Assembly: GCA_023138975.1 (NCBI GenBank)
Contig: JAGLON010000006.1
Span: forward strand, 42,999 to 106,998
Direction of reading: 5' to 3'
Length of the DNA: 64,000 nt
Source of the DNA: Candidatus Zixiibacteriota bacterium
Lineage (GTDB): Bacteria > Zixibacteria > MSB-5A5 > GN15 > JAAZOE01
A program made the translations under genes and the position numbers. The notes under the pieces were generated by a model. The model saw only the letters and a program-made list of their open reading frames with translations. It had not been told where the DNA came from and did not search any database. Each line of letters opens with the position of its first letter. Positions within the stretch are counted from its first letter, which is position 1. Positions 1-64,000 of the stretch are shown here, in pieces.

Positions 1-165
1 GTCGGGCTGAATCGAGTCAAAAACAGCTTCAACCGATTCATTCATCGGCTCACCTTTACTGCCGCAGCCGATAAAAACAAAAATCCCTATACAAGCGAGA
101 ACGTTGGCTATTATTCTTATAAACACAGACTCCTCTACACGCTGTTTCGTTTCGAAAAATCCCAT
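1..165 (-). CDS. N-terminal fragment of a putative lipoprotein (continues past the left edge)
   Basis: Not in the ORF track because it is too short within the window. Reverse-strand ATG at 165 opens MGFFETKQRVEESVFIRIIANVLACIGIFVFIGCGSKGEP..., a hydrophobic signal segment ending in a lipobox-like FIGC. The frame stays open to position 1. Confidence 0.35.
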   Translation of the reverse strand, partial: MGFFETKQRVEESVFIRIIANVLACIGIFVFIGCGSKGEPMNESVEAVFDSIQPD

Positions 166-242
166 AATTATATTATCGGTAATTCTACACCTTATACAAA
201 TACAAGATACAACAAATTTCTTTTTTTTCAACCTTAGGTATA

Positions 243-272
243 ATAAAAAAGGCATAGAATGACTATGCCTTT
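243..272 (-). terminator. Rho-independent terminator after the 292..2106 gene
   Basis: Stem aggcatag / ctatgcct (251-258 / 265-272). On the minus strand a T-run follows (plus-strand ataataaaaa, 241-250). Confidence 0.5.
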
Positions 273-291
273 TATCAGAATCTTTTTTAGA

Positions 292-2106
292 CTAATATTC
301 GTATTTAAAATACTCGGTGCCAACTGTGTCCGGAGGCTGTGAATCGTCTTCCGCTTCAATAATAATTCTTTCTATTAAGGGCTTTATCTTGCCATCTTCG
401 TAGCTAAACAAGGGCACCTCAAGGTTAGACCTTGTATATCCAAAAGTTATTCTTCCGCTGGTTGCCTCATAACCACTCAGTGCTCGCAAAAACTCCGCTA
501 CATCGCCCGGTCCGCGTTTTCCTTCCCGTTGCGCCTGAGCCAAGAGCATTATACCATCGTAACCCAATGCTGCCAGCCGGTCGGGCTGAATACCATACTT
601 ACTATCATAAGCCGTTGCAAATTCCTCATATCCAATAGAATTGACAACCGCTCCCTTACTTGAATAGAAAACAACATCCTTGATTACTTTTTCCCCAAGC
701 TTCAAAACCTTGGGCGAATTCCATTCATCGGTTCCAAGGTATGAAGCGTTTACCCGATAAAAATCGAATTGAGGCAGGATTAAGAATAACTGTTGCTCGG
801 TAGCAGGAATAAAGACACCATCAAACTCAACCGCCACTTCACCGGGACGCAAAGTATCCCCCTTGAGAGTCACAAAGAAAGTCGAGTCATCAACCGATCC
901 CATAACCGCCTCTTTTATATCGCGGATATAAGGGCCAAAATCTGTTTCGCCCGGTCGAAACCGCTCAAAAGCCAGTACTCTGGCACCCAGCCGTTTGACC
1001 TCGCGCACAAAGGACTCAGCCATGGTTAACTCGTCAATTGAGGTAGGAGATATCACGGCCAGAGTTGTCATTCCCCGATTTTTAACCGCATATTGTGCCA
1101 TCCCTCTGCCAATTGTTTGCATGTTGGCTGAGAGTTGAAAACTATTTCGGGATAAATCGGTAAATCCAGCCTGTGTTGCCGCCGGAACAAGCAACGGGGT
1201 CGTCTTGCCACTCAACGCCGCCGCAGTCGTCGCCGCCACGTTTGATAAAAGCGGTCCGATTATAAGATCAACCATTGCCTCAGACAGTACAAAGGCCTGA
1301 CGGGCAGCCGTAACATTATCAGCCTTAGTATCATAGGCCAGTATTTCTATCGCAATATACTGGCTTTTAAGCTCCTCTGCCGCCAACATTGCGCCGTCGA
1401 GAATCATCTGTCCATACTTACTATAAGGACCAGATAATGGTACCATAACACCGACCGATAGTTTCCCCTTAGTCGCCTTGGGAATGTCCTGCTTCTGGTA
1501 GAGATCCTTCGAACATCCGGCCATAAAGCTATCGATTGACTGCTCACCCCAGTACCCTTTCATAAGGAAAGCAACCCGAGCTTTTATCTGACAGGCAATA
1601 TCTCCCGGTATCAGATGTAGAACTGAGTCAGTCGGAAAATAACCAGCTTCGATTGAGGCAAAAAGAGAACGTTTGCTCAATCGCCTCAATTGTTTATCGC
1701 TCGATTCTTTATAGGCTAAAATGTAATTTCTAAATGAGCTTTCCAGGCGGCCTCGACGATACTGACAATTAGCGAGCAGATGATGAGCATAGGGAAGCAA
1801 ATATGAATTAGGGTACAGCGACGAGTAACTTATCAAAGTTTTCTCGGACTGCTTAAAATCACCCAGATGATACAGTGATCGCGCCAATCCATATTGATAT
1901 ATATCCCGATATTGAGAATTCTTAAATCCGCGCACGAGCTCACGATAAGCATCCGACGCGGCGGGATAATCTTTCTCCCGCATCAATCGCTGGGCCCGGG
2001 CAAAAGCTGATTGCGCCCGAGAAAACTCATCGGGCAACGTCTGACCAATAGCAAAAACCGGACTTAGGAGAGAAATTAATACTGTATATAATATCAACCT
2101 TTTCAT
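292..2106 (-). CDS. Secreted TPR-like plus type-I periplasmic-binding-fold protein (LivK/LpoA-like)
   Basis: Start moved from 2214 to the ATG at 2106, giving MKRLILYTVLISLLSPVFAIGQ, a signal peptide. The N-terminal third is helical-repeat-like. The remainder resembles Leu/Ile/Val-binding-type periplasmic proteins (LSVGVMVPLSGPYSKYGQMILDGAMLAAEE). Confidence 0.7.
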   Translation of the reverse strand: MKRLILYTVLISLLSPVFAIGQTLPDEFSRAQSAFARAQRLMREKDYPAASDAYRELVRGFKNSQYRDIYQYGLARSLYHLGDFKQSEKTLISYSSLYPNSYLLPYAHHLLANCQYRRGRLESSFRNYILAYKESSDKQLRRLSKRSLFASIEAGYFPTDSVLHLIPGDIACQIKARVAFLMKGYWGEQSIDSFMAGCSKDLYQKQDIPKATKGKLSVGVMVPLSGPYSKYGQMILDGAMLAAEELKSQYIAIEILAYDTKADNVTAARQAFVLSEAMVDLIIGPLLSNVAATTAAALSGKTTPLLVPAATQAGFTDLSRNSFQLSANMQTIGRGMAQYAVKNRGMTTLAVISPTSIDELTMAESFVREVKRLGARVLAFERFRPGETDFGPYIRDIKEAVMGSVDDSTFFVTLKGDTLRPGEVAVEFDGVFIPATEQQLFLILPQFDFYRVNASYLGTDEWNSPKVLKLGEKVIKDVVFYSSKGAVVNSIGYEEFATAYDSKYGIQPDRLAALGYDGIMLLAQAQREGKRGPGDVAEFLRALSGYEATSGRITFGYTRSNLEVPLFSYEDGKIKPLIERIIIEAEDDSQPPDTVGTEYFKYEY

Positions 2107-2264
2107 CCCGCTAATGTAGACGCTTATTGCCCCAGGGGAAAGTAAAAAATGCAGCCTAAGATTCTCCGTCTTTACTTTCCATCTTTTTTTAATCGGAGGG
2201 TAATTAGTTCTCACTCTCCAGCCGGTTTTTTGTATAATAAGTAAGACTTTTTAGGGAGAACTTT

Positions 2265-2891
2265 ATGAAATACAAAGCCAACATTTTTCGATTTCTGCTC
2301 ATCCTGATTGCATTCCTTTTTGTGACCGACACTGTGTTGGCCGACAAACAAGGCGCAATGAAACGTAGAAAAGCCGCTCAGGTCGATAAATACGATGAAA
2401 TATTAAAAATGGAGTGGCCAGCCAAAGCAAAATGGGCCTCATCTGGCATCCATAATTCCGGAAATAATACTATTGAGTTCTTCTATCCCCAGGGACAATC
2501 GTCCAGTAGTTGGACTGAAATGGGCTCAATTGAAATAAAACCACTTACTAAAACAGTCAACTTAACCGGCCTGGGCCGAATGATATTCCTTGGGACCAAA
2601 GAGAGCAGCCCCGGTACCGAATGGAAAATTCTGTACAAAGGAAAAGATGACAACGATTTCTCATACATTGTATTTGAAATAATCTGCCCTGATTTCATTA
2701 GTGGTGAGAAACCGCAGACCCAGTATTGGAAAATGATCCACGGTTTTCAATTCCTGTTTACCGTTCAGTATTCGTATAAAGATATCGATGTTCCCGATGA
2801 GTTCCAATTGCCGATACTGGAAGCGATAAACAATGCCTCCGTTAAGCTTGTAGAAAAGAAAATTGAATCAGAATCAGACAAAAAAGAATAG
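2265..2891 (+). CDS. Secreted hypothetical protein
   Basis: 208 aa ORF with N-terminal signal peptide (IFRFLLILIAFLFVTDTVLA). An RBS-like GGGAGA lies upstream and a strong terminator downstream. No family recognised. Confidence 0.6.
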   Translation: MKYKANIFRFLLILIAFLFVTDTVLADKQGAMKRRKAAQVDKYDEILKMEWPAKAKWASSGIHNSGNNTIEFFYPQGQSSSSWTEMGSIEIKPLTKTVNLTGLGRMIFLGTKESSPGTEWKILYKGKDDNDFSYIVFEIICPDFISGEKPQTQYWKMIHGFQFLFTVQYSYKDIDVPDEFQLPILEAINNASVKLVEKKIESESDKKE

Positions 2892-2915
2892 CAACCACAG
2901 ATAGCGACTATAAGG

Positions 2916-2947
2916 CCGGATACCGCAATCAGTATCCGGTTTTTTTT
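2916..2947 (+). terminator. Rho-independent terminator
   Basis: Perfect 8 bp stem ccggatac / gtatccgg (2916-2923 / 2932-2939) followed by T8. Confidence 0.75.
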
Positions 2948-3080
2948 ATACTTGGTTGAATAATAGCCAAATTTCCATATATATAGATTAAAAGTATCTG
3001 TCGCAAAATTGCACCTTTTTTATGCGACTATCGTACAATACAACATACCAAAATAGGGCTTGTTGGAAAAACCCAGCAAC

Positions 3081-3135
3081 GTCATAGCGAGGAGCATCAG
3101 CTATAGTCCCACCCCGTGGGGCGACGTGGCTATCT
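3081..3135. repeat. Hairpin repeat module GTCATAGCGAGGAGC...GGCGACGTGGCTATCT with a nested CCCAC-N-GTGGG / CTATAG module
   Basis: Both arms are shared with 63744..63783 (gtcattgcgaggagc...ggcgacgcggcaatct). The loop here carries ctatagtcccaccccgtgggg, which recurs in other intergenic clusters. Confidence 0.6.
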
Positions 3136-3223
3136 GCTTGCAGTTCATATTTATGGATAATACATCATTGATGTTTATGAATGGTTTTATATCTTTTTCA
3201 CCAGGCCTAAAGGGGTTAAAATC

Positions 3224-3718
3224 ATGAGCTGGTGGGAAATAGTATTATTTATATTGTCGCTAATTATAATGCTGGCCGGTCTAATCGGAACTCTCCTGCC
3301 CATTATACCCGGAACACCACTTATCTTTGGAACTATTCTTGCTTATTCATTAATTGACGGTTTCGAGGCTATCAACGGTAATACCATAGCATTGCTGGCT
3401 GTCCTGACCGGAATATCATTGATTCTCGATTACCTGGCGATAGTGTTCGGTGTAAAAAAAATGGGCGGTTCATATTTCGGAGTTTTTGGGGCTCTGGTCG
3501 GCATGATTGTCGGACTGTTTTTCTGGGCCACTTTGGTCGCCATTATTATCGGCCCTCTAATCGGCGCCATTCTCGCTGAAATGCTTATCGGTAAAGAATC
3601 AAAAGTTGCTCTCAAGGCCGGTTTTGGTTCTTTCATCGGGTTCTTGGTCGGAGGAGCGGTGAAATTTGCCATTGCCGCCACGATGATAGGCATTTTTATC
3701 TGGAATGTTCTGGCCTAG
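3224..3718 (+). CDS. DUF456-family integral membrane protein
   Basis: 164 aa with about 4 TM segments. The N-terminus LAGLIGTLLPIIPGTPLIFG is typical of DUF456 as I remember it. Confidence 0.65.
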   Translation: MSWWEIVLFILSLIIMLAGLIGTLLPIIPGTPLIFGTILAYSLIDGFEAINGNTIALLAVLTGISLILDYLAIVFGVKKMGGSYFGVFGALVGMIVGLFFWATLVAIIIGPLIGAILAEMLIGKESKVALKAGFGSFIGFLVGGAVKFAIAATMIGIFIWNVLA

Positions 3719-3809
3719 GGTTCGCTCTTTTTTATAAGTTTTTTCTCGAATATCAGCCACAATCATTCATATAATGTACTAATAGATTGAAATAACCAGA
3801 GGAGCAGGA

Positions 3810-4469
3810 ATGGAATCGGAAGTTTTTAAACGAACGTCGAGCGAGGGAACCGTCATCAACGCTCATCTCTATAATTTTATTATTGGTATGACGCTCTGCT
3901 GGGGCTTTTTTATTAACTGGATCATGGTTGAGGGTATCGACCCGACGACTCTTTCTCATATAAACCCTATCCTATTTTTTATCGGGTATCTTGGCTGTTG
4001 CTTCCTGGGAATATATCTTTTTAAGAAATCAAGCAACCCTCTCGTCAGTTTCCTTGGCTACAATCTGGTTGTTATTCCCTTTGGATTTATTATTAACATT
4101 GTTGTGGCGCAGTATGATCCTCAAGTAGTTCTGGAAGCTATCCAGGTCACATTTGTGGTTACCGCCGCCATGATGATACTGGGAACACTGTTTCCGAAAT
4201 TCTTCCAGAAAATTGTCGTAGCATTAACAATAGCATTGGTTCTCGTTATTATTTTCGAATTAGTCTCGATATTTTTTCTGAAAACCCAATATGGAATTGT
4301 TGACTGGATTGTGGTTCTTATTTTCTGCGGTTATATCGGTTATGACTGGGGACGGGCCAATCAGATTCCCAAAACAGTTGACAATGCTATCGACAGCGCG
4401 GCGGCGTTATATATGGATATAATAAACTTATTCCTCCGCCTGTTACGAATCATGGGGCGCAGGAAATAG
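3810..4469 (+). CDS. Bax inhibitor-1/YccA-like membrane protein
   Basis: 219 aa polytopic protein. The C-terminal AAALYMDIINLFLRLLRIMG matches the conserved family tail (LYLDfiNlFl.lLr). Confidence 0.6.
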   Translation: MESEVFKRTSSEGTVINAHLYNFIIGMTLCWGFFINWIMVEGIDPTTLSHINPILFFIGYLGCCFLGIYLFKKSSNPLVSFLGYNLVVIPFGFIINIVVAQYDPQVVLEAIQVTFVVTAAMMILGTLFPKFFQKIVVALTIALVLVIIFELVSIFFLKTQYGIVDWIVVLIFCGYIGYDWGRANQIPKTVDNAIDSAAALYMDIINLFLRLLRIMGRRK

Positions 4470-4533
4470 ATCATATGTTCAAAAAAAAGTATGAAATGAG
4501 GGATGGGTTATCAGTGCAGGTTTCTTTGTCTAT

Positions 4534-4779
4534 TTATAAATAACTTGCCAACTTATTCAAAATCGGGAAGGCAATACTTATTATGCCTATAAAAACATAG
4601 ACAATCTTATAGAAGCGAAATAATTTGGGGTTATTTTCTCTTGAGATAAAACTGAGTTGCCCCAATATTGAGCCGATTTTCTCCGCCCGGATCACATATA
4701 ATAAAACCAATAGCCCAAAAAGGACAGAAATTATTGACCAGATATCGGTTGATTGCATCTTATATACCAAACTCCTCAA
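4534..4779 (-). CDS. Small two-TM hypothetical protein
   Basis: 81 aa ORF with two hydrophobic segments. AT-rich and without recognisable homology, so it may not be expressed. Confidence 0.3.
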   Translation of the reverse strand: MRSLVYKMQSTDIWSIISVLFGLLVLLYVIRAEKIGSILGQLSFISRENNPKLFRFYKIVYVFIGIISIAFPILNKLASYL

Positions 4780-5060
4780 TTTGCTATACCGTTGTTACCC
4801 TCTATAATAAACTGACAGAAAAATAAACAAAAAACAGACTCTTCCGGCAACTTTAATATTTTATAGAACAAATCTGAAATTTATCCGTAATAGAAAGTAC
4901 TCACCTACTTGATAGTTTTAACCAGGGCGCCTCTATCCGTTTGTCTAATCTATTGTGCCTAAACACGTTTCATGAGAAAAACCAATTATTTTTGCAAGAA
5001 TATTAGTTTTAGTGCAAAATCCATGTTGATGCAACATTAATAAGGTAAGGATAAAATCAC

Positions 5061-7370
5061 ATGGCAAAAATCTCCTATCTCAGGCAACTGCAAACCCTTC
5101 TAATTGCGGTAGCAATAGGAGCCCTATCACTCACTTCCGCTATATGTGCGGACGACAGCTTTTCACCGGTTTATAATCCAACGATGAAAACCATGCCAGC
5201 GTCGAGCAAAATCAGTATCGACGGCAAGCTTGATGACGCCGGCTGGAAAAATGTCGAAAAAATCTCACAGTTTGTTGAACGTGATCCCGGCGATCAAATC
5301 AAGCCGGAAGTTCGGACTGAAGCTTTTATTACCTATGATGACAACTACATCTATGTTGGATTTATCTGTTATGATGACCCCGGTCAAATCCGGGCCACAA
5401 TGTGCCAGCGCGATAGATTCTTTGACGACGACGAAGTCGCCGTAAGTCTTGATACGTATAGTGACGCCTCGCGCGCCTATATGTTCCATGTCAATCCCTA
5501 CGGTGTACAAAAAGACGGCTTGTGGACCAGTATCAGCACCTTTGGGGTCAACTACGGAATTGATTTTATATGGAAATCGGCAGCCCAAAGAACCGAAAGA
5601 GGTTATCAGGTGGAAATCGCGATTCCATTTGCCAGTATCAGATTCCCCGATAAAGAAGAGCAATCCTGGAAAGTGGATTTGCGCCGTAAGCGCCCGCGCG
5701 AAAGCTCATACTTTTACGGCTGGGCCGCACTTGACCGCAACGAACAATGCTGGCCCTGTCAGTGGAGCACCGTTACCGGTGTGAAAAACGTCAAGCCGGG
5801 CAAAGGTATTGAAATACTGCCCACATATATCGCCTATCAGTCTGGCAGCTTTGTACAAGCAACCGATAATTTTGATAACCATGATGTTAAAGGCGAACCA
5901 TCCATCATGAGTAAGTATTCGATATCATCGGATATTACTTTTGAAGGAACTCTAAACCCTGATTTTTCCCAAATTGAGGCCGACGCCGCCCGTATCGACG
6001 TCAACTCTACCTTTGCTCTCTTCTTTCCGGAACGCCGACCGTTCTTCCAGGAAGGCAGCGACATCTTCCAGACCCTGTTTAACGCCTATTACACCAGAGC
6101 TATTCAGGATCCGAAATACGCAGTTAAATTTACAGGCAGAAAAAACCGGATGAGCTTCGGATTTGTCTCAGCCTTAGATGAAAACACTCCTTATATAATT
6201 CCTTTGGAAGACGGCAGTATTAACCTCAATGCCGGCGAAAGTTATGTGAATGTTTTTCGGGCCGCTCAGTCTTTCGGTCAGGATTCACGCTTGGGCTTTC
6301 TGCTAACCGACCGCCGGTTTAAGAAAGACGGCTATGGAACGACTGTTGCGCTTGATGGTGATATCAGACTGTCTCAAAACTATAGTATCGATGGGCAATT
6401 TGTCTATAGTTTTACCGGTGAATCTGATGACACAGCCTTTTTTATGAACACAACAACATTTGATCATGGGAAACATAATGTCGGATTTGACGGTGAATCG
6501 TATCAAGGTTACGCCTTTATCAGTCGGTTTTTACGCAGAGGCCGTCACTTCAATTTTGTTTTGGATCATGATGTTGTCGGCCCGGCCTATCGTACCGAAA
6601 CCGGTTTTGATCCGGTTAATAATCACCGGACGATAATGGCCATTTCATCCTATACCTTTTATCCGGAAAAGAGTATTTTCCAGCGCATTACCCCGCGCCT
6701 TAACAATTTCAACCGCTGGAACTGGGATGGGGCCAAAAAATTCCAGAATATTAACATAGGTGTAAACAGTCGCTTGAGATTCGCACAAACATCAATCGAT
6801 ATTGTTTATCACCACGGTCTGGAGCAGTATGCCGGTACTGAATTCAGAGATTTGGGAAGCGCTGACCTCAACATTAGTCTTCGCCCGAGCGATCAGTTCG
6901 GTTTATTCTTTGGACTACACTATGGTGAACAGATTGCCTATTCCCATATTGAGAGAGGAAATCAGTTCGGGGCTAATATTTTTGTGTCTCTGAAACCAAT
7001 CAGCCGTATTACTATCGAACCGAGTTTTAATTTTTCTGAAAACATGAAGAAAAACAACGGGGGGGAATTCTTCAGACAGATCGTAACCCGTACCCGATTA
7101 CAGCTTCAGGCTAATCGTGAATTATCACTACGGCTGGTTGTGCAGTATGTCGATACGAGAGTCCCTGATTTTGAATACATACGTAAAAGCTGGAGTATTG
7201 ATCCTCTAATCACCTATCGCCTAAGCTCATTCTCGGTGTTTTATATCGGCTCCTCAAACAACTATCAGCAATTCACCAGTGTGGATGTTAACTCCGTTAA
7301 TCCGAAAACCGATTGGAAGCTCAACAACCGGCAGTTTTTCATGAAATTGCAATATCTCTTCCAAACCTAA
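5061..7370 (+). CDS. CBM9-like / DUF5916-type secreted or outer-membrane protein
   Basis: 769 aa with a signal peptide. The N-terminal ISIDGKLDDAGWKNVEKISQFVERDPG...FITYDDNYIYVGFICYD is the CBM9/DOMON-like motif that precedes a long beta-rich DUF5916-type region. The protein ends in aromatic residues (QYLFQT). Confidence 0.6.
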   Translation: MAKISYLRQLQTLLIAVAIGALSLTSAICADDSFSPVYNPTMKTMPASSKISIDGKLDDAGWKNVEKISQFVERDPGDQIKPEVRTEAFITYDDNYIYVGFICYDDPGQIRATMCQRDRFFDDDEVAVSLDTYSDASRAYMFHVNPYGVQKDGLWTSISTFGVNYGIDFIWKSAAQRTERGYQVEIAIPFASIRFPDKEEQSWKVDLRRKRPRESSYFYGWAALDRNEQCWPCQWSTVTGVKNVKPGKGIEILPTYIAYQSGSFVQATDNFDNHDVKGEPSIMSKYSISSDITFEGTLNPDFSQIEADAARIDVNSTFALFFPERRPFFQEGSDIFQTLFNAYYTRAIQDPKYAVKFTGRKNRMSFGFVSALDENTPYIIPLEDGSINLNAGESYVNVFRAAQSFGQDSRLGFLLTDRRFKKDGYGTTVALDGDIRLSQNYSIDGQFVYSFTGESDDTAFFMNTTTFDHGKHNVGFDGESYQGYAFISRFLRRGRHFNFVLDHDVVGPAYRTETGFDPVNNHRTIMAISSYTFYPEKSIFQRITPRLNNFNRWNWDGAKKFQNINIGVNSRLRFAQTSIDIVYHHGLEQYAGTEFRDLGSADLNISLRPSDQFGLFFGLHYGEQIAYSHIERGNQFGANIFVSLKPISRITIEPSFNFSENMKKNNGGEFFRQIVTRTRLQLQANRELSLRLVVQYVDTRVPDFEYIRKSWSIDPLITYRLSSFSVFYIGSSNNYQQFTSVDVNSVNPKTDWKLNNRQFFMKLQYLFQT

Positions 7371-7406
7371 AAGCACCTGCTATGTGGTTATTGACATCAC
7401 ACCACG

Positions 7407-7438
7407 GGCGGCTCTTGCAATGAGAGTCGCCTTTTTTT
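7407..7438 (+). terminator. Rho-independent terminator
   Basis: Stem ggcggctct / agagtcgcc with one mismatch, followed by T7 (7432-7438). Confidence 0.6.
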
Positions 7439-7470
7439 AGGATTCCTGATTTCATAAATAAATTTTACAA

Positions 7471-7498
7471 AAACAAAAAGGGCGCCGAAGCGCCCTTT
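7471..7498 (-). terminator. Rho-independent terminator of pfp
   Basis: Stem gggcgc-cgaa-gcgccc. The minus strand reads ...gggcgcttcggcgccctttttgttttt. Confidence 0.65.
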
Positions 7499-7520
7499 GA
7501 ATAATTATCTGGATAATAAC

Positions 7521-8723
7521 TTAATCGCTAGTCATAATAAACTGCGGCTGCATCTCAAAACTGCGATAATGCGGGCGCAGGCGATCAATATTATAATGCT
7601 TTTCGACATTGACAAATTTCTTAGTGCTGGTCACGACATCAATCGGAACATTATCATAGCGACCGTTTTTCAAAACTACCAGCCGCCCATGAATACCGGA
7701 TAATATTAAATCAAGAGCCAGATTGCCATAGGCCATCGGAACGATTGAATCAACCGCATCGGGGTCACCGCCTCGAACCAAATATCCCAGACGCTGAGTT
7801 ATTGTATTCAGGGCTTTGCCGCCGTTATATTTCGGTGATAATTCCTTGATCTTGGCCGAAACCATATCTCCGATACCACCCAGTTTTGCATGACCATAGG
7901 CATCTCTTTCCTGATCCTGAAAGATCATCTCGCCCCCATCGAACATGGCTCCTTCGGAGACCAGAACGATTGAGTATTTACTTGGATTACTGTTTCTATC
8001 GGCTGTTAATAGCTCGGTCAAATGCTCCATGCTAAACTTATATTCCGGGATGACACAACGGTTAGCGGCACCGGCCATAGTTGGCAGCATAGCTGTAAAT
8101 CCGGCATAACGACCAAAGACTTCCAGAACCAAAATCCGTTCGTGAGATCCCGCCGATGTCCTCAAGCTGTTTGTCATATGAATTGTTCTGGTAACACAAG
8201 TCGAAAAGCCAATACAGTAATCGGTTCCCGGGACATCATTATCCATTGTTTTAGGCATGGCGATGACCTTAAAGCCCTGCTTAAAAAGATGAACACCATA
8301 GCTTAACGTATCGTCACCGCCAATCGGAATCAGGTAGTCAATACCAAGAAAATCGAGATTCTTGATAACTTCCGGAGTCATATCATTCATTTCGTCTTTG
8401 TATTTATCCTTATAATGATCCGGTACGGACTCTTTCGCCACATGACCCGGATGAGTCCGTGAGGAGTGTAAAAATGTGCCTCCGGTACGCCCGGTTCTGT
8501 TAACAATTTCTTCGGTCAAGGTCAGGTAATTCCTGCTGTTGTCAGCTTTTTTATCGCGAATTATTCCAACCGCTCCGGCCCAGCCGCGTTTTAGACCAAT
8601 AACCTGATAACCTTCACGAAGAGCACGAATCGTTATGGCACGGATTGCGGGATTAAGACCCGGGACATCACCGCCGCCCGTTAATATTCCAATAGTACCT
8701 TTTTTCCTCTTTATATTTGCCAC
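7521..8723 (-). CDS. pfp: 6-phosphofructokinase, probably pyrophosphate-dependent
   Basis: PFK family motifs GILTGGGDVPGLNPAIR and MPKTMDNDVPGTDYCIGF. The active-site segment reads PIGGDDTLS (GGDD rather than GGDG), the classical PPi-versus-ATP discriminator. Confidence 0.85.
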   Translation of the reverse strand: MANIKRKKGTIGILTGGGDVPGLNPAIRAITIRALREGYQVIGLKRGWAGAVGIIRDKKADNSRNYLTLTEEIVNRTGRTGGTFLHSSRTHPGHVAKESVPDHYKDKYKDEMNDMTPEVIKNLDFLGIDYLIPIGGDDTLSYGVHLFKQGFKVIAMPKTMDNDVPGTDYCIGFSTCVTRTIHMTNSLRTSAGSHERILVLEVFGRYAGFTAMLPTMAGAANRCVIPEYKFSMEHLTELLTADRNSNPSKYSIVLVSEGAMFDGGEMIFQDQERDAYGHAKLGGIGDMVSAKIKELSPKYNGGKALNTITQRLGYLVRGGDPDAVDSIVPMAYGNLALDLILSGIHGRLVVLKNGRYDNVPIDVVTSTKKFVNVEKHYNIDRLRPHYRSFEMQPQFIMTSD

Positions 8724-8969
8724 TTTATCTCCTCAATAAGTTACTTATAAGTTCCTCTTTTAAATTACCCCAATTTAACCGATTTCCCTATTCTGTCAAT
8801 CGGCATTTTCCTCAATTTCCAATATAGTAGAAATACGTTTTTCAGATGATTCCTGTAGCCAATTATAAACACGCGTCCGGTACTGGACCCGTATTTGGTT
8901 TTACAACCAAATAAACTATTTCCTTGCGCATAAGTTCATTATACCGTTTTATCCGGCTCGGAGGTATTA

Positions 8970-9713
8970 ATGTCAATTTACAAAAAGTTCGCCGCTGTTT
9001 ATGATCAGATGGGCGAAGATAATTTCTCGGTTCAAATGTTCAACTATACCAACCGGATTCTCAAACGTCTTCGCTACCGGCCCAAATCGGTTCTTGATAT
9101 AGCCTGCGGTACCGGAACGGCGGCGGTTCTATGGGCTCAGAAGAATACTATCACGCATGCCATTGACGGCTCGGCCGATATGTTGAAAATGGCAAAAACC
9201 AAAGAAGTCGAAAACGGAGTCCGGATTGAGTTTTCAAAACAATCTTTGACAAAATTCGAAGTAAATCGAAAATTTGACCTGGTAACCTGCTATTTCGATT
9301 CGCTAAACTACCTCCCGTCACTTGATGAGATTACACAAACTTTCAGTTGCGTAAAAAAGGCGCTCTACCCCGGCGGGTATTTTATTTTCGATGTAAATAC
9401 GCCCGAGGCCATGAAATATCTCTGGGGAGGCGAAGTCTTCGCCGATGAGACCAAAGATCTGGCCTGGATTTGGAAAAATTTGTATTTCCCCAAAGCCAAA
9501 ACGGCCGAAGTCCATGCCACCTTCTTTGTTCGTCAGGGAGAAATCTGGGAGCGGTTTGAGGAAGTCCATTCTGAGCGGGGATATACTGTTACAGAGATGA
9601 AACGGGCCCTGAAGGCATCGGGATTCAAAATTGTAAATGTCTATGATTGTTTGAGGTTTGTTAAGCCTGATCGGAAATCCATGAGAATTGCGGTAGTGGC
9701 GACCCCTAAATAG
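8970..9713 (+). CDS. Class I SAM-dependent methyltransferase
   Basis: Motif I VLDIACGTGTAAV, then an acidic residue after beta-2 (HAIDGS) and post-I/II motifs. Confidence 0.8.
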   Translation: MSIYKKFAAVYDQMGEDNFSVQMFNYTNRILKRLRYRPKSVLDIACGTGTAAVLWAQKNTITHAIDGSADMLKMAKTKEVENGVRIEFSKQSLTKFEVNRKFDLVTCYFDSLNYLPSLDEITQTFSCVKKALYPGGYFIFDVNTPEAMKYLWGGEVFADETKDLAWIWKNLYFPKAKTAEVHATFFVRQGEIWERFEEVHSERGYTVTEMKRALKASGFKIVNVYDCLRFVKPDRKSMRIAVVATPK

Positions 9714-9733
9714 CGTTATTACGCAATAAAAAA

Positions 9734-9754
9734 GGCGAGTAAGCTAAACTCGCC
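9734..9754 (+). terminator. Possible weak terminator hairpin
   Basis: Stem ggcgagt / actcgcc. The trailing tract is C/T mixed rather than a clean T-run. Confidence 0.35.
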
Positions 9755-10022
9755 CTTCCTTCTCATTAGGAGAAATCTCGTGTCTAAAAACGAAACTCAG
9801 CAATATTGTTCCTCGTAATATTATACGATAAACCACTATATTGGTTCCGAGTTTCCGTAAATTTTACAACATTATGCCTATAAATCATCGTTTAATCGCA
9901 AAAATTCAGGATTTTTATACTATTTTATCTACAATACCAACTTTTTTCAATATTCGATAAACTTTTGAATCGATTTGGCGGTTTATTTATCTAAGGGTAA
10001 AGAAACAAGAAGGAGAAACGAA

Positions 10023-10439
10023 TTGAATTTGCAAATGGACTGGAAGGGCGGTTTCAAATTTTCGGGTATCACGCACTACGGGCACGAAATTTCTACCGAT
10101 GCCTCAAAGAAAATAGGCGGAAATGAAGACGGCTACCAGCCGTTGGAACTTATCATGTTCAGCCTGATGGGCTGCACCGGGATTGACTTTATTGAAATAG
10201 CGAAAAAAATGCGCCTGGAAGTCACTGATTTGAAAATCAACGTAGACGCTACTCAGCATGACAATGCACCCCGGTATTTTACTAAAGCAAATGTCAATTA
10301 TGAAGTCACTGGTAAAAACCTTGATCCAAAAAAAATCGAGAGGGTTATCAAGTTGTCTCAGGAAAAGTATTGCAGTGCCGCAGTGACAATATCAGGCAAA
10401 ACACAATTGTCATACACTTTCTCTATTAAGGAAGGATAG
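10023..10439 (+). CDS. OsmC/Ohr-family peroxiredoxin-like protein
   Basis: Two conserved Cys contexts (SLMGCTGIDF and QEKYCSAAV). The start is probably TTG 10023, 6 nt after AGGAGA at 10011-10016, or else ATG 10035. The track start at 9975 looks too long. Confidence 0.75.
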   Translation: MNLQMDWKGGFKFSGITHYGHEISTDASKKIGGNEDGYQPLELIMFSLMGCTGIDFIEIAKKMRLEVTDLKINVDATQHDNAPRYFTKANVNYEVTGKNLDPKKIERVIKLSQEKYCSAAVTISGKTQLSYTFSIKEG

Positions 10440-10441
10440 GC

Positions 10442-10834
10442 ATGAACCTGGAATACGCTATCAATACGGATCGTCCGTTTGATAAGGTTGTTGCTGATGT
10501 GGAAAAATTTACGGTCGAGCACGGCTTCAAGGTGCTTCATATTCACAATGTTCAGGAAACTTTGGCTGGAAAAGGATTCGACCGGGAACCACTGAAAATC
10601 ATCGAAATCTGTAACGCCAAATTTGCGCACAAGGCTTTGTCAAAAGATATGATGGTTTCACTGTTTATGCCATGTAAGATAAATGTTTATACTGAAAGCG
10701 GAAAAACCAAAATCAAGGCTATGCGCCCGGCCTTGATTGCCGAGTTCTTCCCTCAGGCCGGCCTGAATGATCTCGCCGCCGAGGCTGAGAAGATTATTAT
10801 GACAATCGTTGATCAGACAGCCAAGGGAGAGTAA
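10442..10834 (+). CDS. DUF302 domain protein
   Basis: 130 aa. FKVLHIHNVQETLAGKG...KIIEICNAKFA...FMPCKINVY fits the DUF302 pattern. Confidence 0.65.
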   Translation: MNLEYAINTDRPFDKVVADVEKFTVEHGFKVLHIHNVQETLAGKGFDREPLKIIEICNAKFAHKALSKDMMVSLFMPCKINVYTESGKTKIKAMRPALIAEFFPQAGLNDLAAEAEKIIMTIVDQTAKGE

Positions 10835-10839
10835 TCGTT

Positions 10840-11058
10840 ATGCCATTATATGAATATAGTTGTAAAGAATGCGGCCATCGGTTTGAGGAACTGGTCAGTT
10901 TATCAAGTATTGAGGCCCCTCTCTGCCCAAGCTGTGGCGCAGAGAAAACCGAAAAACTCCTATCGACCTTCTCCGCTTCCAGTAGTAGCAGCGGTTCATC
11001 CGTTCCGCCCTGCGGTATGAAAGGCGGAGGATGCGGTGGAGGCAGCGGATTTTCATGA
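10840..11058 (+). CDS. FmdB-family zinc-ribbon protein
   Basis: MPLYEYSCKECGHRFE...CPSCG (CxxC...CxxC) with a Ser/Gly-rich tail. Confidence 0.75.
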   Translation: MPLYEYSCKECGHRFEELVSLSSIEAPLCPSCGAEKTEKLLSTFSASSSSSGSSVPPCGMKGGGCGGGSGFS

Positions 11059-11099
11059 GGATAGTAATTTAATTCCGCCGTAGGCGGAAAGGATTTATA

Positions 11100-11639
11100 G
11101 TGAATAAAACAATTGTAGGTATCGTAGCACTGTTTTTTGTCAGCTGGTTAGTTATATATGGATTCAAGGGACAGTTTGGCAGTGATTCCGGAGGTGCCTG
11201 GCAAGAGGATATCACTTGGTCAGAAACCGATATAACTAAAGAACAACTAGCATCAGTAGGAAAACCTGTTTATATCTTTTTTTCTACTGAATGGTGCACT
11301 TATTGCAGGAAAATGAAAACTGAAACTTTTACTGATCCCGACATCCAGAACAACCTCAGCAATAAATTCGTCAGCCTTTACATTAATCCTGAAACAAGCG
11401 GGACGGTTCGCTTCTCCGGTGAGGAAATGAGTTATAAGGATCTGACTAAGAAGCTTGGTGTCACGGGCTATCCAACTTCGGCATTTTATTCCGATGCGGG
11501 TGAACTAATCGGCGTTCAACCGGGATATCTCGATACCGAGAATTTGAAACAGCTAACCGATTATATCGGTGACGGCTATTACAAAGACAAAACTTTCCAG
11601 GAATTCCTCTCAGCCTCTAACGGGGGCACACTACCGTAA
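11100..11639 (+). CDS. Membrane-anchored thioredoxin-fold protein
   Basis: GTG start, an N-terminal TM segment and a CxxC motif (EWCTYCRKM) in a thioredoxin-like context. Confidence 0.65.
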   Translation: MNKTIVGIVALFFVSWLVIYGFKGQFGSDSGGAWQEDITWSETDITKEQLASVGKPVYIFFSTEWCTYCRKMKTETFTDPDIQNNLSNKFVSLYINPETSGTVRFSGEEMSYKDLTKKLGVTGYPTSAFYSDAGELIGVQPGYLDTENLKQLTDYIGDGYYKDKTFQEFLSASNGGTLP

Positions 11640-11730
11640 GCTGTAAAAGAAATTAAACTGAGTCTTGTAAGACGGGAACTTGCTTTCAACTTAATTGTTT
11701 AAATTATAAGCTTAAACAAGGATTTATATA

Positions 11731-11919
11731 ATGCGAAAGCGATTTACGTTTGGCTTGCTAATAGCCCTTCTACTGTTACCGATTTCAATCCGGGTTAATG
11801 CCGGCGACAATAAATGCTCCAAAAGTAATATGCAGCAACAGAGGACATCGCAACTAAACCGGCAGGAGCAGATGATAGAATATCCGGTCGTAATAGTAAT
11901 GGCAGATATTAATCAATAG
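11731..11919 (+). CDS. Small secreted hypothetical protein
   Basis: 62 aa. AAGGAT lies 7 nt upstream of the ATG, and there is a signal peptide (FGLLIALLLLPISIRVNA). No homology recognised. Confidence 0.35.
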   Translation: MRKRFTFGLLIALLLLPISIRVNAGDNKCSKSNMQQQRTSQLNRQEQMIEYPVVIVMADINQ

Positions 11920-11941
11920 ACAGAGATAGAATTCTATAAAC

Positions 11942-11973
11942 AAAAGCTCTCCGATAACACCGGAGAGCTTTTT
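11942..11973. terminator. Bidirectional terminator between convergent genes
   Basis: Perfect 10 bp stem aagctctccg / cggagagctt (11944-11953 / 11961-11970), with an A-run before and a T-run after. Confidence 0.7.
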
Positions 11974-11979
11974 ATTGTT

Positions 11980-12576
11980 TTATTCATAGCAGCCACACTG
12001 CGGTGGCGGACCCTCTCTAAAGATATAATTGATTATGTAGATCGCGTCGCTGAGGTGAACAATGCAATCCACGTTAGCGTCCCCTTCATTCATTGATTGC
12101 GGAGGATCTCCCTCACGAAAAGCATAATTTACGATATACACGGCATCACCCATATTACAGCCGCCGTCATGATTGGCATCGCCGGGTGTAACACACGAAC
12201 CCGATATGAAATTCTGCCAGTACCCATGATCGACTCCGTAATTTGTCGAGGTGCCACTTCCGGCTGCGACTTGCCCGACAGTTCCCGAAACTGTATAGTT
12301 AGTCGAAGTGCCGGACTGCCCGCCTCCGCCGCCAATTACACTCCAATTGATATCCTCTCCGGCCATTACCGAACGTAACCCTAGTTCCATCAACTCTTCT
12401 TTTTCTGCTTCAGATAAAGTTGTAGGGTTCATTACAGTCTTATCCTCACTAACGGAATTGACGGGAATCAACCGTTCCTCATCAGCGCTTTTTTTCTCGG
12501 CTGCAACTACCAAAAGAGGTAACATCATTACGATTGCGACAATCATGACAAACTGTAAAAACTTCTTATTCATCAT
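11980..12576 (-). CDS. Secreted protein with a duplicated STNY...GxW motif and two dockerin-like Ca-binding repeats (fifth gene of the fibre operon)
   Basis: Start moved to ATG 12576 (MMNKKFLQFVMIVAIVMMLPLLVVAA), preceded by AAGGA and lying 16 nt after the upstream stop. The C-terminus carries two copies of GDAN.D(G/C)....(D/S)A.YI.NY.FREG.PPQ (GDANHDGGCNMGDAVYIVNYAFREGDPPQ and GDANVDCIVHLSDAIYIINYIFREGPPPQ). The centre reads GTSTNYTVSGTVGQVAAGSGTSTNYGVDHGYWQ. Confidence 0.7.
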   Translation of the reverse strand: MMNKKFLQFVMIVAIVMMLPLLVVAAEKKSADEERLIPVNSVSEDKTVMNPTTLSEAEKEELMELGLRSVMAGEDINWSVIGGGGGQSGTSTNYTVSGTVGQVAAGSGTSTNYGVDHGYWQNFISGSCVTPGDANHDGGCNMGDAVYIVNYAFREGDPPQSMNEGDANVDCIVHLSDAIYIINYIFREGPPPQCGCYE

Positions 12577-12592
12577 TTTATCCTTTGTTTTA

Positions 12593-13957
12593 TTAATTTC
12601 GTTCAGCCGCTTCGCGGGCTTTTTCAAGTTCCAACTCGGCCTCGAGCGCTCTTATTTTTGCTTCTTTGGCTTTTACTTCGAGATCACGCAGATCGACTTT
12701 GTACTCGGTTTTAGAATTTCCCAGACCGTCTTTGGTCGTAACCATTTCGGCATTGGTGAATTCTCCGGGATCAGATACGAGTGTTTTAACGCTACCGTAT
12801 GAAGTCGGAAAATACATAGCCTTGATGCGGGATCGGGATGCTCTAACAGTTCCGGTACTCTGGCTGTACCGAGCTGCTTCCAACCGGAAGGTGATCGTTC
12901 TTGCAGAACTTATGTAATAGACCCGGTCAACGAACGCATGAGAGCTATTGGTCTCCGTATCATGAAAAGTGCTTTTAAATACGAATACATCCTCTCCTTC
13001 ATTTCCACCCCCTTCTGTTGTATCAATCTGGAGGTACGCTCCGCTCAAGTCTGTCGAACCGCTGAAAATGATGCTGCAATGTCCGGATACATACACATAG
13101 CCCGCTCCGGGAGTAGAAATGGTAGCTGTCGCAATATCGACAAACGAAGCGCTTGTTAAGTAAGGAGAGTCACCGGTATTGCTGACAATACCCGGCTCGT
13201 TCAAAATTTCATCAGCATCAATGGCACCCTCGGGAAAGACGACCGATGAGTTTCCGTCATCGCCTGCATCTATTTCTATCTGTTGATCATTATTGCCATC
13301 ATACAGGCGAAGCCGTCCACCGCTACTTAACCCCGCAAGGACCGCGCGTCTGCCGCCGGTAAATCCATAATACAACGCCAATTCACCGTATGAGGCACCG
13401 TAAAGGCGAACTGTGGTTGTGTCACTGCTTCTCAAATAGATATTCGCAGATGACGTGCTGACAGATATAGTACCTTCGTAATTGCCGTCACTATCACCAT
13501 CAAAAACAAGATCGTTGGTCATGGTGTCACCGATTGTGTGAACAAAATCATCTGCAGTGGCTATATATTCTGCTGTGTCAGCCTTGAGCGCCCGATACGA
13601 ATACGGCACGGCTGTGAATCTCGTACGAGGTGATATCTCGGCATCGGTGGCGACCTTGATTCCCAGCCAACGAAGCTGGTTATCAAAAATATTGTGCGGT
13701 AGCGCCGCTGTTGAACCAAGGATATAGCTGAACAATCCGTCTTTAACGTACACATCTCGTGCACCTGAAGTCCAGATAGGAGACGGAGCACCCTCGCTGG
13801 CATAGATGCCGAACGTCATATAAGTCCAACCGTCCGCTACCACATCACCGTTACTGTCTGTCAGTCGCCCCTGGTAGTTTACCAGCGGTGCAATATCAGC
13901 CCCTACGGTTGCGACCATTGCGACGAGTATTATTGCAATGGATAAAAAGCATTTCAT
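12593..13957 (-). CDS. Fibre-like secreted paralogue P4 (unknown family)
   Basis: 454 aa. GGAGG lies 4 nt upstream of the ATG, with signal peptide MKCFLSIAIILVAMVATVGA. It shares with P1-P3 the NYQGRLTD..G..VADG module, the EILNEPGI motif, the PG.GYVYVS / QIDT / TFRLEA motifs and the C-terminal coiled coil DLRDLEVKAKEAKIRALEAELELEKARE. Confidence 0.85.
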   Translation of the reverse strand: MKCFLSIAIILVAMVATVGADIAPLVNYQGRLTDSNGDVVADGWTYMTFGIYASEGAPSPIWTSGARDVYVKDGLFSYILGSTAALPHNIFDNQLRWLGIKVATDAEISPRTRFTAVPYSYRALKADTAEYIATADDFVHTIGDTMTNDLVFDGDSDGNYEGTISVSTSSANIYLRSSDTTTVRLYGASYGELALYYGFTGGRRAVLAGLSSGGRLRLYDGNNDQQIEIDAGDDGNSSVVFPEGAIDADEILNEPGIVSNTGDSPYLTSASFVDIATATISTPGAGYVYVSGHCSIIFSGSTDLSGAYLQIDTTEGGGNEGEDVFVFKSTFHDTETNSSHAFVDRVYYISSARTITFRLEAARYSQSTGTVRASRSRIKAMYFPTSYGSVKTLVSDPGEFTNAEMVTTKDGLGNSKTEYKVDLRDLEVKAKEAKIRALEAELELEKAREAAERN

Positions 13958-13984
13958 ATTTCCTCCAACATTTATATCAATCGT

Positions 13985-15355
13985 TTATTCTCGATTTCTG
14001 TTTTCGAGCATCTCTCTGGCATTATCGAGTTCAATTTGAGCCTCAAGAGCTTTTATCTTCGCTTCTTTGGCTTTCAGTTCCAGTTCACGAAGGTCGACTT
14101 CATACGCAGTATGGACGTTTCCTTCATCATCATGGCTGATCAACTTTGTGTCTGTGAATCCTAACGGATCAGATACTATTGTCTTCACCGAACCATAAGA
14201 TGTCGGAATATATAACGCTGTGATAGTAGCATTACGTATTGATATATCTCCATTAGCCATCAAAGATTTCCGTGCTTCAAGACGAAAAGTCAGTGGAGTT
14301 GAGCCGGCAACATAATACATCCGGCTCGAATAGGAAGGAAAGAAATTGTCTGCGGTTGAGGCAGAGCCATTCAATCCAGCAAGTGAATAAGCTCCGGATA
14401 CAAGACTACCGCCAGCAGTAGCATCAATTTGAATAAAACAAGAATTGTAGTCTGTCGTATTGTAAAGGCGAACAAAGTATTGTGCAGAGATAAATAAATA
14501 CCCGACCGCCGGAGGAGTAATTGTAACGGTCACGACATCCTGCATTGCTGCTGTACTGGTTATTACCACAAAATCAGATTGAGTATTAGAAGCGAATCCT
14601 ACCTCATCGAGAATTTCATCTGAGTTAATGGCATCATCGGGGAGCATGACCGACTCATCTCCATCATAACCGGAGTTGAAGATAATCTGTTTAGAGTTAT
14701 CACTATTTTTCAGCACGAATGCTCCGCCAGAATTGAAGGCAGACAGACTAACTCGGCGCAATCCATCATATGCGTCATTCAATAACAACTGGCCAAATAA
14801 TTCACCGAAGAGAAAAACGGTTGTTGTGTCATTACTTCTGAGATAGATATTCGAAGCTGTGGAGTTGGCAGCAAATCTTCCTTCATAAACTCCGTCATTA
14901 TCAGGGTCAAAGACTAATGAACCGACCATTGTATCACCGGCAGTGTGAACAAATTGATCCTCGTTAGCAACTTCATCAGCACGAAGTGCCTGATAAGCAT
15001 ACGGTACAGACTGGAGGCGTGTCCTGGGCGCTATCTCAGCATCAGATCCAACGGTTATCCCCAGATAGCGGACGGAATCCTCAAAAAGACCGTCCGGAAA
15101 TGAGGGGGAATAGCCGAGGTCGAACGTAAACAGGCCAGCGGCGACATTAACACTGCGTGACGGCGCAGTCCACAAAGGTGTACCATTCGCCTTACCCTCG
15201 TAAATGCTAAACGTCAGTTCATACGTCCCGTCAGCTACCGGTGCGCCGGTATCGTCTGTAAGACGCCCCTGATAAGGTATCGGAGACGGAATTTCTGCAA
15301 CGAGCATCGCTGTGCAGAAAAGTAAGATAATGGTCAGTGCAAGAACTGTCTTCAC
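13985..15355 (-). CDS. Fibre-like secreted paralogue P3 (unknown family)
   Basis: Start revised to GTG 15355 (GGAGG-aaact-GTG), giving MKTVLALTIILLFCTAMLVAE; 456 aa. Architecture matches P4. The C-terminus reads YEVDLRELELKAKEAKIKALEAQIELDNARE. Confidence 0.85.
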   Translation of the reverse strand: MKTVLALTIILLFCTAMLVAEIPSPIPYQGRLTDDTGAPVADGTYELTFSIYEGKANGTPLWTAPSRSVNVAAGLFTFDLGYSPSFPDGLFEDSVRYLGITVGSDAEIAPRTRLQSVPYAYQALRADEVANEDQFVHTAGDTMVGSLVFDPDNDGVYEGRFAANSTASNIYLRSNDTTTVFLFGELFGQLLLNDAYDGLRRVSLSAFNSGGAFVLKNSDNSKQIIFNSGYDGDESVMLPDDAINSDEILDEVGFASNTQSDFVVITSTAAMQDVVTVTITPPAVGYLFISAQYFVRLYNTTDYNSCFIQIDATAGGSLVSGAYSLAGLNGSASTADNFFPSYSSRMYYVAGSTPLTFRLEARKSLMANGDISIRNATITALYIPTSYGSVKTIVSDPLGFTDTKLISHDDEGNVHTAYEVDLRELELKAKEAKIKALEAQIELDNAREMLENRNRE

Positions 15356-15396
15356 AGTTTCCTCCAGTAGTTTAGCCCCCAACTTGGAGTAATAAT

Positions 15397-16593
15397 TTAT
15401 TCAGAATCTCTCTTAGCTCGTTCTAATTCGCGTTCAGCTTCGAGTTGTTCGATATATGCTTTCTGAGATGCTATTTTCGCTTCCTTGGCTTTCAGTTCCA
15501 GCTCCCGCAGGTCAACTTCGTAGGCTGTAGTTGTATGGCCATCTTTGTCAGTAGTTTGAATTTGAATTGGAATGGCATCCTTAAAGCCGTTCGGGTCCGT
15601 AGTTATGGATTTAACGGGAGCGTAACTGGTTGGGAAGAACATTACGGTAATTTTAGGATATTCAATACTTACAGATCCTGTAGCTGACGAATGCTTCATC
15701 GCTTCCAGATGATAGGTTCGCTCAGATGAATCATTTACGAAGTATATCTGATCTGTACTACTTGTGAAATAGTAATAACCATCATCTGGGAAGGCGGATT
15801 GGTTAATATAAGCACAATTTGGAAATTTCGTCCTACCGCCTTCAAGTGTATCAATCTGGAAATATACGCCGTTCAATCCCATTGTGTTATATAACGCAAC
15901 TTGAAACTTCGCAGAAACGTAAACGTAACCGGGACCAGGCGGTTTAATAGTAATTGAGTGGACATTTTCCATTTCGGTAGTACTACTAATTCCATCAACG
16001 AGATTGTATGAAGTTCTGTCAATACCCGGCTCGTTGAGAATTTGTTCAGAGCTGACTTGTTCAACATATGCGGCAGTGTCGGCATGCGTTGCTTGTTCAG
16101 CATACCCGGTATAATCTGCTGAGTCAGCCCTTAGTGATTGATAGGCATACCCGGCATAATCCGTTGAGTCAGCCCTTAGTGATTGATAGGCATACCCTGC
16201 ATAATCTGCTGAGTCAGCTCTTAGTGATTGATAAGCATACGGTACAGAGTGAAGGCGAGTTCGGGGTGATATTTCCGCATCAGAACCTACCGTAATTCCC
16301 AGATAGCGGACGGAATCCTCGAAAAGACCTTCGGGAAATGAGGGGGAATAGCCGAGATCGAATGTAAACAACCCACCATTAACATAGACATTGCGTGACG
16401 GGGCAGTCCATAAAGGTGTACCATTCGCCTTACCTTCGTAAATACTAAACGTTAGTTCGTAACTGCCATCGGCTACCGGAACACCGGTATCATCAGTCAA
16501 CCTCCCCTGATACGTTATAGATGACGGTACTTCGGCAACAAGTATCGTCGTGCAAAAAAGTAGTATTATTGTCAAAGCCAGTGCAGTCTTCAC
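15397..16593 (-). CDS. Fibre-like secreted paralogue P2, a short form with a 15-aa tandem repeat replacing the stalk
   Basis: Start revised to GTG 16593 (GGGAGG-taagt-GTG), giving MKTALALTIILLFCTTILVAE; 398 aa. The N-terminal ~125 aa are very similar to P3. It then carries a tandem run of the 15-aa unit Y(A/T)GYAYQSLRADS(A/T)D and passes directly into the EQILNEPGI and head region. Confidence 0.85.
   Translation of the reverse strand: MKTALALTIILLFCTTILVAEVPSSITYQGRLTDDTGVPVADGSYELTFSIYEGKANGTPLWTAPSRNVYVNGGLFTFDLGYSPSFPEGLFEDSVRYLGITVGSDAEISPRTRLHSVPYAYQSLRADSADYAGYAYQSLRADSTDYAGYAYQSLRADSADYTGYAEQATHADTAAYVEQVSSEQILNEPGIDRTSYNLVDGISSTTEMENVHSITIKPPGPGYVYVSAKFQVALYNTMGLNGVYFQIDTLEGGRTKFPNCAYINQSAFPDDGYYYFTSSTDQIYFVNDSSERTYHLEAMKHSSATGSVSIEYPKITVMFFPTSYAPVKSITTDPNGFKDAIPIQIQTTDKDGHTTTAYEVDLRELELKAKEAKIASQKAYIEQLEAERELERAKRDSE
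16101..16235. repeat. 45 bp x3 in-frame tandem repeat inside P2
   Basis: Units at 16101-16145, 16146-16190 and 16191-16235 (catacccggtataatctgctgagtcagcccttagtgattgatagg and two variants differing by a few substitutions). The next 5 nt restart the unit. Confidence 0.9.
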
Positions 16594-16635
16594 ACTTACC
16601 TCCCATGATATTGCCCCCAATATCTAAAAAGTTTA

Positions 16636-18021
16636 TTATTCCAGTTGTTCTTTTGCCTCTTTCAATTCCAGCTCCGCCTCCAGCCGCCGGATTCGTGCAG
16701 CCTGTTCTTCTATCTTCGCCTGCTTAGCAATAAGCTCGAGATCCTTGATTGAGGTATTCTCTGCTGTAACTTTCTCTGACGAATTTGCAGTTGATATTAT
16801 ATTGGATTCCATAACATCAGGTAATGGTTGAGAGACACCGCTTGGAATTGAACCATATGCAGTTGAAAAATATATACAGCTTATCTGATTGTCATTTGTA
16901 TAAACGTTTGAATAGTTTGACCAATTTGCACCTTCTAGCTGGAATATATATGTTCCCGCCGTTGCGAAATAGTAGGTTCTGAATACTGTCACCGGAGTCA
17001 TTTCGCTAAATCGTGTAGCATCCATAGCATTAAGAGTTTTCATAGAGTAGTTGGATCCTGCGCCACCTGCTGTATCGATCTGAATTACACCTTGCATCAT
17101 ATCTGTTGAGTCCGTGGGCATATCGATTCCCACGGAACATCCGCCGATAACAAACACATATCCGGGGGCAGGTATAGTCATAGTGTCGGCCGCCAAAGTT
17201 GAGAATGAGAATGTTAGAGGATACTTAGTGAGTCCATCCTCGGATGAGGTTATACCCGGCTCGTTGAATATCTCTGTTGAACTAATTGACCCGGTTGGAA
17301 GAATCGCCGCACTATCGCCAGTGAGTTCAGCATCAAAGACGACTTTGTCTGTACCAGTATTATCTCTTAGTCGAATCGATCCGCCTTTGTTATATCTGGC
17401 ATTCAAAAAAACCGTATTGATGCCGCCATCGTCTGACAGTATCAGCGAACCGTATCCCTGGCCATATAGTGCTGCCTTGCGAGAGCCTTCGTTATAAAGA
17501 AAGATATTAGAGAAAGTTTCACCGACTTGAATTTGACCGTCCATACCGTTACCCGCTCCATCAAAAACTAGACTGCCCGACAAAGTATCTCCAGTCTTCT
17601 CGACAAAATTCCCGGGTGCGGTCAACACAAACTCGGCCGTATCGGCTTTTCGAGCATGGAAAGCATAGGCGTTTGAAGTAAGTCTCGTTCGGGGTGATAT
17701 CTCAGAGTCTGTACCTACGGTAATACCAAGATAACGTTCAGGACCGTAAAACAGGTCAGATGAAAACGGTACATTTGACCCCAATGGATAAGTAAACAAA
17801 CCATCAGCAGCAGTAACAGTCTGTCCACCGGATGACCATATGGTGTCAGTGCCTGATTCACTTCCATAGATGTGGAAGTAAAGAGTATAATTACCATCGG
17901 CTACCGGACTGCCCGAATCATCGGACAACCGCCCCTGATAGTTCATCATCTGAGGTATTTCTGCTACAGCACTCATGACAAATACAGTTAACACTCCAAC
18001 TAATAGTATCATTACTTTCAT
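16636..18021 (-). CDS. Fibre-like secreted paralogue P1 (first gene of the operon, most divergent)
   Basis: 461 aa. GGAGG lies 6 nt upstream of the ATG, with signal peptide MKVMILLVGVLTVFVMSAVA. The same module order is kept: NYQGRLSDDSGSPVADG, TEIFNEPGI, PAPGYVFV, IQIDT, FQLEG and the coiled-coil tail DLELIAKQAKIEEQAARIRRLEAELELKEAKE. Confidence 0.85.
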   Translation of the reverse strand: MKVMILLVGVLTVFVMSAVAEIPQMMNYQGRLSDDSGSPVADGNYTLYFHIYGSESGTDTIWSSGGQTVTAADGLFTYPLGSNVPFSSDLFYGPERYLGITVGTDSEISPRTRLTSNAYAFHARKADTAEFVLTAPGNFVEKTGDTLSGSLVFDGAGNGMDGQIQVGETFSNIFLYNEGSRKAALYGQGYGSLILSDDGGINTVFLNARYNKGGSIRLRDNTGTDKVVFDAELTGDSAAILPTGSISSTEIFNEPGITSSEDGLTKYPLTFSFSTLAADTMTIPAPGYVFVIGGCSVGIDMPTDSTDMMQGVIQIDTAGGAGSNYSMKTLNAMDATRFSEMTPVTVFRTYYFATAGTYIFQLEGANWSNYSNVYTNDNQISCIYFSTAYGSIPSGVSQPLPDVMESNIISTANSSEKVTAENTSIKDLELIAKQAKIEEQAARIRRLEAELELKEAKEQLE

Positions 18022-18299
18022 AGCTAGCCTCCACTGCTCTATGTAATAGAATTCCGTTTTCTACTATAATCTATTTATTGTCCTTGCTTCCCCTAACTTC
18101 CAATCGCTCTTATTATTTTCATTTATTCTGAAATGCTTGATGTTTTGCGAAAGGCATTTTAAAATATAAAAAAATACACACAATAATCGTCAGGAAAATC
18201 CCCAATGATTCCATACTGCCTCCCGCAAGGTGTAGTATAATTTATGTCTGTTGCAAATCTCTTAGAGCACAAGTATATAGCTTGATATTGCTTATAGAA

Positions 18300-18327
18300 A
18301 ATATAGATGGTTTCTAAGATTTGTCAA
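18300..18327 (-). promoter_or_regulatory. Candidate sigma-70 promoter for the fibre operon
   Basis: On the minus strand, TTGACA (18327-18322), a 16 nt spacer, then TATATT (18305-18300). This lies about 280 nt upstream of the P1 ATG, in an AT-rich stretch of roughly 390 nt between the cspA terminator and P1. Confidence 0.3.
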
Positions 18328-18412
18328 TTTAATTTATTGCTCCTATTGATTACTGAAGATATGATAAATCAACAACTTAGGTAGAGTAAAAACAGATTGT
18401 ATAATTTATAGG

Positions 18413-18442
18413 CAAAAAAAACCCCGGTCGTTTAGACCGGGG
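18413..18442 (-). terminator. Rho-independent terminator of cspA
   Basis: Perfect 8 bp stem ccccggtc / gaccgggg. The minus strand reads ccccggtctaaacgaccggggtttttttt. Confidence 0.85.
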
Positions 18443-18470
18443 TAAGTGGTTCTTATGTAGTTTTGTTCAA

Positions 18471-18674
18471 TTATAAGGGCTTGACGTTGGTGGCTTCAGG
18501 ACCCTTACGACCTTCGCCTACTTCAAACTCTACCTCTTGACCATCGGTCAAGGTGCGGTATCCATCACTAGTGATGTTGGAATGGTGAACAAATAAATCT
18601 TCGTTGCCGTCTTCGGGGGTTATGAAACCAAAGCCCTTTTCGGCGTTAAACCACTTTACTGTACCTTTACTCAC
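18471..18674 (-). CDS. cspA: Cold-shock protein (CspA family)
   Basis: (M)[31 protein letters not shown] carries the RNP1 and RNP2 motifs. Start revised to GTG 18674, 4 nt after AAGGAGAG. The 112 aa track ORF is an upstream extension. Confidence 0.9.
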
Positions 18675-18962
18675 GAATCTCTCCTTGGACCTAATAATAA
18701 TCAGATCCGGTCTTATTTCCCTCATCTTAAGGATGTTTCGTATGCCTTTGAGGGGGAAGGCGCACAACATGTTGATGACTGAACATACTAATAAATTTCG
18801 TTCCGTCAAGGGTTTATAACATGTTTTTCTTTAAAAAGATGCATTATCACTCAAAATAGTCTGTTTTTATACAGTTTTCTCTATAAAAAAGCTCTCTAAA
18901 ACAATTTTATTGCCGTAGGTATTACAAAGTAATATATTGTGCGAACGAAAAAGGATTAGTAT

Positions 18963-19244
18963 ATGAAAAAACACAAAACAGAAATCATCACCTTCAAGGT
19001 GGATGAGGCTGTGTCCGAAGCACTTAAAGAAATACCCAATAAATCAGAGTTTATTCGTTCAGCAGTAACGTCGGCGTTGGCCGCCACCTGCCCCCTGTGC
19101 CAGGGAGCCGGCTACTTGACCCCAAGCCAAAAAGAACACTGGGACAATTTCTCAAAAAAACATACAGTCAGTGAATGTCGTGACTGCCACGAAAAACATA
19201 TCATCTGCTCCGAAGCTGATAATTCAGAATTGGCAAACATATAA
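18963..19244 (+). CDS. Ribbon-helix-helix (CopG-like) protein with a C-terminal Cys cluster; candidate metal-responsive regulator of the znu operon
   Basis: The N-terminus IITFKVDEAVSEALKEIPNKSEFIRSAV shows an RHH pattern, followed by CPLCQGAG...CRDCHEKHIIC. Its stop overlaps the znuA ATG (TAATG, sharing nt 19244). Confidence 0.55.
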   Translation: MKKHKTEIITFKVDEAVSEALKEIPNKSEFIRSAVTSALAATCPLCQGAGYLTPSQKEHWDNFSKKHTVSECRDCHEKHIICSEADNSELANI

Positions 19245-20146
19245 TGAGATATAATCATTGGCGCAATATACAGACACTAATGCTGCTATTTTTTATAGCT
19301 CTACCCGGTCACATCTGGGCTGATGGAAAAGACACTTTAAAAATATCGGTCAGTATTTTACCTCAGAAATATTTTGTCGAGCAACTCTTTGAGCCGCCGC
19401 TTGATGTTCGAGTAATAATAGGACCGGGTCAGTCACCGGCGACATACGAACCCAGCCCAAAACAATTGGCAGAGTTTGGTAAATCCAGTCATTACTATAC
19501 GATAGGCGTTCCCTTTGAAAAACATTTAGTACAAAAACTACGAGCCTCTTTTCCTAAAATAGATATTAGCGATACTCAACATGGAATATTATTGCGGCAT
19601 ATAGAAGACCATTCCCACGCTGAGCATGAAGGGCACGATTGTTCAGCTGATAAAGAAACCCTTGACCCTCACTTGTGGCTCGATCCGATAATCGTTAAAA
19701 CGATTGCCCAAAATATGTCCAGCGGGTACAAGACCGGCAACGACGATACCAACGACAGCTATAAAACTATGCTCTCAGAGTTCTTAATAAAACTGGACAG
19801 ACTTGATGCCTACATATCTCGAACTCTCGCTCCCTTCAAGGGTCAAAAACTGTATGTCTTTCATCCGTCATTCGGGTATTTTTGCGACCGGTATCATCTC
19901 CTGCAGGTTGCTATCGAAACCGGAGGCAAAGAACCTTCGGCTCGTCAGTTAGCAGAATTAATTACCCAGGCCAAAAAAGAAAAAATAAAGACTATAATCA
20001 TCCAGAGCCAGTTTTCGAAAAAGACCGCCGAAGCCATCGCATCTGAAATCGGAGCTGAAGTAATTGCGCTTGATCCGTTGGCCTATGACTATATCAACAA
20101 CATGAAATATATGGCTGATACCATCGCCAAAGCTTTGAGTAAGTAA
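19244..20146 (+). CDS. znuA: Zinc/metal ABC transporter substrate-binding protein (ZnuA/TroA family)
   Basis: Signal peptide; a His/acid-rich loop HIEDHSHAEHEGHDCSADKE followed by DPHLWLDP; and the C-terminal QSQFS motif typical of cluster A-I binding proteins. Confidence 0.8.
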   Translation: MRYNHWRNIQTLMLLFFIALPGHIWADGKDTLKISVSILPQKYFVEQLFEPPLDVRVIIGPGQSPATYEPSPKQLAEFGKSSHYYTIGVPFEKHLVQKLRASFPKIDISDTQHGILLRHIEDHSHAEHEGHDCSADKETLDPHLWLDPIIVKTIAQNMSSGYKTGNDDTNDSYKTMLSEFLIKLDRLDAYISRTLAPFKGQKLYVFHPSFGYFCDRYHLLQVAIETGGKEPSARQLAELITQAKKEKIKTIIIQSQFSKKTAEAIASEIGAEVIALDPLAYDYINNMKYMADTIAKALSK

Positions 20147-20156
20147 TGGAGCAATC

Positions 20157-21005
20157 GTGAACGAAACAGCACAACCTATTCAATCGGTCGTCGTTATCGA
20201 AAACCTATCGTTTTCTTACAACGGCCGGCCGGCTTTGACCGATGTCACGGCCCATATCAATCATTGCGACTTCGTGAGTATCGTCGGGCCGAACGGCGGA
20301 GGTAAAACAACCCTGTTGAAGCTGATGCTCGGCCTGATATCCCCGGCCCGGGGCTCTATCAAGGTCTTTGGAAAATCTCCGGTAAAGGCTCGGCCCGAAG
20401 TCGGATATGTACCTCAGCATTTCCATTTCGATACACAATTCCCTATCACCGTAAAAGATGTCGTCCTCATGGGAAGATTGTGTAATGTCTCCTGTATTGG
20501 CAAATTTAAAGCCAGTGACAAAGCCATTGCGGCGCGAGTTTTGGAAGAAGTTGAGCTCAGCCATATCGCCAACCGCCCCTTTTCAGATCTGTCCGGGGGA
20601 CAGCGTCAACGAGTTTTAATTGCCCGGGCTCTCGCCACCGAACCAAAAATGCTGCTATTGGATGAACCTACTGCCCATGTCGATATCGCCGCTCAAAAAG
20701 ACCTCTATGATTTTCTGGAGCAGTTAAACAAGAAACTAACGGTTGTTATGGTCACCCACGATATCGGATTCGTCGCACCGTTTATTACCTCGGTCTTATG
20801 CGTTAATAATACCGTCGCCATGCACCCGACTCGGCAGATCACTGGTCAGATAATTTCCGAGCTATATGGCCATGAGGTGCAATTCGTCAGCCATGATGAT
20901 TCCGCCTGTCCCCATCCATCCAATTGCGAGCATTGCCAGAGCCTCCAACGGGAAATCGACATTGCCTCAAAAAGAGACACAGAGACCGGAGGCGATCATG
21001 CTTGA
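20157..21005 (+). CDS. znuC: Metal ABC transporter ATP-binding protein with a Cys/His-rich C-terminal tail
   Basis: Walker A GPNGGGKTT, signature LSGGQRQR, Walker B LLLDEPTAHVD. The extra tail reads HDDSACPHPSNCEHCQSLQ. Confidence 0.85.
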   Translation: MNETAQPIQSVVVIENLSFSYNGRPALTDVTAHINHCDFVSIVGPNGGGKTTLLKLMLGLISPARGSIKVFGKSPVKARPEVGYVPQHFHFDTQFPITVKDVVLMGRLCNVSCIGKFKASDKAIAARVLEEVELSHIANRPFSDLSGGQRQRVLIARALATEPKMLLLDEPTAHVDIAAQKDLYDFLEQLNKKLTVVMVTHDIGFVAPFITSVLCVNNTVAMHPTRQITGQIISELYGHEVQFVSHDDSACPHPSNCEHCQSLQREIDIASKRDTETGGDHA

Positions 21006-21855
21006 GTTTTTTGAAGCTCTCGGCAGTTTTCGTTTTCTTCAATATGCTCTGATTACCGGCCTGCTAGCCTCGATAGCCTGCGGTGTCGTCGGAAGCTATG
21101 TCGTTACCCGGCGCATCAGCTATGTCGCCGGAGCCATCGCTCACTTTATCCTCGGAGGTATGGGCGCGGCCAAGTACCTCAATATCGTTCACGGCTGGAC
21201 TTGGCTGGAACCACTGCATGGAGCGATAATATCCGCCTTTGCGGCGGCGTTGATTATCGGTCTGGTGAGCATTAAAGGAAAACAGCGCGAGGATACGATT
21301 ATCGGAGCGTTATGGGCCATAGGTATGGCTGCCGGTATCCTCTTCATATCGCAAACCCCCGGCTACAACGAAGACCTCATGAGTTATCTGTTCGGCAATA
21401 TCCTCATGGTCACGACCCAGGATATCTGGCTTATCGCCGCTCTTGATGTCGCTGTCATTACTATTGCCATTTTGTTTTATAATCAGCTTCTGGCCGTTTG
21501 CTTTGACGAGGAATTTGCCCGTCTGCGTGGCATCAACGTCGAATTGTACTATTTGCTTCTCCTGATTCTGACCGCCATGACGGTTGTCTTGCTGGTCACT
21601 GTAGTCGGGATAATACTGGTCATTGCCCTAATGACTCTCCCAGCGGCAATTGCCGGACATTTTACCAAATCTCTCGGCAAGATGATGATTCTCGCATCGG
21701 GGTTGAGCCTGCTATTTACGACTTCGGGATTGGCTCTGAGCTATGGCCCCAATCTACCCGCCGGAGCAACAATAATAATCGTCGCCGGAGTGACCTATGT
21801 CGTAACAATGATATTTAAAGGAGTAAAAACCAGAAACCGTATCGTCAATAAATAA
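20998..21855 (+). CDS. znuB: Metal ABC transporter permease
   Basis: Start moved to ATG 20998 (MLEFFEALGSFRFLQYALITG), overlapping the znuC stop (ATGCTTGA). It is a polytopic ABC-3 type permease. The upstream part of the track ORF lies in frame 3 of znuC. Confidence 0.85.
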   Translation: MLEFFEALGSFRFLQYALITGLLASIACGVVGSYVVTRRISYVAGAIAHFILGGMGAAKYLNIVHGWTWLEPLHGAIISAFAAALIIGLVSIKGKQREDTIIGALWAIGMAAGILFISQTPGYNEDLMSYLFGNILMVTTQDIWLIAALDVAVITIAILFYNQLLAVCFDEEFARLRGINVELYYLLLLILTAMTVVLLVTVVGIILVIALMTLPAAIAGHFTKSLGKMMILASGLSLLFTTSGLALSYGPNLPAGATIIIVAGVTYVVTMIFKGVKTRNRIVNK

Positions 21856-21858
21856 CTA

Positions 21859-22977
21859 TTACTCAGATGAAGTAGCTTGCTCTTCTTCGTCGCTCTCGTT
21901 TTCACCGTTTTCGGTCAGGCGCAGGCGGAAGACGTCAAACATCGTCACAAATACCGCCGCGATAAACGGGCCGAGCACAATCCCCAACAAGCCAAAAACA
22001 TAGATGCCGCCCAAGATCGAAATAAACAACAGCATCGTGTGCATTCCGGTCTTACCCGACACCAGCATTGGGCGCAAAAAATTATCAATCTGACTAACGA
22101 TAAACGTACCGATAACAATTAACAGCACACCTTTAACGGTCGAACCGGTGAAAATCAAAATCAACCCAGCCGGAATATATATCATCGATGGCCCTACAAT
22201 GGGGATAAAGGCGAGAAACGCCATGAATACACCCCAGAGAACCGGCGACTGAAGCCCCATGATTAAAAACATCACTCCGCCGATAAATCCTTGCAAGATA
22301 GAAATAACAACTCCGCCATACATAGTCCCTTCAATAACTTTGCGCATATGGCGCAGGGTCTTCCTGGATTTTTCGCTGTCGGCCGGAACCGTTTCCATAA
22401 TTTGATTAAACAGCTTTTCGCCATCACGGAAAAAGTAAAACATGAAAAATACCATTAAAGAGAAATCGATAATCACTTTTCCGGTATTAGTCAATACGTT
22501 GGTTGTCTGAACCAAAGCTAGATGGGAAACGGACTGTAACCCCTTTTCGACAATAACCCGTAAATCCAGCTGAGACAAATCCACATACGGCGCGAGTTTA
22601 TTTTGAACCATTAAATAAAACGTGGAATTTTTTATATTGATTATCTCATCAAGCTTACCCTGATCAAGAGATTCTTTGAAATAGTCAAAAAGAGACATAG
22701 CCTCCTGAGCCAGAGAAACTCCAAGATATACTGCCGGACCAATAATTAGCAGAACTATCAAGAGCGTGAATAGAAGCGAACGCAGGTTAGGCGACTTGAT
22801 ATACTTATCCGCTTTTTGATAGAGAGGGTAAAAAATCACGACAAAAATAGCCGACCAGCACAGAGGTATTAGAAACGGGGCCAAAATTCTATAAAAGAGA
22901 TACAGAGCCAGAACTATAAAACTGAATAGAACGGTTAATAGAATATGTTCTTTTTTTAAAATATACTGCTTCGCCAT
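21859..22977 (-). CDS. AI-2E (PerM/YhhT) family transporter
   Basis: Polytopic protein with the conserved C-terminal half (VISILQGFIGGVMFLIMGLQSPVLWGVFMAFLAFIPIVGP). The start is uncertain: ATG 22977 is preferred over GTG 23037. Confidence 0.75.
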   Translation of the reverse strand: MAKQYILKKEHILLTVLFSFIVLALYLFYRILAPFLIPLCWSAIFVVIFYPLYQKADKYIKSPNLRSLLFTLLIVLLIIGPAVYLGVSLAQEAMSLFDYFKESLDQGKLDEIINIKNSTFYLMVQNKLAPYVDLSQLDLRVIVEKGLQSVSHLALVQTTNVLTNTGKVIIDFSLMVFFMFYFFRDGEKLFNQIMETVPADSEKSRKTLRHMRKVIEGTMYGGVVISILQGFIGGVMFLIMGLQSPVLWGVFMAFLAFIPIVGPSMIYIPAGLILIFTGSTVKGVLLIVIGTFIVSQIDNFLRPMLVSGKTGMHTMLLFISILGGIYVFGLLGIVLGPFIAAVFVTMFDVFRLRLTENGENESDEEEQATSSE

Positions 22978-23071
22978 AATAACACCGGTATAAATTATAA
23001 TACTATAGTATTCGGCCGGAAAGGACTCGTTCGTCACCTTCCTGAGATAAGAAATTCAAAGATGATAATAC

Positions 23072-23566
23072 TTATTTGGTGTCGGAGCCGTCGTCCGGTT
23101 TTGATTCAGCCTTTTTCTCAATTGCTTCCAGCTCAGCGGGATCGATTATTATTCGTGGTTGCTTAATACCCAGATAACGCTGATACCAGGTCCAATTTTT
23201 CCGCTCCTCCTTGAGCTTTTTCTTATATAGTTTTTCTTTTTTATATGATATGGCGTCATACCGTTCGATTTTCTGTAATAAATTTTCCATGTTTTCCCGG
23301 CGTTCCATGGCGCGACGGAAAACGTCATAATCCTTGATAACAAATACAGATTGCACAATTGGCTCAAAAAATACCATCGCTTGAGCACCGATATAATTGA
23401 CAGGCTTAACAGACTCCAGAAAAATAATAGCCGGGACAGCCATATGTCGGTCGACCACTTTTTTTGCCACTTTCTCCAGGATAGCATCTTCATCAGCCGG
23501 GATTTTGCCCGGCTCATTTTTATCAGCGCTGCCGGTATCTGTAAAAAAATCTCTAAAAATGCTCAC
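23072..23566 (-). CDS. Hypothetical protein (charged, helical C-terminus)
   Basis: 164 aa. Its GTG start overlaps the upstream stop (GTGA). It is the last gene of a three-gene set of uncharacterised proteins. Confidence 0.55.
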   Translation of the reverse strand: MSIFRDFFTDTGSADKNEPGKIPADEDAILEKVAKKVVDRHMAVPAIIFLESVKPVNYIGAQAMVFFEPIVQSVFVIKDYDVFRRAMERRENMENLLQKIERYDAISYKKEKLYKKKLKEERKNWTWYQRYLGIKQPRIIIDPAELEAIEKKAESKPDDGSDTK

Positions 23567-24030
23567 TCGTCATCCTCAAAATCTATTTTTGACTCAACTA
23601 ATTTCATGACTTCGTCCCGGTTGTCGGCAAATTTAATAAATATCCCGCGAAAATTCTCCATGCGCGTTGGCCGTCCAAAGGGCGACAATAACACCCCGTT
23701 CTTATCAGGATAATAAGATCGAAACAATGACCAATCCTTGCGCAGCGCCTGAGTTGTCGTTTTTATGATAATATGGTCCTCATAAAAACTATACCGTGTC
23801 GGAAAATAAAACCCGGTTAATGCTCCAAAGAGGATCATCCCCCCCAAAATTGTCATAAAGGGGGAATACGTAATAAAATAAGTTAGCAGAATGCAAACAA
23901 TAATTACACCCGTTACCAGCATAGTTATCTTCCGGTTCTTTTTAGCCGGATGGCAAAGATACTCCAGGATCGGCTCAACCCGAACCTCGCCTGTACCCTT
24001 AGCCATTTTTTTTTCGTCTTCAGAACTCAT
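23563..24030 (-). CDS. Two-TM hypothetical membrane protein with a small cytoplasmic beta-rich domain
   Basis: 155 aa with a hydrophobic hairpin (ITMLVTGVIIVCILLTYFITYSPFMTILGGMILFGALTGFYF), then a possibly PH-like soluble domain. Confidence 0.55.
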   Translation of the reverse strand: MSSEDEKKMAKGTGEVRVEPILEYLCHPAKKNRKITMLVTGVIIVCILLTYFITYSPFMTILGGMILFGALTGFYFPTRYSFYEDHIIIKTTTQALRKDWSLFRSYYPDKNGVLLSPFGRPTRMENFRGIFIKFADNRDEVMKLVESKIDFEDDE

Positions 24031-24041
24031 AACCTACTGCA

Positions 24042-24269
24042 CTAATTAACGCTTTGAGACGGAGGTTCATGACGGAAACGCTCTTTGCGGATTTTCTGCA
24101 TATACTCCATCAACTCTTTGGGGTCGATTATTTTCTTCTCTACCAATAAATTGACCAACGCCTCTTGAGCCAGGTTATTAGACAACGTTAGCTCTTCAAA
24201 GGTTATTTCCCGCTCCTTGCCGTCGATGACGATTTTCAGAGTCGGCTTTACTTTTGGCTTATCTGACAT
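24042..24269 (-). CDS. Small hypothetical protein
   Basis: 75 aa ORF, 11 nt upstream of the next gene on the same strand. Confidence 0.45.
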   Translation of the reverse strand: MSDKPKVKPTLKIVIDGKEREITFEELTLSNNLAQEALVNLLVEKKIIDPKELMEYMQKIRKERFRHEPPSQSVN

Positions 24270-24430
24270 TCTATATCCTTCCAGTTTTCCGGTAATTCAT
24301 ATCTTTTGTTATAATAGACGATGAACTACCCGCAAATATTCAGCCTATAATTATACACAAATTTTCAGCAATATTCAACTATCTTACAATAAACAATTAG
24401 GAATTTTAATAACTTGGAACATACTGACTA

Positions 24431-25660
24431 TCACTGCTTTTTCAATCTTGCGGAAATTACTTTCCTCCATTTAGCCGGATGGGTCTTGGCGATTTTAATC
24501 TTAGGACATTTGTTAAAAACGGCAAACTCTATCAGCTTTTTCGCGAATTCCACAATAAAAGCATCATCGGGTGTAAACCAATCTTCCAAATACAAACTGT
24601 GAACCAGTAAAGTTTTTTCTTTCCGGTCGGCTTTGGAATCGAAACGACCAACGATATGCTCACCCCAAAGAATAGGCAGCACAAAATAACCGTACTTTCG
24701 TTTTGGCTTCGGAACATAGCATTCAATGGTATAATCAAAATCAAAGAGTCGTTTTGTGCGCCCTCTTTGAATAATCAAATTATCAAAAGGTGACAGAAAA
24801 CTGATACCCGGTTTTTTCACTCTTAATCTGGACAATCCGTCTAAAGAGTCAGTTAGAGCAAAGTCTTTCGTTCTGCCTTTATTGCCGACGGCAATGGAGG
24901 AGATTTCACCAGAGGCTATCATACCTGCTATCGCGTCCTCATAAACAATTTTTTTGTATCCGAAAATATGATTGCGGATTTCAGCCTCGGTTGCGACGCC
25001 ATAGGCATTTAGGGCACGAGCCACAAGAAATCGGCCCTGCTCCTCATCGGTTGGCTCTGAGATATCAACATCGTCGGGTAAAACCCGCTCGGTCAAATCA
25101 TACCGCCGTTGGAATTTTCTCCGCCCGGTAATCATCAACTCACCGCTCCAGAATAACAGCTCCAGAGCGACTTTGGCTGGGCGCCAGTTCCACCAGGCTC
25201 CCCGCTTGACATTATCGGGAGGTTTGAAATCTTTTGACCCCAGTGGTCCCTCATTTTTTATTCTTTCCAGGACCGGCTGCATCAAATGCCCACACTTTTC
25301 ATAACGCTGCTTTACCCATTTACCATGAGGGTCAGTGAACCCCTTCATCCGTTTGATATAATAACGATAATCGTCGATTGGCAAATAAGAAGCGGCATGT
25401 CCCCAGTACTCAAAAATCCGGCGGTCAATCGATTGGAGTTCATCCAAATATTCCGGCCGATAATCCCGGCGTCGATTCCATAATGTATGATGGTGGGCTC
25501 GTTCTATTACGGCAATGGTATCTATCTGGATATAACCGAGTTTCTCTATCGTTTGGGCAATGCCCTCTTTACCTTTAGGAAGTTTCGTCCGTCCGTCGAG
25601 CATCTGGGCATTTAGAGCAATTCTTCGCGCCTGAGCTATCGATATATTTTCAGTTTTCAT
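24431..25660 (-). CDS. YcaQ/AlkZ-like winged-helix DNA glycosylase (interstrand-crosslink repair family)
   Basis: ISIAQARRIALNAQMLDG..., LGYIQIDTIAVIERAHHHTLWNRR and YGYFVLPIL resemble the YcaQ (DUF1006) family. Confidence 0.7.
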   Translation of the reverse strand: MKTENISIAQARRIALNAQMLDGRTKLPKGKEGIAQTIEKLGYIQIDTIAVIERAHHHTLWNRRRDYRPEYLDELQSIDRRIFEYWGHAASYLPIDDYRYYIKRMKGFTDPHGKWVKQRYEKCGHLMQPVLERIKNEGPLGSKDFKPPDNVKRGAWWNWRPAKVALELLFWSGELMITGRRKFQRRYDLTERVLPDDVDISEPTDEEQGRFLVARALNAYGVATEAEIRNHIFGYKKIVYEDAIAGMIASGEISSIAVGNKGRTKDFALTDSLDGLSRLRVKKPGISFLSPFDNLIIQRGRTKRLFDFDYTIECYVPKPKRKYGYFVLPILWGEHIVGRFDSKADRKEKTLLVHSLYLEDWFTPDDAFIVEFAKKLIEFAVFNKCPKIKIAKTHPAKWRKVISARLKKQ

Positions 25661-25702
25661 TCAGGTAAAAAAAGGAACGAGTTTTAAATAAGCTATCACA
25701 AA

Positions 25703-26404
25703 TTAAAAATTATAGACTATCCGAAACCCGGCCTCCCGTTCAGGTAATAACTCCAGAGATAGGTTTTTAGCTTCTTCAGCCTTATCCGCCGGTTCGGGGA
25801 AATCCTGCAGGTGAGCGTCAACATAGGCGTCTATCATCGATAGAAACATAATAATGGCCGTGTACCAAATATTTGTATTTCTATTGTCTCTATCATCAGT
25901 GTACTGTTGAAAGGCGAGAGTCTTGGCCGAGATACTGTCATCGGAAATCGATTTCCATATTTTTCGCGAATCCCCGGCTTTGATTCCATAATCAACCGTC
26001 TTGTAAATAAAATATGATTCAACCGCGAATATTACGCCCGATTTAATCCGCTTTCTATTGGAATACTGTCCCCATCCGGGAAAGACTACTGACTTGAGCA
26101 TCGTCATTGACGGTGAGCGTTTCGGTGGCGGATTATAGTTTTCGGAAAGGTATGTCTTGATTACCATTCTATCGGCATCGCCTGTATATGTCGTTGGCGT
26201 CAGGATTACCGTATCTGGAGGAAAAATCGCAGGTTTGCTTTCAGCCGTTATGGAGTCATTTGAAACTGAATCAGGTAATAAAGTGTTATCAAGCACCGGA
26301 ATATTGGGCTGGGTAGAGTCGGAGATATCGGCCTGAGAGTGACTAGAGAGAAAACAGAATAGTAAAAACGCAAGTAGCCAGATATTCGCGCTTTTCATTT
26401 TCAT
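25703..26404 (-). CDS. DUF5683-like secreted/membrane protein
   Basis: Signal peptide, then SVVFPGWGQYSNRKRIKSGVIFAVESYFIYKTVDY, which resembles the DUF5683 core common in FCB-group bacteria. Confidence 0.5.
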   Translation of the reverse strand: MKMKSANIWLLAFLLFCFLSSHSQADISDSTQPNIPVLDNTLLPDSVSNDSITAESKPAIFPPDTVILTPTTYTGDADRMVIKTYLSENYNPPPKRSPSMTMLKSVVFPGWGQYSNRKRIKSGVIFAVESYFIYKTVDYGIKAGDSRKIWKSISDDSISAKTLAFQQYTDDRDNRNTNIWYTAIIMFLSMIDAYVDAHLQDFPEPADKAEEAKNLSLELLPEREAGFRIVYNF

Positions 26405-27384
26405 TTTTTCTTTGAAGCGTTGGCAAAGACTCTGAGAGCTTTATGCTGTACTTCAATCGTTAACTCGTTTCCGGTGAACTCGACCGGTTCCGAATCAATC
26501 TGCCAGGTACGCCCCTCGATCGGAGAAATATTGATACGATGCCCCCGAATCATCTGAATCCCTTCGTTATACTGGTACTTATCCTTCTTAAGCTCCTTGA
26601 CATACTTCGATATCATCTCCCGGGTACCGTCTTTATCGTAAACCAAAACTATTCTTCCATCATCGGGTGCGGCCACTGGAGCCATATCAAGCGTCATCAG
26701 GCGGGACAGTAAATGCACGTTGAGCATTAACGGCTGTGATTCTATAGTGTATGTATCAACCTTTATAGTGCTCGTTCGCGGAATCGTATCATCAGAAGCT
26801 TTTCCGGCAATTTTGCCCCAGGTCATCGCCATTTTCGGGAGAGTCTTATCACCCATTTTCTCAAGCATGGCGGGAACAACCCCAGATATAAGATGACCAA
26901 GAAAAAATGTGCCGTTAGCCAGTCCAGTATCAATCTTCGTTTGATACCCTTCCTTGATAATCGACAACGCCAATTCCGGGTCAGTATGCCCATACAATGA
27001 GTGAAAAATATTGTTGAATTGACCACAGGGAACGATACCCATCAACCGTTTGGCACGGTGAATCCGATTACCTGCCATACGAACCGAGCCGTCACCGCCA
27101 AAAACAACCACAGCATACGGACGTTTACGAATCGCTCCGGCAACCTGCTTTTCAAATCCGTCCCAATCATCGGCCGTTTCAAGATAGCAATCCCAACCGG
27201 CTCGCCGAAGTCGCCGTTTCATCCTATCAGCCAACTTAGTTGTTTCTTCGATATTATTCCAGCATTCAGCGTAATTGACAACGAGACAATATGCTCGTTT
27301 TCTTCGAGCCGGAGATTTTCTCGTCGGGCCTTTGCGTGGCCTGCCGCTTGGCCTACTACTTGTTGGTTTCTTTGTCTGTCTCAT
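26401..27384 (-). CDS. Diacylglycerol/lipid kinase-like protein (DAGK catalytic domain)
   Basis: VVVFGGDGSV and GIVPCGQFNNIFHSL match the GGDGT / P.GT.N motifs. The N-terminus is a very basic tail, and the gene overlaps the downstream gene by ATGA. Confidence 0.6.
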   Translation of the reverse strand: MRQTKKPTSSRPSGRPRKGPTRKSPARRKRAYCLVVNYAECWNNIEETTKLADRMKRRLRRAGWDCYLETADDWDGFEKQVAGAIRKRPYAVVVFGGDGSVRMAGNRIHRAKRLMGIVPCGQFNNIFHSLYGHTDPELALSIIKEGYQTKIDTGLANGTFFLGHLISGVVPAMLEKMGDKTLPKMAMTWGKIAGKASDDTIPRTSTIKVDTYTIESQPLMLNVHLLSRLMTLDMAPVAAPDDGRIVLVYDKDGTREMISKYVKELKKDKYQYNEGIQMIRGHRINISPIEGRTWQIDSEPVEFTGNELTIEVQHKALRVFANASKKK

Positions 27385-27598
27385 AAATTAACAACCAAAT
27401 CAGGTTTTACTTGTTGGGCTAATAAGCCTTTCAATTCATTATACATACCGGTGCGAAATATTTTCCAACAATCCGCCTTTTAATCAATTCTCTTACAAAA
27501 GATTTGCTCTTAGGGTCGATAATATAGTATATATAATAGCTAACGGGTAGTAAAAAGGACGATAAGCCCGTACCAAAAAAGGGAATTAGTTTCTATTT

Positions 27599-28447
27599 AT
27601 GACTGCTTCTTCGACTGATAAATTTAAATTAACGTTTTATCACTATCTCGCCTTCGGGCTGTTTATGGCGCTTTATCTGCAAGTGTTGATCGGCCTTGTC
27701 GGTGAATGGTATAACGACGATAACTACTCTCACGGCTTTCTGATTCCGTTGGTAACCGGCTATCTGCTTTGGAAAAAACGGGATAAACTCAAAAGCCTGA
27801 TATCCTCCGACGGCGCCAATTGGGGACTGGTTATAATTCTATTTGGAATGACCGTCTTTGTACTGGCCAATGCTATGGCTGAGTACTTCACCCTCAGATG
27901 TTCGTTAATAATCACTCTCTATGGTCTCGTCTGGTATTTATTCGGCAGAAGATTCGCGCTCGAAGCATGGTTCGAACTACTCTACCTGTTCTTCATGGTA
28001 CCTCTGCCGTATGTAATCTACTATACCATGACGTTCCCGATGCAGCTTTTCGCCACTAAGGTCACGGTGAAAATCTTAACCGGTATCGGTATGTCAGCCG
28101 TTCAACAGGGAAACATCATTCATCTGCCGGGCTACTCGCTCGAAGTCGCCGAGGCCTGCAGCGGCCTGCGGTCGCTGATTTCGTTGTTAGCCCTCGGAGC
28201 TATCTACGCCCGGATGACTCAAAACGATTTACCTCGTCAACTTATCCTGTTTCTGTCAACGATTCCGATTGCCATTGCCGCCAATATTTTCCGTGTCCTG
28301 TTTACTGCTATCGGAGCCTATACCATTTCAAGGGAATTGGCTGAGGAGTTTTTGCACGAACTGTCCGGGATGATGGTCTTTATCGTGGCGTTTATAATGA
28401 TGCTTATCTGGGGCGCGATTATTAAAATCGGGAGGAAAAAAGCATGA
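27599..28447 (+). CDS. Exosortase (Xrt family transpeptidase)
   Basis: Polytopic protein with hallmark motifs DNYSHGFLIP, the catalytic Cys context EVAEACSGLRSL, ANIFRV (Arg) and HELSGM (His). Confidence 0.85.
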   Translation: MTASSTDKFKLTFYHYLAFGLFMALYLQVLIGLVGEWYNDDNYSHGFLIPLVTGYLLWKKRDKLKSLISSDGANWGLVIILFGMTVFVLANAMAEYFTLRCSLIITLYGLVWYLFGRRFALEAWFELLYLFFMVPLPYVIYYTMTFPMQLFATKVTVKILTGIGMSAVQQGNIIHLPGYSLEVAEACSGLRSLISLLALGAIYARMTQNDLPRQLILFLSTIPIAIAANIFRVLFTAIGAYTISRELAEEFLHELSGMMVFIVAFIMMLIWGAIIKIGRKKA

Positions 28448-29094
28448 CCCCATCCTCTCAAAAAGCTATTGTCGCAATCGTCATTCTGGTTGTCTTCGGA
28501 AGTTTCGGTACCTATTTACGCTCCAGTCAGGTAATGCCCGAATCCGGCCCGGTGTTCAGTCAAATCCCATACGAGGAATTCGGCTTCTACGGGACCGAGC
28601 ATCGTTTCGATGAATATGCCTACGATGTTCTTCGTGCCGACACTACTACCCTGCGGATGTACCGGGATAGTGACAACGGCTCCTACTGGCTGTTCATGGC
28701 CTACTTTTCGAGTCAGAAATACGGCTCGCAGATCCATTCTCCCAAACATTGTCTGCCGGGCGGAGGATTCCGAATCGAGACAATCGAACCGTACCAAATC
28801 ACTCTCGCCGACGGCACAATCCTGACGATCAACCGATTGCTTATCGCCAACCCACAGCGCAAAGAATTGATGATGTACTGGTTTGAGACTCGCGGCGGAA
28901 TAATATCTTCGGAATTTGGTCTAAAATTTGATTTGATGCGCAATGCAATGATGCTGCGCCCGACCGATGCGGCTATTTGCCGTTTGACAATGCCGTTACC
29001 CTTGAGTGCTGATTTCAACGAAGCCACCAACCGGGCAGTATCGTTTATAAAACAGTTCTACCCCTCAATAAAATCATCATTACCGTTTGAATAA
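28444..29094 (+). CDS. EpsI-family exosortase-associated protein
   Basis: ATGA overlap with the exosortase gene; an N-terminal TM segment; IHSPKHCLPGGGF is the EpsI signature. Confidence 0.8.
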   Translation: MTPSSQKAIVAIVILVVFGSFGTYLRSSQVMPESGPVFSQIPYEEFGFYGTEHRFDEYAYDVLRADTTTLRMYRDSDNGSYWLFMAYFSSQKYGSQIHSPKHCLPGGGFRIETIEPYQITLADGTILTINRLLIANPQRKELMMYWFETRGGIISSEFGLKFDLMRNAMMLRPTDAAICRLTMPLPLSADFNEATNRAVSFIKQFYPSIKSSLPFE

Positions 29095-29202
29095 TCAGGC
29101 AGAATAATTACTTAGATAAAAATAGCTGGTTCTTCCCGGCAGATGTGGACATTTACCGGGCACGAAACCGTTTAATAAATAGGCTCTGTTTATAAAGTCT
29201 TT

Positions 29203-29296
29203 CGTAGGGGTCGACTCTGTCGACCCGGATGGAATAACGGCCAAAGTCTTTCGGGCTGACAAAGTTCATCAGGCCTTTGGTCCAGCCCCTACCAAG
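29203..29296. repeat. Intergenic hairpin modules (GGGTCGAC-tct-GTCGACCC and a GGCCTTTGGTCC module)
   Basis: Perfect 8 bp palindromic hairpin at about 29208-29226. aggcctttggtcc is the reverse complement of the ggaccaaaggcct core at 38250 and 41305. Confidence 0.5.
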
Positions 29297-29317
29297 AGTT
29301 TTTTGTGAATTCCCCAA

Positions 29318-29350
29318 CAAAAAAAGCCCCGTTTTACACAGGGCTTTTCA
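29318..29350 (-). terminator. Terminator of rpmA (bidirectional shape)
   Basis: The minus strand reads aagccctgtgtaaaacggggcttttttt. Confidence 0.6.
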
Positions 29351-29373
29351 AAATCAAATCTTTTATTCGAATA

Positions 29374-29625
29374 CTATTCGACGACCGAGATACGCTTGCG
29401 GTCTTTACCAACCCGCTCAAACTGAACTACGCCGGTAATCTTGGCAAAAATTGTCCAGTCCCTGCCCACGCCGACGTTATCGCCAGCCAAAAAATGTGAG
29501 CCGCACTGGCGGACAATTATCGAGCCGGCATGAATAGCTTGTCCGGCATATACTTTTACGCCGCGTCGTTGGGCATTTGAGTCGCGTCCGTTTTTCGAAG
29601 ATCCGACACCTTTTTTATGTGCCAT
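29374..29625 (-). CDS. rpmA: 50S ribosomal protein L27
   Basis: [29 protein letters not shown]... is unmistakably L27. Confidence 0.95.
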
Positions 29626-29797
29626 AGTAAAAACCTCTTCTAATCCGTTTCAATTTCAAGACCGAAATACATTACCGGCCGATTCGAGCTTCTGAATATA
29701 CACACTCAGGCCAAAAAAGCAAGTGTTTTCCAGCCCAAAATTCAGGCGGGCGGCCAAATCGACCGCCCGTCCTGTCAATGCTATTTTATTATAACTA

Positions 29798-32275
29798 CTA
29801 CTGAGAATTCACCGAATCCGGCTGATTCTCAGACTCTGACGAAGAGACTCCCTGGTGAAAAATAAATTTCAGGCAATCGTCTTCCTCATTAACCGTGATT
29901 TCAAGCTCACAATCACCGGCATATTGACCGCGAAGAATTTCTTCAGACAGCGGATCTTCGAGATATTTCTGAATCGCTCGCTTGAGTGGTCGGGCTCCAT
30001 AGGCCGGTTCAAAGCCTTTATTCGCCAACCAGTCTTTGCCTTCTTCGGTTAAATTACACGACAATCCCTTTTCGGCCAATCGATTAGCCAAATCAACGAG
30101 AAGGATATCTATAATCTGCTTAATATCTCCGAGTGTCAGGGAGCGGAAAATAATTGATTCGTCAATCCGGTTCAAAAGTTCCGGATTGAACATTTTCTTC
30201 AGCTCTTCATTAATCTTATGTTCCATTCTGCTGTGGTCGGCCGCCAGTTCATCCTTGGCAAATCCGACCGTCTTATCTTCGCCGATGGACCGGGTACCGA
30301 CATTTGACGTCAAAATTACGACAGTGTTGCGGAAATCGACTCTCCGGCCAAAGCTATCGGTCAACTGGCCGTCATCCATCAACTGCAGAAGGATATTGAA
30401 AACTTCCGGGTGGGCTTTTTCGATTTCGTCAAGTAAAACGACCGAATACGGTTTACGACGAACGCGTTCAGTCAACTGACCGCCTTCTTCGTAGCCGACA
30501 TACCCCGGAGGCGCTCCGATAAGTCTCGACACGGCAAACTTTTCCATGTATTCAGACATATCAATTCGAATCAGCGATTCAGCATCCTCGAATAGGAAAG
30601 CCGCCAACTGACGCGCCAGTTCGGTTTTGCCTACACCGGTCGGTCCCAGGAACAAAAAGGAGCCAATCGGTTTATTAGGATCGCTCAATCCGGCTCGCGC
30701 CCGGCGAATAGCCTTGGTCATAGAACTGATAGCGGCATCCTGACCGACAATAAACTGCTTGAGGCTATCGCCCATGCGAAGCAGCCGTTTCGATTCTTTT
30801 TCTTCCAGACGGAAGAGCGGAATACCGGTCATCGTGGAAACAACCTGCGCGATATCATCGTCGGTAAGAATAATCTGCTCTTCCTCGCGAGTGGTTTCCC
30901 ATTCCTTGTGCATTTCCTGAAGTTTTTCTTTCTTGAATTTAAGCTCATCACGATACTGCGCAGCAGTCTCAAATTCCTGATTTTTAACCGCTTCTTCTTT
31001 CTTTTTGGTAAGCCCGGTAATCTCTATTTCAATTTCAGCGAACTCCACCGGTCTGGTGTACGACGCCAGATGCGCCCGCGAACCGGCTTCGTCAACAACA
31101 TCAATGGATTTATCCGGCTGGAACTTGCCTGAAATATACCGTGAAGAAAGTTTTACCGCAGACTCAAGGGCTTCATCCGAAATTTTAATCTTGTGATGCT
31201 CTTCGTATTTTTCGCGGAGTCCCTTTAGGATTTTAATCGTATCCTCGGCACTCGGCTGTTCGACCATTACCATTTGGAACCGGCGTTCAAGGGCGCCGTC
31301 TTTTTCGATATACTTGCGATACTCATTAAGAGTCGTCGCGCCGATACACTGCAGTTCACCGCGAGACAGGGCCGGCTTGAAAATATTCGAGGCATCCAGG
31401 GAACCTTCGGCACCACCGGCACCGACGATGGTATGCAGTTCATCAATAAAGATGATGACGTCCCGGGAGTTCATGATTTCGGTCATGACCGATTTGAGCC
31501 GTTCCTCAAACTGACCGCGATATTTTGTTCCTGCTACTAATGAAGCCATATCGAGTGATACAACTCGTTTGTTTTCCAGAGTCTGAGGAATCTTGCCTTC
31601 GACAATACGCTGAGCCAGACCTTCGGCGATGGCGGTTTTACCCACGCCCGGTTCGCCAATTAAGACCGGATTATTCTTTTTGCGGCGTGATAGAATCTGC
31701 GTCACCCGTTCGATTTCCATCTGGCGTCCGATAATCGGATCGAGCCGTCCCCGGCGAGCCATTTCGGTCAGGTCGCGGCCAAAGTGATCGAGGGCCGGTG
31801 TTTTGGATTTGCGCCGTTTACGCTTGAAGGAAGACGGGCTTCCCCCATCTACATTTTTCAGCTCTTCATAAACTTCTTTATAGTCGATTTCGAACATCGA
31901 CATAACCTGTGATGCTACTCCCTCTTCATCCTTGAGGAGCGCGAGAAGGATATGCTCGGTATCGATATCTTTAGATTTCAGCGCTCGGGCTTCCTGCCCG
32001 GAGACTTCCAATGTTTTTTTGGCGCGTGCGGTTAAAGGAAGTTGACCCATGGTCATCGTTCCACCGGACGGCTGGACAACTTCTTCAACGGCCTTTTTGA
32101 GGTCGTTCAGATCGAGCCCCAGATTGGAGATTACCTCAATTGCGCGTCCTTCGGCAAGACGAATTAATCCCAGAAGTAAATGCTCAGTTCCGATATAATC
32201 ATGCCGGAGTCGAGCCGCTTCATCGCGCGCGTGCTCAATCGCCTTACGTGCCAGTTCGGTAAACATTTCATTCAT
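29798..32275 (-). CDS. clpC: ATP-dependent Clp protease ATP-binding subunit ClpC
   Basis: Double Clp_N repeats, two AAA+ modules ([13 protein letters not shown] and [13 protein letters not shown]) and a UVR motif between them ([19 protein letters not shown]). Confidence 0.95.
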
Positions 32276-32304
32276 GATTTATATAAACCTCCATCTGTCG
32301 TGTC

Positions 32305-33348
32305 CTATAAAAGTTTTTCCCTGACCATTTCAGCCCTAAGTGTGTCGCGCTGATTGCTGTCTAACTCTTTTCCATAATACTTAATAAGGTGCGCCGGTTG
32401 CGACAGAAGTAAAATCTCATTAATCGTATCAATGCTGATATTTTCGATAACATTTATCGCCATCCCCAGTCTTACCGCGGACAATAGATTCATAACCTCT
32501 TCCGATGTAAGTACCCGGGCATATTTCAGTATTCCGTATGCCCGCCAGATTTTATCACAAATCTGATCCAATGCTTCCTCTTTCAGTCGATTACGGGCAC
32601 CAGCCTCGTCTGAAATAATTACGCGGGTAACCCGCTCAATATCACCCAGGATATCAGTTTCGGATTTACCCAGCGTTGACTGGTTTGATATTTGGAACAG
32701 GTTTCCAAGTACATCGGTTCCCTCACCGTAGAATCCACGAACCGCCAAACCCATTTTGGTAACCTTTTGAATCACTTTATCAATATCGCGAGTAAGAACC
32801 AGTCCCGGTAAATGAATTAGCACTGAAGCTCTGAGCCCGGTACCGACATTGGTCGGGCAGGAGGTAAGAAATCCAAAATCACTGTCATAATCATACTCTA
32901 TCAGCCGCCCCACTTCATTATCATACTGAGCCGCCAGCTCCATCGTCCGGTCCATCTCAAGACCCATTGTAATCGCCTGAATCCGCAAATGATCCTCTTC
33001 ATTGACCATTATCGAAACTTGCTCTTGAGGACCAATATAGACACCGGCTCCGCTGAGATTATCAAGCATCGTCGGGGAAATTAAATGACGCTCAACCAAA
33101 AAACTGCTATCAGTTTTAGAAACGTCGGCCGTCTTACAGAACTCGCCTCGCCCCAGAAATTCGGACTTTTTAAAGGCGGCATCAAAATATTCCAGCACTT
33201 TTTCACGGGTCGCATCGTCGGCCGAAGTTGGAAAATTGGTATCGGCCACGTTTCGCGCCAGACGAATCCGGGTTGACAAGACAACCGAAGATTCCTCACC
33301 CTGTCCGGTCAGCCATCCAGCCGGTTTTTTAGCCATCTGCTCAAACAT
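32305..33348 (-). CDS. mcsB: Protein-arginine kinase McsB
   Basis: Guanidino-kinase signature MVNEEDHLRIQA and TNVGTGLRASV. The start is probably ATG 33348, overlapping the mcsA stop (ATGTTTGA). Confidence 0.9.
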   Translation of the reverse strand: MFEQMAKKPAGWLTGQGEESSVVLSTRIRLARNVADTNFPTSADDATREKVLEYFDAAFKKSEFLGRGEFCKTADVSKTDSSFLVERHLISPTMLDNLSGAGVYIGPQEQVSIMVNEEDHLRIQAITMGLEMDRTMELAAQYDNEVGRLIEYDYDSDFGFLTSCPTNVGTGLRASVLIHLPGLVLTRDIDKVIQKVTKMGLAVRGFYGEGTDVLGNLFQISNQSTLGKSETDILGDIERVTRVIISDEAGARNRLKEEALDQICDKIWRAYGILKYARVLTSEEVMNLLSAVRLGMAINVIENISIDTINEILLLSQPAHLIKYYGKELDSNQRDTLRAEMVREKLL

Positions 33349-33883
33349 TTTCTTTTTCCTTACCGGCCGCAATCTCATCTGCTTCTTTCAGTGATTTTAA
33401 TTTATCCCGCAAATCGGCCGCCCGTTCAAAATCTTCGGAATCAATAGCGTGCGTCAATTCCTGCTCTAAGCGCTCTTGTTCTTTTATAACGGTTGCGTCT
33501 TCGGATAACATTGGAGGAAGTTTACCTCGATGCAAAGACGAGCCATGAATCTTACGTAACAACGCTTGAAGTTTTTCCCGGAATGTCTTATAGCACTCGC
33601 CGCATCCGAACCGCCCCAGTCGCGAGAATTCCTCAAAACTGAGACCACAATTTGAACAGGTCAGATCGGGAGCCGTAAGAGCGGTTGATTTTTCACCGGT
33701 AACATCGGTTTCCATCATACCGGACAGGAAATTAGCCAGAGGGAAAGGAATATTATCCAGCGGCGAATGGAAACCCCGCTTGGCAGCACAATCTTTACAC
33801 AGATTCAAAACGACCTTTTCATTGTTTACAATCTGTGTCAAGTTGACTGTTGCGTCATGCGCATCGCAATCCTGGCATTTCAT
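33341..33883 (-). CDS. mcsA: McsA (UvrB/UvrC-motif activator of McsB)
   Basis: N-terminal paired CxxC zinc fingers (CQDC...CKDC, CSNC...CGEC) and a C-terminal UVR motif EDFERAADLRDKLKSLK. Confidence 0.85.
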   Translation of the reverse strand: MKCQDCDAHDATVNLTQIVNNEKVVLNLCKDCAAKRGFHSPLDNIPFPLANFLSGMMETDVTGEKSTALTAPDLTCSNCGLSFEEFSRLGRFGCGECYKTFREKLQALLRKIHGSSLHRGKLPPMLSEDATVIKEQERLEQELTHAIDSEDFERAADLRDKLKSLKEADEIAAGKEKENV

Positions 33884-33916
33884 ATATTTACCCGAACCTT
33901 CTAAATCTTTAGTTTT

Positions 33917-34606
33917 CTACTCTTTTTCGCCGTTACTCAGGTGAATTACACGACCGCATAAATCAGCTAACGGTAGATTATGCGTCGCAATTGCAAACGA
34001 TGTCTTTTTTACATTATTAAGTTCTACCAATAATTCGTGCAGCTTATGCCCGGTCTTAACATCCAGGTTGCCCGACGGCTCATCGGCCAAAACAATATCG
34101 GGCTCTAAGGCCAAGGCTCTTGCCACTGCCACCCGCTGCTGCTCACCTCCAGACAACTCGGCCGGTAAGTGACTGATCCTATCTTTTAAACCCACATCGT
34201 CAAGCAATAGTTCCGCTCTCTCGGATGCTTCAGGGTGTGACTTGCCTGCAATTAATAGCGGCATCATGACATTCTCAAGGGCGCTGAATTCGGAAAGCAG
34301 GTAATGAAATTGGAATATAAACCCAATATGACGATTGCGAAAAACTGCCAATTCTGCTTCCGACATTGAGCTATAGGGTTTGTCATGGAAATATATATCC
34401 CCCTCATCGGGCCGGTCGAGTCCGCCTAATAAATGTAACAGCGTCGTCTTTCCAACTCCCGATGCTCCCAGCACGGCAACCATTTCACCTCGCTCGAGTT
34501 CCAGCGTGATTCCCTTCAAAACTTCAATTCTGCCCTGCGGTGTGCTAAATCCGCGATGAATATTATCAGACCGCAATATGCAGTTTTCCTGTTGACTACT
34601 GTTCAT
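33917..34606 (-). CDS. lolD: Lipoprotein-releasing system ATP-binding protein LolD
   Basis: Walker A GASGVGKTTLL, LSGGEQQRVAVARAL, Walker B ADEPSGNLD. It is paired with a LolC/E-type permease. Confidence 0.8.
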   Translation of the reverse strand: MNSSQQENCILRSDNIHRGFSTPQGRIEVLKGITLELERGEMVAVLGASGVGKTTLLHLLGGLDRPDEGDIYFHDKPYSSMSEAELAVFRNRHIGFIFQFHYLLSEFSALENVMMPLLIAGKSHPEASERAELLLDDVGLKDRISHLPAELSGGEQQRVAVARALALEPDIVLADEPSGNLDVKTGHKLHELLVELNNVKKTSFAIATHNLPLADLCGRVIHLSNGEKE

Positions 34607-34741
34607 TTCTTATCCACCGCGACTTATTATATATTTTCGCCATTTTTGTCAAAATGTTTACCCGTTAATCACTTAACCTTCGATATAATTACCCGGTCAT
34701 CACTTTTTTAACATTACTCGTACCAAAAACTTTTATTCAAT

Positions 34742-35989
34742 CTATCGTCGTAAAACTCTGACAACCGATAATCTCGAAGCTCTGACAGCTGGATAAATCG
34801 TTGCCAGAAAACAAAGTATAATTGCGGCAGCACCAACTATCATAAAATCAAAGAGGCGTATCTCCACCGGTAAGCGGCTGATGAAGTAGATCTCGGGATC
34901 CAAAGCGACAATCTCAAACTCAATCTGAAGCCAGCACAGAAAATACCCTAACCCCCAGCCCAAGGCACAACCTAATATGCCCACAATCGTGCCGAGACCC
35001 ATGAATATTCGAGCAATTGACTTTGGTATCGAGCCCATCGTTTTTAATATGCCTATCTCATGCCGTTTTTCCATAACTATCATAACCAGCGTTGAGATAA
35101 TATTAAAGGCCGCAACAGTTATGATGAGCGACAAGGCGATAAACATGCCGATTTTTTCGAGGCGCATCCATGAAAACAGATTGGAGTTCATCTGTTTCCA
35201 GTCCACCGCGTCGTATTTGTCAGAGTACTTCTCGTTAACCCTCTCGGCGATGACATCGGCCGACATGACATCGAAAGTTCGCAAATGAATCCCGGTAACT
35301 CCTCCGGTTTTGAATAGGCTGGCTGCATCGGGAATTGAGATATAGGCCATCGAGGCGTCATATTCATACATACCAACTTCAAAAATACCCCGGACTTCAA
35401 ACTTTTTAACCTTCGGCTGAACTCCGGCCCGGAGTTTTTCGCCCTTCAGGGAAAACAGAACCAGGTTATCGCCAGGGATAACATCAAGCCGTTGAGCCAG
35501 CATCTTTCCGACAATGATTCCGCCCTCTCCCTCCTCGTTGGGTGACACGTCGAAGTATCCGGAAAAAACGTTATCTCCTAATCCGGTCACAGCATTTTCG
35601 AGTTCAGTGTCGATGCCTCGCACTACAATACCATCACCGGCGGCATCGGATGCGACGGCGGCTTTGTAATAAATAAATGGTGCCGCTGCGGTAACTCCCT
35701 CAACGGTCAGAAGCTCCACCATGGCCGAATCAGGCTCAGCCAGATGCGTTTCAAAACGTGGGAAAACCGTAATATGTGATGTGACGCCTAGTATCCGTGT
35801 CCGCATTTCGGTCTCAAAACCGTTCATCATCGACATGACAAACACGAGAGCGGCCACTCCGATGACAACTCCTCCGATTGAGAAGGCGGTATTGAGGGAG
35901 ATAAACGCTCCTTTTTTCCGCGCCATCAGATAGCGTCTTGCTATGAACCATTCAAATCGCACACGTACATCCCTGTGTTTTATGAGCAT
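34742..35989 (-). CDS. lolE: Lipoprotein-releasing system permease (LolC/LolE family, FtsX domain)
   Basis: 415 aa. FEWFIARRYL at the N-terminus, a large periplasmic loop, and a C-terminal FtsX-like 3-TM bundle ending YPAVRASRLSVVRVLR. Confidence 0.8.
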   Translation of the reverse strand: MLIKHRDVRVRFEWFIARRYLMARKKGAFISLNTAFSIGGVVIGVAALVFVMSMMNGFETEMRTRILGVTSHITVFPRFETHLAEPDSAMVELLTVEGVTAAAPFIYYKAAVASDAAGDGIVVRGIDTELENAVTGLGDNVFSGYFDVSPNEEGEGGIIVGKMLAQRLDVIPGDNLVLFSLKGEKLRAGVQPKVKKFEVRGIFEVGMYEYDASMAYISIPDAASLFKTGGVTGIHLRTFDVMSADVIAERVNEKYSDKYDAVDWKQMNSNLFSWMRLEKIGMFIALSLIITVAAFNIISTLVMIVMEKRHEIGILKTMGSIPKSIARIFMGLGTIVGILGCALGWGLGYFLCWLQIEFEIVALDPEIYFISRLPVEIRLFDFMIVGAAAIILCFLATIYPAVRASRLSVVRVLRR

Positions 35990-36042
35990 TGTATTACCGA
36001 ACGCTCTTTATATCCAGTTTCTTTTCATGCTTCGCATGAAAT

Positions 36043-36298
36043 GTCGAAACCTACCCCCTGCGAGGTACTATAGCCAGGGGTTTCGACCTACAATAATGCT
36101 ATTGTCATTCCCGAGAGTCCGCGCGTTAGCCGGACGAGTCGGGAATCCAGAGCGCGTTGGAACTATGTGACATACGCGATCTTAATCCCACAACTATGTG
36201 GGGCAGTACGGAGTCAAATCATGCTCACCACTGGATTCCCGCCTACGCGGGAATGACGAAATTTTCTATACTCGGTATCCCAAGGCTTTAGCCTTGGG
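36043..36298. repeat. Mosaic cluster of REP/BIME-like hairpin modules
   Basis: The cluster contains GTCGAAACC...GGTTTCGACCTAC (36043-36091), GTCATTCCCGAG-N-CGGGAATCCAG (36104-36150), CCCAC-aactat-GTGGG (36187-36202), CTGGATTCCCGC-N-GCGGGAATGAC (36231-36257) and cccaaggc-ttta-gccttggg (36279-36298). Confidence 0.75.
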
Positions 36299-36310
36299 GT
36301 TCTTTCCCGG

Positions 36311-37807
36311 CTATTCTTCCTTTTGAGATCTCATCTGCGGGAAGAACAGCACATCCTGTATCGAATGCTGATTGGTGCACAGCATTACAATCCGGTCAAC
36401 GCCAATCCCCAACCCTCCGGTCGGCGGCATGCCGTACATTAAAGCATTAATAAAATCATGATCAAGCTGATGCGCCTCTTCGTCACCCGCCTCGGCGACT
36501 TTACCCTGATCAATAAATCTCTGTTTCTGATCCAGAGGGTCATTGAGTTCGGAGAAGGCATTACCCAATTCCATCCCGCATGCAAACAATTCATACCGCT
36601 CGGCCAGATTCGGATTATCCCGGTGCACTTTGGCTAACGGCGAAATATCCTTAGGATGATCGATAATAAACGTCGGCTGCTGCAGTGTCGGCTCAACTAA
36701 CTCATCAAAAAACGCCTCAACAATTTTACCGTGATTCAACATCTTCGCTTTATCGAAATTGGCATCCTTGGCCAACTTTAAAGCTTTATCAAAATCGAAA
36801 TCAGACAGATCCGGCCCGCCGTTTTCCTTGACGGCATCAATCATCGATATCCGCTTGAACGGTTCGCCGAACTCGATCTTCTCACCTTCGTATTCGAGAA
36901 AAGAATTCCCGGAGACTTCTTTAATCGTATGGCGCAGTAAATCTTCGTACAGGTCCATCATGTCGTGATAATCGGCGAAAGCCTGATACAGTTCAATCAT
37001 AGTAAATTCGGGATTGTGCTTGCGGTCGAGTCCCTCGTTGCGAAAATCTTTACACATCTCCCACACTTTATCATAACCGCCGACGATGAGGCGTTTGAGG
37101 TACAGCTCATCGGCAATACGCAGATACAAATCCATATCTAGCTTGCGGTGATGCGTCACAAACGGAACCGCGATACCTCCGCCGTAGAGCGGTTGTAACA
37201 CCGGAGTTTCGACTTCCATGAATCCACGATCGTTTAGGAAATTTCGGATCGCCTGCAAAACTTTGGAACGAGTCTTGAATACGTCCCGCACCTCCTGATT
37301 GACGATTAGGTCAACATAACGTTGACGATAGCGGGTTTCCTTGTCGGTTAAACCGTGCCATTTTTCCGGCAGCGGATGGAGTGACTTGGTCAGAATTTCA
37401 AACTCCTCAATCTTGACCGTCTGTTCTCCGGTCCGGGTGGTAAACATCGTTCCCTTCATGCCAATGAAATCGCCCATATCCAGTAGAAGGAACTGTTCCC
37501 ACAGCTCATCGCCAATCACATTCTTTTTCATATAGCATTGCAGGCGTCCCCATTCGTCCATAAAATGCAAAAAGGCCGCCTTGCCCATTTTGCGAATAGC
37601 CATTATTCGTCCAGCCGTCTGGATTGGTGTTTCCTTTTCGGCTAATTCATCGTAACCGTCGAGCAGCTGCTTGGTATTGTGTGTGACGTTATATGTATAG
37701 GGATAAGGGTTTATTCCCATTTCCCGCAATTTGTTCAGTTTTTCAATCCGTCCTTCGATGACTTGGTTCACAGGAACAGTTGGTTCTTGAGGCTTTTCGT
37801 CGCTCAT
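36311..37807 (-). CDS. lysS: Lysine--tRNA ligase, class II
   Basis: 498 aa with an N-terminal OB anticodon-binding domain and class II motifs (FMEVETPVLQ, ...ELGNAFSELNDP..., GMPPTGGLGIGVDRIVM). Confidence 0.95.
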   Translation of the reverse strand: MSDEKPQEPTVPVNQVIEGRIEKLNKLREMGINPYPYTYNVTHNTKQLLDGYDELAEKETPIQTAGRIMAIRKMGKAAFLHFMDEWGRLQCYMKKNVIGDELWEQFLLLDMGDFIGMKGTMFTTRTGEQTVKIEEFEILTKSLHPLPEKWHGLTDKETRYRQRYVDLIVNQEVRDVFKTRSKVLQAIRNFLNDRGFMEVETPVLQPLYGGGIAVPFVTHHRKLDMDLYLRIADELYLKRLIVGGYDKVWEMCKDFRNEGLDRKHNPEFTMIELYQAFADYHDMMDLYEDLLRHTIKEVSGNSFLEYEGEKIEFGEPFKRISMIDAVKENGGPDLSDFDFDKALKLAKDANFDKAKMLNHGKIVEAFFDELVEPTLQQPTFIIDHPKDISPLAKVHRDNPNLAERYELFACGMELGNAFSELNDPLDQKQRFIDQGKVAEAGDEEAHQLDHDFINALMYGMPPTGGLGIGVDRIVMLCTNQHSIQDVLFFPQMRSQKEE

Positions 37808-37974
37808 TGATCAATCCTCACTTCGGTAGTTGCCGATTAATATTTGCAATTCTTTCAAATCAAAACAGTTATACGGCTCGGGCCGTATTTAGCCTATTAA
37901 TATACCAGAATTATGGAGTAAAACGCAATCTCTTAATATGGAGATTTGCCTGAGAGTTCTATCTCAATTTTGCT

Positions 37975-38280
37975 GTCATTCCCGAGAGTCCGCGCGTAAG
38001 CCGGACGAGTCGGGAATCCAGAACGTAGGTCAAGACCTACCCTAAAGGGCACTATAGAAAAGTAGGTCGAAACCCCTGTGGTTTCGACAATAACGCAATA
38101 GAGAACGTAGATACCGTCTTAATTGTCAAGTAGGTCGAAACCTACCCACTGTGTGGGCACTATAGCCTGCGGTCTTGACAATAAAAACAATAGAGCTGAG
38201 ATCCGGTCTCTAACTAATTTCTCGAAGCGAAAATTTCTTTTGCTGGGGCCGGACCAAAGGCCTCATGAGGTCTCCCGGCC
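37975..38280. repeat. Mosaic cluster of REP/BIME-like hairpin modules
   Basis: 37975-38021 matches 36104-36150 at 46/47 positions in the same orientation. It is followed by GTAGGTC-aa-GACCTAC, GTAGGTCGAAACC...GGTTTCGAC, a nested gtcaag[...CCCACtgtGTGGGCACTATAG...]cttgac element and GGACCAAAGGCCTCATGAGGT. Confidence 0.75.
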
Positions 38281-38420
38281 AGAAAGGGGTTTGAGTGAGT
38301 ATCACAAGTTTATTGCTTGTCCCCAGAGTCCTGTTGACCTTAATTATTAGATAGGCTATATTACTATGAATAAGATAGTTTAGTATTAGGTTAGCAGTAT
38401 GAAAAAAGAGAGCGAAGAAA

Positions 38421-39653
38421 TTGAATAATACAATATTTTATTCTTGGCAGTCAGACTTGCCTAATGATTCAAATCGTGGATTTATTGAATCTTGCTTAAA
38501 GAAGGCATCCAAGAAAATATCAAATATTAGCCCTTTTTCGATTGATTTTGTTTTAGATAGAGATACAAAAAATGAAACGGGTACACCTGACATTGCAAAT
38601 TCCATTTTTAAGAAGATCTCAAAAGCAAAAATATTTGTCGCTGACATTTCAATCATTAATAGTGACTATAATGGACGGAAAAGTCCTAATCCAAATGTTC
38701 TGCTTGAATTAGGGTATGCTTCTCGAATTTTGGGCTGGGAAAAAATCTTCTGTTTTTACAATCTTGATTATGGTAACTATGATGATTTACCATTTGATCT
38801 TAAACAAAAAAGGCCTATTACTTACAGTTTGAATGGTGAGGTTAAAAGTGATGTTCGAGAAGAATTATCAAAAATTGTAGCTGAATCTATATTGATATTG
38901 CACAATGCAGGAAGTCTATTTAATGTGGTAGATGATTATGTGAAAGAAAAAATAGATACTGAACTATTAACAATCTCAAATCATTTAAGTAAAATATTAC
39001 TAGGATATTCTGAAAAATCTCTACTTGAGAGAACAGGAATTTTATTAGATTTATCTGATGAGGGTATTGCTGGACACCTCTATCATAAAAAATCAATAGG
39101 TTTTCAAATATTCAAAAATTTTAACATTCATGAGAAAAATTTAAGAGACATTGCAGATAAAATGATATCCTCTGTTCATCAAAATAAGGAGTTAGCTGTT
39201 CCTATTATTGAAATAATAAGTTGGATTGGTCGATATGATAAAATTAACTCCTCCAGAAGTGAATTTAAGTTCTTCGCTCCATTAAAATCTAAGAACCCGT
39301 CTTACAATGCTGTTAATAGTCAATCTCTTATCCCAAGAAATGATGATTTACCGGATAGATATATTTTATTTGAAAGGCTTTCTGAAAAACCAGGAAGAGT
39401 AATTGATTTTGGTGATATTATCGAAAGAGATAAAATTAATCAGTTAACGAATGAATTTATTTTTAAGCAGGAGCATACAAAAACTTACGTTTCATTATTT
39501 CGGGATTTTATCAAGAACATTAGAAAATGGCTTGACTTGACAAATGGCGAATTTATTCTTGATACTTATCATAATTTTGAAATGAAAACAAAGGGAATTC
39601 CAAAAAAAGGGCATCTAAATAGGCCGGGTGGTCCACCGCCCGTGGAGGAATAA
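38421..39653 (+). CDS. Orphan protein with an N-terminal TIR-like (Cap12/PycTIR-type, nucleoside-deoxyribosyltransferase-like) domain and an unknown helical C-terminal domain
   Basis: 410 aa with a TTG start. IFYSWQSDLP...(~60 aa)...AKIFVADISIIN...SPNPNVLLELGYASRILGWEKIFCFYN...DDLPFDLKQKRPITY fits the remembered TIR-like pattern (R/N.NV..ElGy...lG..r......lPsDl). GC is about 30% by hand count, against the mid-40s in the flanks. Repeat clusters sit on both sides. Confidence 0.5.
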   Translation: MNNTIFYSWQSDLPNDSNRGFIESCLKKASKKISNISPFSIDFVLDRDTKNETGTPDIANSIFKKISKAKIFVADISIINSDYNGRKSPNPNVLLELGYASRILGWEKIFCFYNLDYGNYDDLPFDLKQKRPITYSLNGEVKSDVREELSKIVAESILILHNAGSLFNVVDDYVKEKIDTELLTISNHLSKILLGYSEKSLLERTGILLDLSDEGIAGHLYHKKSIGFQIFKNFNIHEKNLRDIADKMISSVHQNKELAVPIIEIISWIGRYDKINSSRSEFKFFAPLKSKNPSYNAVNSQSLIPRNDDLPDRYILFERLSEKPGRVIDFGDIIERDKINQLTNEFIFKQEHTKTYVSLFRDFIKNIRKWLDLTNGEFILDTYHNFEMKTKGIPKKGHLNRPGGPPPVEE

Positions 39654-39660
39654 CCAGGTC

Positions 39661-39706
39661 CCCCAACCCCCACTATGTGGGACTATAGCCTTTAGGGTAG
39701 GGGGTG
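39661..39706. repeat. Hairpin repeat module (CCCAC-tat-GTGGG ACTATAG ... flanked by cccc/gggg arms)
   Basis: ccccaacccccactatgtgggactatagcctttagggtagggggtg belongs to the same CCCAC/GTGGG plus CTATAG family as 38145-38170 and 3104-3120. Confidence 0.55.
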
Positions 39707-40062
39707 ATATTTAGCTTTAACCTCTATCCATTTAGCTTAATAAGTTTTTAAATCCACTTCATCAACCAACTATCACACACTAACAATTTCACTACCTATT
39801 TACCCCTAATCACGCATAGCCCCCATTTATAAACGCTATCAAAATGGAGTATTCATGAAAATAGTTTGTAAACAAAATCACATCATCCTCACTGAGCAAA
39901 AAACACATCATCGAGTGGTCGAAAAAGCGCTACACCCCTTAAAAATGAGCATACAAAGCCAATTCGGCATAACTCTATAATTGATTAACTCTTACGGTAT
40001 ATTTTAGGAATAGTAGCTTTAGAAAAAGTATGTTAATATGAAAAACGAACCCATTTTTAAGT

Positions 40063-40266
40063 GAAAAACGCATAGTACTCGTCGAAGACAAGTGAAGCCA
40101 TTCTTGTATGGAAAACGCCATGGTACCCGTCGCATGCGGGTAAAGGCATTTTTAGAATAAAACCATAATTACGAGGTAGAGCATCTGATTATCCATGTGA
40201 CAAACGAAAAGGGTCAACGACCCTGGAAAACGCGAAGTACTCGTCGCAGACAAGTGAAGCCATTCT
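40063..40266. repeat. Dispersed direct repeats of about 42 bp in a non-coding stretch
   Basis: 40063-40104 (gaaaaacgcatagtactcgtcgaagacaagtgaagccattct) and 40225-40266 (ggaaaacgcgaagtactcgtcgcagacaagtgaagccattct) match at 38/42. A degenerate third copy lies at 40110-40150 and a short partial copy near 40040. Confidence 0.6.
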
Positions 40267-40301
40267 GTGGCCGGGTACGGAAATTCTGCCCCATCACAAA
40301 A

Positions 40302-41162
40302 TCATCGTCTTCGCCGGCGTTCAGCCGAAGCAAAATGCGATTTGTAGTTTTTTGGCACCTCAAAAACATGCACCGGTACATCTTCGCACGTTATCTCCTG
40401 TACATCAAGATGATAGGAAAACGTACCGCTGAACCCCTTTATTCCACTGAGTCTCATTTTCACATCAACCTTAATCGGGAAACCTTTCATAGCCTGGAGA
40501 ACCTCTTTGACGGACTCGACCGGAGCATTAAACTTCTCACCCAGCGCCAGCCCCAGAGTGTAATGATATAAAGGATCGAATCCTACAGCATCTTGAAATA
40601 GCAAAAACGTTTGATTGATCGGTTTGTTTTCATCGCTTAAGGTTGCAGTTCGGATATCGATGGAAACATCGCAACATACTGATTTTTTTCCGGTTGATAC
40701 TCCACGCGCCGTAAGAAACATCCTTTCACATGCAATACCAGCCACAGTGTCTTGCGACAATCCAATGGCGCTGATGTCCCATTTGAAATTGATCCCCTCT
40801 TCTCGACTAAGACTGTCGCAGGTGCGTAGAGCTGAACACGAAAATCGACCAATCCGAATAAGGCTTGCGGTCCTGTAAATTTCATCCTTCTCATACAAAT
40901 ACCATTTTCTTTTTTCCGGCAATGAGAATAACCGATCTGGAATGTTGTTTAATGCGGGAGCAAAAAGTCCGATCAGGAAATTCGAATCTCTTTTGTTATC
41001 AATTTTGACAAAACTACCGTTACAGTATGTTGTAACGGTACCGTTCCAGTCAGGTAAAAGCGGGATTCCAATTTTTTCCGTTTGAACTATTGTACAATCG
41101 CCCGCAGCGGTTACCGGAAAAACAAGCACAATCAACGAACACAACACAAAAAGCTTAAGCAT
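40302..41162 (-). CDS. Secreted hypothetical protein (possibly DUF4412-like)
   Basis: Start moved to ATG 41162 (GAGGGG-aatc-ATG), giving MLKLFVLCSLIVLVFPVTAAGDC. The C-terminal ...VFEVPKNYK is reminiscent of DUF4412 ends. The tail is poly-Arg. Confidence 0.55.
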   Translation of the reverse strand: MLKLFVLCSLIVLVFPVTAAGDCTIVQTEKIGIPLLPDWNGTVTTYCNGSFVKIDNKRDSNFLIGLFAPALNNIPDRLFSLPEKRKWYLYEKDEIYRTASLIRIGRFSCSALRTCDSLSREEGINFKWDISAIGLSQDTVAGIACERMFLTARGVSTGKKSVCCDVSIDIRTATLSDENKPINQTFLLFQDAVGFDPLYHYTLGLALGEKFNAPVESVKEVLQAMKGFPIKVDVKMRLSGIKGFSGTFSYHLDVQEITCEDVPVHVFEVPKNYKSHFASAERRRRR

Positions 41163-41296
41163 GATTCCCCTCACAGTGAAAGGCCTTTACTTAAACTACA
41201 GTCGAATGCTATAAATCTTCCCGCAGTTGTGTTTTTAACGCAAGCGGCAAATGTCCCGGAAAGCCCGGCAGCCCATCCCGAAAGAGGCTATTGCCT

Positions 41297-41335
41297 CGTC
41301 GGATGGTCCAAAGGCCTCATGAGGTTCCTGCCTAA
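41297..41335. repeat. GGTCCAAAGGCCTCATGAGGT repeat module
   Basis: tggtccaaaggcctcatgaggttcctgcc is nearly identical to cggaccaaaggcctcatgaggtctcccggcc at about 38246-38276. Confidence 0.55.
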
Positions 41336-41522
41336 TTTACTCAGCTTTTGCAAGATTCCTTTTTAATAGGCAAATAGTATTATGGGCAAGGGAGTATTTA
41401 CTGAAGGGCATGACATCAGGTTCAAGAAAACAAACACAACAATGCTAAGCCCCTGTCTGAAATGGAAGCTCAGGCGGGGGATTTGCTCTTTTATTTCTCG
41501 TATCTCATTGTCTAAAAATAGT

Positions 41523-41551
41523 TTGACTTTTCTGCAATTGTTTCGTATTAT
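41523..41551 (+). promoter_or_regulatory. Candidate sigma-70 promoter for the 41663/42019 operon
   Basis: TTGACT (41523-41528), a 17 nt spacer, then TATTAT (41546-41551), about 110 nt upstream of the ATG. Confidence 0.45.
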
Positions 41552-41662
41552 ATATATACGAGGGGAATTTTCCTCACCCCACCTCTCTTAATCATAACCT
41601 CACCGCATCCGCAAGGGATAAAAATGTTTAATAATATATAATCCTTAACAAGGAGTGGTGTT

Positions 41663-42016
41663 ATGTTTCGTAAAACTGTAACCATGATGTTACTCGTTAT
41701 GTTCCTATTAACGATAACCGGTCCGGTCACCGGACACAACGGAGTAATCATAATTCCCAATACTCTTGATCCCGGTGGGGAAGAACATCCTTGGGGCGGC
41801 GGCCAGCACGCTATCATTGATCCGCTGGCAGACGATATTTACGCCACTAACTCAGTACCTCGATTCTCAACAAACTTCTTTGTTGATTTTGCACTTCAGA
41901 GAGTATGGATTTCAGCGACGAGCACCATTCGTAGAATAGTCTTTCCGAACAACTCTGATAAGTTGAATTCAGTGAACGCAAATCAGTCAACGATTAAAGA
42001 CGTGAGGAATCGGTAA
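41663..42016 (+). CDS. Small secreted hypothetical protein
   Basis: AAGGAG lies 7 nt upstream, with signal peptide MFRKTVTMMLLVMFLLTITGPVTG. Its stop is 2 nt before the activator gene. Confidence 0.55.
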   Translation: MFRKTVTMMLLVMFLLTITGPVTGHNGVIIIPNTLDPGGEEHPWGGGQHAIIDPLADDIYATNSVPRFSTNFFVDFALQRVWISATSTIRRIVFPNNSDKLNSVNANQSTIKDVRNR

Positions 42017-42018
42017 TT

Positions 42019-44274
42019 ATGGGAAAATTAACGCTAAAGAACCCAGATATCCGCGCTGAATTGAATCGTCAATTGACGAATGCGATTCAGTTAAGTGATA
42101 TCGCCAGCGGTATGCGGCTGGTCGAAAAGACTGGTAGTATGATGACCGAATACGGCGATACACTGGCGGGCGAATATCGGTGTCTTGAAGCTAAACTGTT
42201 TTTCCTTTCCAATGATTACCGCCTGGCCCTCACTTCTGCCCGTCTCGCAACGGCAATATTGGCTCAGTTCGGTGAAACCGAACAGCTCGCCGAAGCGTTT
42301 TTGCTCACGGGTAAATCGTTGTCCGCGCTTGGTAATTATAAAGAGGCAGAAACGGCTTATCTCGATGCCGAGTCTCTCTATCGCAGAAATGACAATATTG
42401 GTGGACGTATTGATACCGTCAATCAACTGGCTCGGATATTTTTCATCCGCGCCGAATATAAAAGCGCCTTAAAGTACCTGCTCGAAGCAGCCAATTTGGC
42501 AGAGCAAATTGACGACCGCAAAACCCTGGCCTTCCTATGGGGTAACCTCGGTCGCGTCTATACCTTTATGGGCAACTTCGATAAAGCAATCAAAACGCTC
42601 AAGCTCAACATCAGTGTGTCTGATGAACTGGGCGACAAGCAGGAAAAAGCCCGGGCATTGTTGTCGCTGGGTTATATTGAAATGCAGTCTGAGTATTACG
42701 AAAAAGCCCAGAAACATTTTGATGAAGCCTATATTGATTTGGTTCGTGAAAAAATGAACCGTTCTATCATTATCTGCCAAACTTACCTTGGTGAGCTTAA
42801 GCTCAAGAGCGGAGAGCTTTCGGCCGCTCGCAGGTACTTGGACGAAGCCATTGATGGCGCCCGCCGTCTGGCTCCTAAATCATCGCTAATGGTGGCGCCT
42901 CTGCGTCTCCTGGCTGAATTAGAGTTGGCTGATAAGCAATATAATTCAGCTTCGCGATTGGCTAACAAGGCGCTGGCTCTGGCTGAAGAGATCAACGAGC
43001 CGGTCGAAAAAGGTGCAATTCTTCGGCTGCAGGCTAAATTGGCCATTGCTGTTTTCGCAGACGACACCAAACCCAAACAGGCTCGCAAACTGTTTGGTCT
43101 CGCGATGGAGCTTTTTTATGAAGTCGACGCTCGGTATGAGCAGGCGGAAACTCTGATCGCTATGGCCGATTGCGGTCTTGGTTCAGCCCGCCGACAGATG
43201 GCAAATCTGTTTCGGGCCGCTGATCAGTACAAGCGCCTCGGCATATCCTCAAAATACGAAAAAACGCAAGAGCTCATTAACCGTACCGACATTAAAATCG
43301 CCGGAAAGAACCCCCACCCGATACGCCAGAGTTCTCAGGGGCCGACGATTATCACTAACAATCCTCGCATGACCACAATTCTCGATCAATTGTCTCATGC
43401 GTCCCAGTCGGATTTGCCGGTACTGTTAATGGGCGAAACCGGCACCGGTAAGGATTTATTGGCCTTGTATTACCATAACAAGAGCGGCCGCAAGGGCGAC
43501 TTTGTAGCAGTCAACTGCGCCGCCTTCCCGGATACGCTCCTTGAATCAGAATTGTTCGGTTATCGAAAAGGCGCCTTTACCGGGGCCGAAACCGATAAGG
43601 ACGGTCTTTTGCATCGAGCTAATGGCGGTACTTTTTTCCTCGATGAAATAGGTGAAATGTCGCTGATCTCGCAGGCAAAACTACTGACCGTAATTGAAAC
43701 TTGCCGCACCCGGCGACTGGGCGATACGTCCGATGAAGCCCTCAATATCAGGTTTATTGCAGCGACTAACGGCGAGCTGTCAAAAATGGTTGAGGCGGGG
43801 ACGTTCCGAAGGGATCTTTATTATCGCCTAAGCGGAATAACTTTTACGATTCCGCCCCTATCACAGCGCCCGGAGGATATCCCCTTGCTTCTCCAGCATT
43901 TCTTGATAAAAGAAGGAGTTGAGGTGGTTGATAAAAGCCTCGACCCGGAATTGGTCTCAGAATTCACTTCCCGTTCATGGCCCGGAAATGTTCGCCAATT
44001 GGAATCGGAAGTGAAAAAACTAGTTCTGTTTTCTACAATCGCCAAGGAGGACTCGTTAAGTGATTTGGCTGGAGTCCTGGTTCAAAATGACACCGACAGC
44101 GATACGTTGTCTTTGGTGAACCAAGTTGAGCAATTTGAGAAGGGACTCATCATCAAGGCGCTTCGTCGGGCTGACGGTAACAAATCAAAGGCGGCTCGAA
44201 CCCTTGCTATTCACGAATCGACCCTAAGGGCGAAAATGAAACGCTATGATTTAACACTTTCTGCCGCTTCGTAA
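42019..44274 (+). CDS. Sigma-54-dependent transcriptional activator with an N-terminal TPR-rich sensor region (no receiver domain)
   Basis: The first ~430 aa are TPR-like helical repeats. The AAA+ core carries Walker A LLMGETGTGKDLLA, the GAFTGA loop (YRKGAFTGAETDKDG) and ESELFGY. The C-terminal Fis-type HTH reads NKSKAARTLAIHESTLRAKMKRY. Confidence 0.9.
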   Translation: MGKLTLKNPDIRAELNRQLTNAIQLSDIASGMRLVEKTGSMMTEYGDTLAGEYRCLEAKLFFLSNDYRLALTSARLATAILAQFGETEQLAEAFLLTGKSLSALGNYKEAETAYLDAESLYRRNDNIGGRIDTVNQLARIFFIRAEYKSALKYLLEAANLAEQIDDRKTLAFLWGNLGRVYTFMGNFDKAIKTLKLNISVSDELGDKQEKARALLSLGYIEMQSEYYEKAQKHFDEAYIDLVREKMNRSIIICQTYLGELKLKSGELSAARRYLDEAIDGARRLAPKSSLMVAPLRLLAELELADKQYNSASRLANKALALAEEINEPVEKGAILRLQAKLAIAVFADDTKPKQARKLFGLAMELFYEVDARYEQAETLIAMADCGLGSARRQMANLFRAADQYKRLGISSKYEKTQELINRTDIKIAGKNPHPIRQSSQGPTIITNNPRMTTILDQLSHASQSDLPVLLMGETGTGKDLLALYYHNKSGRKGDFVAVNCAAFPDTLLESELFGYRKGAFTGAETDKDGLLHRANGGTFFLDEIGEMSLISQAKLLTVIETCRTRRLGDTSDEALNIRFIAATNGELSKMVEAGTFRRDLYYRLSGITFTIPPLSQRPEDIPLLLQHFLIKEGVEVVDKSLDPELVSEFTSRSWPGNVRQLESEVKKLVLFSTIAKEDSLSDLAGVLVQNDTDSDTLSLVNQVEQFEKGLIIKALRRADGNKSKAARTLAIHESTLRAKMKRYDLTLSAAS

Positions 44275-44308
44275 GTTTTTACGAACCGGCGCATATTCTG
44301 TGGTTTGT

Positions 44309-44347
44309 GATAAGCGCATGAGAATCATGCGCTTATCTTTTTTTGCT
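44309..44347 (+). terminator. Rho-independent terminator of the activator operon
   Basis: Perfect 13 bp stem gataagcgcatga / tcatgcgcttatc with a 3 nt loop, followed by a T-run. Confidence 0.85.
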
Positions 44348-44460
44348 TATTCCCTTCGTACTGCCTCACGAAAACCGAAGCCGCCAATCAAATCACCCAA
44401 ACGATTTTATCATATTGTATCATAATCACTTACACAGTTTTTTACTTGTTCGCACACTTA

Positions 44461-44476
44461 AGGCACAGCCATTGCT
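44461..44476 (+). promoter_or_regulatory. Sigma-54 (-24/-12) promoter-like motif
   Basis: aGGCACagccaTTGCt compared with the consensus TGGCACG-N4-TTGCW. GG (44462-44463) and GC (44474-44475) are separated by exactly 10 nt. Confidence 0.45.
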
Positions 44477-44486
44477 ATATGTATTA

Positions 44487-44575
44487 GTGTCATTTAAAGC
44501 TCCTTTTGCGCTGCTTTAATAGTCCTTTTTTCTCGGATGGCCGCCCGTACGCGAGGGGTGTACGGGGGGCTTTTT
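44487..44575 (+). ncRNA. Candidate ~90 nt sigma-54-dependent sRNA or terminated leader
   Basis: The predicted start is about 12 nt after the -12 element. There is a hairpin ttaaagc/gctttaa (44494-44519), then a GC-rich hairpin cccgtac-gcgaggggt-gtacggg (44544-44566) followed by gggcTTTTT. The next ATG with an ORF is at 44662. Confidence 0.3.
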
Positions 44576-44661
44576 ATATTTAAAAAATTTATTAGAAACT
44601 TCACACACTATCCAGCGTAAAAGCATTGTACAAATAACTAAAACCCGTTATTCTTATTAGC

Positions 44662-45189
44662 ATGAAAAAGCAGATTTATTTTACACTATGTTTTATAATA
44701 CTAATCGCTTTGGCTGTCCCGAGTCTATCAAGCGATAAAAAATTATCCCTAAAGAGTACCTTTAATCTATTATCGTTCGAAGGTGAATGGACCGGCTACG
44801 GCGAGGCTATTATTCCCCGGGTAAGAATTCCTATCTCCATCGAAGGCAAGGCAACTTTTGCTTACGACTCTATCGCCAATTTTCTCCGGACATCAATAGA
44901 AGCAAGAAAGTTCCTCTTTACGTACATCGATTCCGGGCATTTGTATCACAATCCTGAAACTGATTCTATTGTTTGGGAAGTCTGGGATGGGTTCGGTGAA
45001 TATGGCATCTATAACGGTTTAGTCACTGATACGCTTTTGACCGGAACATTGAGGAAAGATAACTACCTGTTTCATATTAATATCGATTTTGTCACAGCCG
45101 ATAGTATGGTCTTTTATATGACTGCACAAAAGGGCTTTGAGGGTAAGGAAAAACCTCAGGCTACAATTAGTTTATGGCGCAATAAATAA
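44662..45189 (+). CDS. Secreted hypothetical protein
   Basis: 175 aa with signal peptide MKKQIYFTLCFIILIALAVPSLSS. No family recognised. Confidence 0.6.
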   Translation: MKKQIYFTLCFIILIALAVPSLSSDKKLSLKSTFNLLSFEGEWTGYGEAIIPRVRIPISIEGKATFAYDSIANFLRTSIEARKFLFTYIDSGHLYHNPETDSIVWEVWDGFGEYGIYNGLVTDTLLTGTLRKDNYLFHINIDFVTADSMVFYMTAQKGFEGKEKPQATISLWRNK

Positions 45190-45229
45190 CTTTTCTATTT
45201 CATTTCGGTTTTAATTTCATTTGTACCTT

Positions 45230-45787
45230 ATGCCAAAATATTCTATATATATCCCCATGGATAACTATAATAAAAAACGCCGTGAAATGTTGGAAGCTAT
45301 GCCGAAAGATATGCTTATCGGCATGCTGGAAGACGCCGCCAAAAACTGGCTGGCACACGATGGTTTATGGTTTCAGGCTGTTGAAGCCGGTCACGATATG
45401 AAAACAGCTATTGACCACGATACCACCGCCTGGAAACGTTTTACCGTTATCGAAGCCAAACGGATTATGAAGCGACATGGAATCGGGCCGGACTCCGGTC
45501 TCGCCGGATTGAAAAAGGCTCTGGGATTTCGACTCTATGCCCATTTGAATATTCAGGAAATTATCGCAGAAACTGAAAATAGTCTGGTCTTTCGCATGAA
45601 TGACTGCCGGGTACAATCTGCCCGAAATCGGGCTGGACTGCCGGACTTTCCCTGCAAGTCAGTCGGTTTGGTAGAATATGAGCTATTTGCCACGACAATT
45701 GATCCTCGAATAAAAACCGAATGTCTCAGTTGCCCTCCGGATAAGCATCCGGTGGAATACTACTGCGCCTGGAAATTTTCGATTTAA
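45230..45787 (+). CDS. Conserved hypothetical protein (possibly DUF6125-like)
   Basis: NWLAHDGLWFQAVE...TAWKRFTVIEAKRIMKRHG resembles a family I recall as DUF6125. The start is ambiguous (TTG 45221, ATG 45230 or ATG 45257). Confidence 0.5.
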   Translation: MPKYSIYIPMDNYNKKRREMLEAMPKDMLIGMLEDAAKNWLAHDGLWFQAVEAGHDMKTAIDHDTTAWKRFTVIEAKRIMKRHGIGPDSGLAGLKKALGFRLYAHLNIQEIIAETENSLVFRMNDCRVQSARNRAGLPDFPCKSVGLVEYELFATTIDPRIKTECLSCPPDKHPVEYYCAWKFSI

Positions 45788-46159
45788 AAGTCAGACGGCC
45801 GGTTGGGGAACCGGCCATCTGCTCTTGCAGGGGCAATTAAGGCAAGGAGGTTATCATTTACCAAATTCCTCGGGGGAAGGAAAACGGTAAATCAGAAAGC
45901 AAATGCAATATGAAAGCGTCTCCATGATGCAGTGCATTTTGCCTTCCATAATATTAAACTGTCATTGACCGCTCTAAGTTCCGACAAATTCCCCTTTTTT
46001 TAATTAAATTGACTAAAAAAGCCTCTTTTTTTTACCATTGTTTCACCCCAAAAATAGTAATATATTATACAAATTCCTCTTGATAGGGTTGGTGTCAGGT
46101 TAATTGTCACTCCCTATCTATGAAAAAAGTGCTGATTTTATAAGGAAAGAAACGCAATC

Positions 46160-47338
46160 ATGGATACAGATCGAATACGTTCAATACAGGGTGAATTGGC
46201 TAGAATGGGCTTAGACGGTTGGCTGATTTATGACTTTCACCGTACTAACGATGTGGCTGTCAGCTTTTTAAATCTGGAGGGGATTGTCACTCGAAGGTCT
46301 TTTTACTATATCCCAACCAGCGGCACACCGATAGCCTTTGTGCATAATATTGAGAAAAAACCGTTTGAAAAATTGCCCGGTGAGAAGTTTTACTACTCCT
46401 CCTATAGAATTTTAGAGGAGAAATTGAGAAAAACACTGACCGGAAAAAAACGGCTGGCAATGGAATATTCACCATTGGGCAGACTCCCTTATATCGGGAA
46501 GGTTGACGCCGGAACAATTGAATTAATCAAATCCTATGGCGTGGAAATAGTCTCTTCAGCCGATTTGGTTGGAAAATTCGATGCTTGTCTTGATGACGAG
46601 CAGATTATAATGCATAAAGAAGCCGCAGTCAAGGTTAATGAAATTAAGGATGCGGCCTTTGTCTTTATCAAAGACCGGCTTATTTCGGGTAAAAAAGTAA
46701 TTGAGTATGATGTTGCTCAATTTATTCTTGAGAGTTTCAATAAAGCCGGAATGGTAACCGATCACTCTCCAATTTGCGGCGTCAGGGAAAACGGCGGTAA
46801 TCCTCACTACGAACCGACTGCGGAATATTCGATTGAAATTAAAAAAGACGATTTGATTCTCATAGACCTCTGGGCCAAATTCGATAAGCCCCGCGCGATA
46901 TATGCCGATATGACCTGGATGGCCTTTGCGGGCAATTCTGTCCCGGAGCAATATGTACGGGATTTTACACTGGTTACAATGGCGCGTGATGCCGCTGTGG
47001 ATTATATCACACTAAATTGGGATAAGAAGAAAATATTCGGCTATGCCGTTGATGATGTCTGCCGTGGTGTTATAATGGCCGATGGTTCAGATCTGTACTT
47101 TACTCATCGAACGGGGCATTCCATCGCCGAATCAGTTCATGGCCCCGGTCCGAATATCGATAACCTGGAAACCGAGGACCGCCGCCGTCTGATGCCGGGA
47201 CATCTTTTCTCGATTGAACCGGGACTTTACTTTGACGATCACGGAGTTCGAACCGAAATAGATGTTTTGATTACGGAGAACGGCCCTGAGGTAACGACTC
47301 AGCCAGTGCAAAAAGATATCGTTTTACTGTTTGACTAA
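46160..47338 (+). CDS. M24-family metallopeptidase (Xaa-Pro aminopeptidase-like)
   Basis: Pita-bread fold metal ligand contexts: DLWAKFD...YADMTW, HRTGHSIAESVHGPGP, FSIEPGLY and RTEIDVLI. Confidence 0.85.
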   Translation: MDTDRIRSIQGELARMGLDGWLIYDFHRTNDVAVSFLNLEGIVTRRSFYYIPTSGTPIAFVHNIEKKPFEKLPGEKFYYSSYRILEEKLRKTLTGKKRLAMEYSPLGRLPYIGKVDAGTIELIKSYGVEIVSSADLVGKFDACLDDEQIIMHKEAAVKVNEIKDAAFVFIKDRLISGKKVIEYDVAQFILESFNKAGMVTDHSPICGVRENGGNPHYEPTAEYSIEIKKDDLILIDLWAKFDKPRAIYADMTWMAFAGNSVPEQYVRDFTLVTMARDAAVDYITLNWDKKKIFGYAVDDVCRGVIMADGSDLYFTHRTGHSIAESVHGPGPNIDNLETEDRRRLMPGHLFSIEPGLYFDDHGVRTEIDVLITENGPEVTTQPVQKDIVLLFD

Positions 47339-47358
47339 ACCGTTACACCAGTAATCTT

Positions 47359-47913
47359 ATGTACGTTACCTATCGCATTATACAGGAAGCTGCCGACAAA
47401 TTCGGGTACCCGCCGGTTATTCGCATGACTGCGCCAGTGGATATTGGCGAGTTTGAATTCATTCGCTCAACTCAACATTTCGGCCGGTCGCATGACGTAA
47501 CGATGTTTATTTTCAAAGGGCAGCAACTTATTGTTATCGCCAAACATCAATACCCTCCCGGACTGTTTAGGCCGCCTTCGGGAGCCTGTCACCCCGGCGA
47601 ATCACTGGAAGACGGCGCCCTGCGGGAATCGTATGAAGAAACCGGTTGTAAAATAGAACTCAACCGCTACATCCTTCAGATAAACGTAGACTTTACCTGC
47701 GGAAGTAAAACCATTCCCTGGAAATCTCACATCTTTACCGGGCATTATATTTCCGGTGAGATTCATCCTATCGATACCAGAGAAATCCGGGATGTCGCCT
47801 TGGCCAGCATTGAAGATTTTGAACTGTACAAGGAAATAATCCGCTATAAAACGGCTTCGGGCGGTCTCAATTATCGCGCCCGCCTTCACGATGAAGTCCT
47901 AAAACTTCTCTAA
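47359..47913 (+). CDS. NUDIX hydrolase
   Basis: Nudix box GACHPGESLEDGALRESYEETGC (GX5EX7REUXEEXGU). Confidence 0.8.
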   Translation: MYVTYRIIQEAADKFGYPPVIRMTAPVDIGEFEFIRSTQHFGRSHDVTMFIFKGQQLIVIAKHQYPPGLFRPPSGACHPGESLEDGALRESYEETGCKIELNRYILQINVDFTCGSKTIPWKSHIFTGHYISGEIHPIDTREIRDVALASIEDFELYKEIIRYKTASGGLNYRARLHDEVLKLL

Positions 47914-48023
47914 ATCGGTAATTCTTAATATTTTCAATAATTATACCGAATAATTTTCCGGCTTATTCGTTATATTATATACAGGACATTAAGGAAAAAA
48001 GAACCGATTAGGCAGGAAATATA

Positions 48024-49676
48024 TTGACCAGTTGTTTTTCTTTCAACAAGCTATCGTTACTTTTGATTTTATGCCTGGCACTATGGTCATGCTCGGGTGA
48101 TGCCATCAGGCTCTTTGATGACGGTAACTTTGATGATGCCACAGCAACCTATATTCGAAGTTCCAACCGGACCTTTATAAACAGCATCAGCGACATAAAA
48201 CTTGATGACGATATCGCCATGCGCAATTCTCAATTCGACCATCAATGCCGTCCCGGACGCTGGTATAAACTGAGCGAAGGGCAATACAAGATTGAAGTTA
48301 ACTACGCTGGGTATTTTAGACATACCAATGCTCCTTACAATTTTATTCTGACAAAAGATAATCGTGACTCTTTCCAGGGCCCATTTTTCAAAAACAGGTC
48401 TGATATTTTTCTGGAAATGGAATCGACTGCCCCGAAGACTCTTACGGTTAACGTTAAAGCAGGATATAAATATGAAATCCGCTCCCGGCTGACCAATCAG
48501 TATGGTATGCCTTTTGAGGCTCCCGCAATTCATGAATTGATTGCCCCGGAAATTCCGTCGCTTCATATTATCAGGGACAAAGATTACCCGGAAGCTATTC
48601 TTGATGTTCCACATCAATCCGAAGTAACCGTCTCTGATTTTACATGGAAAGCCTATATTGTCGAACTGAAGAGCGAAGAAGATATTGAAGACTTGAGACC
48701 TGAAAACCAACCATTAGCAAAAGCAATTGAATCAAGTGACTCTGACTTTGCCGATTTTCTAATTCGTGCCGGAGCTAAGATTACAAGGGAATCTCATACC
48801 AGTCTAACCGCACTACATCGGGCAGCCGAGGGAGGCTTGAGCGCCTTGACTCAAACTTTGTTGGAGCAAAGTGCCGACGTTAACGCTAAAACCGATATCG
48901 GAATGACACCGTTGCACTTGAGCGCCAAAAAAGGACACACTCAAGTAGCAGATCTCCTTATTGCCGCTTCGGCTGATATCAATGCCAAAAACAAAATGGG
49001 CGGAACGTCGCTTTTTTATGCCGCCGGAAACGGACATAGAAAAACTGTTGAATTGTTAATCGAAAACGGCGCCGATATAAACAGCCGCCAGAAAAATCGC
49101 TGGACGCCTCTGCATCATGCCATACAAGGCGGATTTCCCAAAGTAACGACAACTCTCATAAACGCTGGAGCCGACATCAACGCCCAAACCGATTTAGGCT
49201 TGACGCCGTTGATGATTGCCATAAATGAAAATGATTCGTTGGACTTTGAGATTTTAATGACAGCCGGTGCCGATGCAAGCAAAGTTGACCGGGAAGGCTG
49301 GTCGCCTCTGCATTACGCCGCTCTAAACGGCAACCGGTATTGTATGCGGACACTGTTGCAGGCTGGGGTCTCCCCCTGTGCAGCCAATCATCGTAAGTGC
49401 ACTCCTCTGCACAATGCAGCTTTGAAAGGCGATATCGGCGGTATTGCCTTGTTGTTAGAACAGGATTGTAATATCAATGCCATGACCGAAAACGGATGGA
49501 CTCCTCTGCACATGGCCGCCTCAATGGGACAACTTGGGGCAATCAAATATTTACTTGAAAAAGGGGCTGATATCAATGCCGGGATAAACGATAATTTTAC
49601 ACCGCTATCCCTTGCCCGAGAGCGAGGCGACTCTGCTTGCATCCGCTATCTCTGGCAGAATGGGGGAATGGAGTAA
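48024..49676 (+). CDS. Exported (lipobox-like) ankyrin-repeat protein with an unknown ~230 aa N-terminal domain
   Basis: TTG start; signal segment LSLLLILCLALWSCSGD; about nine consecutive 33-aa ankyrin repeats (TPLH.A...GH...V..LL..GADINA...) from about aa 240 to the C-terminus. Confidence 0.85.
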   Translation: MTSCFSFNKLSLLLILCLALWSCSGDAIRLFDDGNFDDATATYIRSSNRTFINSISDIKLDDDIAMRNSQFDHQCRPGRWYKLSEGQYKIEVNYAGYFRHTNAPYNFILTKDNRDSFQGPFFKNRSDIFLEMESTAPKTLTVNVKAGYKYEIRSRLTNQYGMPFEAPAIHELIAPEIPSLHIIRDKDYPEAILDVPHQSEVTVSDFTWKAYIVELKSEEDIEDLRPENQPLAKAIESSDSDFADFLIRAGAKITRESHTSLTALHRAAEGGLSALTQTLLEQSADVNAKTDIGMTPLHLSAKKGHTQVADLLIAASADINAKNKMGGTSLFYAAGNGHRKTVELLIENGADINSRQKNRWTPLHHAIQGGFPKVTTTLINAGADINAQTDLGLTPLMIAINENDSLDFEILMTAGADASKVDREGWSPLHYAALNGNRYCMRTLLQAGVSPCAANHRKCTPLHNAALKGDIGGIALLLEQDCNINAMTENGWTPLHMAASMGQLGAIKYLLEKGADINAGINDNFTPLSLARERGDSACIRYLWQNGGME

Positions 49677-49806
49677 ACTCAGATATTTTATCCCCATTTC
49701 TTTCCCTTGCTGTTAGATAAATCTGCCTTCACTTCAAAATGGCATAGTTGTACTTTTACAAAATTAGTGATTGACTTGATGACAGAATCATTTTAATTGA
49801 GTTATT

Positions 49807-50709
49807 ATGATAGTTATCACTTTAGATAGTCATATTCTTTCAAAGATTGCCAACGATACAGTTCTATTTGAAAAAATCTACAAGAAAACAGAACAATTAT
49901 ACATATCAGGAAAATTGATATTCCAATTCTCGCCAATTGTTTTCATTGAATCTTTGAAGGGTGTTAAAACAAAGGAACATTTTAAGGAAGATCAGAATCG
50001 TGTTCGAATCGCAAGTAAACTGTGCAATAAGCACTTTTTACCCGATACAGCCAATCATTTACGAAAAACAATCGGCCTTAATTCTGAAAAAGATGCTTTT
50101 AGAATTGGATGCAATTGGATCCGCCGATTCCATGATATTGCAACTTGTGACACATTTGAAGCATTTACTATACAGCACTTGCCATTTTTCGCAAAGTTAG
50201 GAGGGCGGATCGAAGAAAATCATAAGTCAATGAGTCATTCATTAATTCAACTTAAAAAATACTTGCATAAAGATGCATATAAAACGGAAGAATTTATGGA
50301 CACTTTGAGACGGACCTTTCTTGATATAGCAATAGATCATTTTGACCTTAAATCAGCATTGGCTCTTACAAGAATGAGTATAAATGAAGTAGCGAAATCA
50401 CTCCCCGGTCTAACATTCTTTTCATTTTCTTATGCTAGCCTAGTGAAGGACTGTCTTGACCCACAAGGTCGGAAGGAAATAATTGCAAGTGATTATTGCG
50501 ACATGATTCAAACAGTCTACTTGGATGTTTGCGATTATATAGTTTCAAATGACTCACGCTTCGCTCGTGTAGTGAATAGCTCAGGATTGAAGGAACTCGA
50601 AAAACGAATTATTCCATTTGAAGAGTTTCTTAGCATGCTTGATTTCTTAAATGACGCAAAAAAGGCACCACTAAACCCAAGCTTTCTATCGATTCCTCCT
50701 CAGCAATAA
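49807..50709 (+). CDS. Low-GC orphan protein with PIN-like terminal motifs
   Basis: 300 aa. The N-terminus IVITLDSHIL and the C-terminal DYCDMIQTVYLDVCDYIVSNDSRFARVV resemble the first and last acidic motifs of PIN-domain nucleases, separated by a long helical insert. Sample lines give 23-43% GC. Confidence 0.45.
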   Translation: MIVITLDSHILSKIANDTVLFEKIYKKTEQLYISGKLIFQFSPIVFIESLKGVKTKEHFKEDQNRVRIASKLCNKHFLPDTANHLRKTIGLNSEKDAFRIGCNWIRRFHDIATCDTFEAFTIQHLPFFAKLGGRIEENHKSMSHSLIQLKKYLHKDAYKTEEFMDTLRRTFLDIAIDHFDLKSALALTRMSINEVAKSLPGLTFFSFSYASLVKDCLDPQGRKEIIASDYCDMIQTVYLDVCDYIVSNDSRFARVVNSSGLKELEKRIIPFEEFLSMLDFLNDAKKAPLNPSFLSIPPQQ

Positions 50710-50754
50710 TTCCCCGCTTGCGAGACAATTAGAACAAGTGTATATTGCCTGCCT

Positions 50755-51552
50755 ATGGGAGAATTAATAGACAATATCGGAATCGGGAAAAACTTTTTCC
50801 TCATTGCCGGCAACTGTGTCGTCGAGGATGAATTCATCACCCTCGAAACCGCCGGCTTTCTAAAAAAACTATGCAAGAAATTCGACGTGCCACTGATCTA
50901 CAAGTCATCCTACCGCAAAGCCAACCGCACCTCCGGCAACTCGTTTACCTCAATCGGCGACGGCGAGGCCCTGGACATCCTGTCCAAGGTCAAAAAAGAC
51001 CTCAAGCTGCCGCTCCTGACTGATATTCACGAAACCACCGAAATAGATACCGTCAAAGATATCGATGTGCTTCAGATTCCGGCTTTTTTGTGCCGTCAGA
51101 CAAACCTTATCCGCAAGGCCGCCGAAACCGGAAAATGGGTTAATATCAAAAAAGGTCAGTTCATGTCACCGGATAACATGAAAGAAGCGGCTGAAAAGGG
51201 TTCCACTGTCAACGGCTCAAGGATTATGCTGACCGAGCGGGGCACAACTTTTGGGTACAATAATCTCGTCGTTGACTTTCGGGGACTGTCTATAATGAAG
51301 AAGTTCGGCCATCCGATTATTTTTGATGCGACTCATTCGGTACAGCGTCCCGGAGGTCTCGGCAGTTCATCCGGAGGCGACCGTGAATTTATCGTATCTC
51401 TGGCCAGGGCCGCGGCTGCGGTTGGAATCGACGGCCTGTTTGTAGAAACTCACCCGGAACCGAAAATAGCAAAATCTGATGCCGCCACTCAAATTCCCCT
51501 TCTCGATATGCCGCATTTGATCGAACAGATTCTAAAAATTTTAAAGGCGTAA
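50755..51552 (+). CDS. kdsA: 3-deoxy-8-phosphooctulonate (KDO-8-P) synthase
   Basis: FLIAGNCVVEDE, YKSSYRKANRTS and FDATHSVQRPGG motifs. Confidence 0.9.
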   Translation: MGELIDNIGIGKNFFLIAGNCVVEDEFITLETAGFLKKLCKKFDVPLIYKSSYRKANRTSGNSFTSIGDGEALDILSKVKKDLKLPLLTDIHETTEIDTVKDIDVLQIPAFLCRQTNLIRKAAETGKWVNIKKGQFMSPDNMKEAAEKGSTVNGSRIMLTERGTTFGYNNLVVDFRGLSIMKKFGHPIIFDATHSVQRPGGLGSSSGGDREFIVSLARAAAAVGIDGLFVETHPEPKIAKSDAATQIPLLDMPHLIEQILKILKA

Positions 51553-51555
51553 TTT

Positions 51556-52107
51556 ATGCCCGTGAAAAAGAACTACCTGACCAGACTGCAACTGGCTGAT
51601 AAATTAAAAAACCTCAAAGCGTTGATTCTTGATGTGGATGGCGTTTTGACCGACGATCATCTCTATATCGGACCGGACGGATTCGAGATTAAAAAATTCT
51701 ACATCGGCGACGGCCTGATGATAGTTTTGGCTATGCGTCAGGGATTAGAAATTGTTATCATGTCCAACCGCTACAGCCCGGCCACGACAACCAGAATGAA
51801 CGATCTCGGCGTAAAACATGTTATACAGGAACGTGGCGACAAAGCCAAAATCGTCCGGAAATATTTCGACGATAACGGCTTGGATATTGATCTTGACGAA
51901 ACCGCCTTTATCGGCAATGATATAATGGATGTGTCGCTGGCCCAAAAAGTCGGTATCGGCATCGCTGTAAAAAACGCCCACAGTGACTTGCTTGATACCG
52001 CCGACTTCGTTACCAAAACCGACGGCGGTACCGGGGCAGTGCGCGAAATTCTGGAATTGTATTTTGATGCCATAGGTGTGAAACCGATTGAGCTTTTTAC
52101 CAAATGA
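51556..52107 (+). CDS. kdsC: KDO-8-phosphate phosphatase (HAD-IIIA)
   Basis: LILDVDGVLTD nucleophile motif, ...GDKAK..., and FIGNDIMD. Confidence 0.85.
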   Translation: MPVKKNYLTRLQLADKLKNLKALILDVDGVLTDDHLYIGPDGFEIKKFYIGDGLMIVLAMRQGLEIVIMSNRYSPATTTRMNDLGVKHVIQERGDKAKIVRKYFDDNGLDIDLDETAFIGNDIMDVSLAQKVGIGIAVKNAHSDLLDTADFVTKTDGGTGAVREILELYFDAIGVKPIELFTK

Positions 52108-53063
52108 TTAAAGAGACCGCAAAAGATGTTATAAAAAAGGAAGCCGAGGCCATCTACGGGCTTCTCGACCGTATCGACGACAATTTCGAGGCGGCCGTTA
52201 ATTCTATTCTTAATTTGTCCGGGCGGGTGATTATTACCGGTATGGGTAAATCAGGAATTATCGGTAAGAAAATCGCCGCAACGCTCTCTTCTACCGGCAC
52301 TCCGGCCTTGTTTTTACACCCGGTCGAGGCTATTCACGGCGATTTGGGAATCGTTACTAAGAGCGATATCGTTTTGGTGATTTCCAAATCAGGCGACACC
52401 GCTGAACTGCATCAATTGATTCCGGCCTTCAAGCGTCTGGGGCTAAAAATCATCGTTTTTATTGGTGAAACCAACTCACCGCTGGCGGAGCGGGCAGACA
52501 TTATAATAAACTGCAGCGTCCCCAACGAAGCCTGCCTCAATAATCTGGTGCCGACCTCATCTTCTACTGCCGCGGCAGTTATGGGAGACGCTCTGGCGGT
52601 CGCTCTTTTGGAACAACGAGGATTTACGGCTGACGATTTTGCTCAGCTTCACCCCGGAGGTTCTCTCGGACGGCGACTGCTTGTTCGCGTTTCGGATATC
52701 ATGCACACCGGCGATAAAATCCCGATAGTCACCCCGAATGCGACCGTGGAAGAGACCCTTATCGTAATGTCTCAAGGAATGCTGGGTATGGCCGCCGTTG
52801 CCAACAGCGACGGTACATTGGCCGGAGTCTTTACCGATGGCGACCTGCGCCGAATTTCGGAAAAGGGTAATGGGTTCATGCAGTCCAAAATATCCGGCGT
52901 TATGACAAAAAATCCCCTGACTATTTCACCGGACGCAATTTTGGATGAAGTCCTGGCTTTATACGAAAAGCACAAGATAACCGCCTTGGTCGTCGTCGAT
53001 GATTCCCATCGACCGGTCGGAGCGATTCACATTCACGATATTCTTCAATCAAAACTGGTATAG
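52104..53063 (+). CDS. kdsD: Arabinose-5-phosphate isomerase (SIS domain plus tandem CBS domains)
   Basis: GRVIITGMGKSGIIGKKIAATLSSTGTPALFLHPVEAIHGDLG, followed by two CBS repeats. Confidence 0.9.
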   Translation: MIKETAKDVIKKEAEAIYGLLDRIDDNFEAAVNSILNLSGRVIITGMGKSGIIGKKIAATLSSTGTPALFLHPVEAIHGDLGIVTKSDIVLVISKSGDTAELHQLIPAFKRLGLKIIVFIGETNSPLAERADIIINCSVPNEACLNNLVPTSSSTAAAVMGDALAVALLEQRGFTADDFAQLHPGGSLGRRLLVRVSDIMHTGDKIPIVTPNATVEETLIVMSQGMLGMAAVANSDGTLAGVFTDGDLRRISEKGNGFMQSKISGVMTKNPLTISPDAILDEVLALYEKHKITALVVVDDSHRPVGAIHIHDILQSKLV

Positions 53064-53071
53064 CCTAAGCC

Positions 53072-54013
53072 GTGGCCGACAAGAGATTCAGACACGCTGT
53101 TACCTATCACCTCGTTCGTTTCATGTACAATACCATCAGCATCCTCCCCCGCCGTTTGACTCTGTTCCTGGGTGAAACTCTGGGGCTGTTGACCTACCTG
53201 ATGGTGCCCAAAGAACGGCATAAAGCCATCACAAATCTTGACCGTGCCTATGGCGATGAAAAAACTTATCGGGAAAAGAAAAACATTGCTCGCGGAAGTT
53301 TTATAACTTTCGGACGAGCGGCTCTTGAGGCGATGCGAATTAAAAAACATTTTCATTCACAAATGTTTGACGATATCGAAGTCATCGGCCGGGAGAATTT
53401 TGAAAAAGCTTATGAACGGGGCAACGGCGTTATCGCCTTCACCGCCCATATCGGCAACTTTGAACTGCTGGCCGCGTGGGTGGCGCAAACCGGTCACAAA
53501 ACCGCCGTTGTCGTGCGCAAATTATTCGAACAGCGGTTCGATGAAATGCTGGTTGCCAATCGTGCTAAATTGGGGATAGTGACAGTCATGTCCGATGACT
53601 CCCCTCGAAGAATCCTTAACCTTCTCAAGGATCAGCATGTTATCGGCTTTTTAATAGATACCGATTCATTTCGGGTAGCCGGAGAGCTTACGCCGTTTTT
53701 TGGCCGGCCAGCCAAGACTCCGATTGGGCCGACGCAATTGGGCCTCATTACCAAATCATCCTTCGTTCCGTTTTTCTGCCTGTCGCTCCCCAAGGGAAAA
53801 TACCGCCTGATTATCGGCGAGGAACTTGAAATAGAAGATTATAAACGAAGCCGTGAGAACATCTTTCAAATCACGTCCCGCATGACAGCGGAAATCGAAA
53901 AGTTAATCCGGCAGTATCCCGAACAATGGATTTGGATGCACAACCGCTGGCATACTCGTCCGGAGGGTGACGATTCCGATTTCTTGTCATCGCAAGGTCT
54001 GTCGGTTAAATAG
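53072..54013 (+). CDS. Lipid A biosynthesis (KDO)2-lipid IVA acyltransferase family protein (LpxL/HtrB-like)
   Basis: GTG start; catalytic FTAHIGNFELL (HX4E) and the C-terminal YPEQWIWMHNRW signature. Confidence 0.8.
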   Translation: MADKRFRHAVTYHLVRFMYNTISILPRRLTLFLGETLGLLTYLMVPKERHKAITNLDRAYGDEKTYREKKNIARGSFITFGRAALEAMRIKKHFHSQMFDDIEVIGRENFEKAYERGNGVIAFTAHIGNFELLAAWVAQTGHKTAVVVRKLFEQRFDEMLVANRAKLGIVTVMSDDSPRRILNLLKDQHVIGFLIDTDSFRVAGELTPFFGRPAKTPIGPTQLGLITKSSFVPFFCLSLPKGKYRLIIGEELEIEDYKRSRENIFQITSRMTAEIEKLIRQYPEQWIWMHNRWHTRPEGDDSDFLSSQGLSVK

Positions 54014-54286
54014 ACTGTCTAAATCCACGTAATCTATTAAATGCTTGTTTCGTGTCCCCGTAACTCATAAAACCACAACACTATAAACCAACTCAACAAT
54101 TGCTTGACTGTTAGATTATTAGCTAATTTGGCATCATTTTTTGTACTTTATATTAAAACAGGACAATTTTAGTGAACTTTTACCAGAAATGTCGGTTACT
54201 AATTATCAGTTGATATAATCAACCCCTGTAAACTGGCGTAGATATAGAAAAATCGCCTTTGACAAACTAAGAAGGGAGTGCCTAAA

Positions 54287-54871
54287 GTGAAACGATTAAT
54301 ACTGACTACGATTATTATCCTGACGTTTGGTCTAACTGCTCACGCGGCAAATTGGAATTTGGACAATGCCCACTCCTCAATCGGTTTTTCGGTTCGCCAT
54401 ATGGTAATTTCCAAGACGACCGGTAAATTCTCGGACTATTCAGGTACGGTTGATTTTGACGGTAAGAACCTCGATAAAGCCTCAATTGACATCACTATTA
54501 GCATGGCCTCAATCAATACCGAAGACGAAGATCGGGACAAACACTTGAAGGGTCCGGATTTTCTCGATGCCGCCAAGTTTCCGGAAATGACCTTTAAGTC
54601 GTCCAAGATTACAGCCGGTACTGACAGCGAATTCAAAATTACCGGTATGCTGACTATCAAAGGTGTCTCAAAAGAAGTAACTCTCGAGGCTGAGTTCAAC
54701 GGCATCATCGACGATCCCTGGGGAAATACTCGAGCCGGATTTACTGCCGAAACAACTATCGACCGCCAGGACTTCAATGTCTCTTTTGACAATAAGCTCA
54801 AAGACGGCTCACTGATTGTCGGCAACGACATCAAAATCATGCTGGAGATCGAATTGGTCAAGGCTAAATAA
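54287..54871 (+). CDS. yceI: YceI-family periplasmic polyisoprenoid-binding protein
   Basis: Start moved to GTG 54287 (AAGGGAG 8 nt upstream), giving MKRLILTTIIILTFGLTAHA. The family motifs W.LD..HS.IGF.V.H and ...RDKHL....F are present. Confidence 0.85.
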   Translation: MKRLILTTIIILTFGLTAHAANWNLDNAHSSIGFSVRHMVISKTTGKFSDYSGTVDFDGKNLDKASIDITISMASINTEDEDRDKHLKGPDFLDAAKFPEMTFKSSKITAGTDSEFKITGMLTIKGVSKEVTLEAEFNGIIDDPWGNTRAGFTAETTIDRQDFNVSFDNKLKDGSLIVGNDIKIMLEIELVKAK

Positions 54872-54977
54872 AATCATTATGAGGGATTAATAAATATTTT
54901 TCAAGAGTAACTCCTTATCTCTTTACCGGGAGTTGTTCCCTCCTACCCAGACCCCCGGTAATTTTTTTGCCTTGTCA

Positions 54978-55007
54978 ACGGAGCGGCTGCACACCGCTCC
55001 GTTTTTA
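54978..55007 (+). terminator. Rho-independent terminator of yceI
   Basis: 9 bp stem acggagcgg / ccgctccgt followed by TTTTT. Confidence 0.8.
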
Positions 55008-55108
55008 TTTTTGTGAGGATTAGATTTTAAGAAAATTTTAATAAAAGCAAATGCTTGATACAACTGACCAAAGACTCTCGTCATTAGGGAGTATGATCAA
55101 TCTCCGCT

Positions 55109-55222
55109 CTGGATTCCCGACTCACTTCGCTCTCGGGAATGACAAGTATAAGTACTCATCCAATTCAAGGCGTAGCCCAGGTAGGCGATTATTTTGTGAG
55201 CGGCAGGCTATAGTCCTGCCTT
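55109..55222. repeat. Hairpin repeat modules (GGGAAT type, then GGCAGG-CTATAGT-CCTGCC)
   Basis: 55109-55143 (ctggattcccgactcacttcgctctcgggaatgac) is the reverse complement of 56225-56259, matching at 34/35. 55199-55222 carries the CTATAG module. Confidence 0.75.
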
Positions 55223-55253
55223 GCGGGAGGTCCACATCTGCCCCATCATACTA

Positions 55254-56156
55254 CTAATATAACCGCTCCCTCTTTGCCAAAAAGGCGTACAACGCTTTAT
55301 CGAACGGCGTCGAGGTATCTATCATATGATAATCGGCGCGAGCCTGACGGCATTCGGCCGAGATCTTACTCGTCACCGCCTCAAACTGTTTCTGATAATC
55401 TTTCTTTATCTGCCACGGCAGAGTCGTGATTTTCTCGCCCGTTTCCATATCTTCAAAAATAGCCTCTCCGCCGAAAGCAAAATCCCGTTCGCGAGGATCC
55501 AGCACATGAAAGACGATAACCTCGTGATTGCGATGCCGGAAATGCTTGATACCGGAAATGATCTTATCCGGATCATCGAATAAATCTGAAATAATAATGA
55601 CCAGTCCCCGGCGTTTGATTCTCTCTGCCATTTCATGCAGAGGTACAGCGATATCGGTTGTCGATTCGGTCGTCAGGTCGGAAAAATGTTTTAATAATTG
55701 ATGCATATGCCCTGAAGCTGACCGGGGTGGTATATATTGATTTATCTTGTCGGCAAACGTCACCAGTCCGACAGCGTCACGCTGTTTTATCATCAGATAC
55801 GACAGTGAGGCAGCCAGCGTCAGAGCATAGTCAAACTTATTCTGGCGATTTTTATCCGATGAATACCCCATCGAGGCGGAACAATCCAACAACAGATACG
55901 CCTTGAGGTTGGTTTCCTCCTCGTACTGTTTGATATAAAACCGGTCGGACTTGGCGTAAACTTTCCAGTCGATATCCCGGATAGAATCGCCCGGCATATA
56001 CTGACGATGTTCGGCAAACTCGACCGAGAAACCGTGATATGGCGACTTGTGCATCCCGGCAATGAATCCTTCGACGACCATCCGCGCCTTGAGTTCCATG
56101 CCTTTGAGTTTTGACACAGTATCGGGACTTAAATATTTTCTATAATCTGTTGGCAT
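55254..56156 (-). CDS. DUF58 (vWA-like) protein, the usual MoxR partner
   Basis: HRQYMPGDSIRDIDWKVYAKSDRFYIKQYEEE is the DUF58 signature, followed by a vWA-like LLLDCSASM. Confidence 0.85.
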   Translation of the reverse strand: MPTDYRKYLSPDTVSKLKGMELKARMVVEGFIAGMHKSPYHGFSVEFAEHRQYMPGDSIRDIDWKVYAKSDRFYIKQYEEETNLKAYLLLDCSASMGYSSDKNRQNKFDYALTLAASLSYLMIKQRDAVGLVTFADKINQYIPPRSASGHMHQLLKHFSDLTTESTTDIAVPLHEMAERIKRRGLVIIISDLFDDPDKIISGIKHFRHRNHEVIVFHVLDPRERDFAFGGEAIFEDMETGEKITTLPWQIKKDYQKQFEAVTSKISAECRQARADYHMIDTSTPFDKALYAFLAKRERLY

Positions 56157-56224
56157 AATTGTTTACTCTTCAGTTTCAATTATCATGTCATCTAATCTAC
56201 AACCTAAGAGGGAGCGTTCCCTTT

Positions 56225-56327
56225 GTCATTCCCGAGAACGAAGTGAGTCGGGAATCCAGAACAGAGACAGATCAATCGCTGCACTGGATTCCCGCAACGA
56301 CCCTGCCGGGTCCTGCGCGGGAATGAC
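56225..56327. repeat. Two adjacent GGGAAT-type hairpin modules
   Basis: gtcattcccgagaacgaagtgagtcgggaatccag (56225-56259) and ctggattcccgcaacgaccctgccgggtcctgcgcgggaatgac (56284-56327). Confidence 0.75.
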
Positions 56328-56403
56328 GATGACTAATAATATAGTCGACATGGGTCAATAGTAGGTTCTTCCTCCGGTCCGAGCTTCATCCCCGAAACAG
56401 GGT

Positions 56404-57366
56404 TCAACCCCTGTCGTCAAATATCCCCAATTCTATTGTGCCGTCCGCCAGCATTGAACCTCGGTACATGCCCTTACAGTTGAACGGCATCGCAATATTT
56501 CCCTGTCGGTCAATCGCAATCACGCCGCCCGAACCGCCAAGCTCGAAAAACTTTTCCATGACGACCACATCAGCCGCCTCGGACAAGGACAAACCTTTAT
56601 ACTCCATCAATGCCGAAATATCATAAGAAACCATCCCGCGCATGATATATTCACCGACTCCGGTTGCCGACACCGCGCAAGTCTTATTATCGGCATAGGT
56701 TCCGGCCCCAATCATCGGCGTATCCCCGATTCGTCCGTGGCGTTTGTTGGTCATGCCTCCGGTGGAAGTTGCCGCGGCGACATTGCCATACTCATCGACC
56801 GCAACCGCTCCGACTGTTCCCATCTTACTGTTTTCATTGTCATCGGAATGGTCGAGCTGGGTGTGAGCGGTGGCATCTTTCTTTTCCTTCGCCAAAGCAA
56901 ACTCAAGCTGTTTCCGGCGAAAATCGGTATCAAAATAACTCTGGTCGGCTACTAACTCCATACCGTTGGCAACCGCAAACTTTTCCGCGCCATCTCCGGC
57001 TAACAGAACGTGCGGACTTTTTTCTAAGACTAACCGAGCCAGCGTTATCGGGCTCTTTACCCGTTTCACGGCCGCAACGGCGCCGACATTCTTAGTTGCT
57101 CCGTCACAGATACAGGCGTCTTGTTCATGTCCGCCATCATGAGTAAAAACAGCACCAACCCCGGCATTGAACAGCGGATTGTTTTCCATTGCTACGACTG
57201 AAGCAATGACCGCATCCATCGAAGTCCCACCGCCTTTTAGTATCTCATAGCCAGCAGTCAACGATTCTTTCAGGCCAACAAGATAGGCTTTTTCTTTTTC
57301 CGGCGTCATGGACGTGCGGAGTATCGTCCCCGCCCCACCGTGTATGGCAATAGCACAGTTTGACAT
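56404..57366 (-). CDS. iaaA: Isoaspartyl peptidase / L-asparaginase (Ntn hydrolase)
   Basis: AIAIHGGAGT, the autoprocessing site GTVGAVAVD (Thr nucleophile), and GAGTYADN. Confidence 0.9.
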   Translation of the reverse strand: MSNCAIAIHGGAGTILRTSMTPEKEKAYLVGLKESLTAGYEILKGGGTSMDAVIASVVAMENNPLFNAGVGAVFTHDGGHEQDACICDGATKNVGAVAAVKRVKSPITLARLVLEKSPHVLLAGDGAEKFAVANGMELVADQSYFDTDFRRKQLEFALAKEKKDATAHTQLDHSDDNENSKMGTVGAVAVDEYGNVAAATSTGGMTNKRHGRIGDTPMIGAGTYADNKTCAVSATGVGEYIMRGMVSYDISALMEYKGLSLSEAADVVVMEKFFELGGSGGVIAIDRQGNIAMPFNCKGMYRGSMLADGTIELGIFDDRG

Positions 57367-57372
57367 GATAAG

Positions 57373-58548
57373 TTAATCGCCAATTATTAGTTTTAAATCT
57401 TTCTTTACTGATTCAGAAAGTGGCTCATTATTTAGAATGTATCTGCAATAATCTTTAACAAGGACATATTGACTACAATTGGATTCCAGTGACCATTTTG
57501 CCGCTGTATACCATGCTCCTTTATTGGCGCGAAGCGCAGCTTCTTTTGATTTATCTGATTTCTCATAGTTTTCTAAATCAGGTAAGAATTCAGAGAATTG
57601 CAAGGCGTTAACCAATTGCAATATTGGATCATATGCACCACTGGCAAAAAACTTAGTCCATTGAATATCTAAATGTGAAGCACTTTCTATTTCATTATCA
57701 TTAAAAGGATTATCCATAGTTTTTAGATAATCGACATACTCAATTTCCTCAGATGGAAGTTTGCTATAAAATTCCTTGGCATCATAGTTCAGATAAGATA
57801 ATAGATATAGAATAGTTAACTTGCCAATTTCCTGCCGGGTCGCATAGAGCTCGAGTAATTCTGGAATGAGAAATTCGTTGTTATTAAAGACTTCGATAAA
57901 GAAACTGTTGAATGGTAAATAAAACGACTCCGGAAGCTCACCGGCAGACATTTGTAAAAAAACCTCAAGCGCTTGGAGCGGGTCTGGACTAATATAATAA
58001 CTCTGCATCCAATCGCTCATTTCACTCATCTCAGACATTGCCATATCGACTCGCTTGAAATTACTAAGCGTAATTTTGGTCTTCAACTCTTTCTGTTTTT
58101 TTGCAATCTTATCCTTGAGTGTTATAAATATTTTGTACGTACCCAACTCATCATCATTTTCAAAATCGGCTTCAATGTTTGTAATACTTAACAAGGTGTG
58201 TAATGGTTTCATCACCTTGCCATTGAACACCTTAACATTGGTTCCACCAAAATACGTTTTTCCACTCGGGGCAATAATTTTTACATCCATCACCACATCG
58301 GCTATGGTATCGGCATTGACTGAATAACCACTAAATAGAGTATAGATCGTATAATTTTGTTTATGAGCAACTGTACCTGCTGATGAAAGCATCGGCATAG
58401 CCTCACCTTGGGTATTGCGCCATTTATCAAAAAAACCGTAATCTAAAGATGCAGCAACGATACCGTCGATTGCGACGGCACTACCAACAGTTAACCCGAA
58501 AAGAAGCAGTGTAAAAAAGAAGACGAATGATTTAAACCCATTTAGCAT
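57373..58548 (-). CDS. Secreted hypothetical protein (beta-rich N-terminal half, helical C-terminal half)
   Basis: Start moved to ATG 58548 (GGGAGA-acaa-ATG), giving MLNGFKSFVFFFTLLLFGLTVGSAVA. GC is lower than in neighbouring genes (sample lines 28-40%). The track start at 58605 lies inside a repeat module. Confidence 0.6.
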   Translation of the reverse strand: MLNGFKSFVFFFTLLLFGLTVGSAVAIDGIVAASLDYGFFDKWRNTQGEAMPMLSSAGTVAHKQNYTIYTLFSGYSVNADTIADVVMDVKIIAPSGKTYFGGTNVKVFNGKVMKPLHTLLSITNIEADFENDDELGTYKIFITLKDKIAKKQKELKTKITLSNFKRVDMAMSEMSEMSDWMQSYYISPDPLQALEVFLQMSAGELPESFYLPFNSFFIEVFNNNEFLIPELLELYATRQEIGKLTILYLLSYLNYDAKEFYSKLPSEEIEYVDYLKTMDNPFNDNEIESASHLDIQWTKFFASGAYDPILQLVNALQFSEFLPDLENYEKSDKSKEAALRANKGAWYTAAKWSLESNCSQYVLVKDYCRYILNNEPLSESVKKDLKLIIGD

Positions 58549-58574
58549 TTGTTCTCCCATCCCTGTACGAGCAA

Positions 58575-58785
58575 GTGTCAAGATCACAGGCCACACTACC
58601 CACACAGTGGGTGATTCTTGACCTACTTTTCTGACAATGCCTTTATAGTAATTGGTGCAAGCATTTCTAACTCAACTTGTAGGTCAAAACCCCCGTGGTT
58701 TTGACAATCTCACGAAGCGCGAACAAGAATGTCGAAACCGCAGGCTATAGTGCCGACGTAGTAGGTAGGTTCGACCTACAAACCG
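58575..58785. repeat. Mosaic cluster of REP/BIME-like hairpin modules
   Basis: The cluster contains gtcaagatcac[...CCCACacaGTGGG]tgattcttgac, GTAGGTCAAAACCcccgtGGTTTTGAC, GTCGAAACCgcaggCTATAG and GTAGGTAGGTTCGACCTAC, the same module families as 36043-36298 and 37975-38280. Confidence 0.75.
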
Positions 58786-58795
58786 GAAAGGGAGT

Positions 58796-59800
58796 TCATC
58801 CCCCCTTTTCTTTCACAGTTTCCAACAGTTTACTAATAATCGCGATGGAGTCAATCCCTTCGGCCTCAGCATTGAACGAGGTCACGATGCGATGACGTAA
58901 AACCGGAATCGCCGCAAACTTAACATCCTCAACCGACGGCGTCGGACGGCCATCCAAAATTGCTCGAGTCTTAGCCGCGAGAATCAAATATTGTCCGGCT
59001 CGAGGTCCTGCTCCCCATGATACCCAGTTTTTAACGAAGTCAAGGGAATCGGTTTCTTTGGGACGAGTCGCACGAGCTAATCTGACAGCATACGAGACAA
59101 GATGATCAGAAACCGGAACAGTTCTTACTAAATTCTGCAAGTTTATAATCTGCCCAGCATCAAGAACTTTTTCCAGTTTCGCCGTCGGAGCCGCCGTCGT
59201 TGTCATCACGATTTCCTCTTCCTCGCTCTGAGACGGGTAATCGACGAAAATATTGAACATGAACCGATCTAACTGCGCCTCTGGAAGTGGATAGGTGCCT
59301 TCCTGCTCGATGGGATTCTGAGTCGCAAGGACAAAAAATGGCTCTTCGAGCTTATACGTCCTACCGGCTGCTGTCACTTCATGCTCCTGCATCGCCTGCA
59401 ACAAAGCAGCCTGAGTTTTTGGAGGTGTCCGGTTTATTTCATCGGCCAGGATTATATTAGCAAAGACGGGGCCTTTGACAAACTTAAAACCGCGGCTGCC
59501 GGAGGTCTGGTCCTGTTCTATGATTTCCGTACCGGTTATATCCGAAGGCATTAAATCCGGCGTAAATTGAATGCGATTAAATTTCAGATCCATTATTTCA
59601 GCTAGAGTCGATATTAAAAGCGTCTTGGCTAGGCCAGGAACACCAACCAACAGGCAGTGTCCGCGTGCCAATAGAACGATAAGAAGCTGTTCTACAACAT
59701 CTTGCTGCCCAATAATGATTTTACCAATTTCAGCTTTTATGCGAGCGTAAGAATCCTGTAATTGACCCAGAGCCTCAGCCTCACCGGATGACGAACTCAT
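58796..59800 (-). CDS. moxR: MoxR-family AAA+ ATPase
   Basis: Walker A GVPGLAKT, Walker B ILADEINR, and the typical MoxR C-terminal lid (...AGPRAGQYLILAAKTRAILDGR...). Confidence 0.9.
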   Translation of the reverse strand: MSSSSGEAEALGQLQDSYARIKAEIGKIIIGQQDVVEQLLIVLLARGHCLLVGVPGLAKTLLISTLAEIMDLKFNRIQFTPDLMPSDITGTEIIEQDQTSGSRGFKFVKGPVFANIILADEINRTPPKTQAALLQAMQEHEVTAAGRTYKLEEPFFVLATQNPIEQEGTYPLPEAQLDRFMFNIFVDYPSQSEEEEIVMTTTAAPTAKLEKVLDAGQIINLQNLVRTVPVSDHLVSYAVRLARATRPKETDSLDFVKNWVSWGAGPRAGQYLILAAKTRAILDGRPTPSVEDVKFAAIPVLRHRIVTSFNAEAEGIDSIAIISKLLETVKEKGG

Positions 59801-59923
59801 ATACCCTCCAGTCCGAAAGTAAATTTCTAAAAAAGAGGTAATTCACCTACAAAAAGGGATAAAAATCACCCCCTTAGATATGATAGTGGGCAAATCGACC
59901 TAACTCTATCAGGGAGTTACAAT

Positions 59924-60023
59924 TGTGGATAAATGCTTTATTGAGCCTTTATCAATAATGGCATAACCACAAGGAAAATAATAAGTTACAAGCTTATCCA
60001 CAAATCGGAAAAGTTTATCAACA
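59924..60023. promoter_or_regulatory. DnaA-box cluster (candidate oriC element or DnaA-controlled region)
   Basis: Two perfect boxes in inverted orientation: TGTGGATAA (59924-59932) and TTATCCACA (59994-60002). There are also TTATCAACA (60015-60023, 1 mismatch), TTATCAATA (59949-59957, 2 mismatches) and ATAACCACA (59963-59971, 2 mismatches). Confidence 0.5.
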
Positions 60024-60026
60024 ATA

Positions 60027-60458
60027 TTACTTGGCCGCCTCAGGTTTGTCTTTTCGAACCTTCTCGGCTGCTCCGGCGTAACTGTTTGAAACAGTAACGT
60101 TTTCCTTCATATTACAGGAGCCGCAAAAGAGAGCTCCCTGCTCGATCACCAATGATTTTGTCTTCAAATCACCGGTTATCTCAGCTTTGGCTTGTAGCTC
60201 CACTTTCTCTGTGGCAATGATATTGCCCGAGACTTTACCGGAAATAGAGGCATTTCTGCAATTGACTTCGGCTTCAATGTTGCCTTCGACGCCAATAGTC
60301 ACGGTTTCTTCGCAATTGACCTTACCTTTGATCTTGCCGTCAATGCGTAGTGGTCCCTTGACATCAATCGTTCCGGTAATAGTGGTGTCCTTACCGATAA
60401 TGGTGCTAATCTTTCCGTCCATTGTTGACTCTTCTTTTTTACTTGGTTTAATTTTCAT
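60027..60458 (-). CDS. Bactofilin
   Basis: Repetitive beta-helical DUF583-type sequence (TITGTIDVKGPLRIDGKIKGKVNCEETVTIGVEGNIEAEVNCRNASISGKVSGNI...). Confidence 0.85.
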   Translation of the reverse strand: MKIKPSKKEESTMDGKISTIIGKDTTITGTIDVKGPLRIDGKIKGKVNCEETVTIGVEGNIEAEVNCRNASISGKVSGNIIATEKVELQAKAEITGDLKTKSLVIEQGALFCGSCNMKENVTVSNSYAGAAEKVRKDKPEAAK

Positions 60459-61227
60459 AAATAAAATACTTTATAGGATTAACGGCTTCGCCGTTGACTC
60501 TTATTTCATAGTGCAAATGAGGAGCGCTGCTGTTACCGGTATTGCCGGAAAGCGCTATCTGCTGCCCGGCTAATATCGTATCTCCCACTCGCACCGTTAA
60601 TTGACTGTTGTGTCCATAGACTGTCTCTATCGTGTCGTTGTTTTTTACTACCATCATATAACCATATTCTTTATCAGTCCCGGCATAGGTAACAACCCCG
60701 TACGCGGTAGAATATACCGGAGTCCCTATGGCCATTGCAAGATCCACTCCCAAATGAACCTTCCCCGGAATTTCAGAAAAACCGCGGGTAATCCATCCGG
60801 TTGCCGGAAGTCCGTCAGGTATCGGAGACGACGCCGGTAAAGTACGGGAAAGCGATCCGGGGCGTGTTCCGGTATGCGTTTCCAAAAAACTATCACCCTC
60901 ACCATATAAATCGGCCAGAAGCACAGAATCTAAACCAGCCATGCCAGCTATCTCTGCCATTAATTGACGTGTGTCGAGCAGAGATTGTTCCAGTATCTGG
61001 ACTTTATATTGATATTTTCTTAATGACTCGTTTTCTTCGGTCAAACGCCCTGCATCTGCTGCCCGTCCGATTAGTTCATAATACGTTGCAATATATGCAA
61101 CTGGAGCGATAATCACCAATATGGCTAAAACTAAGAAAGTGCGATACAACCAAACCGGAACACGGTAGCGTTTCGGCTCGGCTTCATCATCCGGCACAAT
61201 CATGAATGTGATATATTTTGAACCCAT
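60448..61227 (-). CDS. M23-family (LytM-type) metallopeptidase with an N-terminal TM segment and coiled coil
   Basis: HLGVDLA, YGHNS and PHLHYEI metal-ligand motifs. It overlaps the bactofilin start by 11 nt. Confidence 0.85.
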   Translation of the reverse strand: MGSKYITFMIVPDDEAEPKRYRVPVWLYRTFLVLAILVIIAPVAYIATYYELIGRAADAGRLTEENESLRKYQYKVQILEQSLLDTRQLMAEIAGMAGLDSVLLADLYGEGDSFLETHTGTRPGSLSRTLPASSPIPDGLPATGWITRGFSEIPGKVHLGVDLAMAIGTPVYSTAYGVVTYAGTDKEYGYMMVVKNNDTIETVYGHNSQLTVRVGDTILAGQQIALSGNTGNSSAPHLHYEIRVNGEAVNPIKYFIYEN

Positions 61228-61229
61228 CG

Positions 61230-62075
61230 CTATGACAATCGCCGCATCAGATCAAGAAGACGATTCAAATCCTCATCACCGTAATATTCAACTTCTATCT
61301 TACCTTTTTTCAAACCAGGTATTATTTTTACCGACGTGCCCAGCAAATGTTTCAAAAATGTTTCGGCTTCCTCGATCCCCGGAGGTTTTCTTTTAACAAC
61401 CAGCTTACGGCGCTTAGATTTTCTCGCAAGCCCCTCAGCTTGACGCACTGACATAGTTTCGGATAAAATCCGCTGCGCCATACGATCGCGCATCCCATCA
61501 TCAGCCACCGATAGTAAGGCGCGAGCGTGACCCTCACTCAGTTTTCCTTCAGTAATTAGCTGCCTGATATTATCTGGGAGCGAAAGCAAGCGAAGCGTAT
61601 TGGCCACCGAAGCGCGATTCTTACCGACCCGTTCAGCCAATTGAACCTGAGTTAAACTGCATTGCTCTAATAAAGACTTGTAGGCTCGAGCCGTTTCTAT
61701 TGGGTTCAAATCCTCACGCTGAATATTTTCGATCAACGCCAGCTCCAGCATGCGAGTCTCATCCATATCATTCATCACCAACGCTGGTACACTTTCCATG
61801 TTCACCAGTTTAGCGGCGCGGAAGCGGCGCTCGCCGGCAATGAGTATGTAACCATCCCCGTCACGTTTAACTAAAATCGGCTGGAGCACGCCCTGCTTTT
61901 TCAAGGAGTCAGCCAGCTCTTTCAGCTTCTCTGTGTCAAATACCCGCCGTGGTTGAAATGGGTTCGGCGCTATTTTTGAAAGGGGAAGAGTTTTTAGTGA
62001 ACCATTAATTTTGTCATTTTTTTGTGAGGTGGGTATTAATGCGTCGAGACCTCGCCCCAATGCTAATTTAGCCAT
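61230..62075 (-). CDS. parB: Chromosome partitioning protein ParB (Spo0J)
   Basis: PNPFQPRRVFD, LQPILV and GERRFRAA box motifs, plus the HTH TQVQLAERVGKNRASVANTLRLL. Confidence 0.95.
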   Translation of the reverse strand: MAKLALGRGLDALIPTSQKNDKINGSLKTLPLSKIAPNPFQPRRVFDTEKLKELADSLKKQGVLQPILVKRDGDGYILIAGERRFRAAKLVNMESVPALVMNDMDETRMLELALIENIQREDLNPIETARAYKSLLEQCSLTQVQLAERVGKNRASVANTLRLLSLPDNIRQLITEGKLSEGHARALLSVADDGMRDRMAQRILSETMSVRQAEGLARKSKRRKLVVKRKPPGIEEAETFLKHLLGTSVKIIPGLKKGKIEVEYYGDEDLNRLLDLMRRLS

Positions 62076-62829
62076 TACTTATAATCTCCTTGGCCAGAGA
62101 AATATAGTTTTGCGCCCCGGTCGATAAAATATCATACAGGATTATCGGTTTGCCGAACGAGGGCGCTTCAGATAAACGAACGTTGCGGTTAATCGCAGTC
62201 GAATAAACTTTTTCAGGAAAGTACTTGCGTGTTTCCTCGGCCACCTGGCGTGAAAGGTTCAAACGTCCGTCGTACATCGTCAGAAGCACTCCCTCAATCT
62301 GCAGTTCGGGATTGAGATGCATCTGCACCAGATTTATAGAGTTCAATAACTGCCCCATACCCTCCAATGCATAGTATTCACATTGTATTGGTATAATAAC
62401 CGAGTCAGCCGCAGTGAGGGTGTTGAGCGTGAGAAGCCCGAGGGACGGCGGGCAGTCGATAATAATATATTCATAATTAGATAGTATGGGAGCTAATACT
62501 TCTTTCAATTTGTGCTCACGGGCCACCATCGGCACCAACTCAACCTCGGCCCCGACCAGACGGACATGCGACGGAAGCAACGACAAGTACGGCAACATCG
62601 TAGAAACAATGGCGTCGGCTGCGCTGGCATTGCCAATTAAAACTTCATACGCTGTGATATCGGTATCCTTGGCATAGCAGCCCAGTCCGCTCGATGTATT
62701 TGCTTGAGGATCCAGATCAACAATGAGAGTTTTCTTCTCGGCTGCTGCCAGGCACGATGACAGGTTGATTGCGGTCGTTGTTTTACCAACACCTCCCTTT
62801 TGGTTGGCTACCGCCATTATTTTTCCCAT
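62068..62829 (-). CDS. parA: Chromosome partitioning ATPase ParA (Soj)
   Basis: Deviant Walker A NQKGGVGKTTT, and ...IIDCPPSLG.... Confidence 0.95.
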   Translation of the reverse strand: MGKIMAVANQKGGVGKTTTAINLSSCLAAAEKKTLIVDLDPQANTSSGLGCYAKDTDITAYEVLIGNASAADAIVSTMLPYLSLLPSHVRLVGAEVELVPMVAREHKLKEVLAPILSNYEYIIIDCPPSLGLLTLNTLTAADSVIIPIQCEYYALEGMGQLLNSINLVQMHLNPELQIEGVLLTMYDGRLNLSRQVAEETRKYFPEKVYSTAINRNVRLSEAPSFGKPIILYDILSTGAQNYISLAKEIISNG

Positions 62830-62904
62830 TATACCTCGCTGTCGTTAACGTCCGTGTCAGAGTAGTAGAGTATTAAATAGTAAAACCGTTCGCAACTAAA
62901 ACTT

Positions 62905-63492
62905 TTAAAAAACATTAGCTCTTACAATAGTTCTGGATTCGAGGCTATCTATCGAGTATTCAACCAGTTTCGACTCCCCAAAGGAATTTCCTGGAAAGGC
63001 GGTTCCAAAATAAATCATTATCGTTTTATCGTGCGAGAGCGTTTTTATCTGTTTAATGAGCTTTTCCTCGAAGGCGACTCTACGTGATAGAATTAAGTCA
63101 AACTTCATATCCTGCGGTAGAGTTCGAACATCATCAGCGTGTACCGTAGCTTTTAATTCGAGACGATGAAGAAGCAAAGACAGAAAATCAGCCTTCTTGC
63201 GGGACCGTTCTGCCAAAGTAATATTGAGCTCCCTATTCGCCATCAAATAAATCAGAGCCGGAAGCCCCCATCCAGAGCCAATGTCGAGTATCTTCTCATT
63301 CTCTTCAGACAACCAGCCCAACTCAAAAGGGATCAGGCAATCGGCAACCAACAGTTCGAGATCTTTCCGTGTTAGATTTCTGGAGTAAAGTGAAAACTTG
63401 GCATTCGCCTTCCCAACCTCATTTAAATACAGATCGAGCTTCTCCCTGCTCACATATTTATCCAGCAACTCTCCGGAACTAAATTCTCTCAC
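62905..63492 (-). CDS. rsmG: 16S rRNA (guanine527-N7)-methyltransferase RsmG (GidB)
   Basis: ILDIGSGWGLPALI SAM motif, a length of about 195 aa, and a position between mnmG and parA. Confidence 0.85.
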   Translation of the reverse strand: MREFSSGELLDKYVSREKLDLYLNEVGKANAKFSLYSRNLTRKDLELLVADCLIPFELGWLSEENEKILDIGSGWGLPALIYLMANRELNITLAERSRKKADFLSLLLHRLELKATVHADDVRTLPQDMKFDLILSRRVAFEEKLIKQIKTLSHDKTIMIYFGTAFPGNSFGESKLVEYSIDSLESRTIVRANVF

Positions 63493-63504
63493 GACTCTCT
63501 CCTA

Positions 63505-63520
63505 TGTTTCACGTGAAACG
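63505..63520. promoter_or_regulatory. parS: parS centromere-like site
   Basis: TGTTTCACGTGAAACG matches the palindromic parS consensus TGTTTCACGTGAAACA at 15/16 positions, and lies 13 nt upstream of the rsmG start. Confidence 0.8.
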
Positions 63521-63743
63521 CCCGGAAGGGCGCTTTAAACTGTTTAGAAAATCTTACGAGAACATAGCGAGTTAGATTCTCTTAATCCCGCGTTTTAATG
63601 CGAGGATACGTAGTTGACCAAACTTTATGCCCCGTAAGTCCGGACGTCAAACCGCATGGTTTTAGTCACTTTCCTGTGTCCAACACGTCCTTATCTACGC
63701 CGCCTAACATCCTATCAACCAAACGCTTAATGTGACGTACAAA

Positions 63744-63783
63744 GTCATTGCGAGGAGCCCTGACAGGGGCGACGCGGCAATCT
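63744..63783. repeat. Hairpin repeat module GTCATTGCGAGGAGC...GGCGACGCGGCAATCT
   Basis: Its arms are homologous to those of 3081-3135. Confidence 0.6.
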
Positions 63784-63872
63784 TAGGGTGATTTTTCACC
63801 TGGCGATATCCATACTAAAGTTAGGCATCTGTTGTATTATACTTGATTAAAGTCGCTTACGGAAGAATAAAT

Positions 63873-64000
63873 TTATTTCGTATCCGAAATTCTTTTCAAA
63901 TGGATTGTTAGGACGGCTATGTCAGATGGAGTTACTCCCTCAATACGTGAAGCCTGCCCCAGAGTGGTCGGGTGGAATCGTATGAGCTTCTCAATGGCCT
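63873..64000 (-). CDS. mnmG: tRNA uridine-5-carboxymethylaminomethyl modification enzyme MnmG (GidA), C-terminal end only
   Basis: The reverse strand translates to ...[41 protein letters not shown], the conserved MnmG C-terminal motif ([15 protein letters not shown]). The stop is at 63873-63875 and the gene continues beyond the window. Confidence 0.85.

Follow-up and report, generated by a model that had tools for sequence, protein, structure and literature searches.

Small RNA (sRNA) genes that lie beside the gene for a dedicated sigma-54 activator are already known from other bacteria. In Enterobacteria, the sigma-54- and GlrR-dependent sRNA gene glmY lies beside the glrK–glrR operon and has tandem activator sites upstream; GlmY is a protein-decoy RNA of about 150–180 nucleotides (nt) and is located upstream of its regulators. 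The CrcZ RNA of Pseudomonas is about 400 nt long, carries repeated A-rich motifs and sequesters Hfq/Crc, and its activator, CbrB, is a two-component response regulator. Among the Qrr sRNAs of Vibrio, qrr1 adjoins luxO, and the Qrr 5′ region is conserved and single-stranded. The crcZ gene lies directly 3′ of cbrB and depends on both RpoN and CbrB (PMC10562864; also PMC6296734), and transcription of the Qrr sRNAs needs sigma-54 and one dedicated activator (bioRxiv 10.1101/2021.07.01.450815; PMC3730234). In Desulfovibrio vulgaris, an sRNA encoded 3′ of the DVU0679 gene is a target of the sigma-54-type regulator DVU0679 (PMC3333781), and four non-coding RNAs belong to the sigma-54 regulome (PMC4641369).

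Here we describe a predicted counterpart of these systems in a 64,000-nt stretch of DNA (the window) from a Candidatus Zixiibacteriota MAG (GCA_023138975.1; JAGLON010000006.1, 42,999–106,998, forward strand). We propose, with a probability of roughly 0.8, that positions 44461–44575 of the window are a stand-alone sRNA gene that is transcribed with sigma-54 and switched on by the adjacent upstream TPR-type enhancer-binding protein. The locus was compared across 11 distinct orthologous loci from Zixibacteria-type MAGs and metagenomes, in which the activator is 38–75% identical. In all 11, a small open reading frame (ORF), the activator gene, a spacer of about 190–370 nt and the promoter follow one another in the same order, and the intergenic region 3′ of the TPR-type activator contains palindromes, a −24/−12 element, a conserved block and a terminator. 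The flanking DNA has diverged to background (55–69% identity among main-group orthologues). The locus would provide a complete predicted module of activator, binding sites, sigma-54 promoter, sRNA and terminator in a phylum without cultured representatives, and extend the activator-beside-sRNA arrangement beyond the Proteobacteria to the FCB-group Zixibacteria. In the literature, we found no earlier description of the Zixibacteria RNA and, among the papers listed, none mentioning both Zixibacteria and sigma-54 or rpoN.

As in the CbrB–CrcZ system, the predicted sRNA gene lies directly 3′ of the gene for its candidate sigma-54 activator, but the Zixibacteria RNA is about 89 nt long and CU-rich, has no sequence or Rfam relationship to CrcZ, and is paired with an activator that has a TPR sensor region and no receiver domain. 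LuxO–Qrr1–5 offers a parallel in sRNAs of roughly 100 nt that end at intrinsic terminators and rely on sigma-54 and a dedicated activator; however, Qrr genes are multi-copy and LuxO is a response regulator, whereas the Zixibacteria sRNA is single-copy in the genomes checked, lies co-directionally 3′ of the activator gene and has no Rfam Qrr match. With DVU0679–Dv_sRNA2, the locus has in common a target sRNA 3′ of the activator gene and a binding motif conserved in orthologous loci (PMC3333781), but it belongs to another phylum, the activator DVU0679 is one of the response regulators, and comparison with the Rfam library revealed no sequence similarity. The GlrR(QseF)–GlmY pair likewise places a sigma-54 sRNA beside the activator operon with tandem upstream sites; the Zixibacteria sRNA, by contrast, is 3′ of its activator and has no Rfam match to GlmY. 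Sensing by the Zixibacteria activator would proceed through the TPR region instead of a receiver domain.

The activator gene (42019–44274, forward strand) encodes a 751-amino-acid (aa) protein that matches Pfam PF00158 (1.5e-60), TPR_12 and HTH_8, and is laid out as an N-terminal TPR/MalT-like region, an AAA+ sigma-54 interaction domain and a C-terminal Fis-type helix–turn–helix (HTH). About 50 orthologues with 59–75% identity are present in Zixibacteria MAGs, and the GAFTGA loop (G518 to A523) is invariant in 32 orthologues. By its domain content and invariant GAFTGA, the TPR protein is a bona fide enhancer-binding protein, and we regard it as the candidate activator of the sRNA promoter. No rpoN gene is found among the ORFs of the 64-kb window; we infer the presence of rpoN in the genome solely from the conserved activator. 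Directly upstream is the small ORF (41663–42016, forward strand), whose 117-aa product carries a signal peptide and an HPWGG motif and whose stop codon lies 2 nt 5′ of the activator start codon. The predicted intrinsic terminator of the small-ORF/activator operon (44309–44344, forward strand) has a 13-base-pair (bp) stem, GATAAGCGCATG..CATGCGCTTATC, followed by T7. Its hairpin (44309–44337) lies midway between two predicted activator sites; the stem has the same sequence in six loci, and other stems are substituted elsewhere.

Beginning 117 nt past the T-run of this terminator is a very probable sigma-54 −24/−12 element, aGGCACagccaTTGCt (44461–44476, forward strand). A first reading made from the sequence alone (the sequence-only reading) had put this distance at about 115 nt and had described a consensus-like motif with GG and GC exactly 10 nt apart. 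Both dinucleotides are present with that spacing (44462–44463 and 44474–44475), and the element matches 10 of 12 specified consensus positions, compared with the 14 of 16 counted earlier. In its loose form (TGGCACG-N4-TTGCW with up to two mismatches), the consensus is no commoner in the window than chance predicts (6 matches found, 6.9 expected). The strict core, GGCAC-N5-TTGC, has a single occurrence in the 64 kb when both strands are counted, where an estimate from base composition predicts about 0.3. What lifts the element above chance is conservation: all 11 orthologous loci have it in the corresponding position, although the spacer and the neighbouring bases differ. GGCAY-N5-TTGCT is retained in 10 of the 11 loci, and the N5 spacer and positions −11 to −1 are variable; conservation in orthologous intergenic regions is what the sequence-only reading had required of the motif. 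The remaining orthologue (L091/L092) has AGCAC, with AG replacing the canonical GG at −24. A second sigma-54-like site in the window, GGCAG-N5-TTGC on the reverse strand (56307–56294), lies inside palindromic TTCCCGC..GCGGGAA repeats and was rejected.

Two inverted repeats upstream of the promoter are candidate binding sites for the activator. Predicted site 1, TTCGTAagttttTACGAA (44268–44285), is a perfect TTCGTA-N6-TACGAA palindrome without mismatches that overlaps the activator stop codon, 194 bp 5′ of the −24 GG; 10 of the 11 loci have a counterpart between −192 and −208. Predicted site 2, TTCGTActgcctCACGAA (44355–44372), matches the same palindrome with one mismatch; it lies 87 bp from site 1 and 107 bp 5′ of the −24 GG, and every one of the 11 loci has a counterpart between −106 and −119. 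Both palindromes occur in 10 of the loci, spaced 86–93 bp apart, and L091 has one within two mismatches. No further TTCGTA-N6-TACGAA (up to two mismatches) was found elsewhere in the 8–10-kb loci. Inverted repeats at about −195 and −108 fit the range of sigma-54 upstream sites, roughly 80–200 bp. A search for inverted repeats conserved across relatives, which had been suggested as a check, thus recovers one motif twice at fixed upstream distances, and these two palindromes support the earlier naming of the TPR activator as the obvious candidate regulator. The motif could also be used to predict the regulon of the activator genome-wide.

The predicted sRNA (44487–44575, forward strand) is about 89 nt long, its +1 being placed 12 nt past the C of the −12 GC. 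It comprises, in order, a single-stranded 5′ end (GUGUCAUUU), a CUCCUUUUGCGCUGC segment, a CU-rich tract (GUCCUUUUUUCUCGG) and the terminator. The conserved block starts within about 2 nt of the predicted +1, and among main-group orthologues the sRNA is 79–96% identical, compared with 70–76% for the activator coding sequence and 55–69% for the flanks. Predicted transcript lengths across loci range from 89 to 128 nt. A covariance model scores 60–107 bits at all 11 distinct loci; such high scores are expected because these are the sequences from which the model was built. In 596 kb, which included the window and 80 unrelated activator loci, the model found no other match. Those 80 loci (L008–L087) came from a metagenome scan with the activator alignment that yielded only unrelated activators of about 40% identity, because the back-translated search patterns came from the generic AAA+ domain, and they were used solely as negative controls for the model. 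A scan of a genome collection with a 20-mer from the RNA matched two genomes in which the RNA is single-copy; a third match, L007, lies within cyanobacterial coding sequence and was dismissed as chance. An apparent second copy in L002 (3255–3356, E = 0.046) is a CU-rich stretch with a terminator 5′ of the operon, and we did not count it as a homologue. At gathering thresholds, no Rfam family matched the window or the 10 orthologous loci, and the best sub-threshold scores are at chance level (MicC, 19 bits against 90; RyhB, 16 against 55). An Rfam family could be started from the covariance model, which could also improve the annotation of Zixibacteria MAGs.

The RNA ends at a predicted intrinsic terminator (44539–44575, forward strand; z = −3.3) with a GC-rich stem, a nearly invariant GAGGGG loop and U5, which corresponds to the GC-rich hairpin plus T5 that had been placed at 44544–44575. 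Covariation analysis, as the sequence-only reading had suggested, found compensatory changes in 6 of the 11 pairs of the stem, with 96% of cells paired, and none of 500 shuffles attained the observed values. That reading had also pointed to a 7-bp hairpin nearer the 5′ end: ttaaagc/gctttaa does exist in the window (44494–44500 and 44513–44519) but is specific to it, with relatives retaining just 3–4 pairs at this position. No well-supported conserved structure was found across loci in the 5′ half of the RNA. In all clades, including the distant L093–L095, conservation is highest in the GAGGGG loop and the CU-rich tract. Covariation gives no information on a possible pseudoknot between the CU tract and the loop of the terminator, as both partners hardly vary.

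The gene 3′ of the RNA differs by clade. In the window, the next ORF starts at 44662, 86 nt past the T-run of the sRNA terminator (previously put at about 85 nt). Across the loci, the neighbour is a 175-aa ORF, a DUF6125 gene (L090), BMC shell genes (L093 and L094) or an ORF on the opposite strand (L095), and the RNA is retained beside the activator under all four arrangements. A sigma-70-like element, TTGTAC-N17-TATTCT (44626–44654, forward strand), identified by pattern match only, ends 7 nt 5′ of the ATG of the 175-aa ORF (44662–45189); in the window, L002, L003 and L004, TTGTAn-N17-TAnnnT ends 6–8 nt before the ATG. This suggests that the 175-aa ORF may be a separate, possibly leaderless, transcription unit.

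These features bear on an alternative in which the sigma-54 promoter drives 44662–45787 and the RNA with its terminator is a cis-acting leader, acting as a conditional attenuator or riboswitch. In its favour, the next gene is co-oriented in 10 of 11 loci, with the RNA ending 34–104 nt before it, and conservation of the GAGGGG loop is unusual for a plain terminator; moreover, an RNA truncated by the 3′ half of the terminator can form an alternative fold in which the conserved CUCCUUUUGCG pairs with CG(C/U)GAGGGG, which spans the terminator loop and the upper stem. However, this fold is weak: in the eight main-group loci the entire truncated RNA reaches −10 to −16 kcal/mol, whereas the terminator hairpin by itself reaches −20.5 to −26 kcal/mol. 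With the CUCC tract paired to the loop, the lowest part of the stem's 5′ half would also stay free, and nothing upstream is complementary to it. The DNA 3′ of the terminator is not conserved, the downstream gene is as inconstant as described above, down to the opposite-strand ORF in L095, and in the four closest loci the downstream ATG has a separate promoter-like element. Rfam yielded no match to any riboswitch or leader family. It is thus the activator, and not a downstream gene, that the RNA accompanies, and this speaks against a leader or attenuator. The terminator/antiterminator leader for 44662–45787 that had been offered earlier as one of two options is thus unsupported, given its weak alternative fold and inconstant downstream gene, and we consider a cis-acting role unlikely. 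The other option, a stand-alone sRNA, is favoured by a block that runs from the predicted +1 to a covarying terminator and is kept beside the activator whatever gene lies downstream, and by the downstream gene having its own promoter-like element in the four closest loci.

Three further explanations were weighed against a stand-alone sRNA. The transcript might be a leaderless micro-ORF with a GUG or AUG start, whose 10-aa peptide, MSF(K/L/I)APFALL, is either the product or one function of a dual-function RNA. A 10-codon frame with a GTG start does open at the predicted +1 in three loci (the window, L002 and L003) and 2 nt past it in L088; L090 has the same frame with an ATG start 1 nt past the predicted +1, and all five share a common stop. 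Elsewhere the frame breaks down: it is shifted or extended by single-T insertions in L004 and L089 and read through in L091, the start position is CTG in L093, and the segment is missing from L095. In the loci that keep the frame, eight of the nine codons that follow the start are invariant even at third positions, the sole variable codon alters the residue (K/L/I), and the stretch 3′ of the stop is as conserved as the frame, while the flanking protein is just 60–75% identical. The lack of synonymous variation and the equal conservation past the stop indicate constraint on the RNA, not on a peptide, and make a coding role very improbable. A trans-acting RNA that titrates a protein or the ribosome, in which GAGGGG would mimic a Shine–Dalgarno sequence and the CU tracts would form a protein platform, is in keeping with the high conservation of these two elements across clades and with a scan of nearby mRNAs that found no detectable target. 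The sequestering of Hfq by CrcZ offers an analogy. Yet the RNA is short and its motifs are single, whereas sequestering RNAs typically have repeated motifs, and no candidate binding protein is known. Its layout is instead that of a base-pairing sRNA, which typically has a single-stranded 5′ end, a U-rich tract and a terminator. We therefore judge titration distinctly unlikely, even with crcZ in the equivalent genomic position, directly 3′ of the activator gene cbrB (PMC10562864). The motif could, finally, be a chance occurrence in ordinary intergenic DNA with no dedicated transcript, as the chance-level frequency of the loose consensus in the window would allow; preservation of the promoter, two palindromes, block and terminator, with covariation, in 11 loci with diverged flanks makes this next to negligible.

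For the stand-alone sRNA, we outline a sequence of events drawn from the established sigma-54 mechanism. The Fis-type HTH of the activator would bind the palindromes at 44268–44285 and 44355–44372, about 195 and 108 bp 5′ of the promoter. Its AAA+ domain would oligomerise, and the GAFTGA loop would contact the closed sigma-54 complex at GGCAC-N5-TTGC. ATP hydrolysis by the activator would then open the promoter, and transcription would start near 44487 and stop at the intrinsic terminator (44539–44575) to yield an RNA of about 89 nt.

We infer that this sRNA would act in trans. The CU-rich tracts CUCCUUUU and CCUUUUUUCUC, with the conserved single-stranded 5′ segment, are anti-Shine–Dalgarno-like, and the probable pairing partners of the 5′ segment and the tracts are purine-rich ribosome-binding regions in mRNAs from other parts of the genome. 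Potential targets nearby were at background level, both as exact-complement k-mers across the 64-kb window and by duplex energies against the start regions of conserved neighbouring genes in the 11 loci, and long-window duplex prediction gave long imperfect duplexes that were uninformative. Feedback on the activator operon was also considered and rejected by inspection, complementarity to the start of the small ORF being limited to the generic Shine–Dalgarno sequence AAGGAG.

A more speculative and doubtful extension is that the secreted HPWGG protein, the TPR-type sigma-54 activator and the dedicated sRNA form an undescribed signalling pathway, in Zixibacteria and allied FCB-group lineages, that reprogrammes translation broadly. 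If so, an extracytoplasmic or protein–protein cue would be relayed to one sRNA without a two-component phosphorelay. The anti-Shine–Dalgarno-like tracts and the Shine–Dalgarno-like loop would then alter translation widely instead of at a few specific targets, for example through competition with 16S rRNA for ribosome-binding sites. A paralogous TPR activator, L096 (33% identity), has neither a homologous RNA nor a clear sigma-54 promoter in its 1.2-kb downstream spacer. The small ORF had no match in a Pfam search. Its counterpart lies directly 5′ of the activator in all 11 loci and also in L096, and H42, P43, W44 and G45 of its product are invariant in the alignment.

The interval 44461–44575 is probably (about 80%) a stand-alone RNA gene that depends on sigma-54 and on the activator encoded next to it. 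In the 751-aa ORF at 42019–44274 (+), TPR repeats are combined with an AAA+ domain of the Sigma54_activat family (1.5e-60) and an HTH of Fis type, an architecture that identifies its predicted product as a sigma-54 enhancer-binding protein. About 50 full-length orthologues share 59–75% identity with it, a further group 38–43%, and more distant TPR-type activators near 33%; across 32 aligned orthologues the GAFTGA motif does not vary. We compared the window with ten orthologous loci (L002, L003, L004, L088, L089, L090, L091, L093, L094 and L095), counting L092 once with the identical L091 and taking L096 as a 33% paralogue. In all eleven distinct loci a small ORF (114–136 aa) immediately precedes the activator gene; in the window this small ORF lies at 41663–42016 (+) and stops 2 nt 5′ of the activator start codon. 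Counterparts occur throughout L002–L004 and L088–L096, including directly 5′ of the paralogous activator of L096 (105–136 aa when this locus is counted); their products begin with a signal peptide and all keep an E-HPWGG motif. The window's small ORF matches no Pfam family; its product could be a sensory partner or an anti-activator.

The activator ORF is followed by a terminator, a 13-bp hairpin at 44309–44337 (+) followed by a T-run. As the sequence-only reading had stated, the sigma-54-like motif aGGCACagccaTTGCt lies at 44461–44476, with GG at 44462–63, GC at 44474–75 and 10 nt between them; its distance from this terminator was also borne out (117 nt from the end of the T-run to the motif start). 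By itself the motif is weak evidence, because matches to the loose consensus with at most two mismatches are no commoner in the window than expected (6 against 6.9); the strict core GGCAC-N5-TTGC occurs once, both strands counted, where base composition gives a rough estimate of 0.3. The motif is kept across the orthologous intergenic regions: GGCAY-N5-TTGCT is present in 10 of the 11 loci (L091 has AGCAC), 186–366 nt 3′ of the activator stop codon in all eleven. The N5 spacers all differ (agcca, ggtca, aggca, aaacc, agctc, acagc, acctc, acggc, gggcc, aacga and agtga), and the 10–13 nt directly 3′ of TTGCT are also variable.

A search for inverted repeats, suggested by the same reading, found a clear conserved palindrome, TTCGTA-N6-TACGAA (18 bp), in two copies upstream of the promoter. 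These predicted activator sites lie at 44268–44285 (no mismatch, overlapping the activator stop codon) and 44355–44372 (one mismatch), bracketing the activator terminator. With up to two mismatches allowed, the orthologous loci have a distal copy (−192 to −208 relative to the −24 GG) and a proximal copy (−106 to −119), spaced 86–93 bp apart; L091 retains the proximal copy alone. No further match at this threshold was found in the rest of the 8–10-kb orthologous loci, and the one extra match in the 64-kb window, with two mismatches, is at chance level. Two tandem palindromes 100–200 bp upstream of a −24/−12 element are the textbook layout of enhancer-binding-protein sites. The comparison thus shows a conserved promoter of predicted sigma-54 type with paired upstream palindromes, and from adjacency and co-conservation we infer that the activator binds them.

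Downstream of this promoter lies a near-invariant block, (G)UGUCAUUUwUAGCUCCUUUUGCGCUGCUUUArUAGUCCUUUUUUCUCGG, which begins no more than about 2 nt from the expected +1 (12 nt 3′ of the C in the −12 GC) and closes with a GC-rich hairpin and its U-run. DNA 5′ of the promoter and 3′ of the U-run aligns no better than background. Identity to the window in the eight main-group loci is 79–96% for the predicted transcribed block, against 70–76% for the final 900 nt of the activator gene, where that gene is best conserved, and 55–69% for the flanks, bearing out a conserved block in unconserved surroundings. For an RNA starting at 44487 the predicted fold, at −33.9 kcal/mol (z = −3.3 relative to shuffles), has a 7-bp hairpin, a CU-rich stretch that stays open, and a strong GC-rich terminator at 44539–44575, the last noted originally as well. 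The 7-bp hairpin, also described then, does form in the window but is specific to it: relatives have UUUUUAGC or UUUAUAGC at this position, without the full stem, and keep an AGC/GCU mini-stem alone. Covariation analysis (RNAalifold and pair counting), as had been proposed, supported the terminator helix, with compensatory double changes in 6 of 11 pairs and 96% of cells paired. None of 500 shuffles reached the observed covariation, and sliding the 3′ partners by 1–3 columns lowered pairing to 30–57% of cells. In all, sequence comparison shows a conserved, putatively transcribed block of 89–128 nt ending in a covariation-supported terminator. The terminator loop GAGGGG is nearly invariant and could hide the CUCC motif, take part in a pseudoknot or interact with a partner; covariation is no test of GAGGGG/CUCC pairing because both sides are invariant.

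A short terminated transcript could be either an sRNA or a terminator/antiterminator leader of the next ORF (from 44662 in the window), both considered in the sequence-only reading, and the neighbouring genes favour the former. Most loci have a 170–208-aa ORF and then DUF6125 downstream, whereas in L090 DUF6125 follows directly, in L093 and L094 a BMC shell gene follows, and in L095 the neighbour is an opposite-strand ORF; promoter, RNA and terminator persist beside the activator in every arrangement. Folding the RNA without the 3′ half of the terminator yielded no convincing antiterminator. In the best such folds CUCCUUUU(GCG) is paired with the GAGGGG loop and the 5′ half of the stem stays unpaired at its base; in the eight main-group loci the whole truncated RNA reaches −10 to −16 kcal/mol against −20.5 to −26 for the terminator hairpin alone. 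A separate promoter-like pattern, TTGTAn-N17-TAnnnT, ends 6–8 nt 5′ of the downstream ATG in the four closest loci (the window and L002–L004; pattern match only). In the window, TTGTAC-N17-TATTCT within 44626–44661 (+) ends 7 nt before the ATG of the 175-aa ORF, for which no Shine–Dalgarno sequence was found; this suggests a separate transcription unit, possibly a leaderless mRNA. Complementarity of the sRNA to the start regions of neighbouring genes was nowhere above background in any locus. The inconstant neighbours, the separate promoter-like element and the lack of a convincing antiterminator or of complementarity argue for an independent sRNA gene.

Conservation of the block might also reflect a peptide, as a 10-codon micro-ORF, MSF(K/L/I)APFALL, is encoded at the predicted +1 and begins at or within 2 nt of it in five loci. 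However, single-base insertions shift the frame in L004 and L089, L091 reads through and L093 has a CTG start. With the frame broken in relatives and free of synonymous variation, the pattern is that expected of constraint on RNA rather than peptide. In the loci compared, a predicted promoter–RNA–terminator unit shows genetic linkage to a single TPR-type activator and to the small, putatively secreted partner of that activator.

By analogy with established sigma-54 biology, the activator would bind the paired palindromes, oligomerize, contact the closed complex through GAFTGA and open the promoter at the expense of ATP; release of the RNA would follow at its terminator. Less certainly, the RNA would then act in trans by base-pairing, a mode to which we assign about three quarters of the probability of the main reading. 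Its layout (a conserved 5′ end that is single-stranded, a U-rich tract further in, and the terminator hairpin with its U-tail) and its CU-rich motifs CUCCUUUU and CCUUUUUUCUC, which resemble the anti-Shine–Dalgarno end of 16S rRNA, point to ribosome-binding regions as likely targets. A target search of the 64-kb window and neighbouring genes gave background-level matches only.

Searched against Rfam 15, neither the window nor the ten orthologous loci gave a match at gathering thresholds, and matches at E up to 10 were at chance level only. A covariance model (R1) built from the eleven locus sequences scores these at 60–107 bits, as expected for a training set, and found no further match in 596 kb made up of the rest of the window and 80 loci of unrelated activators, nor in L096. 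A 20-mer scan of 185,579 genomes, one per species, gave one copy in each of two Zixibacteria genomes carrying the exact word; a third match, in a cyanobacterial gene, was dismissed as chance. At L002 3255–3356 (+), 5′ of the operon, a CU-rich tract (CUCUUUUUCUCCUG) precedes a strong terminator and matches R1 weakly (E = 0.046); this may be either the preceding gene's terminator or some unrelated small transcript.

The pairing of an activator gene with an sRNA has good precedents. The gene directly 3′ of cbrB is crcZ, whose transcription starts from RpoN-dependent promoters to which CbrB binds (PMC10562864; PMC6296734); Qrr sRNAs need LuxO and sigma-54 (bioRxiv 10.1101/2021.07.01.450815; PMC3730234); and in Desulfovibrio vulgaris an sRNA encoded 3′ of the DVU0679 gene is a target of the DVU0679 regulator itself (PMC3333781), with four non-coding RNAs counted in the sigma-54 regulome of that species (PMC4641369). 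Unlike CbrB–crcZ, LuxO–Qrr and DVU0679, the present module has an RNA in no described family, an activator whose sensing would fall to a TPR/MalT-like region in place of a receiver domain, a small partner protein bearing a signal peptide and an invariant HPWGG motif, and a host in an uncultured FCB-group phylum. We regard it as solid and useful, and as conceptually unsurprising, this kind of system being already known.

Several minor features accompany the module. The activator terminator, central between the two predicted sites, has a stem, GATAAGCGCATG..CATGCGCTTATC, identical in six loci with differing loops; the remaining loci keep a (G)GTAAG..CTTAC(C) core, and the element may also be a DNA-level binding site. 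A conserved sigma-70-type promoter of the small-ORF/activator operon, aaaaa-N4-TTGACn-N17-TATnAT, lies within 41515–41662 (+), its −10 overlapped by a TTCGTA half-site in the three closest loci; the leader of about 115 nt contains a GAGGGGA hairpin and C-rich tracts (CCTCACCCCACCTCTCTT). In L096, a 1.2-kb gene-free region (5403–6631) 3′ of the paralogous TPR-type activator yielded no sRNA homologue; a degenerate TGCAT-N5-TTGCT at about 6475 precedes a 425-aa ORF, and the repeat is found in a variant form, TTCGCA-N6-GACGAA, at 6258 and, upstream of the small ORF, at 2359.

Elsewhere in the window, GGCAG-N5-TTGC at 56294–56307 (−), 5′ of a 300-aa ORF (55254–56156, −), was rejected as a sigma-54 promoter: it sits within the palindromes TTCCCGC..GCGGGAA and TTCCCGA..TCGGGAA (56240–56330) and resembles a repeat or terminator element. 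A 410-aa ORF without a Pfam match (38421–39653, +), between lysS (36311–37807, −) and the activator region, is absent from the orthologous loci examined. Four consecutive ORFs at 12593–18021 (−), of 454, 465, 407 and 461 aa and without a Pfam match at E ≤ 1e-5, may form a paralogous gene array.
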